Source of the DNA: Acidobacteriota bacterium
GTDB taxonomy: Bacteria; Acidobacteriota; CAIWXX01
DNA: 64,000 bases
Assembly (NCBI GenBank): GCA_040755995.1
Contig: JBFMAF010000026.1
Location: 130,360-194,359, forward strand
Direction of reading: 5' to 3'
Shown here: positions 1 through 64,000 of the stretch, in pieces
Numbering within the stretch: position 1 is the stretch's first letter
Layout of the letters: each line of letters opens with the position of its first letter
Made by a program: the position numbers and the translations under genes
The notes under the pieces: model-generated
What the model saw: only the letters and a program-made list of their open reading frames with translations
What the model was told of the DNA's origin: nothing
Database searches by the model: none

Positions 1-1
1 C

Positions 2-1321
2 GAGAAGCGGCGCCACCTGCAGCTATCGAAGAGTCCTCTGTTGTGTTTCTCGGGGCCGCCTGGCACGGGCAAGACGTCGATCGGCCAGTCGATTGCGGAG
101 GCGTTGGAGCGGAGGTTCGTGCGGATTTCGGTGGCGGGGCTGCGGGATGAGGCTGACATGCGAGGCCATCGAAGAACGTACGTGGGGGCGATGCCGGGGA
201 GGATCATCAACGAGATCAAACGCATTGACGTCCGGAACCCGGTATTCATGCTCGACGAAATCGACAAAGTGGGGCAGGACTTCCGCGGCGATCCCGCCTC
301 GGTTCTGCTGGAGGTGCTCGATCCGGAGCAGAACAGCCGCTTTGTCGACCACTACCTGGATGTACCCTTCGATCTATCCGGCGTCATGTTCATCGCCACC
401 GCGAACATCGTGGAAAAACTGCCGGACGCGCTGCGTGACCGGCTGGAAGTGATACCGTTCCCGGGATACACGGAATCGGAGAAGCAGAAGATCGCGAGAC
501 AGTATCTCATACCTCGCCAGTCGAGGGAGCACGGCCTGCCGCTTCAGGAGGTAGACTTCACCGACGGGGCCGTCGTCAAGCTCATCCGCGAGCACACGCA
601 GGAGGCCGGCGTGAGAAACCTGGAAAGAGAGATCGCGACCATCCTCCGGAAGCTGGCCCGGCGGCAGTTGCGCGGCGATAGGGACACGGGTCGGACGCAG
701 ATCGATGAGGCGTTGGTCGAAGCCCTGTTGGGGCCACGCAGGTTCACTCACGATACCATCAGCGGTGCGAACCGCACGGGAGTAGCTACCGGGCTCGTCT
801 GGACGGAGTTCGGTGGTGAGATCGTCTTCGTCGAGACGACCATGATGAAAGGGAGCCAGCAGCTCATCTTGACCGGCTCTCTCGGGAGTGTACTGCGCGA
901 GTCGGCCCAGACGGCGCTGAGCTATATTCGAAGTCGCGCGAGCGATTTTGGGGTCGATCCTGATTTCTTCAGGGGGCACGACATTCACGTCCATATTCCC
1001 GCGGGTGCAATTCCCAAGGACGGCCCCTCGGCCGGCCTGACTGTGGCGTTGGCCTTGATCTCACTGCTCACGGGCAGGCCCGCCCGCTGCGATACGGCTC
1101 TCACGGGCGAGATAACCCTCAACGGCCGCATCCTGCCCATCAGCGGCGTCCGAGAGAAGGTGCTTGCCGCTCAGCGAGCAGGTGTCAGGTGTGTCGTGTT
1201 CCCTGCAGACAACGCGGTCGACGTGGCGGGACTGGACTCGGAGACGAAGGAAGGCGTCGAGGTCATCCTCGCAGGTGAGATTGCCACGCTTCTTGACGTG
1301 GTGCTCGTCGCCCCGGCCTGA
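2..1321 (+). CDS. lon: ATP-dependent Lon protease (5'-truncated by window edge)
   Basis: Walker A GPPGTGKTS, Walker B MLDEIDK, RGHRRTYVGAMPG, catalytic PKDGPSAG Ser and downstream EKVLAA Lys; frame is open back to position 2. Confidence 0.95.
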   Translation, partial: EKRRHLQLSKSPLLCFSGPPGTGKTSIGQSIAEALERRFVRISVAGLRDEADMRGHRRTYVGAMPGRIINEIKRIDVRNPVFMLDEIDKVGQDFRGDPASVLLEVLDPEQNSRFVDHYLDVPFDLSGVMFIATANIVEKLPDALRDRLEVIPFPGYTESEKQKIARQYLIPRQSREHGLPLQEVDFTDGAVVKLIREHTQEAGVRNLEREIATILRKLARRQLRGDRDTGRTQIDEALVEALLGPRRFTHDTISGANRTGVATGLVWTEFGGEIVFVETTMMKGSQQLILTGSLGSVLRESAQTALSYIRSRASDFGVDPDFFRGHDIHVHIPAGAIPKDGPSAGLTVALALISLLTGRPARCDTALTGEITLNGRILPISGVREKVLAAQRAGVRCVVFPADNAVDVAGLDSETKEGVEVILAGEIATLLDVVLVAPA

Positions 1322-1344
1322 GCCGCATGCTCTGGATCGGAAAT

Positions 1345-1372
1345 GGGCAGGGCGCGCGCCGCGCGCCCCTAC
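1345..1372. repeat. GC-rich REP-like palindrome/hairpin after lon
   Basis: ggcagggcgcgcgccgcgcgcccctac; reads GTAGGGGCGCGCGG-CGCGCGCCC on the minus strand. Confidence 0.45.
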
Positions 1373-1386
1373 GCCTCATCTGGCGG

Positions 1387-1527
1387 TTTGCATTGTGCCC
1401 TTTGCATTTCGCGCTCCACACTGTGCACTCCACGCTCTGCATATTGTTTACATATGGCAATGTGCACGGCGCATGTTCCTTACACTTTGCATTCAGTGCA
1501 TACCGTGCACTTTGCATGTTGCATTGT
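1387..1527. repeat. Degenerate heptamer tandem-repeat array (TTTGCAT/TGTGCAC-like)
   Basis: tttgcat tgtgccc tttgcat ttcgcgc tccacac tgtgcac tccacgc tctgcat ... tttgcat gttgcat, between convergent genes. Confidence 0.7.
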
Positions 1528-1528
1528 C

Positions 1529-2878
1529 CTAGGATTCCATCTTGTATCGTCGGAGCTTTCGCCAGAGCGAGACCCGATCGATTCCCAGCATCTCCGCCGC
1601 CCTCGTCTTGTTGCCCTGCACCTGCTCCAGGACCCACGCGATGTACTCTTTCTCGTTCTCCTCCAGTGTCAGGAAGCGTGAGGGCCCACGGCACTGAAAG
1701 CGGAGGCTCAGCTGCTGCAGGTCTGGCGGCAGGTGGCGGCGTTCGATAATCGGGCCCTCTGCCAGCGCCACAGCCCGCTCGATCACATTCTCCAGCTCGC
1801 GCACGTTGCCCGGGAACTCATAGGACATGAGCGTCTGCATCACATCATCGGCGACGCGGTCGATCCGTTTGGCCTGAGCCAGGGAGAACTTCTGAATGAA
1901 GTGCTGGACGAGCAGTGGAACGTCGTCGTTTCGTTCGGCAAGCGAGGGGACGCGAATTGCGAAGATGTTGAGACGATAGTACAGGTCCTGGCGGAACGCA
2001 CCCCTCTCGACTTCCAGCTTGAGATCCTTGTTGGTCGCGGCTATCACACGGATATCTACGGCGATCTCGTCGGTCGCCCCTACGCGCATGAGTCGCTTCT
2101 CCTGCAGCACTCGAAGCAGCTTGACCTGCATGGACTGGGGCATTTCTGCGATCTCGTCCAGGAACATGGTCCCGTCGCTGGCGGCTTCCAAGAGCCCCTT
2201 CTTGACGCTGCGGGCCCCTGTGAACGCCTCGCGCTCGTGGCCAAACAGCTCGTTTGCCAGCAGCTCCTCGGAAAAGGCGCCGCAATTGACGGCGAGGAAG
2301 CGACGGGCGGAGCGGCTGCTGAGCTGATGAACCGTCTTCGCCACCAGCTCCTTGCCCGTCCCGGTCGCTCCAAGTATCAGGACTGTGCAGTCGGTCGCGG
2401 CGACCTGCGCGATGCTCTTCTTGAGAGCCTCCATAGGAGGGCTGCTGCCGACCAGATTGTCGATCTCCTTCCGCACTTCCTGCCTGAGCTGTGTGACTTC
2501 ACGGCGGAGGGCACGCCGCTCGACCGCCCTGCGGGCGACGATCCTGACTTCGTCGATTTCGTAAGGCTTGGGGATGTAGTGATACGCGCCTTTGTGCATC
2601 GCCTCCACAGCCGAGGCCACCGTCGCGTATCCCGTGATCACGATGACCTCGGTGTCCGGCCAGAGCTGCTTCGCCCGTTCCATGACCTGCATCCCGTCGA
2701 AGTCCGGCATGCGCAGGTCGGTGAACACAAGATCGAACTCCGCGCTCTCCAGCTCCCGGATAGCAGCCGCTCCACCCGCTGCCGTTACCGTCGCATAACC
2801 TTCTTTGCGGAGGACATGATCCAGATTCTCGCGCGCGATTGCCTCGTCTTCTACGATCAGTATGCGAGGCGGGTCCAC
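1529..2878 (-). CDS. Sigma-54-dependent response regulator (NtrC family: REC-AAA+-Fis HTH)
   Basis: REC (IVEDE, DLRMP, KP), GATGTGKE, EAFTGA, FLDEI, FRQDLYYRL, PGNVRELEN, C-terminal HTH. Confidence 0.95.
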   Translation of the reverse strand: MDPPRILIVEDEAIARENLDHVLRKEGYATVTAAGGAAAIRELESAEFDLVFTDLRMPDFDGMQVMERAKQLWPDTEVIVITGYATVASAVEAMHKGAYHYIPKPYEIDEVRIVARRAVERRALRREVTQLRQEVRKEIDNLVGSSPPMEALKKSIAQVAATDCTVLILGATGTGKELVAKTVHQLSSRSARRFLAVNCGAFSEELLANELFGHEREAFTGARSVKKGLLEAASDGTMFLDEIAEMPQSMQVKLLRVLQEKRLMRVGATDEIAVDIRVIAATNKDLKLEVERGAFRQDLYYRLNIFAIRVPSLAERNDDVPLLVQHFIQKFSLAQAKRIDRVADDVMQTLMSYEFPGNVRELENVIERAVALAEGPIIERRHLPPDLQQLSLRFQCRGPSRFLTLEENEKEYIAWVLEQVQGNKTRAAEMLGIDRVSLWRKLRRYKMES

Positions 2879-2909
2879 GACTCAGTCCTCCCCGGAGGCG
2901 ATGAACATG

Positions 2910-4391
2910 TCACAGGATCAGAGACCCCGGGTCCGTCATCTCGGAGGCGGGCTCGGTGGGTGTGAGACTCGGGCGCAGCGGCAGTCTGATGGTGAAGCGA
3001 GTACCCTCGCCCTGCTTGCTCTCCACGGTTATCGTCCCCTGATGGCGCTGGATGATACCATAGACGATCGAGAGCCCCAATCCGGTGCCGGAGCTCACAT
3101 CTTTGGTCGTGAAGAACGGATCGAAGATGCGCGGGAGGTCCTTGTCGGCGATGCCGATGCCCGTGTCTTCCAGCGTGATGACGGCCTGGTCCTGGGCGGC
3201 ATCCGTGGATGCGTGGATGCGGACCTGGCCCGGAGGGGATTCGATTGCCTGGATGGCGTTCATCAACAGGTTCAGGAACACCTGCTGCATGCGCTGTGAG
3301 TCCAGGTACAGCATCATCTCCTTCGGGACTTCCCTGAGCAGGTCGACACCGGGCGGCAATTGGCTCGATATCAATCTCACCGAGCTCTCCACCACCTCCC
3401 ACAGCGACGCCCGGTTGAGCGCGAACTCCTTGACCCTGGAGAACTCAAGAAGGCCCCGCACGGTGTCGCGCGCCCTCCGGACCTCCTGCTCGACATTCGC
3501 GAGCATCTTTCGGAGAAACGGGGCGTCGCCGTGGCCGAGCTCCTCGATGAGTATCTGGCAGGAGGTGGAGATGTTGTTTAGCGGGTTGTTGAGCTGATGG
3601 GCGATGCCCGAAGTGAGGATTCCGAGCGACGAGAGCTTCTTGGCCTGGAGAAGCTGATCCTGTCGCTTCTGGAGCTCCATGACCATGCGATTGAATACCT
3701 CGACCACGCGTTGCGTCTCGTCACCGGAATCTACGACCGGCAGGAGACTAAAGTGACCTTGAGCTATGCGGTGCGTCGTCTCCTCGATCGCTCTCAGTGG
3801 TCGTATGATCCCTCTGGCAACCACCGGAATGAGGAAGGCGCTCAGGCCGAGGAACACGAGCAACGAGTAGAGGAGGTGGGCCTTGAGCGTCCGGATGATC
3901 GTCAGCACTTTCTCCCGTTCGAAGCTCACCAGCTCTTGTGCGATATCCACCATGGTCTTGCCGGTCTCCCGCAGACGCTCCTCCACGTGCTCCGCGCACA
4001 GCCTGTCCGACCGCTCGCGGCAGCCCTGTATCTGCTGCATCAGGTTGCGATACTCGTAGAAATCGCTCTGGAGCACGTCCAGTCGCAGAGCCCCCTCCAC
4101 GTCCGCTATCTCCGGCTCGATCGAGTCGAGCACCTCGATGCCTTTCTGCACGTACCGGCTGTTCTCGTCCAGATCGCTCTGCATGCCATATAACAGGTAG
4201 TTCTTCTCGTACCGGCGCGCCTCCAGAATAACGTTGCTGAGGTCGTCCGCGATCTCTACTATGCGCTGGTTGCGTTCCACCTGCCTCAGGTAGTCGTACG
4301 AAAGCGCCCCGATCGAACCGATGAGGATAACCGCCAGCGTGAGCGCACCCGCGACCTTCTGCCTGATGTTCAGACGGAGCCTTGATCGCAT
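2910..4391 (-). CDS. Membrane sensor histidine kinase (2 TM, HAMP, HisKA, HATPase)
   Basis: H-box GIAHQLNNPL, N-box NLLMNAIQA, DTGIGI, FDPFFTTK, GTGLGL. Confidence 0.95.
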   Translation of the reverse strand: MRSRLRLNIRQKVAGALTLAVILIGSIGALSYDYLRQVERNQRIVEIADDLSNVILEARRYEKNYLLYGMQSDLDENSRYVQKGIEVLDSIEPEIADVEGALRLDVLQSDFYEYRNLMQQIQGCRERSDRLCAEHVEERLRETGKTMVDIAQELVSFEREKVLTIIRTLKAHLLYSLLVFLGLSAFLIPVVARGIIRPLRAIEETTHRIAQGHFSLLPVVDSGDETQRVVEVFNRMVMELQKRQDQLLQAKKLSSLGILTSGIAHQLNNPLNNISTSCQILIEELGHGDAPFLRKMLANVEQEVRRARDTVRGLLEFSRVKEFALNRASLWEVVESSVRLISSQLPPGVDLLREVPKEMMLYLDSQRMQQVFLNLLMNAIQAIESPPGQVRIHASTDAAQDQAVITLEDTGIGIADKDLPRIFDPFFTTKDVSSGTGLGLSIVYGIIQRHQGTITVESKQGEGTRFTIRLPLRPSLTPTEPASEMTDPGSLIL

Positions 4392-4437
4392 ACCTGCCTG
4401 GCTAGAAGCGAAGGCCCGCCCTGACGTACATGTGCGG

Positions 4438-5625
4438 TCAGGAGCCGCCGGTCCGAGTGAAGCGGAGGTGCTGATTGACGAACTGTTCGATGTACATGTC
4501 GGTGACCGGCTCGTTGAGCAGCACCATGTCGAGCTGCTTGGTGTAGGCCGTCAGCTTGCCGATCGCCTCCAGCCGCGCCTCCAGGTCCTCCAGCGCCCGC
4601 CGGGCCAGAATCGAATCGATCAGGTCGTCCTTCTGGAACACCCTGAAGCCCATCCGCCTGAGGATCTCGGCTACCAGTCTGATCCGCCGGAGCCTCCGGT
4701 CAAGCGCGGCGCCGCCGCCCTTGAAGAAGAACCGTATGTAGTTCTCGGAAACGCTCTCGCCGGCGTAGGAGTCCACCATGGAGAAATGATACCCCAGCCT
4801 GATCGCGAAGTTCGTGTAGTTCCGGGACACGACACCGAAGCTCCGTTCTCCCATTCTCCGGATCTGTTCGTCCGGCACAGTCGCCGCGTGGGCCATCATG
4901 CCCAGGAATCCACGAGCATCGACCGGCGGGGGATCGGGCCATTTCATCGAAATCATCCCCTTCAGCAAGGGACGAAACGGCACCGACAGAATATCTTCCG
5001 GCGTGGCTTTTTTCAGATCGGGTTTGAGCCCGCCCCCCATGTCGGAAATCTGCGCGAGGATCGGGATGCCGGCGACCAGGTCCACCGTCCGCTTCGCCTG
5101 GACGTGCAGCCCGGATGTAACCTTGACGAAAAAATAGATCGCCTTCTCGTGTGAGAAGTGCGTGACGTCGTGCAGAGTCCGGCACGACTCGGGCTTGAAA
5201 TCCGGATCCTCGGGGTCCACAAGATGAAGAGGGGAGATGTGATGCAGCAGGTCCGGAAGCGCAGGGGGGCCGCCGGATTCCTCCGATCGAGGATTCAACC
5301 GCGCTTCCAGCGCACATCGGATCCGTTCGTCGATCCCGGCGACGATCGAGGGAAGCTGCGGGAATTTCTCCTTGGAGAGCGCATTCAGCCCGTCCACCAT
5401 GCACACCACATCTCTTGCCAGCTCACCGATCGCTCCCGCCAGGCGACCCGGGTCAGGATTGTCCTTCGTAACCAGCGCTTCCTCGATCTCGGCGATCAGC
5501 TCCAGCGCGCGGTTGTTCCTCGCGAGTATGTCTTGGAACACGCCGCAGGGCTCGACTGCCGCCGCGGGTGTCTCCTCAGCGACCGCAGTTGCGTTCCTCC
5601 GAAAGAGCTTCCAGATATCCGGCAT
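4438..5625 (-). CDS. PEP-synthase/PPDK-family accessory-domain protein lacking the nucleotide-binding and phospho-His domains
   Basis: N-terminal FQDILARNNRALELIAE helix joined directly to ISPLHLVDP..CRTLHDVTHFSHEKA..RLGYHFS..FKGG..QLDM, as recalled from long 'PEP/pyruvate-binding' proteins. Confidence 0.65.
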   Translation of the reverse strand: MPDIWKLFRRNATAVAEETPAAAVEPCGVFQDILARNNRALELIAEIEEALVTKDNPDPGRLAGAIGELARDVVCMVDGLNALSKEKFPQLPSIVAGIDERIRCALEARLNPRSEESGGPPALPDLLHHISPLHLVDPEDPDFKPESCRTLHDVTHFSHEKAIYFFVKVTSGLHVQAKRTVDLVAGIPILAQISDMGGGLKPDLKKATPEDILSVPFRPLLKGMISMKWPDPPPVDARGFLGMMAHAATVPDEQIRRMGERSFGVVSRNYTNFAIRLGYHFSMVDSYAGESVSENYIRFFFKGGGAALDRRLRRIRLVAEILRRMGFRVFQKDDLIDSILARRALEDLEARLEAIGKLTAYTKQLDMVLLNEPVTDMYIEQFVNQHLRFTRTGGS

Positions 5626-5693
5626 GCGGGGTAATTATACAGCGCGTCATCAGTCCACAACAGATCCCCGAGCCGCCTTCGTCCGGCGGCACC

Positions 5694-5789
5694 GCACGTG
5701 CACACGTGAACGTAGACATCGACGTGAACGTGAACGAATCCCAGCGGTTGGGCCGTTCACGTCCACGTTCACGTTCTACGATCACGATC
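5694..5789. repeat. Inverted repeat built from hexamer units (CGTGAA)n ... (TTCACG)n
   Basis: cgtgaacgtagacatcgacgtgaacgtgaacg-aatcccagcggttgggc-cgttcacgtccacgttcacgttctacg. Confidence 0.7.
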
Positions 5790-5900
5790 AGCAACCAGCT
5801 GGGGAAGGTGTCTCTGAATGGTATCACCGCACCACAGCATTGGCACCGGATCGGGGAGTCGACGCGCCGGATGACGCGCTGCGTCACAACAGGATGACGC

Positions 5901-5929
5901 TTGACTGAAATAGGTAATATCATTAGTCT
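5901..5929 (+). promoter_or_regulatory. Putative sigma-70 promoter of the GntR operon
   Basis: TTGACT-17 bp-TAGTCT in an AT-rich patch 25 bp upstream of the ATG at 5955. Confidence 0.6.
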
Positions 5930-5933
5930 GATG

Positions 5934-5946
5934 TTGTCTTAAGATC
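5934..5946. promoter_or_regulatory. Candidate GntR/HutC operator
   Basis: Near-palindrome GTCTTAAGAT (core TCTTAAGA) directly downstream of the -10 box. Confidence 0.4.
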
Positions 5947-5954
5947 GTAAGGTT

Positions 5955-6719
5955 ATGACAACCGGACAATCGAATCCACCAACTGAGCCTCTGGACCGTG
6001 ATCATCACCAGAAGCTGTATGTGCAGCTATATGAGGCGTTGAAGCGCAAGATCGAGACAGGGGAGTGGGCGGTTGGATCGCAGATTCCGACCGAGGGCGG
6101 GCTCTGCGAGATGTTCAACGTGAGCCGAGCTACTGTGCGTGCAGCCATGCAGGACCTTGCCCGCCAGGGCTATCTGACTCGCCGGCAGGGCAAGGGTACA
6201 TTTGTTCAGCGGCGGACGGCATCCGAAGGTCTCCCGGTACACACGAGCTTCCAGGAGCTGATGCTGGAAGACGCGGCGAAATGCGCCGTCACACTACTGG
6301 CGCGCACGGTCATGATGCCGGTGGACGGGCTGGACGCGGAGCTCGGCATCGCTCCGGACAGGCACGTGATCTACATCAGGCGGCTCTGGGCGATGGCGAA
6401 CGAGCCGGTGATTCAGCAGGAGGCCTACATCCCCTACCAGGCGTGCCCTGCTCTTCTGGAAGCGGAAATCTCAGGTGAGCCGCTGGTGTCGATTCTGGAG
6501 CGCAAGCACGGTATCAGGATCACTCGAGTGAGAACAAGGCTGGATGCGGTCCCGGCCGGCCCGGCGGATCGAAAGGCGATGAAAGTGCACGAAGGGTCCC
6601 CGTTGCTGGTTCTGCTCCAGCATTTCTACTCCGGCGATACCGCCGTCGCATACGCGCGTTCGATAAAACCGGCTCGAAAACAGAGCCTGCTACTGGACTT
6701 CGAAAGGGAATCGGCTTGA
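5955..6719 (+). CDS. GntR family transcriptional regulator, HutC/UTRA subfamily
   Basis: wHTH (QIPTE..LCEMFNVSRATVRAAM..L..QG.LTRRQGKGTFV) plus UTRA-like C-terminus. Confidence 0.93.
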   Translation: MTTGQSNPPTEPLDRDHHQKLYVQLYEALKRKIETGEWAVGSQIPTEGGLCEMFNVSRATVRAAMQDLARQGYLTRRQGKGTFVQRRTASEGLPVHTSFQELMLEDAAKCAVTLLARTVMMPVDGLDAELGIAPDRHVIYIRRLWAMANEPVIQQEAYIPYQACPALLEAEISGEPLVSILERKHGIRITRVRTRLDAVPAGPADRKAMKVHEGSPLLVLLQHFYSGDTAVAYARSIKPARKQSLLLDFERESA

Positions 6720-6734
6720 TGAAAGGAGGAGCCA

Positions 6735-7259
6735 ATGTCTGATACCAAGGTCGTCAAAGATCTGATGATCGGCATCTTCGACTACCCGCATGTACCGTAC
6801 TGGTTCTCGATCAGCCAGGCAATCAAGATCGTGAGGGTATCGTTCCTGGACACCAACAAGTATCCCGAGCCGCTCGCGATCCTCGTCTTTGACCAGAAAT
6901 ACCACCTCCTCGGCACACTCACGCTCCGGGATATCCTTCGCGGATTGGAACCCAAGTTCCTGAAGGCGACTGTCGGCGGAGCCCATATCGTGGAGGGGGA
7001 CCAGACGGAGCTCGCGCTCATCTGGGACAGTCTCTTCGACATCAAGGCGAAGGAGATGGCGGAGAGGCCGGTGAGCGAGATCATGATCCCGGCCAAGCAC
7101 TTCGTGGAACCGCATGATCCGATCACGAAAGCCGCGTACCTGATGCTGCAGCATGACCTTGTGCTGCTGCCGGTTCTCGAAGAGAAGCGGAAGTTCGTCG
7201 GCTTGGTGCGCATGATCGAGATCTTCGACGCGCTCTCGAACGCGATTCTGAAGGAGTAG
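6735..7259 (+). CDS. CBS-domain pair protein
   Basis: VKDLM, LLGTLTLRDIL, VSEIMIP, LPVLE..FVGLVRMIEIF; RBS GGAGGAG. Confidence 0.88.
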   Translation: MSDTKVVKDLMIGIFDYPHVPYWFSISQAIKIVRVSFLDTNKYPEPLAILVFDQKYHLLGTLTLRDILRGLEPKFLKATVGGAHIVEGDQTELALIWDSLFDIKAKEMAERPVSEIMIPAKHFVEPHDPITKAAYLMLQHDLVLLPVLEEKRKFVGLVRMIEIFDALSNAILKE

Positions 7260-7264
7260 CGGAG

Positions 7265-8779
7265 ATGGCAGAGGAGAAGAGGGCCGTCGAGGGACTGCCT
7301 GCGCCGCCTCTCGAAATCACCGTCGCGGTTCCCACGGTCAAGGTTGACTGGAAGCGGATCCTTTTCATTGCCTTGGGCCTGGCGCTTTTCCTGATTGTCT
7401 TCTACATGCCGCCGTGGCCCGACGCCGTCGACCCGCTGGGCAAGCACTTCACGCTCTCCAAAGAGGGGAAGGCCGCGATCGCGCTGTTCCTGATGGCCGG
7501 CACCTGGTGGGTCGCCGAGGTGGTGCCGATCGGCGCCACGGCCATTGCGATCGGTGTATTCCAGGTTCTGTTCAACATCCGCCCGGCCAAAGAAGCATTC
7601 AAAGATTTCTTTGATCCGTCCGTATGGTTCATATTCGGATCCGTCGTCATCGGGGCCGCCTTCACCAGGACCGGCCTCACAAAGCGGCTGGCCGTGCAGA
7701 TGCTCTCGATCGTGGGAGAGCGCACCAGCATGATCCTTCTCGGCTCATATCTCGTGACCGCCGGACTGACTCTGGTGATGGCCCACACCGCCGCGGCTGC
7801 CACCGTCTTCCCGATCCTCATGGCCACCTATGCACTGTACGGCGAAGGCGATCGCAAGACGAAGTTTGGCAAGGCGCTTTTCATCGGGATGGCGTACGCC
7901 GCAGGTGCTGGCAGCATCATTACGTACCTGGGCGCGGCGCGTGGGCCCGCCGCGGCCGGGATGTTCAAGGAGTTCACCGGGCGTGAGATGGGCTTCTTCC
8001 AGCTGCCGCTCTACATGCTCCTGATCGCCGTCGTGATGACCTTCGTCATCTGGGTCAACTTCATGGTCTTCCTGAAGCCGGAGAAGAAGACGATCCCGGG
8101 CTTGAAGGAGAAGGTGAAGCATCTTGCGAGAGAGCTCGGGCCGATGACGATCGGCGAGAAGTTCGTGATCGCAATCGTCGTCCTCGTCGTCCTCCTGATG
8201 GGCCTGCAGGCGTTTGTGCCGGCGCTCAAGACGATCGACCGAGCTGCAATCATGCTGATCGCCACACTGGCGTTCTTCGTGTTCAAGATCCTGACGGTGA
8301 AGGAGCTCGAGGAGATCCCGTGGAACATCATCCTGCTTTTCGGCGGGGCGATGAGCATCGGCTTCTGCCTGTGGCGAACGGGCGGGGCCGAGTGGCTCGC
8401 GATCGAGTGGCTCGGGCTGTTCAAGGATGCGCCGTGGTTGATATTCGTGCTGAGCGTCGCGTTCTTCGTTCTGATCACGACCAACTTCATCATGAACGTG
8501 GCGGCGATCGCGCTGTCGCTGCCGATCTCTCTAGTTGTGGCGAAGTACATGGGTGTGGCTCCCGAGGTGATCGTATATGCATCACTCGTAACAGCAGGCA
8601 TGCCGTTCTTGTTGCTCATCGGTGCAGCGCCCAACGCGATCGCGTACGGCTCGGAGCAGTTCACGGCCGGAGAGTATTTCAAGTACGGATTGATCCCGAC
8701 GGTGGTGCTGATGGTCGTGCTCGGCATCGCGATCGTGACAATCTGGCCGCTCTGCGGAATGCCCGTGCTCGTGAAATAG
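7265..8779 (+). CDS. SLC13/DASS family anion:sodium symporter
   Basis: Many TM helices; EVVPIGATA, MAHTAAAA, PWNIILLFGGAMSIG, TNFIMNVAA, LIGAAPNAI. Confidence 0.9.
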   Translation: MAEEKRAVEGLPAPPLEITVAVPTVKVDWKRILFIALGLALFLIVFYMPPWPDAVDPLGKHFTLSKEGKAAIALFLMAGTWWVAEVVPIGATAIAIGVFQVLFNIRPAKEAFKDFFDPSVWFIFGSVVIGAAFTRTGLTKRLAVQMLSIVGERTSMILLGSYLVTAGLTLVMAHTAAAATVFPILMATYALYGEGDRKTKFGKALFIGMAYAAGAGSIITYLGAARGPAAAGMFKEFTGREMGFFQLPLYMLLIAVVMTFVIWVNFMVFLKPEKKTIPGLKEKVKHLARELGPMTIGEKFVIAIVVLVVLLMGLQAFVPALKTIDRAAIMLIATLAFFVFKILTVKELEEIPWNIILLFGGAMSIGFCLWRTGGAEWLAIEWLGLFKDAPWLIFVLSVAFFVLITTNFIMNVAAIALSLPISLVVAKYMGVAPEVIVYASLVTAGMPFLLLIGAAPNAIAYGSEQFTAGEYFKYGLIPTVVLMVVLGIAIVTIWPLCGMPVLVK

Positions 8780-8856
8780 GGGAAAGGCGAGAGGGAATAG
8801 GGGAAAGGGTGGGGAGGCACGGAGCACCGAGCACTGAGCGCTGAGCACCGCGCAGC
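8779..8856. repeat. Two abutting heptamer arrays (GGGGAAA-like, then GAGCAC-like)
   Basis: ggggaaa ggcgaga gggaata ggggaaa ... ggagcac cgagcac tgagcgc tgagcac cgcgcag. Confidence 0.7.
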
Positions 8857-8895
8857 AGCCACTCTTCCTCACGAGCCAGGACTCACGGAGGGGGC

Positions 8896-9609
8896 ATGGC
8901 ATTCGAGGATATCCTGAGGGGCAGTTTTGGAAAAGTGCTCACGGAGACGAGTTTCGTCAAGAGGAGCTACAACACGCTCAAGGATCACGGGTTCACCGAC
9001 GACAACTCGATCGCCTCGGTCTGCGTGTGCCGGGACGAGATTTCGCAGCCGATCCGCAGCGCGATTCGCAGTACGTGGGGCGAGGCGTTCAATCTGTCGA
9101 GCCTCGGCGCCATGTTCACCGCGGGCAAGACGGGGCTGCGGGCCGCAATGAACCACTCGCCGCAGGTTGAGGGGAAGGAGCGGTACATCTTCTATATCCT
9201 GCCGCACATAGCGATCGACGAACAGGGGACCGCGGGCTCCTACCGGCGCAGAGGCTCGCGGCTGTCCAGCGCGTGCGGCGCCTTGTGCCAGTTCCTGGCG
9301 GAGCTGAGGGAACGGCGGGTGCGCATCTTGATGGACGAGGAGGACGTCGAGGAGAGCCTACTCAAGCGGCGTCTCGTGAGAGAGATCCCATGGGGCGAGA
9401 TACCCGAGCTGATCCCGCTCACCGAGATCGCCCGGCGGGTATCGCAGAGCGACCTCGAACACGCCTTGTACAAGGTGGTGGACTTCGCCACGAGCGATAC
9501 GGCCGTCCTCACGGGCATCCAGATCCACGGGCCCGAATCGAACTATGTCGCGCCACGAGAATCATACTTGATACTGAACGGGCAGAGGCAGGAGCTAAGG
9601 CTGGTGTAA
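8896..9609 (+). CDS. LCIB/LCIC-family (theta-type) carbonic anhydrase-like protein
   Basis: CVCRDE, FNLSSLG..GKTGLRAAMNHSP, ERYIFYILPHIAI, SSACGAL: the Cys/His/Cys Zn-ligand pattern of algal LCIB. Confidence 0.8.
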   Translation: MAFEDILRGSFGKVLTETSFVKRSYNTLKDHGFTDDNSIASVCVCRDEISQPIRSAIRSTWGEAFNLSSLGAMFTAGKTGLRAAMNHSPQVEGKERYIFYILPHIAIDEQGTAGSYRRRGSRLSSACGALCQFLAELRERRVRILMDEEDVEESLLKRRLVREIPWGEIPELIPLTEIARRVSQSDLEHALYKVVDFATSDTAVLTGIQIHGPESNYVAPRESYLILNGQRQELRLV

Positions 9610-9680
9610 GCAGTGCTGGCGCTGAGTCGATACGCGCTGAGCTTGCACCGCCGGACGACTTCCAGAGGAGATAGTGAATC

Positions 9681-11486
9681 ATGCAGAAACGCGCTAATGA
9701 TTGCGGCTGGCAGGTGGACTGTGAGAACGGCCGGAGGGAGAGCCCGTGCGGCTTCGGAGTGTCCTTGAGTGTTGCGATACTTCTCGCCCTGGCGGTGGGC
9801 GTAGGTCTCGGCTCAGGGGCCGAAGGCGGGCAGCCTGACGAGATTCTGCACATTTCCGGTACCGTGACCGATGCGCACAGGGAACCGGTGCGGGGAGCGC
9901 AGGTGATGATTCTCGTAGACAGCGCGCCTCAACAGCTGATGGTTGGGGAGGAGCTGGAGCTGTCCACCGAGACGTCTCCGCTCGGCTCCTACGTCGCCAA
10001 GGTCGTACTGCCTCCGGGACAGATCCACACGGCGGGAATCGAGGTCGAGATAGCCAAGACCGCGTACACGCAGGTACGCATCGCGATCGAGAAGGAAGCC
10101 CTGGCGAGCAAAGGCGATGTCCACTACGCCGTTCTCGACGTGCAGCTGAAACGAGTGCTCGGGCCGGCCTTCTACCTTGCGACGGTGTTATTCCTGGTGG
10201 TCTACATCCTCATCTCCTTCGAGCTGCTCCACCGCACGATGGCTGCCATGCTCGGAGCTGCCATCATGCTGCTGGTGAGCTATACGGCCGGCACGCTCAA
10301 CCCGGACTACTATCTCATATCTTTCGAACGGGCCATGCGCGCGATAGACATGAACGTCGTATTTCTGTTGATGGGGATGATGATCATCGTGGGAGTGCTC
10401 AAGCACACCGGGGTCTTCCAGTGGTGCGCTTACATGAGCTTCAAGCTCGCACGCGGAAACGTGGCCGGCCTCGCTGTGATCTCCTGCATCTTCATCGCGG
10501 TGACTTCTGCGTTCCTGGACAACGTCACGACGATGCTGCTCTATACACCGGTGCTGATCGAGATCTCGATCGCCCTCAAGATCTCGCCGCTGACGCTCCT
10601 CATCCCAGGAGTCATGGCATCCAACGTAGGGGGCACTACCACACTGATAGGCGACCCGCCGAACATCATGATCGGGTCGTATACCGGGCTCACATTCATG
10701 CAGTTCGTCCAGAACCTGACCCTGGTTTGTCTCGTCGCCATGGTCGCTCTGGCGGCGTACAACCATTTGTTCTACAAGAAGGCCTATCACGAGGGTCGGG
10801 TCGAGGACGTCGGAGCGTTCACGGCCTATCTGAAGGAGGTCTACCAGATCACCGACAAGCGGCTCCTCGGATATGGCCTCATCATGATGGCGATCGTGAT
10901 CGGCTTCTTCTTGACCCACGGGTTCTGGCACATGGAGGTCTGCATACCGGCGCTCTTCGGTGCCGCTGCGATCTTTTCCTATGCCGTCCTGACGAAACGA
11001 GTGAAGATGCTCGATCTGATCGAGAAAGACATCGAATGGACAACACTGCTCTTTTTCATCTTCCTGTTCATCATCGTGGGAGCGGTCGAGGAGGTAGGCT
11101 TGTTGGCCGTCATCGCGGACTGGGTCCTCTCACTCTCCGCGGGAAGCCTGGTGGCCGCTATCTGCCTGATCCTCTGGGTGTCGGCCATCATGAGCGCATT
11201 CGTCGACAACATCCCGTTCACCGCGACGATGCTCCCCATCACCGCCTACCTCACGAAGGTGATCCCCGGCGCGGCGGAGTCGAACGTGCTGTGGTGGGCG
11301 CTTTCTCTCGGCGCATGCCTGGGGGGCAACGGCACCATGATCGGCGCGAGTGCAAACGTCGTAACCATGGGCATCGCCGAAGGCGCCGGCCACCGGATCC
11401 GCTTCTTCGCTTTCATGAAGTACGCGTTCCTGTACATGTTGATCAGCGTTGCCATCGCCAACGTGTGGTTGCTGCTGTTCTACTGA
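9681..11486 (+). CDS. ArsB/NhaD (P-protein-like) anion permease with N-terminal extracytoplasmic beta-sandwich domain
   Basis: SAFLDNVTT, SNVGGTTTLIGDPPNIMIG, SAFVDNIPF, GACLGGNGTMIGASANVV; N-terminal hydrophobic stretch then ISGTVTDAHREPVRGAQV; start uncertain. Confidence 0.88.
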   Translation: MQKRANDCGWQVDCENGRRESPCGFGVSLSVAILLALAVGVGLGSGAEGGQPDEILHISGTVTDAHREPVRGAQVMILVDSAPQQLMVGEELELSTETSPLGSYVAKVVLPPGQIHTAGIEVEIAKTAYTQVRIAIEKEALASKGDVHYAVLDVQLKRVLGPAFYLATVLFLVVYILISFELLHRTMAAMLGAAIMLLVSYTAGTLNPDYYLISFERAMRAIDMNVVFLLMGMMIIVGVLKHTGVFQWCAYMSFKLARGNVAGLAVISCIFIAVTSAFLDNVTTMLLYTPVLIEISIALKISPLTLLIPGVMASNVGGTTTLIGDPPNIMIGSYTGLTFMQFVQNLTLVCLVAMVALAAYNHLFYKKAYHEGRVEDVGAFTAYLKEVYQITDKRLLGYGLIMMAIVIGFFLTHGFWHMEVCIPALFGAAAIFSYAVLTKRVKMLDLIEKDIEWTTLLFFIFLFIIVGAVEEVGLLAVIADWVLSLSAGSLVAAICLILWVSAIMSAFVDNIPFTATMLPITAYLTKVIPGAAESNVLWWALSLGACLGGNGTMIGASANVVTMGIAEGAGHRIRFFAFMKYAFLYMLISVAIANVWLLLFY

Positions 11487-11559
11487 CCCCTGGGTCGCGG
11501 CGACGCGGTGAGGGTTCGTGGTTCCAGCCGGCCCCACACGGCGTCTCCGCCCCGGTCCC

Positions 11560-12753
11560 CTACGCCGCTACTTGCTTCAAGACGCGCTGCGTCACGCCGT
11601 AGATCTCGTCCGGTGTGAACGGCTTGGGCATGTAGTCGGCCGCGCCCCTCTGGATCGCCTCCATCGCCGTGTCGATCGACGCAAAGCCGGTGACGATCAC
11701 CACGGGTAGAGCCGGCCGGAGCTTTCGGATGGTCGAGATCATCTCCAGCCCGTTGAGATCTTTCAGCTTCATGTCGAGCAGCACCAGAGAGAACTCCTCG
11801 GCCTGGATCCTTGCCAGTGCGTCGACACCGCCGAAAGACTCGGCGATCTGGTAGCCCTTGCGGGTCAAGCTCTTTCGAATGCTGTTGACGACCACAGCCT
11901 CATCGTCCACCACCAGGATCCTCGGGGCGCTCTCGGCCCGAACGACCTCCTCCCAGTGCCCGACGACAGGCATGTCCGAACGCCCCAGGGCCCTGGCGTA
12001 CGACTCCGAAGTCGCCGCCGCCACTTCGGCGTATGAGAAGGGCATGTCTGCGTCGATGGGATCGGCAATCCAGGCCGCAAGGCTGTGCGACATCCCCTGC
12101 TTCTTGCGTTCGGCCACGACAACCGGGCATTCCTCCTGCTCGCAGACTCCCTTCGTGCGCATACGCTTGCAGCTCCGGCTTCCCTTGAGGCAGTAGTCAG
12201 GTGCGATCGGCTTCAGAGGTGCTCGGGCAACGGCCAGGTCGGAACGAGTGAGCTGTTCGAGGTAGGCGGGGGAGGTCGCCAGGGCCACCTCACGAGCGTC
12301 GAACGGCATATCGACGTCGATGATGCCCGCCGGAGGCAGCGAGTCGGGCTCGCTGAAGCACCGGCAGCCGCCAAGAGCCTCCTCGACAGCGTGCTCGAGC
12401 TCCTCGGGTGTAAACGGCTTGGCAACGTAGCCGGCCGCACCGAACTTGGCTGCCTCGACCGCCGAGGCGATAGACGCGTATCCGGTCACGATCAGCACGT
12501 TCGTCCCGGTAAACGAATCCTTCACGATCTTCAGCAATTCGATGCCGCCGGCCTGCGGCATCATCAGGTCCGCGATCACCAGATCGAATCTGTTCCCTCG
12601 ACGTATCGCGTCAAGGGCCTCCTGCGCCGAAGCGACCTCCTGGACGGAATATCCCCTTCTCTTCAGAATCTTGCTGATGCTCCTGCATACATCCGGCTCG
12701 TCGTCCACGGCCAGTATGTTCTTGACTCCGGGAATCACCGTCGTGTCTTGCAT
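11560..12753 (-). CDS. Double-receiver response regulator with a central repeat/Cys4 region
   Basis: Two complete REC domains (AVDDE..DLMMP..KPF; VVDDE..DMKL..KPF); ATG 12753 preceded by AAGGAGG. Confidence 0.88.
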   Translation of the reverse strand: MQDTTVIPGVKNILAVDDEPDVCRSISKILKRRGYSVQEVASAQEALDAIRRGNRFDLVIADLMMPQAGGIELLKIVKDSFTGTNVLIVTGYASIASAVEAAKFGAAGYVAKPFTPEELEHAVEEALGGCRCFSEPDSLPPAGIIDVDMPFDAREVALATSPAYLEQLTRSDLAVARAPLKPIAPDYCLKGSRSCKRMRTKGVCEQEECPVVVAERKKQGMSHSLAAWIADPIDADMPFSYAEVAAATSESYARALGRSDMPVVGHWEEVVRAESAPRILVVDDEAVVVNSIRKSLTRKGYQIAESFGGVDALARIQAEEFSLVLLDMKLKDLNGLEMISTIRKLRPALPVVIVTGFASIDTAMEAIQRGAADYMPKPFTPDEIYGVTQRVLKQVAA

Positions 12754-12807
12754 TGCTGCCTCCTTGATGTTGCTCTTGGTCATCTGCGTGGTCTCACCAT
12801 CCCTAGG

Positions 12808-12823
12808 TGCAAACCCGATGCCA
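12808..12823 (-). promoter_or_regulatory. Sigma-54 (-24/-12) promoter
   Basis: Minus strand TGGCATCGGGTTTGCA = GG-N10-GC, about 55 bp upstream of the ATG at 12753. Confidence 0.8.
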
Positions 12824-13300
12824 GCTTGGGCAGCGATCACACGCCGGCTGCAATGTAGCAGCTAGGTCTGTTGAGTCAGTGAGTTGGCACGAAGCTGGTG
12901 GACTCGACCGAGCATCCCGTAGCACACCCGGTGCATGCGGGCCGCATGCAGCATCCGCGGTTGTATCTGCCTTCGATCCGCTCGGGCCGCTGGGCAGGCC
13001 GGTAGTGCGGCACATCGTGAGGGTGCATACATCCGGCATGCACGTGAATACCGAAAGCATGCACTCGGCCATGCCCCGGGTGGCACCCGCCGGGACACAC
13101 CTTTGCGTCGATCCGAAAGCTCCGAGTTGGGCGATTTCGTAGTTTTTCGGAACCTCTTTCGTGACTTCTTGGAGGCGATGGGCGAGAACATGAGTGGATA
13201 TGAACTCGGCTGCCTGAACTGCTTGCAGCTGGGCCGGTTCGAAGGAGGGAGCATGGCGAACTCAGGATGGACACTGACATCGCGCAGCAAGGAGGAGGCC

Positions 13301-15067
13301 GTGATTCGAGTGCACATAGGTCTGGCAGGGGCCCTCATTGTCGGAGGCAGCATGATTCTGGCTGCCGGGATGGCGAACGCCGGGGCCGCGGCGATCAACT
13401 GGGAGCTGAAGACTCCGGCCGCATCGCCACCCGCCCGGTATCAGCACTCGATGGCATACGATGCGGCCCGGGGTCAGCTCGTCCTGTTCGGGGGATATGC
13501 GCATCCTGCCGCTTTGGGCGATACCTGGGTGTGGGACGGCTCGAACTGGACGCAGAAGAGCCCACCGTCATGGCCATCAGCCCGGTTTACCCATGCCATG
13601 GCGTACGACGCGGCCCGGGGTCAGGTTGTCCTCTTCGGGGGATACGACGGCGCGAGCAGCTTCAACGACACCTGGGTGTGGGACGGGTCAACGTGGACGC
13701 AGAAGACTCCGGCGGCTTCCCCGCCGGCTCGATTTCTTCACGCCATGACATACGACGCGGCCCGCGGCCAGGTGGTTCTCTTCGGCGGCCACGAAAGCGG
13801 CTTCCTGGCGGATACCTGGGTCTGGGACGGCTCGAACTGGGCTCAGAAGAAGGGGCCCACACCGGGGCCGTCGGCCCGGTGCGGGCATGCAATCGCATAC
13901 GATGCGGCCCGCAGCCAGGTCGTCCTCTTCGGAGGCGAAGACGGCGGGAGCCGTCTCAACGATACTTGGGTCTGGAACGGTTCCACGTGGACCCAGAAGA
14001 CCACAGCCTCGCCAGCGATTCGAAACAACCACGCCATGGCCTATGACGGAGCCCGAGGTGAGGTGGTCCTTTTCGGTGGAGGAGGCCAAACCTACCTGGG
14101 CGATACATGGGCTTGGGACGGCTCCGCGTGGAATCAAGAAAATCCAGCGGCTTCGCCCTCGGCCCGGTACCAGCATGCCATGGCCTATGACGCCGCCCGC
14201 GGGCGGCTTGTCCTTTTTGGGGGATGGGACGGCTCCGCCTACAGGGACGACACCTGGGTGACGTCTGCGTCCTGTGGCACGATCACGGTAGCGCCGGCAG
14301 GGATGCCGGGGGCGATCGCCGGGCAGTTCTTTCAAGAGACTGTATCCGCGACCGGCGGCAACGCTCCGTATGGCTACGCGATGACCGCAGGCACCCCGCC
14401 GCCCGGGATGGGATTCGATACGGTGACCGGCGTCCTGTCGGGCACGTGCGGTGCTGCCGGCGACTACAGCTTCACGATCACCGCGACTGACTCGTGGGGA
14501 TGCACGGGCAGCCGTGTATACACACTGACAGTGTCGTCAGGCTGCGTCCAGCCTTTCATCATTCTGCAGCCCACGAGCAAGACCGTCGTCAGTGGGCAGC
14601 AAGTGTTGATCGAGGTCATCACCGGTGGCACAGACCCGATGAATTTCCAATGGTACGAGGGAGCCAGCGGGGATACCGGCGCTCCGGTCAGCGGGGCCAT
14701 CACCGACTTGCTATTGACGCCGGCGCTCACCACGACAACGAACTACTGGTTGCGCATCGGCAACACCTGCGGGACAGTCGACAGCGCCACCATTACAGTC
14801 ACCGTGACCAGCGCCGGTCCGACGATCACCAGGATCAAGTCGAAGACCAGCAAGCCCGGCAGCAGCGCGACGATCTACGGTGCAGGCTTCAGTGCGACCC
14901 CCTCGCAGAACACCGTCTACTTCGGCAAGAAGAAGGCCGCCGTAAAGAAGGCAAGAGCGACGAGCCTGCAGGTAACGATCCCGAGCAAAGCCAAGAAGGG
15001 CAGCGTAGGCGTCTATGTCGTCGTGAACGGCAAGAATAGCAACACCGTGCAGTTCACGGTGAAGTGA
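13301..15067 (+). CDS. Secreted Kelch-repeat beta-propeller protein with Ig-like and C-terminal IPT/TIG domains
   Basis: GTG after AAGGAGGAGG; signal-like N-terminus; six PxAR..HAMAYDAARGQVVLFGG..DTWVWDGS repeats; He_PIG-like GVLSGT..FTITATD; Lys-rich IPT tail. Confidence 0.85.
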   Translation: MIRVHIGLAGALIVGGSMILAAGMANAGAAAINWELKTPAASPPARYQHSMAYDAARGQLVLFGGYAHPAALGDTWVWDGSNWTQKSPPSWPSARFTHAMAYDAARGQVVLFGGYDGASSFNDTWVWDGSTWTQKTPAASPPARFLHAMTYDAARGQVVLFGGHESGFLADTWVWDGSNWAQKKGPTPGPSARCGHAIAYDAARSQVVLFGGEDGGSRLNDTWVWNGSTWTQKTTASPAIRNNHAMAYDGARGEVVLFGGGGQTYLGDTWAWDGSAWNQENPAASPSARYQHAMAYDAARGRLVLFGGWDGSAYRDDTWVTSASCGTITVAPAGMPGAIAGQFFQETVSATGGNAPYGYAMTAGTPPPGMGFDTVTGVLSGTCGAAGDYSFTITATDSWGCTGSRVYTLTVSSGCVQPFIILQPTSKTVVSGQQVLIEVITGGTDPMNFQWYEGASGDTGAPVSGAITDLLLTPALTTTTNYWLRIGNTCGTVDSATITVTVTSAGPTITRIKSKTSKPGSSATIYGAGFSATPSQNTVYFGKKKAAVKKARATSLQVTIPSKAKKGSVGVYVVVNGKNSNTVQFTVK

Positions 15068-15072
15068 GGCGC

Positions 15073-17184
15073 TCAGAAGTCGATGCCTTCGACGGCGTAG
15101 ATAGAGGAGACGCCGTGGCTCACGAGCAACGCAATGGGTGCGCCTGCGCGAGCGATGTCGAGGTCCTCCACGACGAAGTCCGCTTCCGGCGGGCGCACAC
15201 GAACTGGCTGGCCGCCGTCGAGGGTTACTCTCCAGATCCCCGACATGTCCAGGAACCGCGCGAAGAGCAGACTCTCACCTGATGGTTCCCATACGGGGAA
15301 CTGGCCGTCAGGCGAGAGGCGCCGCGGGCTTCCGCCGAATGCATCGACCACCCACAGTCCGCAGCTCCTGGTGTCCTCGGGCCGATACGCGCCGCTCCAG
15401 GCGATTCTCCTGCCGTCAGGGGACCAGCGGACCCCCTCGATCCGCGGCGATACGGCGAGGACTCTCTCCTGATTGCTCCTCAGGTCGATAACGGCGAGCT
15501 CCCACTCCGAATCCGCGTGACGGGCCGCGGCGAGCGATGCGCCATCCGGGGAGATGTCGGGCCAATCCCAGCCTCGATCGCCGGCGGTAAGTCTGGCCGG
15601 CATGCCGCCACCCGGGGAGAGTCTCCAGACCTGGCGCACACCGCCATCGGCCGGAGCCGCGAGAAGCAACAGATCGCCGTCGCGGGTCCATCTGACTCTC
15701 CACACGCTCATATCTGTGATCTGACGGCGCTCCTGTGTGGTGGTATCGAGCACGCTGAGTGTCGGGCCGACTGCACCGGTCCGCGAAATGACTGCGATCA
15801 GCCGGCCGTCGGGAGACACGGATGCCGCCTGCAGATCCTCGGAGCGGAGAAGGGGCGAGGCGGGTGCCTTCAAATCGCGCCCGAGCTGCACCTCATGCGC
15901 TCCTCGCGAGCACGAGAACGCGACGGCGCGCCCATCGGGCGACACGGTGGGACTGGCGATGTTGCCCGGACCGGCCGTGATTTCGGCCGCGGGGCCGCCA
16001 GCCGCCGCTACACGCCACAGGTTCATGGCTCCGCTCAGATCGCTGGCGAAAACAATCCACCGCGAATCAGGTGCCCACGCGAGCCCGTATAGCTGGCTCC
16101 CGCGATCTGTCAGCTGACGGCGTTCCGATGCATCCGGTCGGACGACATAGAGATGTCCCTTTCCGCCTTCGGGGTCGCTGGTCGCATACGCGATCCAGCG
16201 CCCGTCAGGTGACCAGCGAGGCCAGTGGCCGTGTTCGGCAACTTCGATCTCCCTGCCGTCCGAGCGCAGCACTCGGATCGCAGTGCCGGCGGCACCCACG
16301 AATGCGCATGCAATTGCCGAGCCGTCTGGAGACGGACTCGCTGCGGAGGCTCGCGCGAACATGACGTGTGGCGTCCCACCTACCACAGGCACGGCCCAGA
16401 CGTCCGGAACCGTGTCCCCCTCGCGGCCCTGCCTGTAGCTCGTGAACATCGCGAGGTCTCCATCGGTGGAGAAGGTTGGAGCGGGCCCGCGCACTTCGAT
16501 CGTCTGGGTGAGCTGCAATGGCGCGCCGCCCCCGGGCCTCACGAGAAAGAGCGAATGCACGCCGGTGCTCGGATCCGGAGCGACCACCAGCATCGACTTG
16601 CCGTCGGGCGAGTACGCTGGCTTGACCATGCCACGAGGCTCCGACAGGAGTTCACGAAAGCGTTTGCTGTCCCCGGGTTGCTGAGCGCCCACCGCTGAAG
16701 GCCTCGGCGCTCTCTCAGGCAACAATCCCACGACGAGGAGGCCCGTTACAACCACCGCTCCCAACCCCGCAGCCCATAACGTGCGCCTGATAGACCGGTG
16801 TGGCGGCGCACTTCTATTGTCACTCTGCTCAGACGCGGGCGGTACCGGCCCTGTTCCCTCTGAGTCCGAAACCTCCACTGGCGCAATGAACCGGTAACCC
16901 CGCCGGTGGACTGTCTGCACGAACCTTGGGTCCTTTGCGTCATCGCCGAGGACGGAGCGAATCTCGCCGATGGCCTGCACCAGATTGTCATCGACCACCG
17001 CTACCCCGGCCCAGACCTTCTCGAAGATCGTCTGCTTCTCGACCAATGAGCCGCTGTTCTCGAGAAGCAGCACGAGTACGGAGAACGCACGGTTCGTCAG
17101 CAAGACGAGGCTGCCTTGCTTCGTCAACCGCCGCTGCTCGCGGTCGAGAACAAACGCGCCGAATCTGTAGAAGGATCCCGCCAT
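15073..17184 (-). CDS. CadC/ToxR-like membrane-anchored regulator: wHTH, TM, TolB-like (PD40) beta-propellers
   Basis: YRFGAFVLD..LLENSGSLVEK..VW..NLVQAIGEIRSVLGD..FVQTVHRRGYRF; one TM; repeated P.WSPDG motifs. Confidence 0.9.
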   Translation of the reverse strand: MAGSFYRFGAFVLDREQRRLTKQGSLVLLTNRAFSVLVLLLENSGSLVEKQTIFEKVWAGVAVVDDNLVQAIGEIRSVLGDDAKDPRFVQTVHRRGYRFIAPVEVSDSEGTGPVPPASEQSDNRSAPPHRSIRRTLWAAGLGAVVVTGLLVVGLLPERAPRPSAVGAQQPGDSKRFRELLSEPRGMVKPAYSPDGKSMLVVAPDPSTGVHSLFLVRPGGGAPLQLTQTIEVRGPAPTFSTDGDLAMFTSYRQGREGDTVPDVWAVPVVGGTPHVMFARASAASPSPDGSAIACAFVGAAGTAIRVLRSDGREIEVAEHGHWPRWSPDGRWIAYATSDPEGGKGHLYVVRPDASERRQLTDRGSQLYGLAWAPDSRWIVFASDLSGAMNLWRVAAAGGPAAEITAGPGNIASPTVSPDGRAVAFSCSRGAHEVQLGRDLKAPASPLLRSEDLQAASVSPDGRLIAVISRTGAVGPTLSVLDTTTQERRQITDMSVWRVRWTRDGDLLLLAAPADGGVRQVWRLSPGGGMPARLTAGDRGWDWPDISPDGASLAAARHADSEWELAVIDLRSNQERVLAVSPRIEGVRWSPDGRRIAWSGAYRPEDTRSCGLWVVDAFGGSPRRLSPDGQFPVWEPSGESLLFARFLDMSGIWRVTLDGGQPVRVRPPEADFVVEDLDIARAGAPIALLVSHGVSSIYAVEGIDF

Positions 17185-17522
17185 GCACCACTGCCCAGTT
17201 TCAGAGCTGCACGAATCATAGCACAGGCGTGAGCCCGCGTGGCATCGCCCGGCGCTGACGCATGAGGGGTGACGGCGGGGTTCGCGCGGGCTGCTCCGAT
17301 TGGTGCCTGGGACAAGCCGAGGCAGATGCACGGAATCCGAGGGCCTCGTAGTGGTACGAAAGCCATCTCGGAACCTCCCGCGCAGACGGGTTCACTCCTA
17401 CTATGGTTCGGCGTTGCGTGCTCGACGCCGATCGAACATAATGAAAGAAGCCTCAAGGTGGATTGGGTGAAGACGCGTTGTGATGCCAGGAGCACCGCGG
17501 CAATGCAATGGAGGAGACGGCG

Positions 17523-17984
17523 ATGAAGATGCCTGCAGCAGCGACGACGATCAAGCGGAGCCGAGCGCTCCGGCGCACGCGATTCAATGAGTCCGACTTG
17601 CCTCTGGAGGTCCGGGACTTGAGGCGTAGGTTTCGCGAGTGGCACGAGAGTAGTGGCAACAGAGCAAAACGCATGGCATACATCCGAAGACTCACGAAGA
17701 GAATTGCCGAAGCATGCGGGCCGGAGGGAATCATCCTGTTCGGCTCATTTGCGTGCGGGAACCCGACGCCCGAGTCCGATGTGGACCTGCTGATCGTCAT
17801 GGACTACGAAGGCAGCCCGCTCGAACAGATGCAGAGAATTCGCAGGGATCTGGATCTGGTAGCGCCGGTTGACCTGCTGGTGCGCAGTCCAACAGAAGTC
17901 CGTGACAGAGTCGAGGACGGAGATATGTTCATGATCGACATACTGAGGCGCGGCAAGGTCTTGTATGAAGCAAAGCACGATTGA
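17523..17984 (+). CDS. Minimal nucleotidyltransferase (MNT) antitoxin-like protein
   Basis: IILFGS..G.PTPESDVDLLIV..PVDLLVR; start uncertain (17523 has an RBS; domain begins near 17673). Confidence 0.85.
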   Translation: MKMPAAATTIKRSRALRRTRFNESDLPLEVRDLRRRFREWHESSGNRAKRMAYIRRLTKRIAEACGPEGIILFGSFACGNPTPESDVDLLIVMDYEGSPLEQMQRIRRDLDLVAPVDLLVRSPTEVRDRVEDGDMFMIDILRRGKVLYEAKHD

Positions 17985-18040
17985 GTGGATTCAGAAAGCA
18001 GAAGGAGATTGGGAGATGGCTCAGCGGGCCGGGCGCGGGC
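17965..18040 (+). pseudogene. 5' remnant of a HEPN-domain toxin gene
   Basis: Overlaps the MNT stop; MKQSTIEWIQKAEGDWEMAQRA resembles a HEPN first helix, then similarity is lost and the frame runs antisense into the next gene. Confidence 0.65.
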
Positions 18041-18067
18041 GCGGCATCTACGGGACGCGGCACGCGC

Positions 18068-19492
18068 TCAGGGATCGCTGCAGGCTGGGCCGTCTTTCTG
18101 GAGTTGCCGGATGCCGTACTTGCGCATCAGGGCCTGCAGGTTCTGCCGCTGCATGCCGACGTCTTCGGCTGCGCGGCTGACGTTCCAGCCGCTTCTCTCC
18201 AGGGCGTTGACCACGAAGGCGCGTTCCACCTCGCCGACCGCCTCGTCCCGCAGCCGCCGCTTCAACGCGAGAAGCTCGCTCTTGGTCGCCGGTATCGTGA
18301 TGTCGGGCGGGATTCCGTGGATCGTCTTAGGCAGATGGTGCGGTTCGATCGGCCCGCCCTCGTGGTTGATCACCGCCCACTCGATCGCGTTCTCGAGCTG
18401 GCGAATGTTGCCGGGCCAATCGTATTTCTCCAACAGCCTCAAAGCCGCCTCTGAGAGCGTGGCCGCCTCCCGGCCCGTCCTCTCCTGCATCTTTTTCAGG
18501 ATGTGAAAGGCGAGCAGCGGGACGTCTTCTTTTCGCTCTCTCAACGGCGGCAAATGGATCGGGTAGACGTAGAGCCGATAGTAGAGATCCTCTCTGAACG
18601 ATTTCTCCGAGACCATTTTCGAAAGATCCCGATTCGTCGCGAAGATCAGCCTCACGTCCACCTGCTTCACTTCGGTGCCGCCCAGCGGGATGAACTGCCG
18701 CTCCTGAACGAACCTCAGGAGCTTGCCCTGGATATCCAGATCGACGTTGCAGATCTCGTCGAGGAAGACGGTGCCGCTATCCGCGGCTTCGAAGATCCCC
18801 TGCTTGTTGGCGATCGCGCCGGTGAACGCGCCCCTCACGTGTCCGAAGAGCTCGCTCTGCAGCAGTTCCAGCGACAGCGTGCCGCAGTCGACGGCGAAGA
18901 AGCGGTTGTCCCTGCGCGGGCTCAGGCCGTGGATCGCCCTCGCGACCAGCTCCTTGCCCGTCCCGCTCTCTCCCACGATCAAGACGGTGCTCGAAGTCGG
19001 GGCCACTTTGCGGATGAGCGAATAGACCTCTTGCATCCGCTGGCTTCTTCCGACTATGCCCGGAAACTCGGGGATCGCCACACCAGCCTCCACGGCCCTC
19101 TGCTCCATGACCAGCTTTCTCTTCTCCCACGCCTTCTGAGCCACACTCGCGAGCTCCTGTGCCGTGAACGGCTTGGGCAGATAGTCGAATGCGCCGAGCT
19201 TCATCGTCTCGACAACGGAGGCGATGGTGGCGTAGCCCGTTATCACCACGACGATCACGTCGGGGTACTGGTTGCGCAGAATCTCTATCAGCTCCATCCC
19301 ACCGATCTCGACCATCTTCAGATCGGTGATTACGAGGTCGAAGGGCTGCTCTCGCAGCGATCCGAGCGCCTGCTTTCCGGAGAGGGCGGTCTTGACGGTG
19401 AACCCCAGGCGTGCGAGCACCTTCTCACAACTCCTGCAGATCGAGAGCTCGTCATCGACGACGAGAACCTGCGGCCGGCCGGCTTCAGGCAT
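18068..19492 (-). CDS. Sigma-54-dependent response regulator (NtrC family)
   Basis: REC, GESGTGKE, intact GAFTGA, FLDEI, WPGNIRQLEN, Fis HTH; ATG overlaps the kinase stop. Confidence 0.95.
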   Translation of the reverse strand: MPEAGRPQVLVVDDELSICRSCEKVLARLGFTVKTALSGKQALGSLREQPFDLVITDLKMVEIGGMELIEILRNQYPDVIVVVITGYATIASVVETMKLGAFDYLPKPFTAQELASVAQKAWEKRKLVMEQRAVEAGVAIPEFPGIVGRSQRMQEVYSLIRKVAPTSSTVLIVGESGTGKELVARAIHGLSPRRDNRFFAVDCGTLSLELLQSELFGHVRGAFTGAIANKQGIFEAADSGTVFLDEICNVDLDIQGKLLRFVQERQFIPLGGTEVKQVDVRLIFATNRDLSKMVSEKSFREDLYYRLYVYPIHLPPLRERKEDVPLLAFHILKKMQERTGREAATLSEAALRLLEKYDWPGNIRQLENAIEWAVINHEGGPIEPHHLPKTIHGIPPDITIPATKSELLALKRRLRDEAVGEVERAFVVNALERSGWNVSRAAEDVGMQRQNLQALMRKYGIRQLQKDGPACSDP

Positions 19493-21503
19493 GGGGCTGG
19501 CTGTTCTGGATCGGGAGGCGTATCGAGAAGGTCGTACCCTGGCCGGCAGCGCTTCGGAGCTGGATACTACCGCCGTGGCGCTCGACAATTCCATACGCGA
19601 TGGAAAGGCCCAGGCCCGTTCCGGTTTTCTTGGTCGTGAAGAAAGGCTCGAACAGCTTGTCTTTGATCTCGTCGGGAATTCCGGGGCCGTTGTCCTGGAT
19701 GTGGAGCTCCACCATTTTCAGATCGGCCGCCACGCCCGTCCGGATTCTGATCTCGCCGTTGTTGGGGATCGCGTCCGCCGCGTTCAAGACGATGTTCAGT
19801 ACGACCTGCCGCATCTGATCCATGTCGGCCATGATGCTCGGAACGGAAGGATCGAGATCGGTCTTGATCACCGCATTCCGGAAGCTGGCCTGGTTCCTGA
19901 CCAGCGCCAGCACGTCCTCGACTACGCGGTTCAGACTCAGGGATTGTTTGTGCGGTTGGGTCTGGCGAGCGAAGTCCAGGAGTCCCTTGACGATCTTGCG
20001 GCACCTGAGGGTCTCGTTCACGATCGTCTGGAGATCCTCCCGATGCGGGTCATCCGCCGTTGTGTCTTCGAGCATCAGGCTGCTGTTCGTGAGAATGCCC
20101 GTCAGCGGATTGTTGATCTCGTGAGCGACGCCGGCGGCGAGCTTGCCTATGCCCGCGAGCTTCTCCGCCTGCAGCAGCTGGGTCTGCATCGCCCTCAGCT
20201 CGGCAGTGCGTTGATCCACCTTTCGCTCGAGGTTCTCCGCCCACTCTCGCAGATCCTGGTGTGCCTTCGAGAGCTCGCGCACCATCTTGTTGAACGAGCT
20301 GGCCAGATGCGCGATTTCATCCTCGCCGGTAACCTCGATCTCCTGCGAGTAGTCCCCTCCGGCGAGCCCCTGCGATGCGAGAGCGATCGCCCGGATGGGC
20401 TTCGAAATCCTGTCTGCCGCCTTCATCGCCACCCAGGAGACGAGGACCACTCCGAGGAGGGCGATTCCGAGAAAGACGAGCAGGCTTCTCCAGAGACTGT
20501 CCCGAAAAGGCCGTTCGAGCGTGCCGACGTAGAGCATCCCGATCGTCTTTCCCTGCATGTCCAGGATTGGAGCATAGGCGGAGATGTACCAGTCGTTCAC
20601 GACGAAGGCTCGGCCGCGCCACGTGTTGCCTCTCTCGAGCACCTCCTTTGCGACCTCCGCGGACACCCTGGTCGTGATGGCGCGGTTGCCGTCGGCATTC
20701 CGCACATTCGTCGAAATGCGGACATCATCCTGGAATATCGTGGCTGTGCCTACCTCTCTGCCCTTGTAAACCCCTTCCTTGAACACAGTCTTGCGTATCT
20801 TGTCCACAACTTCGTAGTTCCGGTTGATGAGAACGCCGCCGTACAGGATCCCAACCATTCTATTCTGCGGCGTGAAGACAGGCGCGGCTGCCATCAGAAG
20901 CATGCCGTCGGCGAGCGTAGTTCGCTCGGTCGGAGCGGCATGGGGGGTCGGGGTAATGCTCATTCCCGCCTGCTCGGCCAGCGCATCTGACTCCTTCTGA
21001 AGCTCCACTGCGGTGAAGATGATGGTGCTCGCCACCGACTCCCTCCTGAAGAGCGCCATGTGGACGAGCTCCTCGCGCGACATGTCGTCGCCCCGCTGCG
21101 CCGGACGGTTCGTGCGATAGAACACCCTGCCCGAGGAATCGGTGACTGTGAGGATGTCGAGTCGCTCCGCCGACTTCACGCGCTCCATCTCGGGCCCCAG
21201 GTTCGACAGATCGTTCCTGTCCAATGCTCCGTAAATCATCATCCGCGTCGCGTGGATCCTCAAGGAGTCCTTGAGCCGCTCGAGATATCCCTGATAGATC
21301 TCCTTCGCGGACTCCAAATCGGAGCTCACCTTCGATTCGGCCTGCTCGTAGACGTGGCGCTGAATCATGCGAACTCCGACGAGAGTCGTGATGAGGGCCG
21401 GGATCATGATGGCCACGGCGAAGCTTGTGATCAGGCGCGCCTTGAGGCTGGAGAGAATACGTAAACGCATTCGACCCTGCAGCGACTGAAATGCGGACGG
21501 CAC
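19485..21503 (-). CDS. Sensor histidine kinase (Cache-like periplasmic domain, HAMP)
   Basis: ATIFQDDVRISTNV..YISAYAPI..GMLYVG Cache pattern; GVAHEINNPL; GTGLGL; start may be ATG near 21470. Confidence 0.93.
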   Translation of the reverse strand: MPSAFQSLQGRMRLRILSSLKARLITSFAVAIMIPALITTLVGVRMIQRHVYEQAESKVSSDLESAKEIYQGYLERLKDSLRIHATRMMIYGALDRNDLSNLGPEMERVKSAERLDILTVTDSSGRVFYRTNRPAQRGDDMSREELVHMALFRRESVASTIIFTAVELQKESDALAEQAGMSITPTPHAAPTERTTLADGMLLMAAAPVFTPQNRMVGILYGGVLINRNYEVVDKIRKTVFKEGVYKGREVGTATIFQDDVRISTNVRNADGNRAITTRVSAEVAKEVLERGNTWRGRAFVVNDWYISAYAPILDMQGKTIGMLYVGTLERPFRDSLWRSLLVFLGIALLGVVLVSWVAMKAADRISKPIRAIALASQGLAGGDYSQEIEVTGEDEIAHLASSFNKMVRELSKAHQDLREWAENLERKVDQRTAELRAMQTQLLQAEKLAGIGKLAAGVAHEINNPLTGILTNSSLMLEDTTADDPHREDLQTIVNETLRCRKIVKGLLDFARQTQPHKQSLSLNRVVEDVLALVRNQASFRNAVIKTDLDPSVPSIMADMDQMRQVVLNIVLNAADAIPNNGEIRIRTGVAADLKMVELHIQDNGPGIPDEIKDKLFEPFFTTKKTGTGLGLSIAYGIVERHGGSIQLRSAAGQGTTFSIRLPIQNSQPHA

Positions 21504-21661
21504 GTTCAGAGATTAGCAGCCCAGCGCTTCAGCACGCAAGGCACTCTGCTCAAGATTAACACGATTTAATTCGCTCTTAAGGGTCCTTTCATCCGCGGGT
21601 GTTAGCTTTCAGGTATGAAACCAACCCGGGAAACGTACGAACTCCCCGAGGAGGACGGACG

Positions 21662-22243
21662 ATGGTAGACCAACGAGACATAGTGCTGGAAGCGGGAGCA
21701 AAGCACGACTTCATCGACGAGCTGCTCGCGGTGCCGGGCGGCGAGGCGATACGCGACTGCATCCAATGCGGCACGTGCAGCGGCTCTTGCCCCGTTTCCT
21801 ATTTTATGGACAACACGCCGCGGAAGCTCTTCGCCATGATCCGCGCGGGGCTGCGCGACCGGGTGCTTGAGAGCGCAAGCCTATGGTTGTGCACGTCGTG
21901 CTACACGTGCACCTTGCGCTGCCCAAGGCAGATAGCCGTGACCGACATCATCTACGCGCTCAAGCGGCTCGCGATGAAGGAGGGCAAGGGGGCCGGCGCG
22001 GCGAAGGCAGTGGCGCTGGCCAGCTCGTTCGTCGCCGTCGTCGATCGCCGGGGCCGCAACTATGAGCCCGAGCTGCTGATACGCTACTACCTGAAGACGA
22101 ACCCGGCGGCCTTCGTGAACCAGGCCGGACTGGGCATGAAGCTGCTGGGACGGGGGCGCTTCCCATTGAAGGGTGAGAAGATACACGGCCTCGACCAGAT
22201 CCGCACGATTATCGCCAAGTCGCACGAAATCGGAGGTCTGTGA
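21662..22243 (+). CDS. hdrC: Heterodisulfide reductase subunit C (2x[4Fe-4S])
   Basis: CIQCGTCSGSCP and LWLCTSCYTCTLRCPR; RBS GGAGGA. Confidence 0.9.
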   Translation: MVDQRDIVLEAGAKHDFIDELLAVPGGEAIRDCIQCGTCSGSCPVSYFMDNTPRKLFAMIRAGLRDRVLESASLWLCTSCYTCTLRCPRQIAVTDIIYALKRLAMKEGKGAGAAKAVALASSFVAVVDRRGRNYEPELLIRYYLKTNPAAFVNQAGLGMKLLGRGRFPLKGEKIHGLDQIRTIIAKSHEIGGL

Positions 22244-23148
22244 TGCGTTTCGCATACTACCCGGGCTGCTCGCTGGAGGCAACGGGGCGAGCCTATGAGG
22301 AGTCCACATCGGCGCTTGCCAAGCCGCTGGGTCTCGATCTCAAGGAACTGGACGACTGGAACTGCTGCGGCGCAACATCGTACATGTCGGTGCGCGAGCT
22401 GCTGTCGTACTCGATCTCTGCCAGGAACCTCTGCCTTGCGCAGAAGCAGGGGCTGGATATTGTCGCGCCGTGCTCGGCCTGCTTCACCATCCTGCGGAAG
22501 ACCGATCATTACCTGCAGGAGATGCCCGAGCTGCGAAGAAAGGTGGAGAGTGTTCTGGGAGCTGCCGGCCTGTCCTACACGCCCGGCAGCGTGCGTGTCC
22601 GGCACCTGCTGGAGGTGATGACAGGGAACGGCGGCCTCGGCAAGATCCGCGACCTGGTGCGGAATCCGCTGAAGACTCTCAAGGTCGCTCCGTATTACGG
22701 CTGTCAGATCGTGCGCCCGCGGGTGGATTTCGACGACCCGGAATACCCGATGGTCCTGGACCGGGTGATCGAGGCGATCGGAGCGCAGGCGGTCTACTAT
22801 CCGGTGAAATCGCGCTGCTGCGGGGCGTCACTGATGGCGTCGAACGAACCCGCCGCGATCCGCCTCTGCAAGAACCTGTTGCTTTGTGCCCAGCAGAACG
22901 AGGCCGATTGCATCATCACTGTCTGCCCCCTCTGCCAGATGAACCTGGACGCGTTTCAGAACAAGGTGAACCTGAAGTATGGAACGCGCTTCAACATCCC
23001 TGTTCTTTACTTCACGCAGCTCGTGGGCCTGGCTTTGGGAATGCCGGCCGGGGCCGTGGGAATAGGCCGGGAGATCGTCCCGGCCGCTTCACTGCTGGGC
23101 CGGTACGCCGATACCCCGACGGCCCCAGCATCCGTTGCACACGCATGA
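22243..23148 (+). CDS. hdrB: Heterodisulfide reductase subunit B (two CCG domains)
   Basis: YYPGCS, WNCCG, PCSAC, YYGCQ, CCG, VCPLCQMNLD. Confidence 0.93.
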   Translation: MRFAYYPGCSLEATGRAYEESTSALAKPLGLDLKELDDWNCCGATSYMSVRELLSYSISARNLCLAQKQGLDIVAPCSACFTILRKTDHYLQEMPELRRKVESVLGAAGLSYTPGSVRVRHLLEVMTGNGGLGKIRDLVRNPLKTLKVAPYYGCQIVRPRVDFDDPEYPMVLDRVIEAIGAQAVYYPVKSRCCGASLMASNEPAAIRLCKNLLLCAQQNEADCIITVCPLCQMNLDAFQNKVNLKYGTRFNIPVLYFTQLVGLALGMPAGAVGIGREIVPAASLLGRYADTPTAPASVAHA

Positions 23149-23250
23149 TGAACAAGATCGTCCGCGAGCAGCACCGGCGAAGACAGACCGGATCGCGTGC
23201 GGGCCTCGCGCCCGCTCCAATCTTTCGCACCTGAAGAAGGAGGATAGACC

Positions 23251-24153
23251 ATGGCCGAACCAGGCGATAGCATAGCAGCGAACGAATCCACGATCGGCCA
23301 GGCGACCGACGGTCTCCGTATCGGCGTCTATGTCTGCCACTGCGGGACGAATATATCGGGCAAGGTCGACGTCGAGAACGTCTCGCGATACGCGGCCAAA
23401 CTGCCGGGTGTAGTGATCGCCAGGGACTATAAGTTCTTGTGCTCGGATCCCGGGCAGGATCTCATCATCAAGGACATACAGACATACAAACTCCAGCGCG
23501 TCGTGGTCTCTTCCTGCTCGCCCAGGATGCACGAGCCGACGTTCCGCGGAGCCTGCGGCCGGGCGGAGCTCAATCCGTTTCTGATGACCATGGCAAACAT
23601 CCGCGAACACTGTTCGTGGGTCACCGCAGATCCGACCGCGGCCACGGACAAAGCCAAAGCGCTGATACGAGGAGCAGTTGCGCGCGCGGCCAACCTGGAG
23701 CCTCTGCACGTGCGCGAAGTGCCGGTCGCACCGGCCGTGATGGTCATCGGCGGCGGAATCGCCGGTATCCAGGCGGCCCTGGACGTGGCAAGCGCCGGAA
23801 AGAAGGTCTATCTCGTCGAGAAGGAGCCGAGTATCGGCGGTCACATGGCGCAGTTCGACAAGACCTTCCCGACACTCGACTGCGCCGCCTGCATTCTGAC
23901 GCCCAAGATGGTCAACGTGGGCCAGAACCCGAATATCGAGCTTCTCACGTATAGCGAGGTCGAGGATGTGTCTGGATACATCGGCAACTTCAAGGTGCGC
24001 GTACGCAGGAAGGCCCGGTTCGTAGACGAGGACAAGTGTAACGGTTGCGGCGCGTGCTGGGAGGCCTGTCCCGCCAAACGAGTCCCGGCGACACGGGTGA
24101 TACGCAAGGGGAAGCTCGTCATCGGCCGGACGAAGCTACCCTCTGAAAGCTGA
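23251..24153 (+). CDS. hdrA: Heterodisulfide reductase subunit A, N-terminal half (split gene)
   Basis: IGVYVCHCGTNI, CSDPGQ, SCSPRMHE, NIREHCSW, GGGIAG, FPTLDCAACIL; ends after one CNGCGACWEACP motif. Confidence 0.92.
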   Translation: MAEPGDSIAANESTIGQATDGLRIGVYVCHCGTNISGKVDVENVSRYAAKLPGVVIARDYKFLCSDPGQDLIIKDIQTYKLQRVVVSSCSPRMHEPTFRGACGRAELNPFLMTMANIREHCSWVTADPTAATDKAKALIRGAVARAANLEPLHVREVPVAPAVMVIGGGIAGIQAALDVASAGKKVYLVEKEPSIGGHMAQFDKTFPTLDCAACILTPKMVNVGQNPNIELLTYSEVEDVSGYIGNFKVRVRRKARFVDEDKCNGCGACWEACPAKRVPATRVIRKGKLVIGRTKLPSES

Positions 24154-24189
24154 GTCATCACCAGATGATCCTGTTCACGGGAGCCGAAG

Positions 24190-24525
24190 ATGACGCTCGC
24201 AGACGTACGGGATATCCTGAGGGCGGAAATCCTCTGGGCGAACGATCTTACTACAGTCGTAGAATCGGTCGGGGCCGCCGACCTGATGAGCGACGTGCTG
24301 GCCCTCAGCAGACCGGGCATGCTGCTGCTTTCAGGGCTGCTCAGCGTGCAGACCATACGCACCGCGGCGGTGGCCGATCTGATTGGAGTCGTGTTCGTGC
24401 GCGGGAAGATTCCCGATTCGCAGATCGTCAGGGCGGCCGAGGAGGCCGGGGTGCCAATCATGAGCACAGCCTTCACAATGTTCGAGGCATCAGGCCTGCT
24501 TTACTGCGCGCTGAACCGGCGCTGA
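24190..24525 (+). CDS. DRTGG-domain protein
   Basis: AADLMSDVLA..LLSGL..IRTA..VFVRGK pattern. Confidence 0.85.
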   Translation: MTLADVRDILRAEILWANDLTTVVESVGAADLMSDVLALSRPGMLLLSGLLSVQTIRTAAVADLIGVVFVRGKIPDSQIVRAAEEAGVPIMSTAFTMFEASGLLYCALNRR

Positions 24526-24548
24526 GCAGGCCGCTGTGTGATGCCGGT

Positions 24549-24977
24549 ATGCAGATGGAGGAGTTCGAGCGGAGCTACACGATCACAGGAAGGGACTTCG
24601 TGAACGCAGGTCGGGCCTCTACGGCTGTCAAGGACATTCTCAAGGGAATGGGTGTCAGGGCCGATCTGGTGCGGCGCGCGGCGATTGCCGCATATGAGGC
24701 GGAGATGAACGTAGTGATGTATGCGAGTCGCGGCACAATGACGCTGCACGTGACCCCTTCGCGGCTGTTGATCGAGGTTGATGACGAGGGGCCCGGAATA
24801 GCGGATCTGGAGCTGGCGATGAAGGAGGGCTATTCCACTGCGACCCACGAGATGCGCGAAATGGGATTCGGCGCCGGAATGGGACTGCCGAATATCAAGA
24901 GGAACGCGCATGAGATGAGCATCCAGTCGGTCGTCGGTGTGGGCACGAAGCTCTCCGTTCAAGTGAGATTCGATTAG
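24549..24977 (+). CDS. RsbT/RsbW-like Ser/Thr kinase (anti-sigma regulatory factor, HATPase)
   Basis: AAIAAYEAEMNVV, DEGPGI, GYSTA, GFGAGMGLPNIK. Confidence 0.88.
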   Translation: MQMEEFERSYTITGRDFVNAGRASTAVKDILKGMGVRADLVRRAAIAAYEAEMNVVMYASRGTMTLHVTPSRLLIEVDDEGPGIADLELAMKEGYSTATHEMREMGFGAGMGLPNIKRNAHEMSIQSVVGVGTKLSVQVRFD

Positions 24978-24988
24978 AGGGGCATTCA

Positions 24989-26329
24989 GTGCAGGCTTAC
25001 TATCACTCGATTCGCTTCGACGCGGCCCGTTGCGACGGCTGCATGTCGTGCATGCGCGTCTGCCCCACGCGAGCGGTCCGAATCCGCAAAGGCGGCGCAG
25101 TGATGCTGGAGGATCGCTGCATAGACTGCGGTGAATGCATCAGGTCGTGCACGCGTGGAGCGGTGGTTCCGCTCACTGGAACGCTCGAGGATCTCTCCAG
25201 CTTCACGTACAAGGTGGCAATCCCATCACCGGCTCTCTATGCACAGTTCGATCCGGAAGTGACGCCCGGCATGATACTCGACGCGCTGAAGATCTGCGGG
25301 TTCGATGATGCAGTGAGTCTGTCGGCTTCCTGCGATGCCGTGGCGGCTGCCACTGAGCTGTTTCTCGACGAGTATCGCGGCCAGTATCCGTTGATATCCT
25401 CGTTCTGCCCGTCGGTAGTGCGGCTTATCCAGGTGCAGTACCCGGACCTGGTGGAGCAGCTGCTGCCCATATTGACTCCAAGGGAAATAGCCGCGCGGGA
25501 AGCCAAGGTGAAGAAGGAAGTGGATAGCGGCATCGACACGGAGCGAATCGGTGCCGTGTACATCACCCCCTGCCCCGCCAAGATGGTATCGATTGTCGAC
25601 CACCCGGGAATGGACAGATCCTACCTCGACTCTGCCGTCTCCATAAGAGACCTGTACCAGATCCTCGCCGCAGCCCTGGCGCAGAGCCAGGAACGCAAAG
25701 ATCGCGCAGGCGATGGCGAGACTGCGTCGGGCATTGCATGGGCCTATCTTGGAGCGTTGCCGATGTCGGTGCCCGCGGAGAACAGCATGTCCGTTGCCGG
25801 GCTTCCGAATGTAATCCGGATTCTGGACGACATAGAGAAGGGCCGGCTGCGAAGGTATTCGTTCGTTGAGTGTCACGCATGTCCTGAGGGGTGTGTCAGC
25901 GGCCCGCTGACCATCGAAAACCCTTACGTAGCGAGGGCCAGAGCGATCAGACTGTCCGGATCGCTGGAGAGGGCGGAGGCGGCCAGGAGTGAGCAGATTC
26001 TCCGGCTCTACCGTGAAGGTGCGTTCCTGATGAAACAGACGATCGGCGCCCGGCCGCACAAGCCGCTGGACACCGACATATCGCGCGCAATCGCCAAGAT
26101 GAAGGAAAAGGACCGGATCCGCGCCGGGCTGCCTGGGATTGACTGCGGGGCATGCGGTGCGCCGACGTGCGAGGCGTTTGCCGAGGACCTTGTCGAAGGA
26201 GAAACCGAAGCAGCCTCTTGTGTGTTCGTGCGCCAGCAACAGGTCAGCGAACTTGTCGAGAGGCTGGGCGTGCTTCTGAAGATCCATTCAGGCAGCGGCG
26301 AACGGCCGTCTGTGGGAGTACAGCAATGA
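24989..26329 (+). CDS. [FeFe]-hydrogenase-like Fe-S protein with degenerate H-cluster motifs (putative sensor)
   Basis: N-terminal 2x[4Fe-4S]; SSFCPS, TPCPAK, ECHACPEGCVSG; C-terminal DCGACGAPTC..C Fe-S domain. Confidence 0.82.
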   Translation: MQAYYHSIRFDAARCDGCMSCMRVCPTRAVRIRKGGAVMLEDRCIDCGECIRSCTRGAVVPLTGTLEDLSSFTYKVAIPSPALYAQFDPEVTPGMILDALKICGFDDAVSLSASCDAVAAATELFLDEYRGQYPLISSFCPSVVRLIQVQYPDLVEQLLPILTPREIAAREAKVKKEVDSGIDTERIGAVYITPCPAKMVSIVDHPGMDRSYLDSAVSIRDLYQILAAALAQSQERKDRAGDGETASGIAWAYLGALPMSVPAENSMSVAGLPNVIRILDDIEKGRLRRYSFVECHACPEGCVSGPLTIENPYVARARAIRLSGSLERAEAARSEQILRLYREGAFLMKQTIGARPHKPLDTDISRAIAKMKEKDRIRAGLPGIDCGACGAPTCEAFAEDLVEGETEAASCVFVRQQQVSELVERLGVLLKIHSGSGERPSVGVQQ

Positions 26330-26676
26330 GGGTTGCCGACATTGCACCCATGTTGAACGGAACAATCGTCGGCGGCATCGAAGCTGCGGACAAGGAAGCC
26401 AACGGGGGCTATGTTTCTGATCTACTCTCGGACGTCATGGGCAACGCCAATGCAGGCGACGTCTGGGTGACAATCCAGAAGCACGTGAACACGATCGCAG
26501 TCGCGCATCTCCGGGATATCGCCGCAATCGTGCTGGCGAACGGGAGGCAACCGGAGGACGAGACGGTGCGGCGGGCCGCAGAGGAACAGGTGCCCGTCAT
26601 CCTCACCCAGCTGCCGGTCTTCGACGTAGCTGGAATTCTGTACGGGGTGGGTTTGCGCGGGGGGAGGAAGCCCTGA
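26326..26676 (+). CDS. DRTGG-domain protein
   Basis: GGYVSDLLSDVMGNA..VWVTIQKHVNTIAVA; ATGA overlap. Confidence 0.85.
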   Translation: MRVADIAPMLNGTIVGGIEAADKEANGGYVSDLLSDVMGNANAGDVWVTIQKHVNTIAVAHLRDIAAIVLANGRQPEDETVRRAAEEQVPVILTQLPVFDVAGILYGVGLRGGRKP

Positions 26677-26678
26677 AG

Positions 26679-28040
26679 GTGTTTACACTGGACACGCATA
26701 TGCACACTTGCCTCTCCCCGTGTGCAGATCTGGACATGCACCCGACTGCCATCGTCGCCACGGCGATACAGGCCGGACTGGACGGCATCGTGGTGTGCGA
26801 CCATAACTCGGCCGAGAACCTGGCTGCGGTCCAGCGGGCCGGGCAACGGGTGGGGCTCTCCGTTCTGGCTGGGATGGAGATTGCGAGCGCCGAAGAGGTT
26901 CATGTGGTGGCACTGCTGCCTGACCTCGAAGCTGCTCTGAAATTGCAACGGCGGGTCTACGCGGAGCTGCCCGGTAAGAATGACGAAGAGGCGTTCGGGA
27001 TGCAGGTTGTAGCCGGTGAAGACGGCGAGGTGCTCGGCTTCAATCAGCGTCTCCTGATCGGCGCTACCACCATGAGCGTCGAGGAAGTCGTCGCGGCAAT
27101 CCACGATGCCGGTGGAGTCGCAGTGGCGGCGCACGTCGATCGCGAAGGTTTCGGGATCATCGGTCAGCTCGGCATGATACCCCCCGGGCTGGCGCTGGAC
27201 GCACTGGAGGTCTCGAGGCTCACGCCGCTGTCCGTCGCCCGCCTGAAGTACGTTCCTTCGGGCGAGCTCCCGCTGCTCTGCGGCTCGGATGCCCACGAAC
27301 CGAAGTTCGTCGGAACAGCGGTGACCTTCATGCTGCTGCAGGAACCGACTTTTGCCGAAGTGAATGCGGCCCTCGCGGAGAAGAGCGGCAGGACGGTTCT
27401 TGGTGGAGGCAGGCCGATGGAAGATCTTTCAATGCACATCCTCGACATCGCGCAGAATTCGATCGAGGCCGGAGCCTCTTCCGTCGAGATCAGCCTCGTC
27501 GAAGACATTGCGCGCGACCTGCTCGAGATCGAAGTGCGCGACGACGGGAAGGGCATGGACCCTGAGACGATCGCGAAGGTCGCCGACCCCTTCTTCACCA
27601 CGAGAACGACACGAAAGGTGGGGATGGGTCTGGCGTTCCTCGCACAGGCCGCGCAGGCTGCGGGCGGCGAGTTGTCAATCAAGTCGGAACCCGGGCAGGG
27701 GACTCGCGTGAAAGCGTCCTTCGGCCTGAGTCACATAGACCGCGCGCCGATCGGAGACGTCGAGACTACGCTGATGGTGCTTCTGGCAGGACACGACAAC
27801 GTCGATCTCACGTTCAGGCATTCAATCGGCGGGCGGGAGTTCTCGCTGTGTACGGCGGATCTGAAGGAGGCCGCCGGGGGTGGACCGCTTTCCACACCGG
27901 CGGGTCTCGCGCTGCTCCGGCAGGCCATTCGCCTCGGCGAGTCATCCTTGCGCGAGCCGGATCCGGCGAGGCAGACCCGGCGACCAGGAAATCAGACGGC
28001 GGCTTCACTGGAGGTCAACAATGAATATCGAGACCGGTAG
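26679..28040 (+). CDS. PHP-domain phosphoesterase fused to a HATPase (histidine-kinase-like) domain
   Basis: DTHMHTCLSPC, CDHNS, AHVDR, GSDAH, followed in frame by MEDLSMHILDIAQNS..DDGKGM..DPFFTTR..GMGL. Confidence 0.85.
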   Translation: MFTLDTHMHTCLSPCADLDMHPTAIVATAIQAGLDGIVVCDHNSAENLAAVQRAGQRVGLSVLAGMEIASAEEVHVVALLPDLEAALKLQRRVYAELPGKNDEEAFGMQVVAGEDGEVLGFNQRLLIGATTMSVEEVVAAIHDAGGVAVAAHVDREGFGIIGQLGMIPPGLALDALEVSRLTPLSVARLKYVPSGELPLLCGSDAHEPKFVGTAVTFMLLQEPTFAEVNAALAEKSGRTVLGGGRPMEDLSMHILDIAQNSIEAGASSVEISLVEDIARDLLEIEVRDDGKGMDPETIAKVADPFFTTRTTRKVGMGLAFLAQAAQAAGGELSIKSEPGQGTRVKASFGLSHIDRAPIGDVETTLMVLLAGHDNVDLTFRHSIGGREFSLCTADLKEAAGGGPLSTPAGLALLRQAIRLGESSLREPDPARQTRRPGNQTAASLEVNNEYRDR

Positions 28041-28518
28041 GGTCAGCGAGATCGCAATGCGGCATGGGAGGAGGCGGGAGCACATCATTGCTATCCTGCT
28101 GGATTGCCAGGAGGAGTTCCTGCACTTGCCCAGGCAGGTAATCGAAACGGTGGCCAAGGACGTCGGCGCTCCTGTTTCGACCGTCCTCGGCATCGCCACG
28201 TTCTTCAGGGCTTTCAGCCTCAAGCCGGTGGGGCGCTACCCGATTCATGTTTGCATGGGCACGGCCTGCCACGTGCAGGGCGCTCCGAGGCTGTTGGAGG
28301 CGCTGGAGAGGGAGATTGGCGTGAAGAGGGGCGAGACCACGTCGGACATGGCATTCAACCTCGACACCGTCAACTGCCTCGGCTGCTGCGGTCTGGCTCC
28401 AGTGATCAACGTCGGCAAGGATGTTCACGGCAAGCTCAAGCAGTCGGCCATACCACGTCTCGTCAAGACGTATCGGGCCAAGTTTGCCAGGGAGGCGGAG
28501 GTGAAGGGCCATGCCTAA
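28021..28518 (+). CDS. nuoE: NuoE/HydC-like [2Fe-2S] subunit
   Basis: VCMGTACHVQG and VNCLGCCGLAPV. Confidence 0.92.
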   Translation: MNIETGRVSEIAMRHGRRREHIIAILLDCQEEFLHLPRQVIETVAKDVGAPVSTVLGIATFFRAFSLKPVGRYPIHVCMGTACHVQGAPRLLEALEREIGVKRGETTSDMAFNLDTVNCLGCCGLAPVINVGKDVHGKLKQSAIPRLVKTYRAKFAREAEVKGHA

Positions 28519-28894
28519 ACTCACGATCGAGGATCTGAAGAGGATCAGCGAGCAGGCCAAAGCCACGATGACACTCCGCTCGGGCACCGCCCGCGCAAAG
28601 GTGACCGTCCACATGGGAACGTGCGGGATCTCGGCAGGAGCGCGCGAGGTGATGGCGGCGCTGTTGAAGGAGATCGAGACGGGCGGAGTGACCGATGTAC
28701 TGGTAGGCACTTCGGGTTGTGCAGGGTTATGCAGTCGCGAACCGATGGCGACTGTCGAGATCCGGGGCCAGCCGCCGGTGAAGTACGTGGACCTCTCGCC
28801 TGAGAAGATGGGCCAGGTATTCCGGAAACACGTCATGGGCGGGACGATCTTGATGGAGTACGCGCTGGCAGCGGGGAGCGAAACGACCGGTTGA
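28511..28894 (+). CDS. Thioredoxin-like [2Fe-2S] ferredoxin (HydD/HndB-like)
   Basis: VHMGTCGISAGA, SGCAGLCSREP. Confidence 0.85.
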   Translation: MPKLTIEDLKRISEQAKATMTLRSGTARAKVTVHMGTCGISAGAREVMAALLKEIETGGVTDVLVGTSGCAGLCSREPMATVEIRGQPPVKYVDLSPEKMGQVFRKHVMGGTILMEYALAAGSETTG

Positions 28895-28913
28895 CGGCCG
28901 GGGAGGAGTGCAT

Positions 28914-30737
28914 ATGGCATACCGTACACACGTTCTGATTTGTGGCGGAACGGGATGCGTCTCGAGCGGCTCGTTCGAATTGCGCGGCGTCTTCACGGCC
29001 GAACTGCAGAAACAGGGTCTCGCCAAGGAAGTGCAGGTCATCATCACGGGGTGCCAGGGATTCTGCGCCGAGGGGCCGATCATGATCGTGCAACCGGACG
29101 GGGTCTTCTATTGCGGCGTCCAGAAGAAGGACATACCCAACCTGGTCACCGAACACCTGCTGAAAGGCCGGCCGGTGAAGAAGCTGATGTATACGCCGCC
29201 GGTCGAGAAGGTGCCGATCCCGGCGCTCAAGGACATCCCGTTCTTCGCGAAGCAACGGCTGGTGGTCTTGCGCAACCGCGGGTTGATCGATCCGGAGCGG
29301 ATTGACGACTACATCGCCGTAGGCGGCTACACCGCCCTGGTCAAGGCGCTTACGGAGATGACGCCGGAAGATATCATTTCCGAGATCAAGAGGTCTGGTC
29401 TGAGAGGCCGCGGTGGAGGCGGATTCCCGGCGGGCATCAAATGGGAAACATGCCGGCGCGCGGCGCAGAAGCGCGGGGTAGCGCCGGTGGTGGTCTGCAA
29501 CGCCGATGAGGGCGATCCCGGCGCCTTCATGGACCGCAGCATCATCGAATGCGACCCGCATTCGGTGGTGGAGGGGATGATCATCGGCGCATCCGCCATC
29601 GGCTGCAGTGAAGGGTTCGTCTACATCCGCCACGAGTACCCCATCGCGCGCGAGCGGTTGCTGAAGGCGCTGGAACAGGCCCGCGACTACGGGCTGCTGG
29701 GCAACGACATCCTGGGCACGGGACTGAACTTCGACATCGAAATCGTCCAGGGGGCCGGCGCCTTCGTCTGCGGAGAGTCCACTGCGCTCATGGCGTCGCT
29801 CGAGGGCAAGATCGGCGAGCCGAGGGCCAAGTACATCCATACGGTGGAGTACGGTTACAAGAACCAGCCCACGAATCTCAACAACGTGGAGACCTGGGCG
29901 AATGTGCCCTTGATCGTGAATCGCGGGGCGGGCTGGTTCTCGTCGATGGGGACCGGGGACGTGGCTGAGAATCCGTGGGGCGGGAGCAGCGGGACGAAGG
30001 TGTTCTCGCTGGTCGGCAAGGTCAACAACACCGGGTTGATAGAAGTCCCCATGGGGATCTCATTGCGCGAGATCATCTTCGATATCGGCGGAGGCATTCC
30101 GGGAGGCAGGGAGTTCAAGGCTGTGCAGACGGGTGGTCCCTCCGGCGGCTGCCTCCCGAGCTCGCTGCTGGACATGCCCGTCGATTTCGACAGCCTCACC
30201 GAAGCGGGCTCCATGATGGGCTCCGGCGGCATGATCGTGATGGATGACCACACGTGCATGGTGGATGTCGCGAGGTACTTCATCAACTTCCTCACGGAGG
30301 AATCCTGCGGCAAGTGCATACCCTGTCGCGAGGGACTGCGGCATTCCCTTCGGATACTCAACAACATCAGCGACGGAAACGGGCGGCCGGAAGACGTGGA
30401 TCTCTTGCAGGAAATGGGCGAGGTGATGCAGGACAGCTGCCTGTGCGCGCTGGGCACTTCGGCTCCAAACCCCGTCCTCTCCACCCTCCGCTACTTCAAG
30501 GGCGAGTACGAAGCGCACATCAAGGACCACAGGTGTCCGGGGGGCGTCTGCAAGGCGCTGGTTGAATACTCGATCGATCAGCAGTTGTGCGACGGCTGCC
30601 ACGCCTGCGTGCCTGCCTGTTCGACGCAGGCGATCACCGGCAAGGTCAAAGAGAAGCACACTCTGGACAAGACGAAGTGCATCAAGTGCGGCGCCTGTAT
30701 TGAGGTTTGCAAGCGCGAAGCCGTACTGCGGGTCTAG
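28914..30737 (+). CDS. nuoF: NuoF/HydB-like FMN/NAD(H) subunit with N-terminal [2Fe-2S] and C-terminal 2x[4Fe-4S] domains
   Basis: GLRGRGGGGFP, NADEGDPGAFMDR, FVCGESTAL, GGPSGG, ESCGKCIPCREG, CALG, two C-terminal CxxCxxC motifs. Confidence 0.95.
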   Translation: MAYRTHVLICGGTGCVSSGSFELRGVFTAELQKQGLAKEVQVIITGCQGFCAEGPIMIVQPDGVFYCGVQKKDIPNLVTEHLLKGRPVKKLMYTPPVEKVPIPALKDIPFFAKQRLVVLRNRGLIDPERIDDYIAVGGYTALVKALTEMTPEDIISEIKRSGLRGRGGGGFPAGIKWETCRRAAQKRGVAPVVVCNADEGDPGAFMDRSIIECDPHSVVEGMIIGASAIGCSEGFVYIRHEYPIARERLLKALEQARDYGLLGNDILGTGLNFDIEIVQGAGAFVCGESTALMASLEGKIGEPRAKYIHTVEYGYKNQPTNLNNVETWANVPLIVNRGAGWFSSMGTGDVAENPWGGSSGTKVFSLVGKVNNTGLIEVPMGISLREIIFDIGGGIPGGREFKAVQTGGPSGGCLPSSLLDMPVDFDSLTEAGSMMGSGGMIVMDDHTCMVDVARYFINFLTEESCGKCIPCREGLRHSLRILNNISDGNGRPEDVDLLQEMGEVMQDSCLCALGTSAPNPVLSTLRYFKGEYEAHIKDHRCPGGVCKALVEYSIDQQLCDGCHACVPACSTQAITGKVKEKHTLDKTKCIKCGACIEVCKREAVLRV

Positions 30738-30757
30738 GGCTCACGGAGGAGTTGGCC

Positions 30758-32506
30758 ATGAAAGTAGTGAAGCTGAAAGTCGATGGCGTCGAGACTGAAG
30801 CCGAAGACCGAACATCGCTTCTGACGGTTACCAAGAAGCTCGGCATCAAGGTCCCGACCTTGTGCTACCACCCGATCATCGAGCCTGCAGGCGTCTGCCG
30901 GATCTGCACGGTGGAGGTTCGGATGCGCAATCGGGTCCGATTGGTGACAGCGTGCAACTACCCCGTGAGCGAAGGGATCGAGGTGTTGACGAATTCCGAG
31001 CGTGTCCGCCGGACCCGCAGGCTGATCATTGAATGGCTGCTTTCCCGCTGCGGGAACGTCAAGGTGTTGAACGATCTTGCGGCCGAATATGGGATCACGG
31101 AGCCGAGGTTCGGACGGGGCGATGAGGACTGCATCCTGTGCGGCCTCTGCGTGCGCGTCTGTTCGGATGTCGTCGGCAGGCACGTCCTGGGCTTCTTCAA
31201 CCGCGGCACTACTCGCGAAGTCAACACACCGTACGGCGAGACTAGCGAGGAGTGCATTGCGTGCGGGGCCTGCGCATACGTCTGCCCGACCGGATGCATC
31301 ACGATCCAGGATGAGGAGAAGCTGGTGCGGCAGGAGCTGCCGATGGGCCCGATCACTCCAATATCCATCCCATTCATGCAGGCGGTCCCCGCAGTGCCCG
31401 TCATCGACAAGGCGAGCTGCGTCTACTTCAAGACCGGTGGATGCCAGGTGTGCAAGTCGGTTTGCGAGAAACAGGCCATCGAACACACCGCTGATGACAA
31501 GCTTGTCGAATTCGAAGTCGGCAGCATCATCGCCGCCACCGGTTTCCAGTCAATGGATCCGACCAGACTCTCACAGTACGGATACGGCCGGCTTGGAAAC
31601 GTGTTCACGGCGCTGGAATTCGAGAAGCTGAACAACGCGTCGGGGCCGACTGGCGGAAGGATCCTGATGGCCGACGGCAGGGCTCCGGAGAGCGTGGCGC
31701 TGCTGCACTGCGTCGGCAGCCGCGACAAGAACTACCACGAATACTGTTCGCGCGTCTGCTGCATGATGGCCCTCAAGTATGCCCACCTCATTCACGAGAA
31801 AACCGGGGCGGCCGTCTACGATTTCTTCATCGATCTCCGCTGCTTCGGCAAGGGCTACGAGGAGTTCTACAACCGGCTGCTCGAAGAGGGGGTCTTCTTC
31901 ATCCGGGGTCGAGCCGGTGAGGTTTCTGACTTCGCGATCTATGAAGAAGAGCGGGGGAAGCTCATCGTTCGGTGCGAAGACACGCTCATCGGCGTCGTGC
32001 GGCGGATCCCGGTGGACATGGTCGTCCTCATGACCGCTCTGGAACCGGCGAATGACGCCAACAATGTTGCGAGGCTGCTGAACATCTCGTGCAGCAAAGA
32101 CAGTTTCTTCCTGGAACAGCATCCGAAACTGGCGCCCGTGGCCACACCGACCGACGGCGTGTTCATCGCCGGAGCCTGCCAGGGTCCTAAGGACATCCCG
32201 GACGCGGTCGCGCAAGCCTCCGCCGCCGCCTCGGCGGCCATCTCGCTGTCCGTCCGTGGAAGAGTCGAGATCGAACCGGTTACCTGTGTGGTGGATGGCG
32301 AGCGGTGCGCTGCATGCCGTATATGCAACACGCTCTGCCCGTTCACAGCCATCAGCTTCGACATCGAGAAAGATGCGTCCGTCATCAACGACGCGCTGTG
32401 CAAGGGGTGCGGCACCTGCGCGGCGGCCTGCCCGAGCAGCGCAATCACCGCGCGGCATTTCAACGACCGGCAGCTGCTCAACGAAATCGCGGGGGTGTGT
32501 GCATGA
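30758..32506 (+). CDS. hdrA: Fusion of a HydA/NuoG-type N-terminal Fe-S arm ([2Fe-2S]+2x[4Fe-4S]) with the HdrA C-terminal half
   Basis: PTLCYH..GVCRICTVE..LVTAC; CILCGLCVRVC; CIACGACAYVCP; then IPFMQAVP, VGSIIAATGF, NASGPTGG, CVGSRD..YCSRVCC, GKGYEEFY, GACQGPKDI, C-terminal ferredoxin. Confidence 0.9.
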   Translation: MKVVKLKVDGVETEAEDRTSLLTVTKKLGIKVPTLCYHPIIEPAGVCRICTVEVRMRNRVRLVTACNYPVSEGIEVLTNSERVRRTRRLIIEWLLSRCGNVKVLNDLAAEYGITEPRFGRGDEDCILCGLCVRVCSDVVGRHVLGFFNRGTTREVNTPYGETSEECIACGACAYVCPTGCITIQDEEKLVRQELPMGPITPISIPFMQAVPAVPVIDKASCVYFKTGGCQVCKSVCEKQAIEHTADDKLVEFEVGSIIAATGFQSMDPTRLSQYGYGRLGNVFTALEFEKLNNASGPTGGRILMADGRAPESVALLHCVGSRDKNYHEYCSRVCCMMALKYAHLIHEKTGAAVYDFFIDLRCFGKGYEEFYNRLLEEGVFFIRGRAGEVSDFAIYEEERGKLIVRCEDTLIGVVRRIPVDMVVLMTALEPANDANNVARLLNISCSKDSFFLEQHPKLAPVATPTDGVFIAGACQGPKDIPDAVAQASAAASAAISLSVRGRVEIEPVTCVVDGERCAACRICNTLCPFTAISFDIEKDASVINDALCKGCGTCAAACPSSAITARHFNDRQLLNEIAGVCA

Positions 32507-32931
32507 GCTTCGAACCGAAGATCGTGGGAATCCTGTGCAACTGGTGCTCCTACACCGGCGCAGACCTGGCGGGCACCGCCAGGATCCAGTACGCGCCCAA
32601 CGTTCGAGTGGTCCGCGTGATGTGTTCCGGCCGCGTCGACCCGTCCTTCGTGCTGAAGGCGCTCCAGTGCGGCGCCGACGGGGTCCTGATCGCCGGCTGC
32701 CACCTTGGCGACTGCCACTATCAGTCGGGCAACTACAAGACGATGCGCCGCTTCGCGCTGATGAAGCGCGTGCTCGCTCAGCTGGGCGTCGAGCCCGACA
32801 GGGTGCGGCTGGAATGGGTCAGCGCATCGGAAGGTGAGCGCTGGGCGGCGGTCGTCAACGACATGACCGAGAAGGTGCGCGCCCTGGGCCCATTCACCTC
32901 GGGCGACGGCAACAACGCGTTGGGGGCCTGA
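32503..32931 (+). CDS. mvhD: MvhD [2Fe-2S] hydrogenase/Hdr linker subunit
   Basis: CNWCSYTGADLAG, RVMCSGRVD, GCHLGDCHY, WVSASEG. Confidence 0.95.
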   Translation: MSFEPKIVGILCNWCSYTGADLAGTARIQYAPNVRVVRVMCSGRVDPSFVLKALQCGADGVLIAGCHLGDCHYQSGNYKTMRRFALMKRVLAQLGVEPDRVRLEWVSASEGERWAAVVNDMTEKVRALGPFTSGDGNNALGA

Positions 32932-32953
32932 CCCGATGGACGGCACGAGCACC

Positions 32954-33002
32954 GCGAACCGTGAACCAGGAACCGGGAACCTTGAACCGGGAACCTTGAA
33001 CC
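32954..33002. repeat. Heptamer tandem repeat (NNGAACC)x7
   Basis: gcgaacc gtgaacc aggaacc gggaacc ttgaacc gggaacc ttgaacc. Confidence 0.85.
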
Positions 33003-33027
33003 GATGTAGAGGCAGGGAGGTGTTCCC

Positions 33028-33996
33028 ATGGGCAAACTGAAACTCGCGCTTTACTGGGCCGGAGCCTGCGGAGGCTGCGACGTCTCCGTGCTGGACACCA
33101 ACGAGCGAATTCTAAAGATCGCCGAGCTGGCCGATCTGTTGCTCTGGCCGATCGCCCTGGACTTCAAGTATCACCACATCGAAGCGCTCCCCGACGAGCA
33201 CATCGACGTCTGCCTTTTCAACGGAGCAATTCGCAATTCGGAGAACGAACACCTCGCGAAGCTGCTGCGGCAGAAGTCGAAGGTGATGGTCGCGTACGGA
33301 TCGTGCGCGCACCTGGGCGGCATCCCCGGGCTGGCGAATTTCTCCACGCGGAGAGACATCCTCCATCACGTCTACATGGACAGCGCCTCGACTGTGAATC
33401 CCGGGGGCACAGTTCCACTGGAGAAGACCGCCCTTCCCATCGGGGACCTCGAGCTGCCGAAGTTCCACTATGAGGTGCACTCCCTCGACCAGGTCGTTCC
33501 CGTCGACTACTACCTTCCCGGCTGCCCGCCCGCTGTGGACCAGGTCTGGGCGGCGATCGAGGCCATTGCCACGGACAAGTTGCCCGCGGCGGGATCGGTG
33601 GTGGGCGCTGACCAGGTGGCGCTTTGCGACAAATGCACGAGAAAGAAGTCCGAGAAGCGGATAAAAGAGTTCAAATCGATCGCCCAGGTGATTCCGGACC
33701 CGGAGATCTGCTTCCTCGAACAGGGCATCGTCTGCTGCGGTCCCGCGACTCGAGCGGGATGCGGCGCCCCCTGCATCAATGCCAACATGCCGTGTCGCGG
33801 CTGCTACGGCCCGGCACCGGACGTGCCGGACATGGGCGGAAAGCTGCTGTCGGCGATCGCGTCGGTGATCGATTCGGATGATCCGGCTGAGATCGACCGC
33901 ATCGTGGCTCAGATCGAGGACCCGGCGGGGACGTTCTACCGGTTCAGCCTGCCGAGCTCGCTCCTCTCCGGCACGCAACAGAAGGAGGCCGCATGA
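33028..33996 (+). CDS. mvhG: Group 3c [NiFe]-hydrogenase small subunit
   Basis: ACGGCD, YGSCAHLGG, LPGCPP, CFLEQG..CCGPATRAGC..C..PCRGCYG. Confidence 0.93.
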   Translation: MGKLKLALYWAGACGGCDVSVLDTNERILKIAELADLLLWPIALDFKYHHIEALPDEHIDVCLFNGAIRNSENEHLAKLLRQKSKVMVAYGSCAHLGGIPGLANFSTRRDILHHVYMDSASTVNPGGTVPLEKTALPIGDLELPKFHYEVHSLDQVVPVDYYLPGCPPAVDQVWAAIEAIATDKLPAAGSVVGADQVALCDKCTRKKSEKRIKEFKSIAQVIPDPEICFLEQGIVCCGPATRAGCGAPCINANMPCRGCYGPAPDVPDMGGKLLSAIASVIDSDDPAEIDRIVAQIEDPAGTFYRFSLPSSLLSGTQQKEAA

Positions 33997-35453
33997 AACG
34001 CATCACGATCGATCCCATCACACGCCTCGAGGGGCACGGCAAGATCGAGATCTTCCTGGACGATACCGGAGAGGTCGCGGATGTGTACTTCCAGGTGCCC
34101 GAGCTGCGCGGATTCGAGAAGTTCTGCCAGGGACGGCCCGTGTGGGAATTGGCTTCGATTGTTCCCAAGATCTGCGGCGTCTGCCCGGGGGCTCATCACC
34201 TGGCCGCGGGCAAGGCGATCGATGCCGTTTACAAAGTGGATCCGCCGCCCGCGGCGAAGAAGCTGCGGGAGCTCTTCTACTCTGCCCACTACGTGCACAG
34301 CCACATTGCGCACTTCTACGCCCTGGCGGCGCCCGACTTCGTCGTCGGCCCGACGGCCGATCCCGCTCAGCGCAACATCCTCGGCGTTGTGGCGAAAGTC
34401 GGGCTCGAGCTCGGTGGCGCCGTGATCGCCCACCGCAAGATGGCCCAGGAGATTCAAGCCACGCTGGCCGGCCATCAGACCCACACGCGATGGTGCGTCC
34501 CAGGCGGAGTGAGCAGGGGAATAACCGAAGCGCAACGCCTCGAAGTCGTCGAAAAAGCGATCTCGTGTCTCGAGTTCGCCAAGACCTCGATAAAGATCTT
34601 TGACGACGTCGTCCTGAAGAACAAGGAGTACGTCGACCTGATCCTCTCCGATGCCTACTCGCTCACCACGCACTACATGGGACTGGTGGACGACAACAAC
34701 AGGGTGAACTTCTACGACGGCAAGGTCCGAGTCGTCGACACGGCCGGAAAGGAGATCGTCAAGTACGCTCCCGCCGAGTACCTGAATCATGTCGGCGAGC
34801 ACGTGGAAACCTGGTCATACTTGAAGTTCCCATTCCTGAAGGCGAAGGGCTGGAAGGGGTTGGTGGACGGGCAGGACTCCGGCGTCTACCGGGCTGCGCC
34901 GCTCGCGCGGCTCAATGCCGCCGACGGAATGGCCACACCGCTCGCTCAGCAGGAGTACGACAAGTTCTTCCAGACACTCGGCGGCAAGCCGGTTCACGCT
35001 ACGCTCGCTCAACACTGGGCTCGAATCGTCGAGCTTGCGTATGCCTCGGAGCGGCTGCTGGAACTGGCGAATGACCCGGAGGTGGCAAGTCCAAACGTCC
35101 GCTGCCTGCCACAGGCGACACCGCACGAGGGGGTCGGGATCGTCGAGGCGCCCAGAGGCACGCTGACCCATCACTACGTCACCGACGAGCGTGGAATGAC
35201 GACGAACGTGAACCTGATCGTCGGCACCACCAACAACCACGCTCCGATCTGCATGTCGATCAAGAAGGCGGCCAAAGGCCTGATCAAACGCGGGAAGGAG
35301 ATCACGGAGGGGACGCTCAACATGATCGAGATGGCCTTCCGCGCATACGACCCGTGCTTCTCATGCGCCACGCACAGTCTGCCCGGCCGCCTGCCTTTCG
35401 AGGTTGTCGTGCGGGAGCCGGATGGCTCGATTGCGCATGTCGCAAAGAGATAA
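33993..35453 (+). CDS. mvhA: Group 3c [NiFe]-hydrogenase large subunit
   Basis: TRLEGHG, L1 KICGVC, EAPRGTL.HHY, L2 RAYDPCFSCATH plus a cleavable C-terminal extension. Confidence 0.93.
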   Translation: MKRITIDPITRLEGHGKIEIFLDDTGEVADVYFQVPELRGFEKFCQGRPVWELASIVPKICGVCPGAHHLAAGKAIDAVYKVDPPPAAKKLRELFYSAHYVHSHIAHFYALAAPDFVVGPTADPAQRNILGVVAKVGLELGGAVIAHRKMAQEIQATLAGHQTHTRWCVPGGVSRGITEAQRLEVVEKAISCLEFAKTSIKIFDDVVLKNKEYVDLILSDAYSLTTHYMGLVDDNNRVNFYDGKVRVVDTAGKEIVKYAPAEYLNHVGEHVETWSYLKFPFLKAKGWKGLVDGQDSGVYRAAPLARLNAADGMATPLAQQEYDKFFQTLGGKPVHATLAQHWARIVELAYASERLLELANDPEVASPNVRCLPQATPHEGVGIVEAPRGTLTHHYVTDERGMTTNVNLIVGTTNNHAPICMSIKKAAKGLIKRGKEITEGTLNMIEMAFRAYDPCFSCATHSLPGRLPFEVVVREPDGSIAHVAKR

Positions 35454-35466
35454 GCCGGACGCGACC

Positions 35467-35570
35467 CGGAGAATCGGAGAAACGGAGAACCGGGGAAACG
35501 GAGAACCGGCGAAGCGGGGAAACGGAGAAATGGAGAACCCGGGAAACGGAGACGGGGAAACGGGGAAACA
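35467..35570. repeat. Octamer tandem repeat (CGGRGAAN) x about 13
   Basis: cggagaat cggagaaa cggagaac cggggaaa cggagaac cggcgaag cggggaaa ... Confidence 0.85.
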
Positions 35571-35640
35571 GTGACAGGGCGAACGAACGCGGATGATGGC
35601 GTGCATCACGCGAGGGCGGTGTTGCCGGCGCCGGGCGGCA

Positions 35641-35673
35641 CTGTCAACTGCCGACCGGCAACTGACAACTGCT
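35641..35673. repeat. Heptamer array (CTGACAA-like)
   Basis: ctgtcaa ctgccga ccggcaa ctgacaa ctgct. Confidence 0.65.
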
Positions 35674-35681
35674 AGACTCCC

Positions 35682-36233
35682 ATGCAAGAGCGTGTACTGG
35701 TCCTGGGGCTTGGGAATCCGATACTGACGGATGATGCGGTCGGATTGCTGGTCGCGCGCGAGGTTCGGCAGCGGATCGGCTCAGGTGTCCACGTCGCCGA
35801 AGCGTCGGTCGCCGGTTTCGATCTGATCGAGGCGTTCTCGGGATACGATCGTGTGATCGTGATCGACTCGATCCGGACGCCCGGCGGCAGCCCCGGTGCA
35901 GTGTATCTCCTCGCTTCTGAGGACCTGCCAGCCACCGAACGCCTCACCGGGGCTCACGAGATCGACCTGGCTACGGCAATCGCCTTGGGGCGCAGGCTGG
36001 GCCTGCACATGCCGCACACGGTCCGCATCGTGGCCGTCGAGGTCCAGGACAACCGAACGTTCGGCGAATCGTGCACTCCGGAGGTCGCACGCTCGATCGA
36101 CTCGGCTGTGGAGCTCGTCCTGGATGAGATTCTCTTCAAGAGTCGTCGACTAATCCGCTCGCGGATCGAAACATGCAATCGGGGCGCCATATCAGCCCTG
36201 CAAAGAAGGGAGGTCGAAAGTGCCCGCCCCTGA
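35682..36233 (+). CDS. [NiFe]-hydrogenase maturation endopeptidase (HyaD/HybD type)
   Basis: VLGLGNPILTDDAVG, VIVIDS, AHEIDL. Confidence 0.9.
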   Translation: MQERVLVLGLGNPILTDDAVGLLVAREVRQRIGSGVHVAEASVAGFDLIEAFSGYDRVIVIDSIRTPGGSPGAVYLLASEDLPATERLTGAHEIDLATAIALGRRLGLHMPHTVRIVAVEVQDNRTFGESCTPEVARSIDSAVELVLDEILFKSRRLIRSRIETCNRGAISALQRREVESARP

Positions 36234-37257
36234 ACACCTGAAGATCTTCGAAACAGCAGCCGAGGTGCTCAACTCTCCGGCGGAAGTGCCGGAGATGCTT
36301 CGGGCCATCTCGAACGCGATCGCCCGCGGCATGTCCATCAAAGGATGCCAGTTCTTCCTGCTGAGCCGGGACCAGCGGGTGCTGGAGCCGATTGCTTCAT
36401 CAGGGTTGAGCGAGGCGTTCGCGAACCAGGAGTCGGTGGAGATGAATCGCATGCTGCGCGAGATCCTGCAAGGCCAGCCGGTCTCCGTGCGCGACTGCAC
36501 TACCGATCCCCGTATCCATCGCTCGCTGGCCTATAGCGTCGAGGGCATCCGATCGACGCTCTGGATACCGTTGAAGAGCCGCGGGCAGGTCATCGGAGCG
36601 ATGCAGCTGACGACCGCGGATGTGCACGAGTTTTCGGAAGAGGAGATCGAGGTCGCGCGCGTCGTCGCGGCCGTCTGCGCCAGTCTCATCCTGCGGTCGA
36701 TGTTCCAGAGGATCGTGAGCGGCGTGTCTGACACAGTGCGTCATTCGTTGGACGTCGACGAGGTGCTCAAGCGGATCGTCCGCGTGATCACCGAGGACCT
36801 TCGCGCCAAAGGCTGCCTCATCCGGCTGATCGACCCGGACACGAATCGTCTTGAGCTGCGCGCGGCCTACGGCCTCAGCGAAGCCTACCTGCAGAGCGGC
36901 CCGCGCGACGCCGCGAAAGCAACGGCGGAGGTGCTGGAGGGTAAGCCGGTGTTCTTCCTCGACGCCGGGCAGTATCTGCAGTACGCGGAAGATGCAAGAC
37001 GCGAGGGCATCGCATCGCTGCTGAGCGTGCCGTTGATGATCCACGGCAAGTCAATCGGCGTGCTGCGAGTCTACACGTACAAGCCGTACGAGTTCTCGGA
37101 GGAGGAGATCCATCTGATGAAGATGGTGGCCGAGCAGTGCGCGTTGCTCATCAAGAACGCGCAGCTCTACAGCGGCATGAAAGAGCGGTACCAGCAGCTG
37201 ATCGGCGATTTCCACGAGTGGTTCGACCGCTTCTACGGGCCGGGAGGTATGAGGTAG
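36220..37257 (+). CDS. Tandem GAF-domain protein with no output domain
   Basis: Two repeats of KGC..L..L..A..GLSE..EGI.S.L.VPL..G..IG.. Confidence 0.88.
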   Translation: MPAPEHLKIFETAAEVLNSPAEVPEMLRAISNAIARGMSIKGCQFFLLSRDQRVLEPIASSGLSEAFANQESVEMNRMLREILQGQPVSVRDCTTDPRIHRSLAYSVEGIRSTLWIPLKSRGQVIGAMQLTTADVHEFSEEEIEVARVVAAVCASLILRSMFQRIVSGVSDTVRHSLDVDEVLKRIVRVITEDLRAKGCLIRLIDPDTNRLELRAAYGLSEAYLQSGPRDAAKATAEVLEGKPVFFLDAGQYLQYAEDARREGIASLLSVPLMIHGKSIGVLRVYTYKPYEFSEEEIHLMKMVAEQCALLIKNAQLYSGMKERYQQLIGDFHEWFDRFYGPGGMR

Positions 37258-37260
37258 CCC

Positions 37261-39168
37261 GTGTTGAGTGTCGCGACCACCTGCCCGTACTGCGCGTGCG
37301 GCTGCGGGCTGTATCTGCTCGCCAACCGCGGTGAGCTGGTCGGCGTGGCTCCGAGCGAGAACCACCCGGTGTCGCAGGGGAGATTGTGCGCGCGCGGCTG
37401 GAGCGCACATGAGGCGCCGTCCTGGGGAGGACGCCTGCGCACCCCGCTGATACGGAAGAACGGGCGGAGCGAGAGCGCATCCTGGAGCGCCGCCATGGAC
37501 ATGCTGGCGAGCGAGATCGGAAGGCTGATGCACGAGGGAAAGGCCATAGGCGTGCTCGGTTCTCCGCGGGCCACTAACGAGGAGAACTACCTGGCGGGCA
37601 AGTTGGCCAGGGCCGCCCTCGGCACCAGCCACCTCGACTTCTGCCTGCACAGCAGCTTCCGGCCGCTGATGGCGGGTCTCGAGGACGTGACCGGCGCGTA
37701 CTGTGGCGCTGCGAGCCTGGCAGACGTGGAGGCCGCCGATGCGATCCTGCTCATGGAAGGAGATCTCGCGCGAGCTCACCCGCGCGCCGCATACTCGGTC
37801 ATGAGAGCGGTGGATCGCGGAGCGCGCCTGATCACGATCGGGTGCGCGAGCACCCAGATGGCGCGATTGTCAGCAGTCTACCTGCCGGCAGCACCTGGAT
37901 GCTCAGGCGATGTCATCGACGGACTGCTGGGAGGTGTCGTGGCCGGCGGGCTGGAAGACCGCGGCTCCGTCAGCGCCTGGTGCGACGGGTACGAGGCATT
38001 GGCGAGCGCGCTTTCGCCGGCGGAGCAGACCGAGCAGTTGCGCCAGGCCGTCGAATGGATCGCGCGTGCGAACCGGGCCACGTTCCTGCTCGCGCCCAGC
38101 GGGGCGAGCGGCGAACAGCTTCGCAGAGATGCGGCCGCCGTCGCCAGCCTGGCCGGAATCACGGGTCATCTGGACCGACAGGGATCAGGGATCATGCTGC
38201 TGCTCGGCCGGAGCAACCTCAGAGGAGCTTGCGAGATGGGGGTCGCCGCCGGCCGCCTGCCTGGATATCTGCCCCTGGCCGACCGGAGCGCACGCGACCG
38301 GCTGTGCAGCCTCTGGGGCAAGGAGCTCGCCGCCGGGACAGGTGGGGACGCCGAGAGCTTCATCGAGTCTGTGAGCGGGCTGATTGTCGTGGCCGACGAC
38401 CCTGCCTCTGCGCTTCCTGCCGGAAGGCGAGCGCAGGCGGCGATGGAGAAGATGGAGTTCCTGGTCGTACTGGACGCCTTCGTCACTGCCGCCGTGGAGA
38501 TGGCGCACGTGGTTCTGCCGATCGCGAGCTACGCGGAGACCGATGGCACACTGACGAGCCTGGAGGGTCGCGTGCAGCGTTGTCGCGCCGCCGCCGACCC
38601 GCCTGGGGAGGCTCGCGCCGGATGGCAGGCGCTGGCCGAGCTGTGTTCGCGATTCGGTCTTTCTGCCCCCTACCGATCGTCATCGGAGGTCCTGGCGGAG
38701 ATCGGCGCGGCGGTGCCGGTGTACGCGCCGGCAGGGCAGGCGGGTGAGGGCTGGGGCGGAGCGTTCGTCGGGGCCGTGCGTAAGCCGAAGGCGAACGTAT
38801 GTGCCTCCGGTTCCCAGCCCATAACCTACGCCGAATACCCGCACGTGCTGGCTCACGAAGGCGTCATCGATTGGGGCAAGGACCCGCTCGTGGCGTTCTC
38901 CCCGACGCTGAATCGCGAACACAGGTCCCGCGCGAGACTGAACCCTCAGGGCCTGGTCGAAATCAGCAAGCACGATGCGGACCAGCTCGGCCTACGCTCA
39001 GGGTGGCACGTGAGGGTGGAGTCCACATTTGGAGACGTAGTGCTGCCGGCTGTCATTCGGCCCGAACTGAGCGCAGGGGTGCTGCTGGTGCCATACGCGT
39101 TCAGAGATCACGCTGCCGCTGTGTTCGCGGGTCGCGATATGGCTGCGGTGAAGGTCGAGCGTGTGTGA
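37261..39168 (+). CDS. FdhF/NuoG-like molybdopterin-oxidoreductase-fold protein, active-site residues not conserved
   Basis: TTCPYCACGCG..LCARG, ATNEENY, AETDGTLTSLEGRVQ; the Mo-ligand segment reads DFCLHSSFRP. Confidence 0.8.
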   Translation: MLSVATTCPYCACGCGLYLLANRGELVGVAPSENHPVSQGRLCARGWSAHEAPSWGGRLRTPLIRKNGRSESASWSAAMDMLASEIGRLMHEGKAIGVLGSPRATNEENYLAGKLARAALGTSHLDFCLHSSFRPLMAGLEDVTGAYCGAASLADVEAADAILLMEGDLARAHPRAAYSVMRAVDRGARLITIGCASTQMARLSAVYLPAAPGCSGDVIDGLLGGVVAGGLEDRGSVSAWCDGYEALASALSPAEQTEQLRQAVEWIARANRATFLLAPSGASGEQLRRDAAAVASLAGITGHLDRQGSGIMLLLGRSNLRGACEMGVAAGRLPGYLPLADRSARDRLCSLWGKELAAGTGGDAESFIESVSGLIVVADDPASALPAGRRAQAAMEKMEFLVVLDAFVTAAVEMAHVVLPIASYAETDGTLTSLEGRVQRCRAAADPPGEARAGWQALAELCSRFGLSAPYRSSSEVLAEIGAAVPVYAPAGQAGEGWGGAFVGAVRKPKANVCASGSQPITYAEYPHVLAHEGVIDWGKDPLVAFSPTLNREHRSRARLNPQGLVEISKHDADQLGLRSGWHVRVESTFGDVVLPAVIRPELSAGVLLVPYAFRDHAAAVFAGRDMAAVKVERV

Positions 39169-40237
39169 GCTCGAGGTGCAGATGGCAATGGCGCAACAGG
39201 CGAGCGCGATAACCAAGGCCGGGGCGCTGGAGTGGCTTGGGAGGCTGATGGAGCAGGCGGAAGTGATCGCGCCTGTCGCAGGGTTCGGAGGCGACACGGT
39301 CTTCTCTCCGCTGCGCTCACCCGCGCAGATCAGATGGGACTTCGAAAACCCGCTGCATCCGCCAAAGCAGACGCTCCTCCCTCAGACCGACCCGATCGTC
39401 TCCATCCAGCGAGATGGGGATTGCTATGAGGTTCTTCCGATCTACGACGAATCTCCGCGCGTCCTGTTCAATATCCGGAGCTGTGACGTGAAGGGGATCG
39501 CTTTCCTGGAGCGCATGCATGCGGCGGATCCACCGGATGCCTCGTACCTCCGGCGAGCCGAGAGAACGGCCGCGATCAGCCTTTCATGCGTCGCCCCCTG
39601 CGCGTCCTGTTTCTGCATCTGCACTGACTCGGGGCCCTTTTTGCGGGAGTCGTACGACATCCAGCTTACCGATCTGGGAGAGGATCTGTTCGTGGAGGTG
39701 GGCAGCAAGAAAGGCGAGGCGCTCCTCGCGGGGTCTCAGGATCTGTTCCGTGCCGCGACCGAGCCGGAGTTGGAGCGGAGGCGGGAGCTGGAGGAGAGCG
39801 CGAGGAGGCGGTTTGGAGAAGAGACCTGCCACTTCGCGTCTGCCATGCGAAGGATATCCACAGGCAGGGTTGCGGAGGCGCTATGGGCGAAGATGAGCGA
39901 TTGGTGCCTTGAGTGCGGCGGCTGCAACCTCATCTGTCCTACCTGCTACTGCTTCAGTGTGAAGGACCGCGGATCCGACGGCAGGCTGGTACGATGCCGG
40001 ATGTGGGATTCCTGCCAGTACCCGGCGTTCACGCTGGAGGCTTCAGGGCACAACCCGCGCGAACAACGGAAGGACCGGATGAAACGAAGGTTCTTCCACA
40101 AGGTGAGCGCGCAGTACTACATGCGCGACGGAGCCATCGGATGCGTCGGCTGTGGCAGATGCGTCAAGGTGTGCATGGGCACGACCGACATGCCCGCCGT
40201 GGTGGCGGCGATTCGGAAGGGGAGCTGGCGTGGCTGA
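39161..40237 (+). CDS. AsrA/sulfhydrogenase-beta-like 4Fe-4S dicluster protein
   Basis: IRSCD, CFC, CLECGGCNLICPTCYCF, WDSC, CVGCGRCVKVC; start may be ATG 39182/39188. Confidence 0.88.
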   Translation: MCELEVQMAMAQQASAITKAGALEWLGRLMEQAEVIAPVAGFGGDTVFSPLRSPAQIRWDFENPLHPPKQTLLPQTDPIVSIQRDGDCYEVLPIYDESPRVLFNIRSCDVKGIAFLERMHAADPPDASYLRRAERTAAISLSCVAPCASCFCICTDSGPFLRESYDIQLTDLGEDLFVEVGSKKGEALLAGSQDLFRAATEPELERRRELEESARRRFGEETCHFASAMRRISTGRVAEALWAKMSDWCLECGGCNLICPTCYCFSVKDRGSDGRLVRCRMWDSCQYPAFTLEASGHNPREQRKDRMKRRFFHKVSAQYYMRDGAIGCVGCGRCVKVCMGTTDMPAVVAAIRKGSWRG

Positions 40238-41072
40238 AACGAGCACGCGCGGCAACGACGTTTTCCTCCCCTGGATCGCCCGCATCGAAGACGTGCGCGA
40301 CGAGACACCAGACACCAAGACGTTCACACTGCGATTCAGGGACCCCGAGGTCATGCGGGAGTTTGAGTACGCCCCGGGCCAGTTCGTGGAGCTATCGGTG
40401 TTCGGCCTCGGCGAAGCGCCTTTCTGCGTAGCGTCGAGTCCCACACGCGCGGGAAACTTCCAGACCACGGTCAGAAGAACTGGCCAGCTCACGGACGCAC
40501 TGCACTTGCTGGGGTGCGGCGACGAGGTCGGCATTCGCGGACCCTTCGGCAACGGGTTTGACGTTACGGCCGCCGCCGGCAAGGACCTGCTCTTCGTCGC
40601 CGGCGGGATCGGGCTGCCTCCCCTGCGAAGCCTCATCTGGAACATCCTGGACGAACGATCGCGTTTCGGCAGAGTCACGATTCTGTACGGAGCCAGGACG
40701 CCCACCGACCTCGTCTACAAGTATGAGCTCAAGGAGTGGGAACGCCGGGACGACATTGAGTTCCTCCTGACGGTGGACCGCAGCGAGCCCGGTTGGGAAG
40801 GGAACGTCGGCATGGTGCCGATCCTCTTCGAGAAAACCACTCTACGCCCCGAGAGCACCCTGGCTTACGTCTGCGGCCCTCCGATCATGATCAAATTCGT
40901 CGTACAGGACCTTCTGATGCGCGGGTTCAGGGATGAGACCGTCATCTCCACGCTCGAGCGCATGATGCAGTGCGGCATCGGCAAATGCAATCATTGCGCC
41001 ATCGGCCATCGGTACGTCTGCCGGGATGGGCCGGTGTTCAACTTCCGGCAGATAAGGGAGCTGGTGGAATGA
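40230..41072 (+). CDS. AsrB/sulfhydrogenase-gamma-like FAD/NAD(P)-binding [2Fe-2S] oxidoreductase
   Basis: PGQF, RGPFGNGF, AGGIGLPPLRS, VCGPPIM, MQCGIGKCNHC..VCRDGPVF. Confidence 0.9.
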   Translation: MAETSTRGNDVFLPWIARIEDVRDETPDTKTFTLRFRDPEVMREFEYAPGQFVELSVFGLGEAPFCVASSPTRAGNFQTTVRRTGQLTDALHLLGCGDEVGIRGPFGNGFDVTAAAGKDLLFVAGGIGLPPLRSLIWNILDERSRFGRVTILYGARTPTDLVYKYELKEWERRDDIEFLLTVDRSEPGWEGNVGMVPILFEKTTLRPESTLAYVCGPPIMIKFVVQDLLMRGFRDETVISTLERMMQCGIGKCNHCAIGHRYVCRDGPVFNFRQIRELVE

Positions 41073-41626
41073 GCTTGAAGGAAGAAATAGCCTCACGGTT
41101 GCACGGCCGCGTCGTGGTCTTCGGGATCGGCAACCCGGAACGGGGCGATGACGGAGCCGGCAGCGCCGTGGCGCGATCGGTCGAGGCCAGGAACGGCATC
41201 CGCGTCTTCGACGCCCAGGATGTCCCCGAAAACTACCTCGGGCCCATCGTCGCCGCACGACCGGACACGGTGATGCTTATCGATTCTGTGGACATGGGTG
41301 CCCCTCCGGGCTCCATAACCATTCTCACCAAGAACGACCTCGCCGGCTACTGGCCGTCCACCCACCGGATACCGCTCTGTCTGCTGATGAACTACCTGGA
41401 AAGGGAGACCGGAGCCGACGTCTTCCTGGCCGGAATCCAGCCGGCCCACCTGGAATTCGGCCGTCCGATGTGCGAGACAATACGCCGCGCCGCGGGGGAA
41501 TTAGCGGCGATTATTGATCACGCAGTCGCGACACAGCAGCACGAACCTGCGCTTTCCGAAGCGCCCGAATGCGGCCTCTGGACACGGATGCGATACGTCC
41601 TGCATGGCAGCGCCAGCAGCGGATAG
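41069..41626 (+). CDS. hycI: Hydrogenase maturation endopeptidase, HycI type
   Basis: GIGNPERGDDGAG, VPENY, IDSVDMG..PG, STHRIPL, GIQP. Confidence 0.88.
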   Translation: MSLKEEIASRLHGRVVVFGIGNPERGDDGAGSAVARSVEARNGIRVFDAQDVPENYLGPIVAARPDTVMLIDSVDMGAPPGSITILTKNDLAGYWPSTHRIPLCLLMNYLERETGADVFLAGIQPAHLEFGRPMCETIRRAAGELAAIIDHAVATQQHEPALSEAPECGLWTRMRYVLHGSASSG

Positions 41627-41634
41627 CCATGGGA

Positions 41635-41669
41635 GATTTCGGATTGCAGATTGCAGATTGCGGATTGAG
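41635..41669. repeat. Heptamer tandem repeat (GATTGCR)x5
   Basis: gatttcg gattgca gattgca gattgcg gattgag. Confidence 0.8.
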
Positions 41670-41789
41670 AAGGACACCGCAGTGCGCCTGTTCGTGCTCA
41701 CTGAGGCCAGGCGGTCACGACGGGATCGGGGCCCTGAAGCGAGGTCGACCGAAGTCCGCAAGAGCGTGGTCTGAGGGGAGGAGAGTGGA

Positions 41790-43250
41790 TTGAGCCAGCA
41801 GCTGGCACTCTTGATGATCGTGCTGCCCGTTGTGGGGGCCGTGCTCTGCGGGACGATCATGAAGGGTTGCCGGCATGTTGCCGTGGGCTGCTCCGCGGGC
41901 GTTCTGGGGCTGGCCGTGTGGACAGTGACAGCGGGATTCGGCGCGTCATCTCGGCTGATGTTCGGTCGACTGCCGTGGCTGACCGCCATGTCCAATGAGC
42001 CGCTCTTCGGCATCATGATCGACCCGCTGTCTGCGCTGATGCTGGTGCTCGTCACCACCATCGGCTTCCTCACCGTCCTGTATTCGACGCAGTACTTGAC
42101 GGAACGCCACAAGGAGCATCCGGTGCCTGCCGGAGAACACGGCCGCTACTACTTCTGGCTGCTGCTGTTTCTGGCCAGCATGGTGGGCGTTTCGGTGTCG
42201 CCGAATTTTCTACAATTGCTACTGTTCTGGGAATTGACCACCGTCTGCTCCTGGGCCCTCATCTCATTCCACAGGAACGCGCGGAGCCTGCGCGCCGGGT
42301 TCAAGGCCCTCGTCATGACCCACGCCGGCGGGCTGTTCTTTCTCGTCGCGATCTGCATCCTCTTCGCGCGGGGACACTCGTTCGACTTCAGCGCCATCGC
42401 CGCGCTGCCCGAGGGCCTCCGGGCCTGGGTGTTCGTATGCCTGATGATCGCTGCATGGGCCAAGGCGGCACAGGTTCCGTTGCACACCTGGTTGCCGGAC
42501 GCGATGGAGGCCCCAACCCCGATCAGCGCCTACCTGCACGCAGCCGCCATGGTCAAAGCAGGCGTGTATCTGATGGCGCGAAGCGCCGGCGCCGGCTGGG
42601 CGATGCCTCCCCACGTCGCACTCGTGCTCGCCATCATGGCCATGGTCACCATTGCGATCGCCCTGTCCTTCTATTTCGTTCAGGACGACCTCAAGCGGCT
42701 GCTGGCCTTCTCCACCATAGCTCATCTGGGCTACATCCTGCTTGGTGTGGGCATAGGATCGCTAGGATCGGTCTTGGCCTACCGCGGCGGCGTCTTGCAC
42801 ATCATCTGCCACGGGTTCAGCAAGGCGACCCTCTTCTTCTGCGCAGGAGCGGTGGCGTACGTGACCGGTTCGCGCAGCATCTCGGCGATCCGCGGACTCG
42901 GACGCAGCATGCCGCTCTCGGCAACGGCCTTCTTCGTCGGGGTGCTCGCCGTCGCCGGCGTGCCGCCGTTCGCCTGTTTCTGGAGCAAGTTCATGATCCT
43001 GGCCGGCGCGATGCAGCTCTCCGGTCCGATCGGGCCGATCGTGCTGGTGTTCATCCTGGTCGAGACGCTTGTCTCCTTCGCGTGGCTCCTGTACGTGGCG
43101 CAGCGCGTGTTCATGGGCACGCCTTCACCTGTGGCCACTGTCAACAGCGATCCTCCCCCGGCCATGAGCGTGACGCTGGTCATCCTCATGGTTGGCTGCC
43201 TGCTGGCGCCGGCCATCGGCATCCCGCTGGTCGAGCTGATTGGTAGATGA
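41790..43250 (+). CDS. hyfD: Group 4 hydrogenase antiporter-like membrane subunit (HyfD-like)
   Basis: FWELTT, KAAQVPLHTWLPDAMEAPTPISAYLHAAAMVKAG, DLKRLLAFSTI. Confidence 0.75.
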   Translation: MSQQLALLMIVLPVVGAVLCGTIMKGCRHVAVGCSAGVLGLAVWTVTAGFGASSRLMFGRLPWLTAMSNEPLFGIMIDPLSALMLVLVTTIGFLTVLYSTQYLTERHKEHPVPAGEHGRYYFWLLLFLASMVGVSVSPNFLQLLLFWELTTVCSWALISFHRNARSLRAGFKALVMTHAGGLFFLVAICILFARGHSFDFSAIAALPEGLRAWVFVCLMIAAWAKAAQVPLHTWLPDAMEAPTPISAYLHAAAMVKAGVYLMARSAGAGWAMPPHVALVLAIMAMVTIAIALSFYFVQDDLKRLLAFSTIAHLGYILLGVGIGSLGSVLAYRGGVLHIICHGFSKATLFFCAGAVAYVTGSRSISAIRGLGRSMPLSATAFFVGVLAVAGVPPFACFWSKFMILAGAMQLSGPIGPIVLVFILVETLVSFAWLLYVAQRVFMGTPSPVATVNSDPPPAMSVTLVILMVGCLLAPAIGIPLVELIGR

Positions 43251-45255
43251 CATGACGGGCGCACTGCGTCTGCTCGGAATAGCCCTGGGGACGCTGCTAG
43301 TTGGATCGATCGTCAGCCTCGCGCTCGCTCGCGACCGCCGGCGGTGCGGCTGGGCGAGCTTCTTGTTCGTGACTGCAGCGGGCGTTCTCACCTGGGTCGC
43401 TGCCGCCAGAGCGCTGTCGGCCGGGAGCTCGACAGAGGTGCGAATCGTCGAACTGGCTGGAGTCGGCGCGACTCTGGCGATTTCGATCGATCCGCTTAGC
43501 GCGGTTTTCTTGCTGATCGCAACCGCGATAGCCGTCCTGAGCACCCTCTTCTCGATACATTACATGGACCACTACAGGTCCGACCAGGTCGCGAAGTTCT
43601 ACCCGGTTCTCCAGCTCTTCTTCGCGAGCATCATCGCGGTGCTGCTCGCGTCGGATTTCCTGTTCTTCCTGGTCTTCTGGGAGCTGATGACGCTGACGTC
43701 GTTCTTCCTGGTGATTTTCGAGCGAGAGAGCCAATCCAGCCAGCGCGCCGGCCTCAAGTATTTCATCGTCACGCACGCGGCAACGCTTTGTATGCTGGCC
43801 GCCGCCCTGGTGCTTTGGGATACATCGGGGTCGTTCCACTTTGCGCAGCTGCGCGAAGCCCTCTCGACACTGATCGTGACGCGCCCGATCATGGCCCACA
43901 CGGTCATCCTGTTGTTCTTCCTCGGATTCGCGACCAAAGCCGGCGTGCTCCCGATGGGCGACTGGCTCCCGGATGCCCATCCGGTGGCGCCGTCCGGCGT
44001 CAGCGCCGCGCTTTCCGGAGTTCTCGTCAAGCTCGGGATCTACGGCATGATGAGGCTGTTCTGCAACCTGTTGCCCATTTCGCCGGCATCGGAGACCTGG
44101 GGTTGGGTCGTCGCCCTGGCTGGCACCGGATCGCTCTTCGTCGGCACCCTGACGGCCGTTCGGCAGACGGACAGCAAGCGCCTGATGGCATTCAGCACAA
44201 TCGGCCAGATCGGCTACATCTGCCTGGCCATCGGGGTCGGAGTGCACAGCCTCCGTAGCAACTCGGCGCTGGCCGCGGTCGCCCTCGCCGCCGCACTTCT
44301 GCACGCAATGAACCATGCATGTTTCAAGTCATGCCTGTTCCTGGGGGCCGGGTCCGTCCTGTTCCGCACGGGGAAGCGCAACCTGGACCAGCTCGGCGGA
44401 CTCGCAGCCTCAATGCCGTACACGGCCGGAGCATCCACGGTGGCGTCGCTCAGCATCTCCGGTGTGCCGCCATTCAACGGGTTCGCGAGCAAGTGGCTCA
44501 TCGTAGTTTCGTGCCTCCTGGCTGGGATGGGCTCGCCGCTGTTTCTCGTGCTGGGGCTTATCGCGCTCTTCATCTCGCTGGCGTCATTGGCCTCCTTCAT
44601 GCAGGTCCTCGCCTCCGTCTTCTACGGCCGTAGTGACGAGAGCGTCAACGTGCGGGAAGTCCCTCCGAGCATGGCGGTGCCGCAGGTGATCCTCGCAGGG
44701 CTGTGCGTCGTACTGGGCGTCTTTCCGCAACTGCCGCTCCGGTACGCGGGTTTCGCCGTCGAGCGATTGCTCGGGATGCCGGACACGGGGACCATAGGTG
44801 GAGGCTGGTCCGGTGCGTATGTTTCCTCGGGAGGCGTGCTGGTCGCATTCTGGTCGCCCGTAGCAATGCTGATCGCGATTGCGGCACTGGGCTTGATTGC
44901 CTACGCGATCCAGCGCGCCGGAGGCGCAGCGGTGAAACGGGTGCCGGTGTGGTACTGCGGCGAGGAGCACCCGGCTCGCATCGTCCGCTACGCCGCCAGT
45001 AGTCTCTACCTCCCATTCAAGGACGCTTTTCGCAGGATCTATCCGTCATGGAGCGCGCGCGCGCCGCGCTTTCCGCCGCGGCTGCGCAGCGCGTTCGACC
45101 TGGACCGCTGGCTCTATGAGCCTTCGGTCAGGGTGGTGCTGGACGCTGCGGGGCGAGTGAGCAGGACTCACGTGGGCACTCCACAGGTTTACCTGCTCTG
45201 GATTGTCATTGGCGCGATGGCCGTTTTGGGCATCATGTTGGCGCTGGCCATCTAG
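43240..45255 (+). CDS. hyfB: Group 4 hydrogenase antiporter-like membrane subunit (HyfB/HycC-like)
   Basis: FWELMT, KAGVLPMGDWLPDAHPVAPSGVSA, NHACFK, PPFNGFASKW, WYCG. Confidence 0.8.
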   Translation: MVDDMTGALRLLGIALGTLLVGSIVSLALARDRRRCGWASFLFVTAAGVLTWVAAARALSAGSSTEVRIVELAGVGATLAISIDPLSAVFLLIATAIAVLSTLFSIHYMDHYRSDQVAKFYPVLQLFFASIIAVLLASDFLFFLVFWELMTLTSFFLVIFERESQSSQRAGLKYFIVTHAATLCMLAAALVLWDTSGSFHFAQLREALSTLIVTRPIMAHTVILLFFLGFATKAGVLPMGDWLPDAHPVAPSGVSAALSGVLVKLGIYGMMRLFCNLLPISPASETWGWVVALAGTGSLFVGTLTAVRQTDSKRLMAFSTIGQIGYICLAIGVGVHSLRSNSALAAVALAAALLHAMNHACFKSCLFLGAGSVLFRTGKRNLDQLGGLAASMPYTAGASTVASLSISGVPPFNGFASKWLIVVSCLLAGMGSPLFLVLGLIALFISLASLASFMQVLASVFYGRSDESVNVREVPPSMAVPQVILAGLCVVLGVFPQLPLRYAGFAVERLLGMPDTGTIGGGWSGAYVSSGGVLVAFWSPVAMLIAIAALGLIAYAIQRAGGAAVKRVPVWYCGEEHPARIVRYAASSLYLPFKDAFRRIYPSWSARAPRFPPRLRSAFDLDRWLYEPSVRVVLDAAGRVSRTHVGTPQVYLLWIVIGAMAVLGIMLALAI

Positions 45256-45258
45256 GGG

Positions 45259-46968
45259 ATGATCATGGGTCAGCAGTCGGCCGCAGTCGAGAAGGTTGAA
45301 CGGGCGCTCGCCGAGCGGGCTGGTGGCGCAGTGCGCGCCATGAGATGCCCACAAGCGGACACACTACACGTCGTGATCGACAAGCGCGAGGTCAGGGCGG
45401 CCGTAGATGCGCTTGCCAACGAGCTCCAGGCGCGCTTCCTGATTTCAGTCGGCACCGACCGCCGGACGCTTAGCGGCGACTATGGGATCATGCATGTCTT
45501 CTCGCTGGATTCAGATCAGCTCTTCGTTCTGCTGGACTTCGCTGTGGCGGAGGACGAGCTGCGCATCGAGTCGATCACTGATCTGGTGCCTGGCGCCTCG
45601 TGGGCGGAACGCGAGTTCCGCGACGCAGTTGGAGTCCACCCGGAAGGGCACCCTGACCCGCGCCGGTTGGCGCTCGCCGACGATTGGCCCGACGGAGTCT
45701 ACCCGCTTCGGAGGGATTTCCCATACAACCTGCAGCCTCCGCCGTCGGAGAATGCGCGTCCCGTGTTCATGCAGCCGCCGGATGGAGCCACCGTGGTGCC
45801 GGTGGGGCCGTTCTTCCCGGTTCTCGAAGAGCCCTCCTATTGGCGGCTGTTCGTGGAAGGGGAGAAGATCGTCGGGTGCGACTATCGAGGCTTCTACAAT
45901 CACCGTGGGATCGAGAAGCTCGCCGACAGCGTCTTGACGTACAACGAGATTCCATATCTCGCGGAGAGGATCTGCGGCATCTGCGGCTTCATTCATTCCA
46001 CCTGCTACTGCCAGGCCGTCGAGAAGGCCGCCGGTGTCGACGTGCCGCGCAGGGGCCGGTACATTCGAACGATCATGCTCGAGCTCGAACGGATCCACTC
46101 GCACCTGCTCTGGCTCGGCATCGCGGGCCACATTCTCGGTTTCGACACCGTACTGATGCAGACGTGGCGCATCCGGGAGCCTGTGATGTGGCTGTGCGAA
46201 GAGATCAGTGGTAACAGGAAGACCTACGGAATGAACACCATCGGCGGCCTGCGGCGAGATATCACGGGCGCTGTGAAGCCGAAGATACTCGATGTGCTTA
46301 AGGCCGTCGAGAAGGAGGCGCAGGCGGTTCGGGAGGCGATTGTCGGCGACACGACGCTGTTGGCACGAACCAGGGCCGTGGGGACGCTGGGCAACGAGTG
46401 GGCCCGGAAGATCTGTGTGGTTGGACCGCCGGCGCGAGCCTCCGGAGTGACGATCGACGCGCGTATCGACCATCCATACGCCGCGTACGACGAGCTGCCC
46501 GTGCGCATCGCGGCGCAGGATGCAGGCGATACCTGGTCGCGCGTCGTAGTGCGAGTCGACGAGCTGTTCGAATCCATCCGGCTGGTGCGCGAGGGCCTGC
46601 AGAAGCTGCCCGATGGGCCGATCTGTGCGGAGATCAAGGAGGAGATCCCGGATGGACGTTTCGGCGTGTCGGTGGTGGAGGCCCCGAGGGGTGAGGCGAT
46701 TCATTTCGTGATGACCGGAGGGGACAACCGGCCATACCGCTGGCGCGTCCGCGCGCCCACGTACCCGAACCTCCAGGCGGTGCCCGCGATGATCGAGAAC
46801 CAGGCCATCGCCGATATGCCGATCACCCTGGGAAGTCTCGATCCGTGTTTTTCGTGCACCGAACGCGTCGAGGCGGTGGACGTGAGTACGGGGCGGAAGC
46901 GTGTCTATTCGTACGGGGAGCTGCTTGAAGCCTCGCGTCAGCGCGGGCGCGGTGGAGTCGAGAGATGA
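45259..46968 (+). CDS. hycE: Group 4 [NiFe]-hydrogenase large subunit (fused NuoC+NuoD, HycE/HyfG-like)
   Basis: NuoC-like GHPDPRRL..YPLRRDF; L1 ERICGICG; L2 DPCFSCTER with C-terminal extension. Confidence 0.92.
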   Translation: MIMGQQSAAVEKVERALAERAGGAVRAMRCPQADTLHVVIDKREVRAAVDALANELQARFLISVGTDRRTLSGDYGIMHVFSLDSDQLFVLLDFAVAEDELRIESITDLVPGASWAEREFRDAVGVHPEGHPDPRRLALADDWPDGVYPLRRDFPYNLQPPPSENARPVFMQPPDGATVVPVGPFFPVLEEPSYWRLFVEGEKIVGCDYRGFYNHRGIEKLADSVLTYNEIPYLAERICGICGFIHSTCYCQAVEKAAGVDVPRRGRYIRTIMLELERIHSHLLWLGIAGHILGFDTVLMQTWRIREPVMWLCEEISGNRKTYGMNTIGGLRRDITGAVKPKILDVLKAVEKEAQAVREAIVGDTTLLARTRAVGTLGNEWARKICVVGPPARASGVTIDARIDHPYAAYDELPVRIAAQDAGDTWSRVVVRVDELFESIRLVREGLQKLPDGPICAEIKEEIPDGRFGVSVVEAPRGEAIHFVMTGGDNRPYRWRVRAPTYPNLQAVPAMIENQAIADMPITLGSLDPCFSCTERVEAVDVSTGRKRVYSYGELLEASRQRGRGGVER

Positions 46969-47879
46969 GCGGGCTGGCGAGAGCGATCGGCCTGGGAATC
47001 CTGAACGCCGGGCTGGTGCTGCTCCTGGCGCCGCTCTACGAAGGAATCATGCGGAAGCTCAGGGCCGCAATCCACTCACGGATCGGGCCGCCCGTGATAC
47101 AGCCGTACCTCGACATCCTTAAGCTCCTTGGCAAGGAAGACCTGAGGACGGCCGGAGGGATAGTGTACGGTGCCGCGCCTGCCCTCACGCTTGCATCGAC
47201 TCTTGTTCTGGCGATGCTGGTCCCGATCGGAGCAGCTGCGCCACTGTATTTCGCGGGTGACATCGTTGTCGTTCTCTACGTGGCTGCGATGAGTGCAGTG
47301 CTGGTGATGATCACTGGTTTTGCGAGCGCCAGTCCTTATGCATCTATCGGAAGCTCCCGCGAGATGATGATGCTGTTTGCCGTCGAGCCGGTGCTGGCGG
47401 TGGCCCTCATCACTGGCGCGTACAAGGCCGGGTCGCTGGCCACCAGCGGGATCATGGACTGGCAGCTGCAGCACGGGCCGTCGATCAGCATGGCCGTGGC
47501 GGCCGTGGCGCTCTTCCTCGCGCTCCAGGCGCAGGCGGGCAAGCTCCCGTTCGACATCCCCGAGGCAGACCAGGAGATCATGGGCGGGACGTTGATCGAG
47601 CAGTCCGGGCCGCGACTCGCGCTCATCCGGTGGGCCATGTGGTCGAAGCAGCTCGCATTGGCGTTCTTGCTGGTGGATGTCTTCATACCGTGGCCGCACG
47701 CGGGTGTTTTCGCGGTCGACTTGATCATTGCGATGCTCAAGGTGCTCGTTGTTCTGATCCTGGTGGCGCTCGTCGATGTGGTCAACCCGCGGCTCCGGAT
47801 AGACCAGGCAATGGGCTTCTTCATGCGCGTGGCGTTCTCCTCTCTGGCGGCGCTTGCGTTCGCCGTCATCGGGATGTGA
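46965..47879 (+). CDS. hycD: NuoH-like membrane subunit (HycD/HyfC)
   Basis: RIGPP..QPY.D..KL..KE, PFDIPEADQEI..G...EQSG. Confidence 0.88.
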   Translation: MSGLARAIGLGILNAGLVLLLAPLYEGIMRKLRAAIHSRIGPPVIQPYLDILKLLGKEDLRTAGGIVYGAAPALTLASTLVLAMLVPIGAAAPLYFAGDIVVVLYVAAMSAVLVMITGFASASPYASIGSSREMMMLFAVEPVLAVALITGAYKAGSLATSGIMDWQLQHGPSISMAVAAVALFLALQAQAGKLPFDIPEADQEIMGGTLIEQSGPRLALIRWAMWSKQLALAFLLVDVFIPWPHAGVFAVDLIIAMLKVLVVLILVALVDVVNPRLRIDQAMGFFMRVAFSSLAALAFAVIGM

Positions 47880-47931
47880 GAGAGATGGAACTGATCGGCA
47901 CCGAACCGGGCACATCTCGCGAGGAGAGGCG

Positions 47932-48444
47932 ATGTTCCTGAGCAAGCTGCGGGAAGCGGTGATCTGCCTCAAGGCGGGACGGGTGACACTGCCGTACCCA
48001 TTCGCTCCGCAGGAGCCGCCGGCGGGATTCCGTGGCAAGATCACCTTGGATGCGGATCTGTGTTTCGGCTGTGGAGGTTGCGCGAACGTCTGCCCCGCCC
48101 GCGTCATCCGAGTGACCGACCAGAACCAACACGTCCGGCTGATTGAATTCTTCTGGAATCGCTGCACGTACTGCGGGCGATGCGAGGAGGTCTGCCCGGA
48201 GAAGGCGATCCGGCTGAGCCCGCAATTCGAGACGGCTACCAACCTGCAGAGCGACCTGTACATGAGAGTGGAGGTATTCATGGGACCGTGCCAGCGCTGC
48301 GGCAGATGCTTCCCCGCTCCAACCCCGCTCGACCGCTTGATGACGCCCGGATTCCAACCTCCACTCTCCACTCTCAACTCTTCACTGGAGGCGCGGCCGG
48401 AGCAGCCTTGCGTCCTTCAACCGTCGGAGGCCGCGCCTCGCTGA
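47932..48444 (+). CDS. hycF: NuoI-like 2x[4Fe-4S] subunit (HycF/HyfH)
   Basis: TLPYP..GFRG, CFGCGGCANVCP, CTYCGRCEEVCP, extra CQRCGRC. Confidence 0.88.
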   Translation: MFLSKLREAVICLKAGRVTLPYPFAPQEPPAGFRGKITLDADLCFGCGGCANVCPARVIRVTDQNQHVRLIEFFWNRCTYCGRCEEVCPEKAIRLSPQFETATNLQSDLYMRVEVFMGPCQRCGRCFPAPTPLDRLMTPGFQPPLSTLNSSLEARPEQPCVLQPSEAAPR

Positions 48445-48451
48445 GGGAACG

Positions 48452-49114
48452 ATGCTGCACACCGGATGGGTCGAAACGCTGAGCCTGGTCATTGTGATCA
48501 CGTCGGTTGCGTCAGTGGAGACGCGGCGGTTGAGGCTCAGCGCCGTAGCTTACTCCATGCAGGCGTTGCTCATCGTGCTGCTTCTCGTGAGCTTCGCGTC
48601 CATGAACCCGGCGTTGTACTGGTGGGCGGGCACCGCGCTGCTGACCAAGGCGATCTTGACCCCCTGGTTCCTGTTCCGATCGATCAAGAGGTCGGAGGAC
48701 CGGGAGATCGAGCCGCTCATCGGGTTGGCGCCGTCGGTCGTCATCGCCGGACTCTTGATGATCGGGTTCTTCCGCTTGACGCACACGTACGTGGCCTTCC
48801 TGGCGCCGACGGAGGTGGCAAGGCAGGAGGTGTTCCGCACCAACCTGGCCGTAGCATCCACCGTATTCGCGCTGGGGCTCTATGCCGTCCTCACGCGCCG
48901 CGATGCGATCAAGACGGTCATCGGGCTGTGCCTGCTTGAGAACGGGGTGCACTTGGGTCTTGTGAGCCTCGCCCCTGAGCTGTCGGAGACAGCGCTCTTT
49001 GGGGTCGCCACCGAAGTCGTCGTCACAGTGTTCCTGCTCCTCTACCTGATTTCCGGCGTGCGCCAGGAATTCGGTTCGACCGACACGTTCAAACTCAAGG
49101 AACTGAGATGGTAG
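48452..49114 (+). CDS. hyfE: HyfE-like membrane subunit
   Basis: Hydrophobic, about 220 aa; IGLCLLENGVHL motif; position in the hyf-like cluster. Confidence 0.8.
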   Translation: MLHTGWVETLSLVIVITSVASVETRRLRLSAVAYSMQALLIVLLLVSFASMNPALYWWAGTALLTKAILTPWFLFRSIKRSEDREIEPLIGLAPSVVIAGLLMIGFFRLTHTYVAFLAPTEVARQEVFRTNLAVASTVFALGLYAVLTRRDAIKTVIGLCLLENGVHLGLVSLAPELSETALFGVATEVVVTVFLLLYLISGVRQEFGSTDTFKLKELRW

Positions 49115-49145
49115 CAGTTGTCAGTCGTCGGTTGTCGGTTGGCGG
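49114..49145. repeat. Heptamer array (CRGTTGT-like)
   Basis: cagttgt cagtcgt cggttgt cggttgg. Confidence 0.7.
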
Positions 49146-49175
49146 ACACGGCAGCCTCTCAGGGGAGACGACGTG

Positions 49176-50696
49176 ATGAATCAGCCGGCGGTGACATTGG
49201 TGTCGATCGTGCCCGCGCTCTCATTCCTTGTCCCAGTGGCCGCGGGAGCGGTTGTTTTTCTGTTGAGGAGAACGGGCCGATCGTCGTGGCAGTATATCTC
49301 GGTCATCACGTCCGCCGTGGTCGCCGGATGCGGCTTGTGCATGGTCGTGCGCGTCCTGGACGGAGCCGTTCTCACGACGTGGCGTAACGAGCTTCGCGTG
49401 GACGCGCTGAGCGCTCTCCTGGTCGCGCTCATCGGCGGGATAGGCTTTCTGTCGTCGTTGTACTCCGTGCCCTATCTCAGGCAGCCCGACCTGCTGGCAC
49501 GCCTTGGGCAGGAAGCGGCCGATCGTCGCGTGCGTACCTTCTACGGGCTGCTCTTGTGGTTCCTTGCCACCATGGTCTGGGGCTGTGTCACCAATAACCT
49601 GGTCATGCTGTACGTGGCTGTGGAGGCGACCACGCTCACGTCCGGGTTCCTCGTGGCATTCTACTGGGATCGCAGGGCACTGGAGGCGGGATACAAGTAC
49701 CTCATGCTGCTCACGATCGGCATCACCTTCGCGCTTTTCGGCTGTGTGCTGATCTACGCGGCCGCCGCCGCTACAGGGAAGTTGGCAGGTGTGAGCTCAC
49801 TGCTGATCAGCGAGGTGCGTCCCGTGGTTCACCTGATCCCGCCCGGCACCGCCGCAATTGCCGTTGCGTTTCTCGTGATAGGGTTCGGCACCAAGGCCGG
49901 GATCGCTCCGTTTCACCCCTGGCTGCCCGATGCGCACGCCGAGGCCCCCACTCCGATGAGCGTTCTTCTGTCAGGCGTCATGATCAAGATGGCGCTCTAC
50001 GCCATGGCACGGACCGTGAGCATCTTCTACCCAAGCTGCTCGCATGTCACCGTGTTTCTCGTGGCGCTGGGGGTCTTCACCATGGCGCTCGGTATCGTCA
50101 TGGCCCTCACGCAGGACGATCTGAAGCGGTTGCTGGCGTATTCGTCCGTGAGCCAGATGGGCTACGTGCTGGCCGGCGTCGCCCTCGGCACGTCGCTTGG
50201 ATGCTACGGCGGGCTCTTCCAGCTGCTCAATCACGCGATCTACAAGGCGCTCTTGTTCATGTGCGTCGGCGCGGTGATCTACGCCACGGGCGGACGCAGG
50301 CTGAGCGAGCTCGGCGGGCTCGCCCGTAGCATGCCGCTCACCGGGGTGTGTTTCTTCGTCGGCGCACTGGCCATCGCGGGATTCCCGCCGCTGAACGGCT
50401 TCTGGAGCAAGCTCACGATCTACCTGGCGCTCGCCGAAGCGGGGCTGTGGTGGGCCGCCGCGATCGCGATTCTCGTGAGCCTGCTCACGGCGGCTGTGAT
50501 GATCCGCGCGGGCTGCGCCGCATTCTGGCTTCCGGCTCCGGAGACCGCTGCCACACCGAAGCGCGAGGTCCCGGCCAGCATGTGGGTGCCGATGGCGATT
50601 CTGGCGATCGGCTGCGCGGTGCTGGGCGTCTATCCTCAGTGCGTCTTTCCACTGCTCCAGCAGGCCGCGAGCGTCGTGGCGACGGTGGGGAGGTGA
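49176..50696 (+). CDS. hyfF: Antiporter-like membrane subunit (HyfF-like)
   Basis: VEATTL..LV, LEAGYKYL, GFGTKAGIAPFHPWLPDAHAEAPTP, DLKRLLAYSS. Confidence 0.8.
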   Translation: MNQPAVTLVSIVPALSFLVPVAAGAVVFLLRRTGRSSWQYISVITSAVVAGCGLCMVVRVLDGAVLTTWRNELRVDALSALLVALIGGIGFLSSLYSVPYLRQPDLLARLGQEAADRRVRTFYGLLLWFLATMVWGCVTNNLVMLYVAVEATTLTSGFLVAFYWDRRALEAGYKYLMLLTIGITFALFGCVLIYAAAAATGKLAGVSSLLISEVRPVVHLIPPGTAAIAVAFLVIGFGTKAGIAPFHPWLPDAHAEAPTPMSVLLSGVMIKMALYAMARTVSIFYPSCSHVTVFLVALGVFTMALGIVMALTQDDLKRLLAYSSVSQMGYVLAGVALGTSLGCYGGLFQLLNHAIYKALLFMCVGAVIYATGGRRLSELGGLARSMPLTGVCFFVGALAIAGFPPLNGFWSKLTIYLALAEAGLWWAAAIAILVSLLTAAVMIRAGCAAFWLPAPETAATPKREVPASMWVPMAILAIGCAVLGVYPQCVFPLLQQAASVVATVGR

Positions 50697-50703
50697 GACG
50701 GAC

Positions 50704-51210
50704 ATGCTGAAGGAACTCTGCCGCATTGCATTTCCCAGAGCCATCTGGGTTTACCACGCCAACACGGGCGCCTGCAACGGCTGTGATATCGAGGTCATCA
50801 ACGTGCTGACGCCGTACTATGACGCGGAGCGATTCGGCATCCGGCTGGTCGGCTCGCCGCGTCATGCCGACGCACTGCTCGTTTGCGGCCCGGTGACGCG
50901 CCAGGTCGCGCCGGCATTGCGGCGCCTGGTCGATGCAGTGCCGAATCCAAAGCTCACCTTCGCCATAGGTTCGTGCGCGTGCGGCGGCGGCACGTGGTTC
51001 GACACATACAATGTGCTGGGCGGGGCCGACAAAGTCGTCCCCGTCGACTTCTATGTTCCAGGTTGCCCGCCACGCCCCGAAGCGATACTCTATGGAGTAG
51101 CCGTGGCGCTTGGGCTTGTGCCCAAGAAGGTGGCCGAGGAGATTCTGGGGCAGGAGACGCTGGCGGAGCTGGCTGAAGGAAAACCGCGTCTCGCCGGGAG
51201 GCTGTCGTGA
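50704..51210 (+). CDS. hycG: Group 4 hydrogenase small subunit (HycG/HyfI, NuoB-like)
   Basis: GACNGCDIE, SPRHAD, GSCACGGG, VPGCPPRP. Confidence 0.92.
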   Translation: MLKELCRIAFPRAIWVYHANTGACNGCDIEVINVLTPYYDAERFGIRLVGSPRHADALLVCGPVTRQVAPALRRLVDAVPNPKLTFAIGSCACGGGTWFDTYNVLGGADKVVPVDFYVPGCPPRPEAILYGVAVALGLVPKKVAEEILGQETLAELAEGKPRLAGRLS

Positions 51211-51635
51211 GCACTGGAGCCAAGATCCTGGTGATCGATGATGATCGTGACCTGGTGGAAACCCTTCGAGTCCTGCTGGCGGCCAAGGGCTACAACGTCG
51301 TCAGCGCCTACGATGCCACGAGCGGCCTGGAAAAGACGAGGTCAGAGAGACCCGATTTGATCCTCCTGGATGTGATGATGCCCAACGCCACCGAGGGATT
51401 CCATCTCGTATGGAAGCTGCGACAGGACCCGGATGAATCGTTGCGGAACACCGCAATCATCGTCATCAGCGCGATACACGAGAAGACGGACCTCAGGTTC
51501 TACCCCGACGGCGGCGACGGAACGTACCAGGCCGGCGAGTTCCTGCCGGTGCAGGACTTCGTAGACAAGCCCATCGATCCGGCGAAGCTGCTGGAAAGGA
51601 TCGAGCGCGTGCTGACAGCGTGGAGGAAGAAGTAG
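51207..51635 (+). CDS. Single-domain response regulator
   Basis: VIDDD, LDVMMP, ISA, DKP. Confidence 0.9.
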   Translation: MSTGAKILVIDDDRDLVETLRVLLAAKGYNVVSAYDATSGLEKTRSERPDLILLDVMMPNATEGFHLVWKLRQDPDESLRNTAIIVISAIHEKTDLRFYPDGGDGTYQAGEFLPVQDFVDKPIDPAKLLERIERVLTAWRKK

Positions 51636-51639
51636 CGGG

Positions 51640-51796
51640 CAGTTGACAGTTGTCGGTTGACAGCGGTCGGTTGTCGGCGTAAAGATGCCTGCATGCGGGC
51701 CGGACGCCCAGTTCGGCCGCTCGGCAGCTGTGCATCGGATGGGACTCCGGAGATTCGTGCGTGGAACTGACAACTGACAACCGACAACCGACAACC
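51640..51796. repeat. Inverted-heptamer element, copy 1 (MITE/REP-like)
   Basis: (CRGTTGW)n left arm, core CGGATGGGACTCCGGAGATTCGT, (ACAACYG)n right arm; second copy at 54436-54546. Confidence 0.8.
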
Positions 51797-51799
51797 GGC

Positions 51800-53296
51800 A
51801 TGGGGACTCTGCCGGCTGCTGCGGAGCTGATCGAACGGATCGGCTGGATCATCAGGCTGCGCTGGTTGGCGGCGGCCGGCGTGGCCCTCACCATCGAGCT
51901 GGCCAGGCGCATCTTCCCGGTGCAACTTCCCTTAGCGCAGATATACGCGCTGATCGCGTGCCTGGCGCTCTACAACGCGGCCCTCTGCCTCGTCGCCCGG
52001 CGACTCCGCCGGAAACAAGCGGGCCGCATCCTGCATCACGCTATCGGCATGGTGCGCATACTGATGCCTCGCGCGCTCTGGGGCCTGGAACATGAGGCGG
52101 AAGCTTCGCAGGCGGCCGTTTTCGCGAATGCCCAGATATCCCTCGACCTGGTAGCGCTAGCCGTGCTGTTGCATTTCTCCGGCGGCATCGAGAACCCGTT
52201 TATCTACTTCTTTGTTTTCCACGTGATCATCGCCGGGATCCTCCTGTCTAGGCGCGCCACCTATTTCCAGGCAACCCTCGGCCTCGCGTGCATCAGTCTC
52301 GTTGCGCTGGCCGAGTGCTTCGGGTTCCTCGCGCACTATCCGCTCAACGGGATCTGGCGCACCGACGCCTACGGCGACCCGGTGCTTGTCATCGCTCAGC
52401 TCCTCGTCCTGGGAACAACCCTCTACGTGTCCGTCTATATGGCGGGCAATATCGCTGCTCACATGCGGAACCGCGAGCGGGAGGTGTTCGTACTGAGCAA
52501 GGAAGTGAGTCAGAAGACGGCGATGCTCGAGCATGCCTACGAGAAACTGGCTGCGATCGAGAAGGCCAAGTCGCAATACATGCGGAAGGTGTCGCACGAG
52601 TTGCGCGGGCCCCTTGGCACGATCCAGACGTCCCTGATGGTCGTCCTCCAGAACCTCGCCGGCGAGATCCCGCGGCAATCTCAGGATCTGCTGCAGCGGG
52701 CGCAGCGAAAAGCCGGCGATCTCGCACAGATGACGTCCGACCTGCTCGCCCTGTCGCGCGCCAGGGAGGTGGCACTCGCGGTAGAGATGGAGCCTGTGCG
52801 GCTCGGCGAGCTCGTTGCCGGCATCGTCGAGGAGATGCGGCCCGCGGCCGATCAGGGCGGGGTTCAGTTGAGCGCAGAGATCGCGCCCGATCTGACAGTC
52901 ACCCTGGCAGACAAGGCGTCGTTGCGCCAGATGGTGGATAATCTCCTTGGCAACGCCGTCCGCTACACGCCGCGCGGGGGCCGCGTGACACTCCGGCTGG
53001 ATTCCTCCGGCGGTCTCCTGCGCCTCGGCGTCGAAGACACCGGCATCGGGATACCTCGCGATGACCTGCCACGGGTTTTCGACGATTTCTTCCGCTCGTC
53101 CAACGCGCGCGAGCACACACAGGCCGGCACCGGACTCGGCCTCGCGATCGTCAAGGCGGTGGCCGAGCAGCACGGCGGCACGGTCTCCGTCGAGAGCGAA
53201 CTCGGGCAGGGGACTCGCTTCACGGTAGAGTGGCCGCTCAAGCGCGGCAGCGGCCGAGAGGAGAGCGGCGAGGGGGCACGTTCACAAGATGCCTGA
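51800..53296 (+). CDS. Multi-TM sensor histidine kinase
   Basis: WIIRLRW, HFSGGIENPF TM region; VSHELRGPL; NLLGNAVRY; DTGIGI; GTGLGL. Confidence 0.92.
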   Translation: MGTLPAAAELIERIGWIIRLRWLAAAGVALTIELARRIFPVQLPLAQIYALIACLALYNAALCLVARRLRRKQAGRILHHAIGMVRILMPRALWGLEHEAEASQAAVFANAQISLDLVALAVLLHFSGGIENPFIYFFVFHVIIAGILLSRRATYFQATLGLACISLVALAECFGFLAHYPLNGIWRTDAYGDPVLVIAQLLVLGTTLYVSVYMAGNIAAHMRNREREVFVLSKEVSQKTAMLEHAYEKLAAIEKAKSQYMRKVSHELRGPLGTIQTSLMVVLQNLAGEIPRQSQDLLQRAQRKAGDLAQMTSDLLALSRAREVALAVEMEPVRLGELVAGIVEEMRPAADQGGVQLSAEIAPDLTVTLADKASLRQMVDNLLGNAVRYTPRGGRVTLRLDSSGGLLRLGVEDTGIGIPRDDLPRVFDDFFRSSNAREHTQAGTGLGLAIVKAVAEQHGGTVSVESELGQGTRFTVEWPLKRGSGREESGEGARSQDA

Positions 53297-54449
53297 AACG
53301 GTCTCGATGGTCATCGCGCGATGTCTGGTGGAAGCCGGATGCCGCGTGGTCACGTACGTGCCGGGTTCAGGAGCGACACAGGTGTTCGATGCCTACTGCG
53401 CGCTGACGCACGCGGATCTACCGATCTCGTACCACGAGGAAGTCGCCTACACGGTGGCTCACGGCGCAGGGCTGTTCGGCTCCAGGGCCGCCGCGCTCAT
53501 GAAGGCGCACGGCTTCGCCAAGGCTGCGAACAGCATCATTGACTCCCTGGCCGCAGGCACTACAGCCGCTGTCGTCGCCCTGGTATTCGACGACAAGCGC
53601 GGGCGTCACTCGGATTCGATCCTCGACGCGCCAGCCCTCGTAAAGGGCACGGGGATCCCTTTCCGCGTGGCACTCCTGCACGATATCGCCGGCGAGTTGT
53701 CCGACGCATTCGCCCAGTCGGAGAAGCTCGGGCTGCCCGTAGCCCTGGTGATCGACGCCGACGAACTCGACCATGAGACGACGGCCACGCCGGTCCAGAT
53801 ACCCCCGCCGGCCGGCGTCTATGAACGTGACGTAACCAGGATGGTGTTGTGTCCCATCTTTGCGGAGTACCAGAGCCGTGTGAGGTACGCGAAGCTCTCG
53901 GGTGTGGACTGGCGTCTCCTTGGAAGGCCCGATGTCCCGCTCGTGCCAGAGGGCCTCCCTGAGGCGTACAGGGATATCGCGGCTTCGTATGCAACGCTCT
54001 TCGATGTTTTTAGAGAGATACGCGGCAGTGTCGTCACGGGTGACACCGGGGCCTCGACATTCTTCGCCTTCCCACCATACGACTGCGTCGATGTGCGCAC
54101 ACACATGGGCGGCAGCGTCGCGTTGGCCCTGGGGGCCTACCTCGCTGGATTCAAAGACGCGTGGGCGGTTACAGGCGATTTCTCGTACATCGCAGCCGGC
54201 CATCTGGGTGTTGTGGAAGCACTGAGCCGCGGGATCCCGACGAAGATCCTGATCCTCGACAACCACCACGCCCTGACGACCCGAGGACAACCGATCAGCC
54301 CGGGCGCGCTTGATGCACTGCTCGGCGGCTACACCTCCTACGTCAGGCACATATCCGATCCGGCGAACAGGTCGGAAGTCGAGACTGTTCTCCGCGAAGC
54401 CGCCGGCGCTGACTCAATGCGAATCGTTGTTGCAGCAGTTGGCGGTTGA
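53289..54449 (+). CDS. Compact TPP-dependent enzyme related to indolepyruvate:ferredoxin oxidoreductase alpha (PYR+PP domains only)
   Basis: YVPGSG..HEEVA..G..G.RA..MK; VTGDTG..PP..MGGS; TPP-like motif GDFSY..(x)n..LDN. Confidence 0.7.
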   Translation: MPETVSMVIARCLVEAGCRVVTYVPGSGATQVFDAYCALTHADLPISYHEEVAYTVAHGAGLFGSRAAALMKAHGFAKAANSIIDSLAAGTTAAVVALVFDDKRGRHSDSILDAPALVKGTGIPFRVALLHDIAGELSDAFAQSEKLGLPVALVIDADELDHETTATPVQIPPPAGVYERDVTRMVLCPIFAEYQSRVRYAKLSGVDWRLLGRPDVPLVPEGLPEAYRDIAASYATLFDVFREIRGSVVTGDTGASTFFAFPPYDCVDVRTHMGGSVALALGAYLAGFKDAWAVTGDFSYIAAGHLGVVEALSRGIPTKILILDNHHALTTRGQPISPGALDALLGGYTSYVRHISDPANRSEVETVLREAAGADSMRIVVAAVGG

Positions 54450-54546
54450 CAGTTCTCAGTCGACAGTTGGCAGTTGGCGGCGTAACGGATGGGACTCCGG
54501 AGGTTCGTACCCGGAACTGACAACTGACAACCGACAACTGACAACT
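54436..54546. repeat. Inverted-heptamer element, copy 2
   Basis: cagttggcggttgacagtt..ggcgtaa-cggatgggactccggaggttcgtacccggaactgacaactgacaaccgacaactgacaact. Confidence 0.8.
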
Positions 54547-54665
54547 TCGTTCGTCATGGCTCTTCCCCAGCAGCCCGAAATCCCTTAAGATATCGTGTCT
54601 ACTCGTGCACGCCTCGGGGCATCTACGGGTGCTTCGCGGCCAGGCATACTCTTGGAGGCTGCACC

Positions 54666-57368
54666 ATGGCCCTACTTGATCTGTTTCGCTCGAAGCCGGA
54701 GTGGGAACACCCGGACGTCACGATCCGTTCGAATGCCGTGCGCCGGCTGGGCGCCGACCGCGTCGACCTTCTGACCTCGATCGCGCGCCAGGACAAGGAC
54801 GCCTCGGTGCGATTGATCGCCCTGAGGAAGCTGAGCGACGCAGATGTCATCGCCCAGGTCGCTCGAAGCGATGCCGACCAGGAGGTGCGCGACGAGGCCG
54901 CCGAGATGCTAGTGACTGCGGCGAAGCAAGACAAGGAAGGCGCTGTGGCCCAGGTCGCCATGGCTGCGCTCACCGAGCCGCGGCATCTGGCCGCGGTAGC
55001 GAAAGGTGCGCGCCTGGAGGCCGTGGGGCGGGCGGCCCTCTCACTACTCACGGACGCACGAGTCCTGGCCTCGATCGCTAGGAATGCCGAGTTCCCGTCG
55101 CTGAGAGCGGAGGCGGTCGAGCGAATCGATGAAGCCGAACTGCTCGCGGACCTGGCGCTCCGCTGCGAGCACAAGGAAGTCGCCGTAGCGGCTGCCGAGC
55201 GAATCACAGATCGCGAGACCATTCTGTCCATCTCGGAGCGTGCAAAGTGCAAGGCGGCTTCGCGCCGAGCTGCGGCAATTCTGGCCGATCTGGCGGCTTC
55301 CGAGACACCTGCCCCGGAGCCGGCCGTTGCTGAGACCGAGGTCGCAACAGCTTCTCCAGCACCCGCGCTGCCGATCCCGCCGGTCGAGCCGCCCGTGACC
55401 CCTCCTGCGGCTCCGGACCACACGCATGACATCGCCTTGCGCGAATCGCTTTGCCAGACCGTGGAGTCGCTGGACGGCGATCGGGCGATGCAGGGGCTCG
55501 AGGATGCCCGCGGCCTGTGGGCTCAGCTCTCGGCCCTCGCCGGGGCGGAGGGAGAGGAGCTGGAGAGGCGTTTTGTTCGCGCCTGCGAGGCATGCCGGAA
55601 ACGGATCGAAAGCCGTGCGGCGGCGGCCGAGAGACAGGCCCGCGCCGAGGCGATCTGCAACGGGGCCGCGCAGGCGGTCGAGATGGCCGAGCTGGAGGAG
55701 GCCAGGAGGCAGTGGGCCGGCATTCAGAGGAAGTTCGCCGAATTGGGCAAGGGAGTTGACGCTGCGCTGCAGGCTCGATTCGATCAGGCTGCGGCGCGGC
55801 TGCAGGCGAGGGAGGCGGAGGAGCAGGAGCGACTGGCGCAGGCAGCGCGCGAGAACCTGGCACAGCGCCAGGATCTGGCCGCGCGACTCGATGCGCTGGC
55901 GAGCTCGGAGGCGCTGTCGCTGAAGGATGCCGACCGCTGCCTGCGCGAAGCCAAGGCCGCCGCCGACAATCTCGGGCCGCTCCCATCACAACAGGATCGC
56001 GACGCCCTGCTTGGGCGATTCGACCACATCCGCAAGGTGGTGCACCCGCGTTTGCAGCAGCTCCGCGAGGACGAGAACTGGAAGCGCTGGGCCAACCTCG
56101 GGATACAAGAGGACCTCTGCAAGCGCACCGAGGCGCTGCGGGAAAAGGAGGATCTGGAGCAGATCGCGCAGGAGCTGCGCGAGATCGATCGGCTGTGGAA
56201 GGAGTCGAGCCAGGTCCCGAAGGAAGAGGGGGACGTGCTGTGGGCGCGGTTCCAGTCGGTGCGCAACGAGTTGCGCGCGAGGCTCGATGAGCATTTCGCG
56301 CGGAAGCTGGCCGAGCAGACCCGGAATATGGAGTTGAAGGTGGCTCTGTGTGAACGGGCGGAAGCGCTGGCCGATTCGACCGACTGGATAAGGACGGCCG
56401 ATGCACTCAAGCAGCTCCAGGCCGAATGGAAGACGATCGGGCCGGTCCCGCAGAAGGACGCGAAGGTGATCTGGGAACGCTTCCGCAGGGCCTGCGATCG
56501 GTTCTTCGAGCGCCGAAAGGTGGATCGGCGGCAGCGGAGTGAGACGTGGGCGGAGAACCTGAAGCACAAGGAGAAGCTGTGCGAGCAGGCGGAGGCGCTG
56601 GCCGATTCTTCGGAGTGGGAGAAGACGGCCGGCGAATTCAAGAGGCTGCAGGCGGAATGGAAGACTGTGGGCCCCGTCCGCAAGAAGCACTCGGATGCGA
56701 TCTGGGCGCGATTCAGGCAGTCGTGCGATCGCTTTTTCGATCGATACAAGCACCGCGGCGACCTGGAGCTGGCAGCCAGAAGCGAGTCTTTTGCGAAGAC
56801 GTGCGCAGAACTGGAGGGGCTCATTCCCGGCCCCGACAGCGCGCAGAAGTTGGAGCCGCCCGCGGATCTGGTCGAAAGGGTTCGCGGGGCCGTGGCGCAC
56901 TGGCACCAGCTTGACCGCCCGCTCCAGACCGATGATTGGGCGCAGAGGCTGACCGAGCTGGTGGCCCGGCTGAGCCGGGCCCATCCCGGGGTGCTCGACG
57001 GCACCGACCTCACACCGGAGGGCGCGCAGAGGCGAATGGAGAAGCTTTGCGCGCGAGTGGAGTCGATCGTGAGCAGCGTCGAGCCGATATCGAGCAGCGC
57101 CGAGGATGGAGCCGCCTTCGCCGAGCGCCTGCGGAACGCGCTGGCCGACAACACGCTCGGCGTCGGAGGCTCGCGTGAGGGCCGGTGGCAGGCGGCGCGG
57201 AAGGACGTGGAGGCTGCCCAGATGACCTGGAAGCGCCTCATGCCGCTGCACACCGAAGCGAGCAACGCCCTTCGTGAGCGCTTCTACAAAGCCTGCAACC
57301 GGTTCTTCGAGCTGCGCCCGGCGGCCCCCCCTCGCCGGCCGCCACGCCACGACACGGGCACGCGGTAG
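54666..57368 (+). CDS. DUF349-domain protein with N-terminal HEAT-like repeats
   Basis: Repeated K..LCE.AEALA...W..LQAEWK.IGPVP..IW.RF..ACDRFF units; N-terminal W.HPD..VR..A repeats. Confidence 0.85.
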   Translation: MALLDLFRSKPEWEHPDVTIRSNAVRRLGADRVDLLTSIARQDKDASVRLIALRKLSDADVIAQVARSDADQEVRDEAAEMLVTAAKQDKEGAVAQVAMAALTEPRHLAAVAKGARLEAVGRAALSLLTDARVLASIARNAEFPSLRAEAVERIDEAELLADLALRCEHKEVAVAAAERITDRETILSISERAKCKAASRRAAAILADLAASETPAPEPAVAETEVATASPAPALPIPPVEPPVTPPAAPDHTHDIALRESLCQTVESLDGDRAMQGLEDARGLWAQLSALAGAEGEELERRFVRACEACRKRIESRAAAAERQARAEAICNGAAQAVEMAELEEARRQWAGIQRKFAELGKGVDAALQARFDQAAARLQAREAEEQERLAQAARENLAQRQDLAARLDALASSEALSLKDADRCLREAKAAADNLGPLPSQQDRDALLGRFDHIRKVVHPRLQQLREDENWKRWANLGIQEDLCKRTEALREKEDLEQIAQELREIDRLWKESSQVPKEEGDVLWARFQSVRNELRARLDEHFARKLAEQTRNMELKVALCERAEALADSTDWIRTADALKQLQAEWKTIGPVPQKDAKVIWERFRRACDRFFERRKVDRRQRSETWAENLKHKEKLCEQAEALADSSEWEKTAGEFKRLQAEWKTVGPVRKKHSDAIWARFRQSCDRFFDRYKHRGDLELAARSESFAKTCAELEGLIPGPDSAQKLEPPADLVERVRGAVAHWHQLDRPLQTDDWAQRLTELVARLSRAHPGVLDGTDLTPEGAQRRMEKLCARVESIVSSVEPISSSAEDGAAFAERLRNALADNTLGVGGSREGRWQAARKDVEAAQMTWKRLMPLHTEASNALRERFYKACNRFFELRPAAPPRRPPRHDTGTR

Positions 57369-57469
57369 CCTGCGCCGAACCGCTGGTTTTATCTACGTCC
57401 GTAGTAATCGCGGGGCTGCCATGCTGGACGCAGCCCGATTCCCCGGATTCGCGATTGGAGAAGGCACGG

Positions 57470-59860
57470 CTACATTGCGGATCCGCCGATGCGCTGGCTG
57501 ATCGTGCCGATGGAGCCGATGTGAACCGCGAAGGTGATGGACTTCTCGAATGGGTTGTCCCTCGTCGACGTGGCAGGGTTCTTGTACCGGGTGGCCACGA
57601 CCTCGATACCCCAGCACTGGAAGCTCTGACTCCACCTCAAGTTCACATTCTGGAGTTTCTCATTCTCGAAGGACGGTGTATACACCAGGTTGCCATCGAG
57701 CCGGAATCCGATGCGCTTGATCCCGAAACCCCCTGTGAGGCCATAGCTATCGCTGCCTACTTTCTGCGCCTTCAGGTTGTTGTCCCGCGCCCAGCTCAGG
57801 TTGAAGTTGAAAGCGTCTCCTTGAATCAGGTTCAGATTCAGCTGGTGTCTCTCAAACCCGCTCAGATTGAAGTCGAAAGATGTTCTGTATGAGAAGTTGA
57901 CGTAGGGCTGGAGCCTGAATGTAAGGTCTGATGACAGGGCGGTGAAGCGAACGTGGTTGCCGGTGTCGGGATCAACTACTTCTGATGTGGGCCGGTATTG
58001 CTGCCTCAGCGTCCACCTGACGATGTCGACCGGGCTGGGCTCCATTCCGGGCACCAGCGCGCGCTTGCCCCAGAGCGTGTTCGTAAGCTGGTAGGTGATG
58101 ACCCGTTGGCCGCCGCCGATATCGTCCCTGGCGGCCCTGAGTATCTGCGCCTGCTTCACGGGGTCGTACTTGGTGTCATAGTCGAATTGGAAGAACGGTT
58201 CAATGGAGTGTTTCCACTTCTTCGAGAAGCTCGATTCGGGTGTGGAGAAGATGCGGTTGAAATTCGGCCCGAAGACTTGAACGCTGGCGATGAAGGTATT
58301 CCGGAACAGCGAATTGCCGCTGAGTGTATTCGTGTATGGCAGATAGCTGTCGTTCCACCAGGTTCCGGAGTACTTGGCAGTCGGGTTGAAGGTGATCCAG
58401 GGCAGGGTGGCGATGGGGTAAGAGATCGCCGGCGTCCATTGGGCTCTTGCATAATCGATCAGAGGAGTTATGGTCTCGACGTTGTTCAGACTGCGGTAAA
58501 AACGCTTGTAGGACCTGTAGCCCAGGTAGGCGGCGCTCCCCGAAAATAGCAATCCAGTTCCTCGTAGCTCTTGTTGATTGTGGGTCAGGCTGAGGTCGGG
58601 GAAGTAGCTGCTGGTCGAGGAGGTCTCCTCATACCAGACCTTCTTCTTCTTCCCTTTCTTGCCGTTGTCCTTCCAGTCGATGTCTGCCAACGCTTCATCT
58701 CGGCGCAACTGGAGATTGACGGAATCGTATGTGAAGTTCTTGGAGAAGAACGTGGAGGACGACTTACGTGGGTCGGACAGGTTGTAGAAGTTATTGCCGT
58801 ATACCCACTTGAATGCCTGGCTTGTCATGAGCAAGATGTCCGTCGAGTTGGTGATCCCGAACGGCAGCGCCTGCTGGTGCCTGAGACCGAGAAAGTAGCC
58901 CTTGAGGTTGCTGGCGGCCCTCCCCTTTTGACCTGTTTGCGTCGTGATCTCCTCATCGCCCTTCTCGAATGTCTTGAACAAGTTCAGCTGGCCGAAGCTG
59001 TTCGGGAAGATGTACCGGTACTCGCCTTCGGCTCCCTGCCCCATTTCCGAGTAGTACCGGTATGCGAAGGTGGCGTCCTGGCTTCGGTTGATTGCCCAGA
59101 AGAAGGCCTCGCCGAAAAACGTTCCCTTGATGGACGAGTGCCCGTAGTTGGGCAGCAGGAAGCCGGTTGCCCGGTCGTCATCGGGGGTGGGATAGCGCAT
59201 ATAGGGGAGGTAGAAGATCGGCGCGGACTTCACCTTGAAGATGGCGTTTCGCAGCGTCACGTGATCGTCCATCTCCATGTCGGCGCTGCTGGAGCTGATC
59301 TCCCAGCGCGGGTTCGGCTGGGTGCAGGACGTGAACCGGCCCCCCTTGGACTTGTACTTTCTCTCGTCGTATTTCTCGACCTGGTTGGCGGTGAAATGTA
59401 GATCGGGCGGGGCTGTACCGCTCGCGTCGAACATGACTCCGTGGTTCGTCTTCAGGCTGAAGACAAACCTCTCTCCGGCGAGCCGCTCATTCTTGTCCTG
59501 GAGAATCACGTTGCCGGTAGCCTCGATCTCCTGAGTCTTCGTGTCGTAGTGCAGCAGGTCGCATTGCAGCCTGTACTGCTCGTAAGTGAGATCGACGTAG
59601 TTCCGGGCGATCACGAAGTCCTTGCCCTTCTCCTGGTATCCTGCGACGATGCGCGGCAAAGTGGGTGAGGTGGGCGGCTGCAGTGGCGCCGGAGGGGCCG
59701 ACGGCGGCGGAGTCGCGGGACGCTCAGCCGGAGGGGCCGTCTCTTCGGTTTTAGCCGGCGGTGCCGGCTCATCCTTCTGACTCTTCGGCTCCTCCTGGGC
59801 CCGTACAACCTGCACGGCCAAACAGAGTGAGAACGCCATGCCGATCATCTGCTCTCTCAT
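57470..59860 (-). CDS. lptD: LPS-assembly outer-membrane protein LptD (copy A)
   Basis: Signal peptide, Pro-rich linker, ATGNV..GGRFTSC..PRW..YLPY..RATGFLLP..G..FFWAI, C-terminal QCW barrel strand. Confidence 0.88.
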   Translation of the reverse strand: MREQMIGMAFSLCLAVQVVRAQEEPKSQKDEPAPPAKTEETAPPAERPATPPPSAPPAPLQPPTSPTLPRIVAGYQEKGKDFVIARNYVDLTYEQYRLQCDLLHYDTKTQEIEATGNVILQDKNERLAGERFVFSLKTNHGVMFDASGTAPPDLHFTANQVEKYDERKYKSKGGRFTSCTQPNPRWEISSSSADMEMDDHVTLRNAIFKVKSAPIFYLPYMRYPTPDDDRATGFLLPNYGHSSIKGTFFGEAFFWAINRSQDATFAYRYYSEMGQGAEGEYRYIFPNSFGQLNLFKTFEKGDEEITTQTGQKGRAASNLKGYFLGLRHQQALPFGITNSTDILLMTSQAFKWVYGNNFYNLSDPRKSSSTFFSKNFTYDSVNLQLRRDEALADIDWKDNGKKGKKKKVWYEETSSTSSYFPDLSLTHNQQELRGTGLLFSGSAAYLGYRSYKRFYRSLNNVETITPLIDYARAQWTPAISYPIATLPWITFNPTAKYSGTWWNDSYLPYTNTLSGNSLFRNTFIASVQVFGPNFNRIFSTPESSFSKKWKHSIEPFFQFDYDTKYDPVKQAQILRAARDDIGGGQRVITYQLTNTLWGKRALVPGMEPSPVDIVRWTLRQQYRPTSEVVDPDTGNHVRFTALSSDLTFRLQPYVNFSYRTSFDFNLSGFERHQLNLNLIQGDAFNFNLSWARDNNLKAQKVGSDSYGLTGGFGIKRIGFRLDGNLVYTPSFENEKLQNVNLRWSQSFQCWGIEVVATRYKNPATSTRDNPFEKSITFAVHIGSIGTISQRIGGSAM

Positions 59861-60085
59861 GCACGATTCCCCATGCTAGGCTCAACTGACTTCACCGCCG
59901 TCCTCCAGACGATCACGATGCCCTGGCTTCTTCACACGTCGCTACAAGCGTGGGTGCACGACCCGGTCAAACCCTTCTACGGCGAATTGGAGGCCTCGAG
60001 TGGAGAACTGGTTTAGCCGTGGCGACTCGAATCCTTGGCCGGAGGCACGGTGCTCCCTGTCAAGCCACCACTGTACCGTCGCCCT

Positions 60086-60113
60086 CCAGATCTGAAATCT
60101 GAGATCTGAATTC
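60086..60113. repeat. Heptamer array (AGATCTG-like)
   Basis: ccagatc tgaaatc tgagatc tgaattc. Confidence 0.65.
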
Positions 60114-60295
60114 GGCTGGCCCGCCTACTTGCCCTGGTCGAATTCTGCGGTCTCGTCGATCCGCGCCCCGACTGCCGGAGGGGCCATGTACCTTTCGCTG
60201 ATCAAGCCGGCGAGCCTCTTTATGACCTCCTGCCCACGCTCTCTCGCATACGGCTTCGCGGGCCGGACGCAGGAGGTATCTTCGGGATCGCCCGC

Positions 60296-62707
60296 CTACA
60301 TGGTGGCTCCACCGATGCGCTGGCTGATCGTGCCGATGGAGCCGATGTGAACCGCGAAGGTGATGGACTTCTCGAATGGGTTGTCCCTCGTCGACGTGGC
60401 AGGGTTCTTGTACCGGGTGGCCACGACCTCGATACCCCAGCACTGGAAGCTCTGACTCCACCTCAAGTTCACATTCTGGAGTTTCTCATTCTCGAAGGAC
60501 GGTGTGTACACCAGGTTGCCATCGAGCCGGAATCCGATGCGCTTGATCCCGAAACCCCCTGTGAGGCCATAGCTATCGCTGCCTACTTTCTGCGCCTTCA
60601 GGTTGTTGTCGCGGGACCAGCTCAGGTTGAAGCTGAACGAGTCGCTTCGAGTCAGGTTTAGATTCAGCTGGTGTGATGAAAACCCTGCATAGTTGACATC
60701 GAAAGATGTCCTGTACGAGAAGTTGACATATGGCTGCAACCTGAAGGTAAGGTCGGATGTCAGCGGCGTGAATCGGAGGTGATGCCCGGTGTCGGGATCG
60801 ACGATATCCACCGCGGGCAGATAGGATTGCCTTAGCGTCCACCTCACGATGTCGACAGGGCTGGGCTCCATTCCGGGCACCAGCGCGCGCTTGCCCCAGA
60901 GCGTGTTCGTAAGCTGGTAGGTGATGACCCGTTGGCCGTAACCGATCGAGTCTCTGGCGGAGAGGAGCACCTGCGCCTGCTTCACCGGATCGTACTTGGT
61001 GTCGTAGTCGAACTGGAAGAACGGTTCGATCGAGTGCTTCCACTTCTTGGAGAAACTCGATTCGGGTGTGGAGAAGATGCGGTTGAAATTGGGTCCGAAG
61101 ACCTGAACACTGGCGATGAAAGTGTTGCGGAAGAGGGAGCTGCCGCTGAGCGTGGTAGTGTACGGCAGGTAGCTGTCGTTCCACCAGGTCCCGGAGTACT
61201 TGGCCGTCGGGTTGAAGGTGATCCAGGGTACCGCGGTGATGGGGTAGGAGATGGCTGGTGTCCACTGGGCCTTCGAGTAGTCGGCTATGGGCCCTATCTT
61301 CTCCGAGTTGTCAGCGGTGTTGATCGATCGAGAGTATGTCCGGTATCCCAGGAAGGATGCGTTTCCGAACAACAGCAGCCCAGTCTCCCCCATCTCCTGT
61401 TGGTTGTGAGTTAGCGCCAGGTCCGGGAAATAGGCGCTCACTACCGAGTCTTCGGTGTACCATCTCTTCCACTTCGGTTTCCTAGGTGTGCCGACGTTGA
61501 TCTTGTGTTCGGTGAGACCCCTGAGGGCCTCGTCCCTGCGTAGTTGCAAGTTGATCGAATCGTATGTGAAGTTCTTCGAGAAGAACGTTGAAGATGACTT
61601 GCGCGGATCGGCGAGGTTGTAGAAATTGTTTCCATATATCCACTTGAACGCCTGGCTGGTCATGATCAAGACGTCCGTGGAATTTGTGATGTCGAAGGGA
61701 AGGGTCTGCTGGTGCTTGATGCCCAAGAAGTAGCCTTCCAGGTTGTTGGCGGCAGTTCCCCTCTGGCCAGCTCCTGCCGGTATCTCCTCCCCGCCCTTCT
61801 GAAAGGCTTTGAAGAAGTTCAGTTGGCCGAAGGCGTTCGGCAAGATGTATCGGTACTCGCCTTCCGCTCCCTGCCCCATTTCGGAGAAATAGCGATACGC
61901 AAACGTTGCGTCCTGGCTCCGGTTGATCGCCCAGAAGAAAGCTTCGCCGAAGAACGTCCCCTTGATGGACGAGTGGCCGTAGTTGGGCAGCAAGAAGCCG
62001 GTGGCACGGTCGTCATCCGGGGTGGGATAGCGCATGTAGGGGAGGTAGAAGATCGGCGCGGACTTCACCCTGAAGATGGCGTTTCGCAGCGTCACGTGAT
62101 CGTCCATCTCCATGTCGGCGCTGCTGGAGCTGATCTCCCAGCGCGGGTTCGGCTGGGTGCAGGACGTGAACCGGCCCCCCTTGGACTTGTACTTTCGCTC
62201 GTCGTATTTCTCGACCTGGTTGGCGGTGAAATGTAGATCGGGCGGGGCTGTACCGCTGGCGTCGAACATGACTCCGTGGTTCGTCTTCAGGCTGAAGACA
62301 AATCTCTCTCCGGCGAGCCGCTCATTCTTGTCCTGGAGAATCACGTTGCCGGTGGCCTCGATCTCCTGAGTCTTCGTGTCGTAGTGCAACAGGTCGCATT
62401 GCAGCCTGTATTGCTCGTAGGTGAAATCGACGTAGTTGCGGGCGATCACGAAGTCCTTGCCCTTCTCCTGATATCCTGCGACGATGCGCGGCAGGGCGGG
62501 CGAGGTCGGCGGCTGGATCGGCGTTGGAGGGGCCGGTGGCGGAGTCGACGGCGGCGGAGTGGCCGGAGGCGAAGTCGGGGGGGCGGCCTCTTCTGTCTTA
62601 GCCGGCTGCGCCGGCTCATCCTTCTGACTCTTCGGCTCCTCCTCGGCCCGTGCTACCTGCCCGACCAGGTAGAACGCGAACGCAATCCCGAACATCAGCT
62701 GTTTCAT
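60296..62707 (-). CDS. lptD: LPS-assembly outer-membrane protein LptD (copy B)
   Basis: Same motifs as copy A; ATG 62707 chosen by alignment with copy A and a GGAG RBS. Confidence 0.88.
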   Translation of the reverse strand: MKQLMFGIAFAFYLVGQVARAEEEPKSQKDEPAQPAKTEEAAPPTSPPATPPPSTPPPAPPTPIQPPTSPALPRIVAGYQEKGKDFVIARNYVDFTYEQYRLQCDLLHYDTKTQEIEATGNVILQDKNERLAGERFVFSLKTNHGVMFDASGTAPPDLHFTANQVEKYDERKYKSKGGRFTSCTQPNPRWEISSSSADMEMDDHVTLRNAIFRVKSAPIFYLPYMRYPTPDDDRATGFLLPNYGHSSIKGTFFGEAFFWAINRSQDATFAYRYFSEMGQGAEGEYRYILPNAFGQLNFFKAFQKGGEEIPAGAGQRGTAANNLEGYFLGIKHQQTLPFDITNSTDVLIMTSQAFKWIYGNNFYNLADPRKSSSTFFSKNFTYDSINLQLRRDEALRGLTEHKINVGTPRKPKWKRWYTEDSVVSAYFPDLALTHNQQEMGETGLLLFGNASFLGYRTYSRSINTADNSEKIGPIADYSKAQWTPAISYPITAVPWITFNPTAKYSGTWWNDSYLPYTTTLSGSSLFRNTFIASVQVFGPNFNRIFSTPESSFSKKWKHSIEPFFQFDYDTKYDPVKQAQVLLSARDSIGYGQRVITYQLTNTLWGKRALVPGMEPSPVDIVRWTLRQSYLPAVDIVDPDTGHHLRFTPLTSDLTFRLQPYVNFSYRTSFDVNYAGFSSHQLNLNLTRSDSFSFNLSWSRDNNLKAQKVGSDSYGLTGGFGIKRIGFRLDGNLVYTPSFENEKLQNVNLRWSQSFQCWGIEVVATRYKNPATSTRDNPFEKSITFAVHIGSIGTISQRIGGATM

Positions 62708-62931
62708 CCCAGATTCTCCATGCATGACTCAACCAGGTCCAAACCCGACTTCCAACAACTGCGACAAGCGATCATCATGCCCAAGCTTCTTCACACGCCG
62801 ACACTAACATGGGTGCACGACCCACGCAAGCTTAGACGCCCCGAGGAGCGAGTCGGTTTAGCCTCGGATGGTCGGATCGCACTGCACTGACGCCGCGTTT
62901 GCTGCTGACCTGCGCCCGCCAAGATGCAGCG

Positions 62932-63702
62932 TCAGCGCCGATGACGGCTGCCGAGTTGCATAGATGTACGGCTCGTCGGTGCGCGAGCGACGCGCCTGGG
63001 CAGGCGGTTCTTCGACGGACCGTCTCTCACGCGAGCCAGGTCCAGAGACCTGTATACCAGAACATCTTGGGCCTTGGCGTGTGCGGCCACATCCGGCGTC
63101 AGGTAGTACGTAACTATCACTCGAATCTGCGGTTTCGGAGAGAGCTCGTTCGCGAATCGGTCGCATGTCTCGATGAAACGATCCACGTCCCGCTTCCAAA
63201 GCTGACTCTTCGCTTGGCCCAGCACCACAACCTCAGATCCGTTCCGCTTCGCTTCGCCCCAGATGTTGACCTCCAGCTCCCTCCCCGCAGCGAGCTGGAA
63301 GAACCGCCTGTCGAGCGGCGATGAGAGCTCAATACCTCTGTCCCCGCGGAGGAGCCCCGGGAGCGCCAGGCACGCCTCGTCCTCCAGGCGATACCCCACG
63401 GTGTGTGATAGGGCGCCGACCTGATCGCATAGCCGGTCGTGACTCGTGATGAGCCGCTCGAGCCGCTCTTCAGTCCGCTTCTGAGCTTCCGCGAGCTCAC
63501 CCATGCGACGGGCCAGTTGACCGACGTTCTCATCGGTCCGTCTTTGCGCCTCCGCCAGCTCGCGGATTGCGTCTCGCACCTCCAGAACGTCTGTCTTAGT
63601 CGCCGTCTGGGCGGCCTCCTCCCTCACGATCTCAAACGCATGGATCAGCGGGAGGCGGAATTGCTCGGGCAGCGGCGAGAGCACTTCGAAGAGCTGAACC
63701 AT
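62932..63702 (-). CDS. Heptad coiled-coil protein with C-terminal PD-(D/E)XK-like domain
   Basis: ELAEAQRRTD/ELAEAQKRTE heptads, VGYRLED, EVNIWG..VLGQAKS. Confidence 0.7.
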   Translation of the reverse strand: MVQLFEVLSPLPEQFRLPLIHAFEIVREEAAQTATKTDVLEVRDAIRELAEAQRRTDENVGQLARRMGELAEAQKRTEERLERLITSHDRLCDQVGALSHTVGYRLEDEACLALPGLLRGDRGIELSSPLDRRFFQLAAGRELEVNIWGEAKRNGSEVVVLGQAKSQLWKRDVDRFIETCDRFANELSPKPQIRVIVTYYLTPDVAAHAKAQDVLVYRSLDLARVRDGPSKNRLPRRVARAPTSRTSMQLGSRHRR

Positions 63703-63776
63703 GCGTCAATCATACAGACTAGCGAGGCTGCGCCTCAGACCCACGAGGCATGTCACGGTTGGAGCGGCGCAGCCTC

Positions 63777-63811
63777 GCGTCGAGAGTCGACAGTCGAGAG
63801 TTGGGAGTGAC
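63777..63811. repeat. Heptamer array (GAGTCGA-like)
   Basis: gcgtcga gagtcga cagtcga gagttgg gagtga. Confidence 0.65.
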
Positions 63812-63892
63812 TACCGTGGGAATTCAGAGCGAATGACGCGACGTGGCAAACTTGGCTCAATCGCAACATCTTCTTCCCCTGAAGCCCGCTAT

Positions 63893-63922
63893 GCTTTTTC
63901 CGCGCCTTGGCGCGGAAAAAGC
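63893..63922. repeat. Perfect 14-bp inverted repeat
   Basis: GCTTTTTCCGCGCC-TT-GGCGCGGAAAAAGC. Confidence 0.75.
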
Positions 63923-64000
63923 GGCTCGCTGCGCTCGCCGGCGCTGCGTGCCGAGTGATGGTGGACCCGGCCTCTTCTTGATGTCCAGGCCCGGTGGTTG

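Follow-up and report, generated by a model that had tools for sequence, protein, structure and literature searches.

Introduction

In the methanogen MvhAGD-HdrABC complex (PDB 5ODC, 8RVU, 7BKB) the disulfide is CoM-S-S-CoB, and E356/K409 have been defined as signature residues of the bifurcating FAD of HdrA (PMC12054007). In the Mvh-Hdr-MvhB-Fmd supercomplexes (PMC13580544, PMC13518236), a wire is docked on the inserted ferredoxin of HdrA, where a polyferredoxin leads to Fmd. Type III HdrA and HdrL (PMC12054007, PMC9012536) hold a NAD(P)H module in the inserted-ferredoxin loop, in the form of one in-frame GltD/NfnB FAD domain. Wor-Bfu (9MQX) and NiFe-Bfu HydABCSL (7T2R) share a BfuBC core, and the classification section of Schut 2022 (PMC9304861) contains no Hdr/Mvh-Bfu type.

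The class II benzoyl-CoA reductase (BCRII), Bam[(BC)2DEFGHI]2, combines HdrA-type FAD and HydBC/Bfu FMN modules in one complex (bioRxiv 10.64898/2026.04.10.717634; Schut 2022 PMC9304861). It is the only structurally solved dual-bifurcation complex that we found in the literature searched, and its authors describe the coexistence of two bifurcations as previously unreported (2026 preprint, bioRxiv 10.64898/2026.04.10.717634). According to the same preprint, Bfu is the input there: electrons pass from BamI to the C-terminal ferredoxin/MvhD-like input and on via BamF to the FAD, and BamBC is supplied by the inserted ferredoxin. In vitro, coupled confurcation/bifurcation was not measurable, and 68% of BamGHI became reduced with NADH alone.

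We analysed a window of 64,000 nucleotides from an Acidobacteriota bacterium (CAIWXX01; assembly GCA_040755995.1, contig JBFMAF010000026.1, positions 130,360-194,359, forward strand), in which the genes of a Bfu module lie between the two halves of hdrA.

Results

Every gene from hdrC to mvhA is on the + strand with intergenic gaps of -20 to +102 nt, which agrees with the co-directional and often overlapping series described in a first-pass annotation; a hydrogenase maturation protease gene (35682..36233, +) starts 228 nt past mvhA. Family scans confirmed HdrC, HdrB, the N-part of HdrA, NuoE, NuoF, MvhD, MvhG, MvhA and the protease, and a scan of 21401-21700 showed no sigma-54 motif. HdrC (21662..22243) carries 2x[4Fe-4S], with 8 Cys conserved in 39-40 of 40 homologues, and HdrB (22240..23148) has two complete CCG (non-cubane) motifs, all 10 Cys being invariant (39/39). 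Next comes the N-part of HdrA, HdrA(N) (23251..24153), which matches positions 1-256 of the 777 of the HdrA2 profile. It contains the N-terminal cluster domain, the GxGxxG of the FAD domain, the CxxC pair C211/C214, also conserved in homologues, and only the first motif of the inserted ferredoxin, followed by a conserved tail of about 20 aa. This orphan CxxCxxCxxxCP (residues 263-274, 24037..24072, +) is conserved in 39 of 40 homologues.

Downstream lies a regulatory cassette comprising a DRTGG protein (24190..24525), a HATPase_c/anti-sigma-kinase-like protein (24549..24977), a second DRTGG protein (26326..26676) and a PHP phosphoesterase fused to HATPase_c (26679..28040), both DRTGG proteins and the PHP fusion being assigned by family scan. 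Between these genes, 24989..26329 encodes an [FeFe]-hydrogenase-fold Fe-S protein (Fe_hyd_lg_C + FeS) in which the four H-cluster-site Cys are conserved. Then follow nuoE/bfuC ([2Fe-2S], 28021..28518), a 127-aa HydD/HndB-like thioredoxin-fold protein or Trx-ferredoxin (28511..28894) and nuoF/bfuB (28908..30737). The 127-aa protein had no Pfam or NCBIfam match, and its name rests on its position and on 3 Cys conserved in 34 of 34 homologues.

The next gene is a single open frame of 582 aa that fuses two proteins. Residues 1-185 (30758..31312, +) match BfuA/HydA/NuoG arms, and residues 161-580 align with HdrA, starting at its inserted ferredoxin. The HdrA remainder (residues ~195-582, 31340..32506, +) holds the second inserted-ferredoxin motif (C221-C236), the C-part of the FAD domain, E289/K340 (equivalent to E356/K409), a four-Cys cluster site and a C-terminal 2x[4Fe-4S]. 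The cut in hdrA is inside its inserted ferredoxin. GC3 is 0.78 and 0.80 on either side of the fusion junction. In the first-pass annotation, the FAD-binding C-half of HdrA replaced the H-cluster domain of a HydA-type arm. The C-part of HdrA is indeed there, but the FAD domain is spread over both halves, with its GxGxxG on HdrA(N), and the arm is not a HydA arm with only its H-domain exchanged. Neither an A3 cluster motif nor an H-domain was found in it by profile and motif comparison; its clusters, one [2Fe-2S] and two [4Fe-4S], are A1, A2 and A4 only, as in Type-2 Bfu, whose catalytic subunits are separate. By this cluster set the arm is of the Type-2 BfuA kind, closest to 9MQX_A of Wor-Bfu (rmsd 1.7 A over 181 columns), although here BfuA is extended by the HdrA half, a Type-1-like trait, so that the protein fits neither Bfu type cleanly. 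The single-chain AlphaFold model of the fusion, poor overall (pTM 0.41, with pLDDT below 50 at the junction and in the C-half stretches 187-214, 248-259 and 453-507), was used for the arm only. A HydA-derived [FeFe] enzyme of group A3 (HydABCD/Hnd), which would call for an H-cluster domain in HydA and for HydEFG maturases, was rejected, since the fusion has no H-domain or A3 motif and HydG was not found in this genome (99.8% complete).

The first-pass annotation had suggested modelling HdrA(N) with the fusion, NuoE/F and MvhD; HdrA(N) and the fusion are predicted to fold together. The heterodimer scored 0.80 and the best control 0.00; the mark set for this score was reached by 51 of 78 solved pairs and by 2 of 108 mismatched pairs. 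The runs shared at least 95% of contacts, with partner pLDDT of at least 88. Part of the score is due to likeness to solved HdrA, since the halves of a split gene pass in that way, but the predicted interface, in which the orphan motif lies, also includes arm residues 39-40 and 124-185, which are absent from every solved HdrA. Identities of the N- and C-halves co-vary over 37 split loci (r = 0.90). Together, the sequence comparisons and the model show an HdrA made of two chains that would together restore the FAD domain and the 2x[4Fe-4S] ferredoxin inserted in it. Because each chain brings one motif, the inserted-ferredoxin clusters must take ligands from both. The modules would be linked through two interlocked HdrA halves and not, as first annotated, through one fusion protein.

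We then compared the flavin sites. E289/K340 is invariant (38 of 38). BfuB has the features of its family, namely an N-terminal [2Fe-2S] Trx domain, an FMN/NAD site, the B1 cluster, the B2-site ligands and a C-terminal 2x[4Fe-4S], as BfuC has its [2Fe-2S]. The B2-site ligands C450, H537, C543 and C548 (C438, H525, C531 and C536 in the A. mobile reference, whose C476 is often Thr) each occur in 47 of 47 homologues, and Ser488 occupies the position of the fifth ligand, which is a minority state (3/47). Among the residues tested for bifurcation (A/E232, M234, GGPSG and F367; Losey 2020), GGPSG (G409-G413) and A206 are found in 47 of 47 and M208 in 43 of 47, the four relatives without this Met forming a NuoE-fused subtype. 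Two positions, 286 and 344, are candidates for the F367 of T. maritima HydB, and each holds Phe. In the CGEE motif, Ser stands in place of the second Glu (23 of 47), so that either NAD or NADP may be the cofactor. The best solved relatives of BfuB are all bifurcating (7T2R_B, 765 bits, whereas short non-bifurcating types reach at most 351). As judged by alignment, bifurcation residues are kept in both the HdrA and the Bfu modules.

The hydrogenase side consists of the MvhD adaptor (32503..32931), with conserved H67/D70, the small subunit MvhG (33028..33996) and the [NiFe] large subunit MvhA (33993..35453), which has both CxxC motifs and a Lys before the first one, where most homologues have Arg. 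The group 3c MvhAGD-HdrABC set (hdrABC, mvhDGA, Ni-binding CxxC motifs, protease) is therefore present, and HypF, the hyp gene searched, was found in the genome. In group 3c, HdrA is one chain and its inserted ferredoxin is open to ferredoxin or polyferredoxin; here HdrA is split at this domain and fused to the arm.

To follow the locus in other genomes, matches were required to span the junction, as the first-pass annotation had proposed. Among the matches listed, at least 117 of 119 other clusters covered the fusion by 99-100%, at 56-73% identity, and 55 further loci share the gene order. NuoF is directly upstream of the fusion in 51 of 52 loci, the HdrA(N) piece upstream in 35 of 35 and MvhD downstream in 44 of 50 (no adjacent mvhD in 6), so synteny, the other proposed check, holds as well; the regulatory cassette was scored in this comparison by its PHP gene. 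These results indicate that the fusion locus is real and conserved, and no chimera. Of 400 other genomes of the phylum, 25 had a junction match, as did 8 of 301 from a second phylum; the two closest family members had none, and a contig scan with a single junction query returned 2 true loci. Variants were also seen. An HdrA(N)-NuoE fusion is encoded in 4 metagenome loci, and in 4 tandem-type loci a shorter HdrA(N) piece is joined to NuoE; most tandem-type loci have no mvhGA alongside. In one locus a single chain comprises HdrA(N), the ferredoxin of the arm and HdrA(C). In one relative, a formate dehydrogenase and a formate transporter after mvhD replace mvhGA, indicating that MvhD is a swappable input. 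Trees suggest that hdrA acquired the cassette on more than one occasion, that the cassette passes from one hdrA gene to another and that it is lost at times. A single origin of the fusion was rejected (p-AU 1e-5) after thinning from 93 to 54 rows by removal of 4 long-branch and 35 near-duplicate rows, although recombination can give the same result.

The host looks bacterial, and its genome also has a separate Bam-like gene set on contig C29. It carries sat, aprAB, qmoABC, dsrAB and dsrC, and hence a disulfide sink. DsrC is a disulfide candidate, in this genome only. Among 24 relatives, a profile search found no dsrA (0/24; the same model puts DsrA of this genome over the cut-off), so that most are not sulfate reducers, and DsrC-family proteins in 13, of which 12 were over the cut-off. 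DsrC as a general substrate is thus unsupported, and no common disulfide partner emerged from these searches.

Discussion

On balance, sequences and models favour a soluble supercomplex of Mvh, Hdr and Bfu in which two bifurcating modules, unrelated to each other, act in series. By analogy with established structures, MvhD would pass electrons from H2 to the HdrA FAD; from there the high-potential electron would go to HdrCB and the low-potential one would leave via the inserted ferredoxin. At this exit the BfuA arm is fused, with nuoE and nuoF encoded between the HdrA halves and Mvh following. We infer that the arm takes the place of MvhB/FmdF and passes low-potential electrons to BfuB, where they would be split between NAD(P)+ and ferredoxin. 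The net reaction, which should be reversible, would be 4 H2 + 2 RSSR + NAD+ + 2 Fd(ox) -> 4 RSH + NADH + 2 Fd(red). The exit potential needed would be about -390 mV (the mean of NADH and ferredoxin) instead of -500 mV, so that ferredoxin should be reducible at ~1-10 Pa H2 and not ~70-700 Pa; the usable H2 level is calculated to be lowered ~30-70-fold. Of the first-pass proposal that H2, NAD(H), ferredoxin and a disulfide are linked through HydB FMN and HdrA FAD, one complex with both flavins is supported by synteny, bifurcation residues, HdrA(N)-NuoE fusions and the folded heterodimer.

The same complex might bifurcate once, with NuoEF as a mere NAD(P)H port on the inserted ferredoxin, like HdrL and type III HdrA, involving H2, disulfide and NAD(P)H and no free ferredoxin. 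In two loci (L127, L129), GltD-type inserts, known for type III HdrA (PMC12054007, PMC9012536), do lie in this loop, where they separate the two motifs of the ferredoxin, and both the NuoE-fused subtype without the motif Met (4/47) and the reduction of most of BamGHI by NADH alone fit such a port. We consider it unlikely, as the BfuB of this locus has the N-terminal Trx Cys, A-x-M, GGPSG, the B2-site Cys/His and the C-terminal 2x[4Fe-4S], and its best solved relatives all bifurcate. Family scans found no in-frame GltD/NfnB domain in the HdrA of this locus; in contrast to the single domain of type III, the insertion is a chain-breaking multi-gene FMN module with bifurcation features.

The wiring could also run in reverse or free of H2, Bfu confurcating NADH and reduced ferredoxin, which would join thiol electrons at the HdrA FAD to make H2, as in fermenters and syntrophs, or pass to an HdrB acceptor, Mvh being optional. 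Bfu is a confurcating input in BCRII, and the lack of dsrA in relatives and of an adjacent mvhD in 6 of 50 loci would suit this direction. However, H2 from thiols and NADH/ferredoxin is feasible only below ~1-10 Pa, MvhD-G-A is present in most loci, the formate dehydrogenase and transporter of one relative look like a donor input, and this genome has its disulfide sink, all of which make reversed operation rather improbable. That the locus is an assembly chimera, or a dead insertion in which a hyd operon broke hdrA and left relics, is hardly credible even though the cassette resembles a whole hyd-type operon without the H-domain: independent homologues spanning the junction rule it out, gene order recurs, cofactor ligands are invariant and the new HdrA(N) tail is conserved.

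Returning to the two-stage complex, its Mvh-Hdr part shares with the methanogen enzyme the hdrCBA-mvhDGA order, the E356/K409 pair, the CxxC pair, the MvhD His/Asp and the HdrB motifs, whereas its disulfide may not be CoM-S-S-CoB. In Mvh-Hdr-MvhB-Fmd, too, the inserted ferredoxin carries a docked wire, but HdrA here is two-chained and the fused BfuA arm would lead to a second flavin module. The BfuBC core is that of Wor-Bfu and NiFe-Bfu, but the third substrate would be the low-potential output of another bifurcating enzyme, and BfuA, unlike in NiFe-Bfu, is not where the hydrogenase docks. The analogy with Bam drawn in the first-pass annotation applies to the parts, including the three-cluster Type-2 BfuA arm of Bam-Bfu and an MvhD-like adaptor, and fails for the wiring: here the input belongs to Mvh, and the fusion places Bfu at the inserted-ferredoxin exit. 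Moreover, HdrA is split here and doubled in BCRII, HdrB keeps both non-cubane sites, and this operon has no BamBC tungsten module, doubled BamE or disrupted distal BamD cluster. No description of such a fusion was found in the literature searched, in agreement with the first-pass annotation, which knew of no characterised enzyme carrying it.

More tentatively, the locus may represent a widespread two-stage cascade, HdrA first and Bfu second, in which two chains share clusters and ferredoxin is reduced at ~1-10 Pa H2 or with dilute formate; the inserted-ferredoxin loop of HdrA might then be a plug-in socket into which the Bfu cassette was inserted more than once, moved by recombination and removed. 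Pipelines annotate both halves as ordinary 'HdrA', so that such genomes are probably misread as a plain Mvh-Hdr and an Hnd fragment. The operon topology is opposite to that of BCRII, and common. With its arrangement the cell may gain energy at far lower H2 than the classic enzyme allows, and this quantitative prediction is relevant to low-energy sediments and digesters. Soluble, and open to manipulation through H2 and NAD, the system would offer a route to the role and the disulfide of bacterial HdrABC.

Organisation of the operon

The operon comprises 15 genes, all on the + strand, from hdrC (21662) to a protease gene (36233); intergenic gaps range from -20 to +102 nt between hdrC and mvhA, and 228 nt separate mvhA from the protease gene. 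The gene names of the first-pass annotation were recovered by Pfam and NCBIfam, except that of the 127-aa Trx-like protein, which had no family match. HdrA(N), the separate N-terminal HdrA chain (23251..24153, 300 aa), aligns to approximately residues 5-258 of the solved HdrA 5ODC and, in this alignment, ends just past the inserted ferredoxin's first CxxCxxCxxxCP motif. In the 582-aa fusion (30758..32506), residues 5-186 match BfuA-type arms, with 9MQX_A as the best match, and residues 161-580 match HdrA; the overlap of the two matches, residues 161-186, is caused by the last ferredoxin motif of the arm lining up with the first inserted motif of HdrA. GC3 is the same on both sides of the junction between arm and HdrA(C).

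Upstream of hdrC lie a divergent Cache/HAMP sensor kinase and a sigma-54 response regulator (18068-21503, - strand), and a motif scan of 21401-21700 gave no -24/-12 motif. The region 3' of the protease gene (36220-41626) encodes a double-GAF protein, an FdhA-like molybdopterin protein, in which alignment to a true FdhA shows no catalytic Cys-His motif, an AsrA/AsrB-like pair and a second protease; these genes are not kept beside the operon in relatives. On the same strand, Hyf/Ech-like genes of a membrane-bound (group 4-type) hydrogenase follow (41790-50696), a possible user of reduced ferredoxin. At 57470-62725 lies a tandem pair of very similar genes that, on inspection of the ORF list by eye, were named as encoding LptD-like outer-membrane proteins.

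Conservation of the fusion and its neighbours

Homologues of the fusion were found in at least 119 clusters other than its own, and 117 of the 119 listed cover 99-100% of the query with 56-73% identity; the few source labels in this list include Acidobacteriota, Aminicenantes, Deltaproteobacteria, Dehalococcoidia and Pseudomonadota. Within the phylum, 25 of 400 other genomes contained a match to a query spanning the junction, one of these matches being partial, at a contig edge; neither of the two same-family genomes had one. In a second phylum, that of a Desulfobacterales record, the query matched 8 of 301 genomes. Among the matches listed, 26 of 79 metagenome loci (from a total of at least 79) were fusions. 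Since genomes of the same phylum group with the labelled record L002, the host probably belongs to Acidobacteriota.

Synteny was followed in 55 fusion loci, drawn from 27 regions in 23 of the 25 matched genomes, from L002 and L003, and from the metagenome set; each count covers only the loci with enough flank. We observed nuoF directly 5' of the fusion in 51/52 loci, and further upstream nuoE (41/43), the Trx gene (30/43), the hdrA N-piece (35/35) and hdrB (34/34). Downstream were mvhD (44/50), mvhG (37/43) and mvhA (34/40), the six loci without adjacent mvhD counting against a cascade of two bifurcations. In L045, L048 and L068, the fusion is followed by a convergent Hyp/protease/group-3b-like hydrogenase cluster and no mvhD. 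In L038 (223-7024), mvhD is followed by genes for formate dehydrogenase, whose alpha subunit scored over the cut-off, a formate transporter and FdhD-like proteins, without mvhGA, which makes it a version with Fdh as the input; such an exchange of formate dehydrogenase for mvhGA is known from methanogens.

A regulatory cassette of DRTGG, kinase, Fe-S and PHP genes, which may be akin to HydS/Hfs operons, is optional, being present upstream in 24/35 loci. In its [FeFe]-hydrogenase-fold protein (24989-26329), all four Cys of the H-site are conserved in 22/22 sequences, as is the Lys. HydG was not found in the source genome and was over the cut-off in only 5/24 relatives; the protein may be a maturase-independent redox sensor without a mature H-cluster.

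Cofactor sites and the split HdrA

The arm carries motifs for one [2Fe-2S] and two [4Fe-4S] clusters and lacks the A3 motif, which is the Type-2 BfuA set in the available text of Schut 2022, and it superposes on the BfuA of Wor-Bfu at 1.7 A over 181 columns. HdrA(N) has GxGxxG, a conserved CxxC pair and, in 39/40 sequences, exactly one ferredoxin motif, followed by a conserved new tail. The second inserted-ferredoxin motif and the C-terminal ferredoxin are in the fusion. In a 2x[4Fe-4S] ferredoxin each cluster takes ligands from both motifs, so with one motif per chain the clusters must be built across two chains. HdrA(N) and the fusion were predicted to fold as a pair, with a score of 0.80 against 0.00 for the best control. 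The mark for a predicted pair is reached by 51/78 solved pairs and 2/108 mismatched pairs, and split-gene halves reach it partly through their likeness to solved HdrA. The runs agreed in at least 95% of contacts, with partner pLDDT of at least 88; modelled alone, the fusion left residues 187-214, 248-259 and 453-507 unfolded. Residues 39-40 and parts of 124-185 of the arm, for which solved structures offer no precedent, are also listed in the predicted interface. E289 and K340 of the fusion, mapped through the 5ODC alignment, correspond to E356/K409 as defined in the accessible part of PMC12054007 and are invariant in 38/38.

By the criteria in the available portions of Schut 2022 and Losey (PMC7311640), BfuB, the nuoF product, retains C450/H537/C543/C548, GGPSG and A206 in 47/47 homologues and M208 in 43/47, the four without the motif Met also counting against the cascade. 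With Ser488 and an E-to-S substitution at residue 291, it may differ in detail and could use either NAD or NADP. All ten Cys of HdrB are present in 39/39, H67 and D70 of MvhD in 44/44 and 42/44, and both CxxC motifs in MvhA, which has Lys rather than the common Arg ahead of its first Ni-binding CxxC (34161-34184). BfuB is longer (1021-1056 aa) in L042, L051-L054, L056, L066 and L067; the one scanned, from L053, ends in a GltD/NfnB-like domain, and BfuB of this type would bring a third flavin into the same complex.

Evolution of the insertion

In a C-half tree of 93 rows, fusions and intact HdrA were intermixed, with 13 changes; monophyly of the fusions, tested on 54 of these rows, was rejected (p-AU 1e-5). 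Two junction types were distinguished, 33 loci being window-like and 9 keeping the canonical HdrA loop, with 13 unclassified. In four loci HdrA(N) and NuoE are joined in one protein; the BfuB of these loci group in a single clade (SH-aLRT 100), and their HdrA halves fall in three places among intact genes. In its N-half, L110 shares 82% identity with the intact L105. These loci would fit a Bfu cassette moving between hdrA genes, as judged from quickly built trees that had no bootstrap. Two intact genes, L064 and L069, fall within groups of fusions and have a junction sequence of the fusion type; in L097 a single chain combines HdrA(N), the ferredoxin of the arm and HdrA(C), and nuoEF is missing. 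All three look like cassette losses. A tandem version (L153-L160, L057, L060) joins a BfuA arm, HdrA(C) and a second HdrA unit; in the second phylum it measures 1023-1094 aa with nuoF directly upstream in 7 loci, one more being truncated by the end of its contig. Four loci of the tandem type carry a short piece of HdrA(N) joined to NuoE. GltD-type inserts, as in type III HdrA, occupy the same HdrA loop.

Wiring and proposed mechanism

In methanogen complexes, the low-potential route runs through HA3, HA5 and HA6 to MvhB (available text of PMC13580544), via the inserted ferredoxin domain (PMC13518236, as far as accessible). For the class II benzoyl-CoA reductase (BCRII, Bam complex), the available part of a preprint (bioRxiv 10.64898/2026.04.10.717634) describes transfer from BamI to the C-terminal ferredoxin and BamF, with the inserted ferredoxin supplying the low-potential output; even there coupled turnover was not measured, which we also count against the cascade. 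In the operon, the fusion joins the arm to the inserted ferredoxin, and MvhDGA comes after the C-terminal one, which places Bfu downstream of HdrA, in the opposite order to BCRII.

The operon is real and conserved, and probably encodes a functional complex of the dual-bifurcation kind with inverted wiring. That the Mvh, Hdr and Bfu parts form one complex is very likely; that the two bifurcations run as a cascade is favoured only slightly. The layout was not described in the literature searched, where PMC12590816, PMC7509429, PMC5109826, PMC9012536 and PMC6085437, in their available text, each handle Mvh-Hdr, Hnd/Nuo or HdrA inserts apart; the supplements of Schut 2022 (1558 BfuB sequences) and of the BCRII preprint, Appel 2021 and Pereira 2011 could mention it.

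The source genome has sat, aprAB, qmoABC, dsrAB, dsrC and a DsrL-like gene (a PRK12771 match that we take to be DsrL), making DsrC a disulfide candidate there. Among relatives, dsrA was found in 0/24 and a DsrC-family gene over the cut-off in 12/24, so no disulfide common to them was identified. Many other HdrA loci and two more Mvh hydrogenases are spread over contigs C4, C8, C18, C20, C29, C34 and C43 of the source genome, with a Bam-like set on C29 and the full sat-apr-qmo-dsr pathway on C34; on C25 (2993-3625), a protein of two tandem DsrC-family domains adjoins a serine acetyltransferase gene.

The net reaction would be 4 H2 + 2 RSSR + NAD+ + 2 Fd(ox) -> 4 RSH + NADH + 2 Fd(red). With potentials of -280 mV for NADH, -500 mV for Fd and -140 mV for the disulfide, the computed equilibrium H2 level would go from 66 Pa to 0.9 Pa under the proposed mechanism, or from 686 to 9.5 Pa with a disulfide at -200 mV, taken as a sensitivity value; for an Fd potential of -450 mV, the H2 threshold would improve 27-fold.

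Follow-up and report, generated by a model that had tools for sequence, protein, structure and literature searches.

A NiFe-hydrogenase/Hdr operon of an acidobacterium that probably encodes one enzyme, with HdrA split into two conserved chains and a BfuA-type subunit fused ahead of the second

How can an hdrA gene be divided inside the inserted ferredoxin of its product, with an ORF-to-ORF gap of 6.6 kb and eight genes between the halves, and which enzyme would such an operon encode? The question is raised by a window of 64,000 nucleotides (the whole stretch of DNA analyzed) from an Acidobacteriota bacterium. The reading that seems somewhat the best supported is a NiFe-hydrogenase/Hdr operon whose HdrA is made in two conserved pieces, with a BfuA-type subunit fused ahead of the second; the chains likely form one enzyme with the Bfu module predicted on the low-potential exit of HdrA. 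Coordinates are given in Table 1.

Table 1. Features of the split hdrA operon (positions in the window)
Feature	Position	Strand	Remarks
hdrC, 2x[4Fe-4S]	21599..22243	+	Pfam Fer4_8/9/17
hdrB, disulfide-reducing subunit, two CCG domains	22240..23148	+	Pfam CCG, 2 stretches
HdrA N-half, 300 aa	23251..24153	+	N-terminal Fe-S domain, GGGIAG FAD-binding fold, DCAAC, ferredoxin motif 1, 26-aa tail
Lone ferredoxin motif 1 (C263, C266, C269, C273)	24037..24069	+	within N-half
Conserved basic tail of N-half	24070..24150	+	in place of inter-motif loop
DRTGG protein, accessory	24190..24525	+	within gap, not conserved
HATPase_c accessory protein (anti-sigma/Ser-Thr kinase-like)	24549..24977	+	
Fe-S protein, Fe_hyd_lg_C fold	24989..26329	+	below cutoffs of [FeFe]-hydrogenase families
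Second DRTGG protein	26326..26676	+	
PHP + HATPase_c, one ORF here	26679..28040	+	usually two ORFs in relatives
bfuC/nuoE, thioredoxin-like 2Fe-2S	28021..28518	+	PF01257, E 3e-44
Small thioredoxin-like ferredoxin	28511..28894	+	no Pfam match; resembles N-terminal domain of NuoF homologues
bfuB, full-length HydB-type FMN/NADH subunit	28914..30737	+	best match 7T2R_B, E 4e-229
BfuA/NuoG-type domain (2Fe-2S + two 4Fe-4S motifs)	30758..31306	+	match to 9MQX_A
Linker BfuA to HdrA ferredoxin, about 18 residues	31307..31360	+	
HdrA C-part	31361..32506	+	motif 2, rest of thioredoxin-reductase domain, CVGSRD/YCSRVCC, C-terminal ferredoxin
Lone motif 2 (C221, C229, C232, C236)	31418-31465	+	Cys 119-120/120 among matches listed
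mvhD	32503..32931	+	PF02662, E 4e-56
mvhG, [NiFe] small subunit	33028..33996	+	
mvhA, [NiFe] large subunit	33993..35453	+	closest family VhuA
Hydrogenase maturation protease	35682..36233	+	PF01750

Anatomy of the split hdrA and its surroundings

Alignment to the solved HdrA (5ODC), together with the gene content of the gap, confirms the split that the original prediction had placed inside the inserted ferredoxin. The N-half aligns with 5ODC_A over residues 5 to 258 (E 2.7e-102) and ends with CNGCGACWEACP and a 26-residue tail before a TGA stop (24151-24153), and the C-part matches from about residue 266-274 to residue 649. Both halves tile the solved protein, with only the loop of ∼8 to 15 residues between the ferredoxin motifs replaced; the halves are complementary, as had been proposed, and the motifs CHCG, GGGIAG, DCAAC, CVGSRD/YCSRVCC, and GKGYEE are all found. 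They also tile L012, a natural single-chain relative, with 64% and 59% identity. The two chains together, but neither alone, contain the five domains of type I HdrA (N-terminal Fe-S, thioredoxin-reductase FAD domain with Fe-S, inserted ferredoxin, and C-terminal ferredoxin); type I HdrA is defined as a single polypeptide, which here is broken by the stop and the eight genes, and each half alone falls far below the NCBIfam HdrA cutoffs.

Each cysteine of motif 1 is found in 120/120 of the N-half family proteins listed. The tail of the N-half, described earlier as short and foreign to HdrA, is present but is itself conserved (P279 in 120/120, R282 in 119/120, and G287 in 114/120 among the matches listed), in a protein set that was ranked on the tail region and is biased toward such tails. 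Residues E289 and K340 of the C-part (119/120 among the matches listed) are equivalent to E356 and K409, the bifurcation residues of HdrA (PMC12054007).

HdrA resumes at ISIPFMQAVP (residue 202, nt 31361), as had been predicted, but not as a free ORF: ORF 30758-32506 joins a BfuA/NuoG-type N-terminal domain to the part of HdrA that begins with ferredoxin motif 2. Its first ∼185 residues form a domain of the BfuA/NuoG/HydA type, which adds two CxxCxxCxxxC motifs; among short matches the best is WorA from the bifurcating WorABCSL (9MQX_A, E 4e-39), with an rmsd of 1.7 over 181 columns for the predicted structure (pLDDT 79-95), and the HxxxCxxC cluster motif was found in 0/120 of these domains among the matches listed. 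Because the C-half is fused to BfuA, the inserted segment is read from sequence as functionally grafted onto the electron-exit domain of HdrA, not as a spacer. The two chains would have to pair into one HdrA, since neither alone has all the residues for the FAD domain and for the two clusters of the inserted ferredoxin, and both clusters are likely ligated across the two chains. That the clusters are not shared, the lone motifs pairing with BfuA motifs or binding single clusters or zinc, is suggested by the three motifs in a row in the fusion and by phmmer, which places BfuA motif 2 at HdrA motif 1. This arrangement is very improbable: residues 1 to 180 of BfuA are modeled with confidence as a closed, WorA-like domain, motif 1 is retained in 59/59 visible N-pieces, and the natural single-chain forms L007 and L012 join motifs 1 and 2 directly. 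Structure prediction adds little on the ferredoxin itself, as the orphan half in the fusion, modeled alone, has low confidence and an alignment-free AlphaFold model of L007 (pLDDT 43) is uninformative.

The upstream part of the gap holds accessory genes, of which the first DRTGG gene is missing from the gap in most loci and the Fe_hyd_lg_C-fold protein likely has a regulatory role, judging by its family matches. The DRTGG, PHP, and kinase genes are presumably linked to hyd operons, and the small thioredoxin-like ferredoxin is taken to be HydD-type. The original prediction of an inserted, domesticated hyd-type operon holds as far as a domesticated hyd/bfu-type cassette is concerned; an [FeFe] catalytic subunit is lacking, and the single insertion event conflicts with the trees described below. 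A HydABC hydrogenase or "[FeFe] hyd operon" is rejected on two grounds: HdrA-C stands in place of the H-domain, and the H-cluster maturase HydG was not found in the 99.8% complete genome.

The flanks supply hdrB, hdrC, mvhD, mvhG, and mvhA with NiFe motifs, the gene set of MvhAGD-HdrABC. The first NiFe motif carries K in the window, compared with R in 20/23 motifs counted and S in 2. hdrC lies upstream of hdrB-hdrA_N in many relatives, and mvhD is the next recognized gene after the fusion in 52/89 loci, with 29 loci ending first. A scan of 21300-36500 for promoters and terminators gave chance-level results (1 versus 2.9 and 8 versus 9.3). A separate Hyf-like, H2-evolving hydrogenase cluster, identified by eye, lies nearby at 41790-50696.

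Recurrence, selection, and descent of the split

The breakpoint recurs in relatives: the junction is found in 89/168 query-selected loci. Motif 2 is present in 89/89 of these, and an N-piece, always with motif 1, is visible in 59; for each of the other 30, the upstream DNA is no longer than 7.2 kb. The N-piece is fused to NuoE/BfuC in 14 of the 59, linking the N-half to the Bfu core. Gene order is identical in 5/120 relatives sampled (118 from the same phylum and 2 from the same family), a junction-spanning match occurs in at least 15/400 genomes of another phylum, and among the matches listed, 98% or more of the junction region is covered by 117/120 proteins. In relatives, purifying selection acts on both halves, with dN/dS values of 0.05 to 0.16 for the N-half (7 pairs) and 0.07 to 0.17 for the fusion (9 pairs); these ratios are slightly high, being taken from stop-to-stop ORFs with some leader codons, and are saturated for the window's own pair with its nearest locus (L080) and for L090-L092. 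Although 13 matches to other HdrA-like genes in the genome could cover the function of a dead interrupted gene, this recurrence, the identical gene order in five other genomes, and dN/dS values of at most 0.17 contradict a pseudogene or a misassembly, which retain almost no probability.

Split and intact hdrA genes intermingle in the trees, and a single origin of the split HdrA arms is rejected (p-AU 2e-56 and 4e-8), with tree rows that are a subset chosen after the first tree (42/113 C-parts and 44 N-parts). The intermingling and the re-fusion-like scars in two intact hdrA genes suggest that the cassette moves by recombination and point to repeated exchange and re-fusion instead of a single insertion event. 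The cassette would likely have spread and been lost via recombination between hdrA arms. The tail type of the N-half co-occurs with the linker type of the fusion (26 versus 33 loci, with 4 of the 26 scored by eye), a pattern confounded by shared descent and no proof of contact.

A candidate electron path and its alternatives

A BfuB with an FMN site and clusters B1, B3, B4, and B5 is present together with BfuC, as is characteristic of Bfu enzymes. BfuB comprises an N-terminal 2Fe-2S domain, B1, the B2 site, and a C-terminal 2x[4Fe-4S] domain, and a motif census shows that it keeps A/M, GGPSG, His, three of the four B2 Cys residues, and both C-terminal motifs. For the Losey markers (A/E232, M234, F367, and GGPSG), A, M, and GGPSG are found; an F is present in the GAGAFVCGE loop, though the numbering offset does not map it to position 367. 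The B2 ligands C438, C476/T, H525, C531, and C536 are represented by four of five, with Ser at the C476 position (C in 32, T in 24, S in 6, and V in 4 of 66 BfuB homologues).

This Ser, the truncated nuoF of L117, and loci L004 and L146, in which the halves are adjacent and bfuBC does not lie between them, would fit a Bfu-like module that no longer bifurcates and serves only as an NAD(H) port, a multisubunit equivalent of the GltD insertion in type III HdrA/HdrL. The precedent is an in-frame insertion of GltD into the inserted ferredoxin (PMC12054007), seen here in L053 and L047 as a single domain placed where motif 2 begins, some 35 residues further downstream than the split breakpoint. Type III resembles the present locus in its NAD-linked module grafted into the inserted ferredoxin, sometimes with mvhADG; it differs in being one chain with no Bfu core, and a GltD domain like that of L053 is in neither HdrA half here. 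A bare port is improbable: His is retained in 66/66, M in 62/66, and GGPSG in 65/66 homologues along with the C-terminal ferredoxin-binding motifs, and Thr replaces C476 in about two-thirds of BfuB sequences according to PMC9304861. A regular expression for the two terminal motifs failed in 20/66 homologues, many of which by eye have longer spacing or an appended domain.

In the favored reading, with Bfu on the exit side, electrons from H2 would enter via MvhAG and MvhD, and the HdrA FAD would send a high-potential electron to HdrCB, with a disulfide or carrier as the acceptor, and a low-potential electron to the inserted ferredoxin. The latter electron would pass through the BfuA clusters A4-A2-A1 to BfuBC instead of free ferredoxin and be split again between NAD+ and ferredoxin, two bifurcation centers in series: 4 H2 + 2 RSSR + NAD+ + 2 Fd(ox) → 4 RSH + NADH + 2 Fd(red). 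With potentials of −140, −280, and −500 mV (PMC9304861), the H2 threshold for ferredoxin reduction, calculated under this proposed net reaction, would fall from about 68 Pa to about 1 Pa. H2 as the donor is not general, because in many loci MvhAG is replaced by Fdh or Flx-like genes or has no counterpart.

The same wiring could run in reverse, Bfu confurcating NADH and reduced ferredoxin into the inserted ferredoxin of HdrA, with thiol or carrier electrons from HdrB joining at the FAD and H2 or formate released as a fermentative or syntrophic sink. Both modules are described as reversible (PMC9304861), the Bfu module of class II benzoyl-CoA reductase (BCRII) is reported as a confurcating input, and the same arithmetic permits H2 release below about 1 Pa. 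The reverse direction is nevertheless unlikely, as it requires very low H2 and the genome already has the separate Hyf-like cluster.

In HdrA, electrons leave through the inserted ferredoxin, at which FmdF/MvhB docks (PMC12350162), and the fusion point lies in this exit domain in 89/89 junction loci. The ∼18-residue linker (pLDDT 42-61) does not fix the docking position of BfuA, and in a BCRII-like wiring the tethered BfuA would reach the C-terminal ferredoxin/MvhD input and deliver NADH and ferredoxin electrons in place of those from H2, with the repaired inserted ferredoxin still serving an outside acceptor. BCRII, as described, has the sole Bfu-HdrA connection with a solved structure (I3 to E1/E2). 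This wiring is nonetheless quite unlikely, given the constant fusion point and the 14 loci with NuoE fused on the other side of the same cut; moreover, the input side is normally taken by MvhAG, and mvhG and mvhA lie downstream of the fusion in the window and in many other loci.

Known systems and meaning

MvhAGD-HdrABC of methanogens (5ODC and 8RVU), in which H2 reduces CoM-S-S-CoB and ferredoxin, shares, at the gene level, each of its six subunit types, the set of HdrA domains, the E356/K409 equivalents, and all Cys motifs, and the substrate of the bacterial HdrB may differ. The present HdrA is in two chains, and its inserted ferredoxin carries a covalent BfuA instead of a docked free ferredoxin, FmdF, or MvhB. 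BCRII, Bam[(BC)2DEFGHI]2, likewise has HydBC/Bfu and HdrA modules in series in one complex and a short BfuA with three clusters, as given in a 2026 preprint (bioRxiv 10.64898/2026.04.10.717634), according to which two bifurcation modules in one complex were previously unreported. In that complex, the C-terminal ferredoxin/BamF input is fed by BamI, a chain of its own, and BamBC is supplied by the inserted ferredoxin; in the present locus, the fusion joins BfuA to the inserted ferredoxin, HdrA is made in two pieces, and its partners are MvhAG and HdrBC. None of the BamB tungsten subunit, fused BamD, double BamE, or long BamF is found in 21599-39168.

Bfu types 1 and 2 with A1, A2, and A4 only (F420-Bfu, Wor-Bfu, and Bam-Bfu; PMC9304861 and PMC12318220) share the BfuBC core, a BfuA without A3, and a third-substrate domain after A4, whereas the part appended here is two-thirds of HdrA and needs a second chain. 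The accessible text of these family descriptions and one supplementary file contain no Hdr-fused Bfu type. Co-location of nuoEFG, hdrA, and mvhD is in print for the nuoEFG-mvhD-hdrA clusters of Desulfotignum phosphitoxidans (PMC4046663), in a description of which the available part mentions no split or fusion. No description of a split hdrA, HdrA-NuoG, or Hdr-Bfu architecture was found in the literature searched, mostly outside subscription journals.

A bolder proposal, possible and offered tentatively, is a widespread, undescribed "Hdr-Bfu" class of double-bifurcating enzymes: a bfuCBA plug-in cassette would recombine between hdrA paralogues of short and long types and be lost by re-fusion, the 2x[4Fe-4S] ferredoxin would be cross-chain, and ferredoxin would be reduced at about 1 Pa H2 with NAD+ as the second high-potential sink. 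Metabolic reconstructions miss the Hdr-Bfu link because database annotation calls the halves merely "HdrA," "FAD-dependent oxidoreductase," or "4Fe-4S protein." For HdrA engineering, the locus shows a natural place to split the protein and to attach a fusion partner, and the long form in a named species, Desulfatitalea alkaliphila (P0345), provides an experimental handle. For anaerobes from sediments and the subsurface that belong to several phyla, the locus points to a second, common way of chaining bifurcation modules, in which Bfu is placed at the exit and for which a much lower H2 threshold for reduced ferredoxin is predicted and can be tested.

Operon structure and the split of HdrA

The operon opens with hdrC, hdrB and the N-terminal piece of HdrA (the N-half), continues with genes for a DRTGG protein, an HATPase, an Fe-S protein with Fe_hyd_lg_C, a second DRTGG protein, a PHP-HATPase, nuoE, a small ferredoxin, nuoF and a 582-residue protein, and closes with mvhD, mvhG, mvhA and a maturation protease, as read from ORFs and Pfam. 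The original prediction of an HdrA divided inside its inserted ferredoxin proved correct in its coordinates, motifs, 6.6-kb distance and eight intervening genes (ORF list, Pfam and alignment to the solved methanogen HdrA complex, 5ODC). The halves are complementary: the N-half matches residues 5-258 of 5ODC_A and stops 26 residues beyond ferredoxin motif 1, the HdrA match of the second ORF starts just ahead of ISIPFMQAVP and runs to the end, and only the loop between the two motifs is replaced. Both halves tile the single-chain relative L012.

Features of the window and the basis of their assignment
Feature	Positions	Basis	Remark
HdrA N-half, 300 aa	23251-24153	ORF list + Pfam
PHP-HATPase gene	26679-28040	Pfam	PHP and HATPase in one ORF; separate genes in most relatives
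BfuA-HdrA fusion, 582-aa ORF	30758-32506	ORF list + Pfam
mvhA gene	33993-35453	Pfam	Lys in first NiFe motif; Arg in 20 of 23 motifs counted, Ser in 2
FdhA-like molybdopterin protein, then Fer4_22 and NAD-binding (Flx/Asr-like) genes	37261-41072		FdhA-like protein lacks metal-binding Cys/Sec (by eye)
Hyf/group 4-like membrane-bound hydrogenase gene run	41790-50696	By eye from translations
LptD-like outer-membrane protein, tandem near-duplicates	57470-59860, 60296-62725	By eye	Long identical stretches

The C-terminal half was taken to be HdrA alone. Its HdrA sequence stands from ISIPFMQAVP onward, but residues 1-185 form a previously overlooked NuoG/HydA-type N-terminal domain, whose best short match is 9MQX, identified as WorA in PMC12318220. 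This domain combines one 2Fe-2S site with two 4Fe-4S motifs and has no HxxxCxxC, which is absent from all 120 homologues listed as well; this corresponds to the A1-A2-A4 pattern of BfuA in the part of PMC9304861 consulted. In the predicted structure of the fusion, the BfuA domain is confident (pLDDT 79-95) and the region of the lone HdrA motif 2 is not (42-78), which suggests that the BfuA motifs pair among themselves and leave motif 2 partnerless. The upstream nuoF encodes a full-length HydB/BfuB (7T2R_B, E 4e-229) with Ser at the C476 position; among 66 homologues from junction loci, the BfuB markers His, M and GGPSG are found in 66, 62 and 65. HydG was not found in the window's genome, so the proposed hyd-type insertion is a Bfu core rather than an [FeFe] hydrogenase.

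Conservation and recurrence

Pairwise dN/dS points to purifying selection in relatives: the N-half gives 0.05-0.16 over 7 pairs, the fusion 0.07-0.17 over 9. Two pairs, the window's own among them, were saturated. Around both lone motifs, pN lies well under pS in most pairs. Of the 120 fusion homologues listed, 117 match 98% or more of the stretch 1-300, and each of the four Cys of motif 2 is present in 119-120. The N-half forms its own family of at least 120 members, with motif 1 in all 120 listed and tails of 21-55 residues. The window's genome (G000) holds 12 further N-half matches (C4, C8, C18, C20, C29, C34 and C43), several of which contain TGA or TAG in frame.

The breakpoint recurs: 89 of 168 loci examined contain the junction, a count that is not a prevalence since the loci were chosen by query. 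The N-piece is visible in 59 of the 89, with motif 1 kept in every case; in the remaining 30, the DNA upstream extends for no more than 7.2 kb. Of the 120 relatives sampled, five show split and fusion in the window's gene order, and the two same-family genomes among them gave no match at E 1e-40. In the Thermodesulfobacteriota, the phylum of locus L023, 15 of 400 genomes have a junction-spanning match. Within the gap, nuoE-nuoF (~2-2.5 kb) forms the conserved core; accessory genes lie within the gap, lie upstream or are missing, depending on the locus. The N-piece is fused to NuoE in 14 loci. In L004:9003-11752 and L146:9120-11764 it adjoins the fusion gene with no bfuBC between, the open frames lying 111 and 9 bp apart; several bfuB homologues are found elsewhere in the L004 genome.

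A long, double HdrA is cut at the same point in L119:7050-15763 and similar loci (L097, L101, L113, L115, L118, L120, L125 and L129). At the DCxxC position, their N-piece of ~130-150 residues carries an in-frame stop that likely stands for selenocysteine; similar interruptions are frequent in mvhD, and in L119 a Flx/AsrA-like gene follows.

History of the cassette

Split and intact hdrA forms intermingle in trees. For the C-part, the test excluded a single clade of split forms at p-AU 1.9e-56 (22 versus 20 rows), and for the N-part, whose tree is weakly resolved, at 3.6e-8 (24 versus 20 rows), with rows selected after an initial tree of 113. The split L140 clusters with intact L071/L047 in both trees, and intact L007 with split L002/L006. 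A single group (0.90) unites the BfuA parts of L008, L100, L112, L133, L134 and L140, while their HdrA arms are scattered. The cassette therefore probably moves between hdrA copies by recombination, with occasional re-fusion of hdrA; independent insertions are the alternative. L007:9293-11287 and L012:9236-11254 encode single-chain HdrAs in hdrCBA-mvhDGA operons, and their lengthened inter-motif loop seems stitched from the tail and linker of the split family. Both are likely re-fusions following cassette loss.

Proposed electron route and relation to known systems

The dinucleotide-binding fold lies on the N-half and the equivalents of the bifurcation residues E356 and K409 (PMC12054007, in part), kept in 119 of the 120 homologues listed, belong to the fusion. 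Judging from the match of the second ORF and from the known fold, both chains would therefore be required for a functional flavin site. Electrons leave HdrA at the inserted ferredoxin, where FmdF or MvhB docks (PMC12350162, in part), and BfuA is tethered there through ~18 residues. In WorABC, BfuA passes electrons to BfuBC via A4-A2-A1 (PMC12318220). In the simplest wiring, H2 electrons would pass through Mvh to the HdrA FAD and split there, one branch going to HdrCB and the other through the inserted ferredoxin and BfuA to BfuBC, reducing NAD+ and ferredoxin. With published potentials and an assumed -140 mV acceptor, the calculated H2 threshold would shift from ~68 to ~1 Pa. Flow in the reverse direction is unlikely. 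Class II benzoyl-CoA reductase (BCRII; bioRxiv 10.64898/2026.04.10.717634, in part) also links these two types of module, with a separate BamI on the input side; a wiring of that kind is unlikely here, as is a Bfu module acting as an NAD-only port. The FdhA-like and Flx/Asr-like genes could form an additional NAD(P)H arm of the same Hdr.

Type III HdrA/HdrL carries GltD inserted in frame into the same domain (PMC12054007), ~35 residues beyond the present breakpoint in L053 and L047. The Bfu classification of PMC9304861, in the text and one supplementary file consulted, contains neither an Hdr-fused type nor the fusion of BfuA, a Cys-rich segment and a GcvH-like domain seen in L085:6649-7959 (-), L086, L087 and L167; BfuA-FrhB fusions in L157:7689-9128 and L164:9959-11401 belong to the described F420-Bfu type. 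For D. phosphitoxidans, nuoEFG beside hdrA and mvhD was already remarked on (PMC4046663, in part). The literature searched, which excluded Appel et al. 2021, yielded no description of the HdrA split or fusion. The split HdrA with its BfuA fusion is real, conserved, widespread and apparently undescribed, and is built from modules already known.
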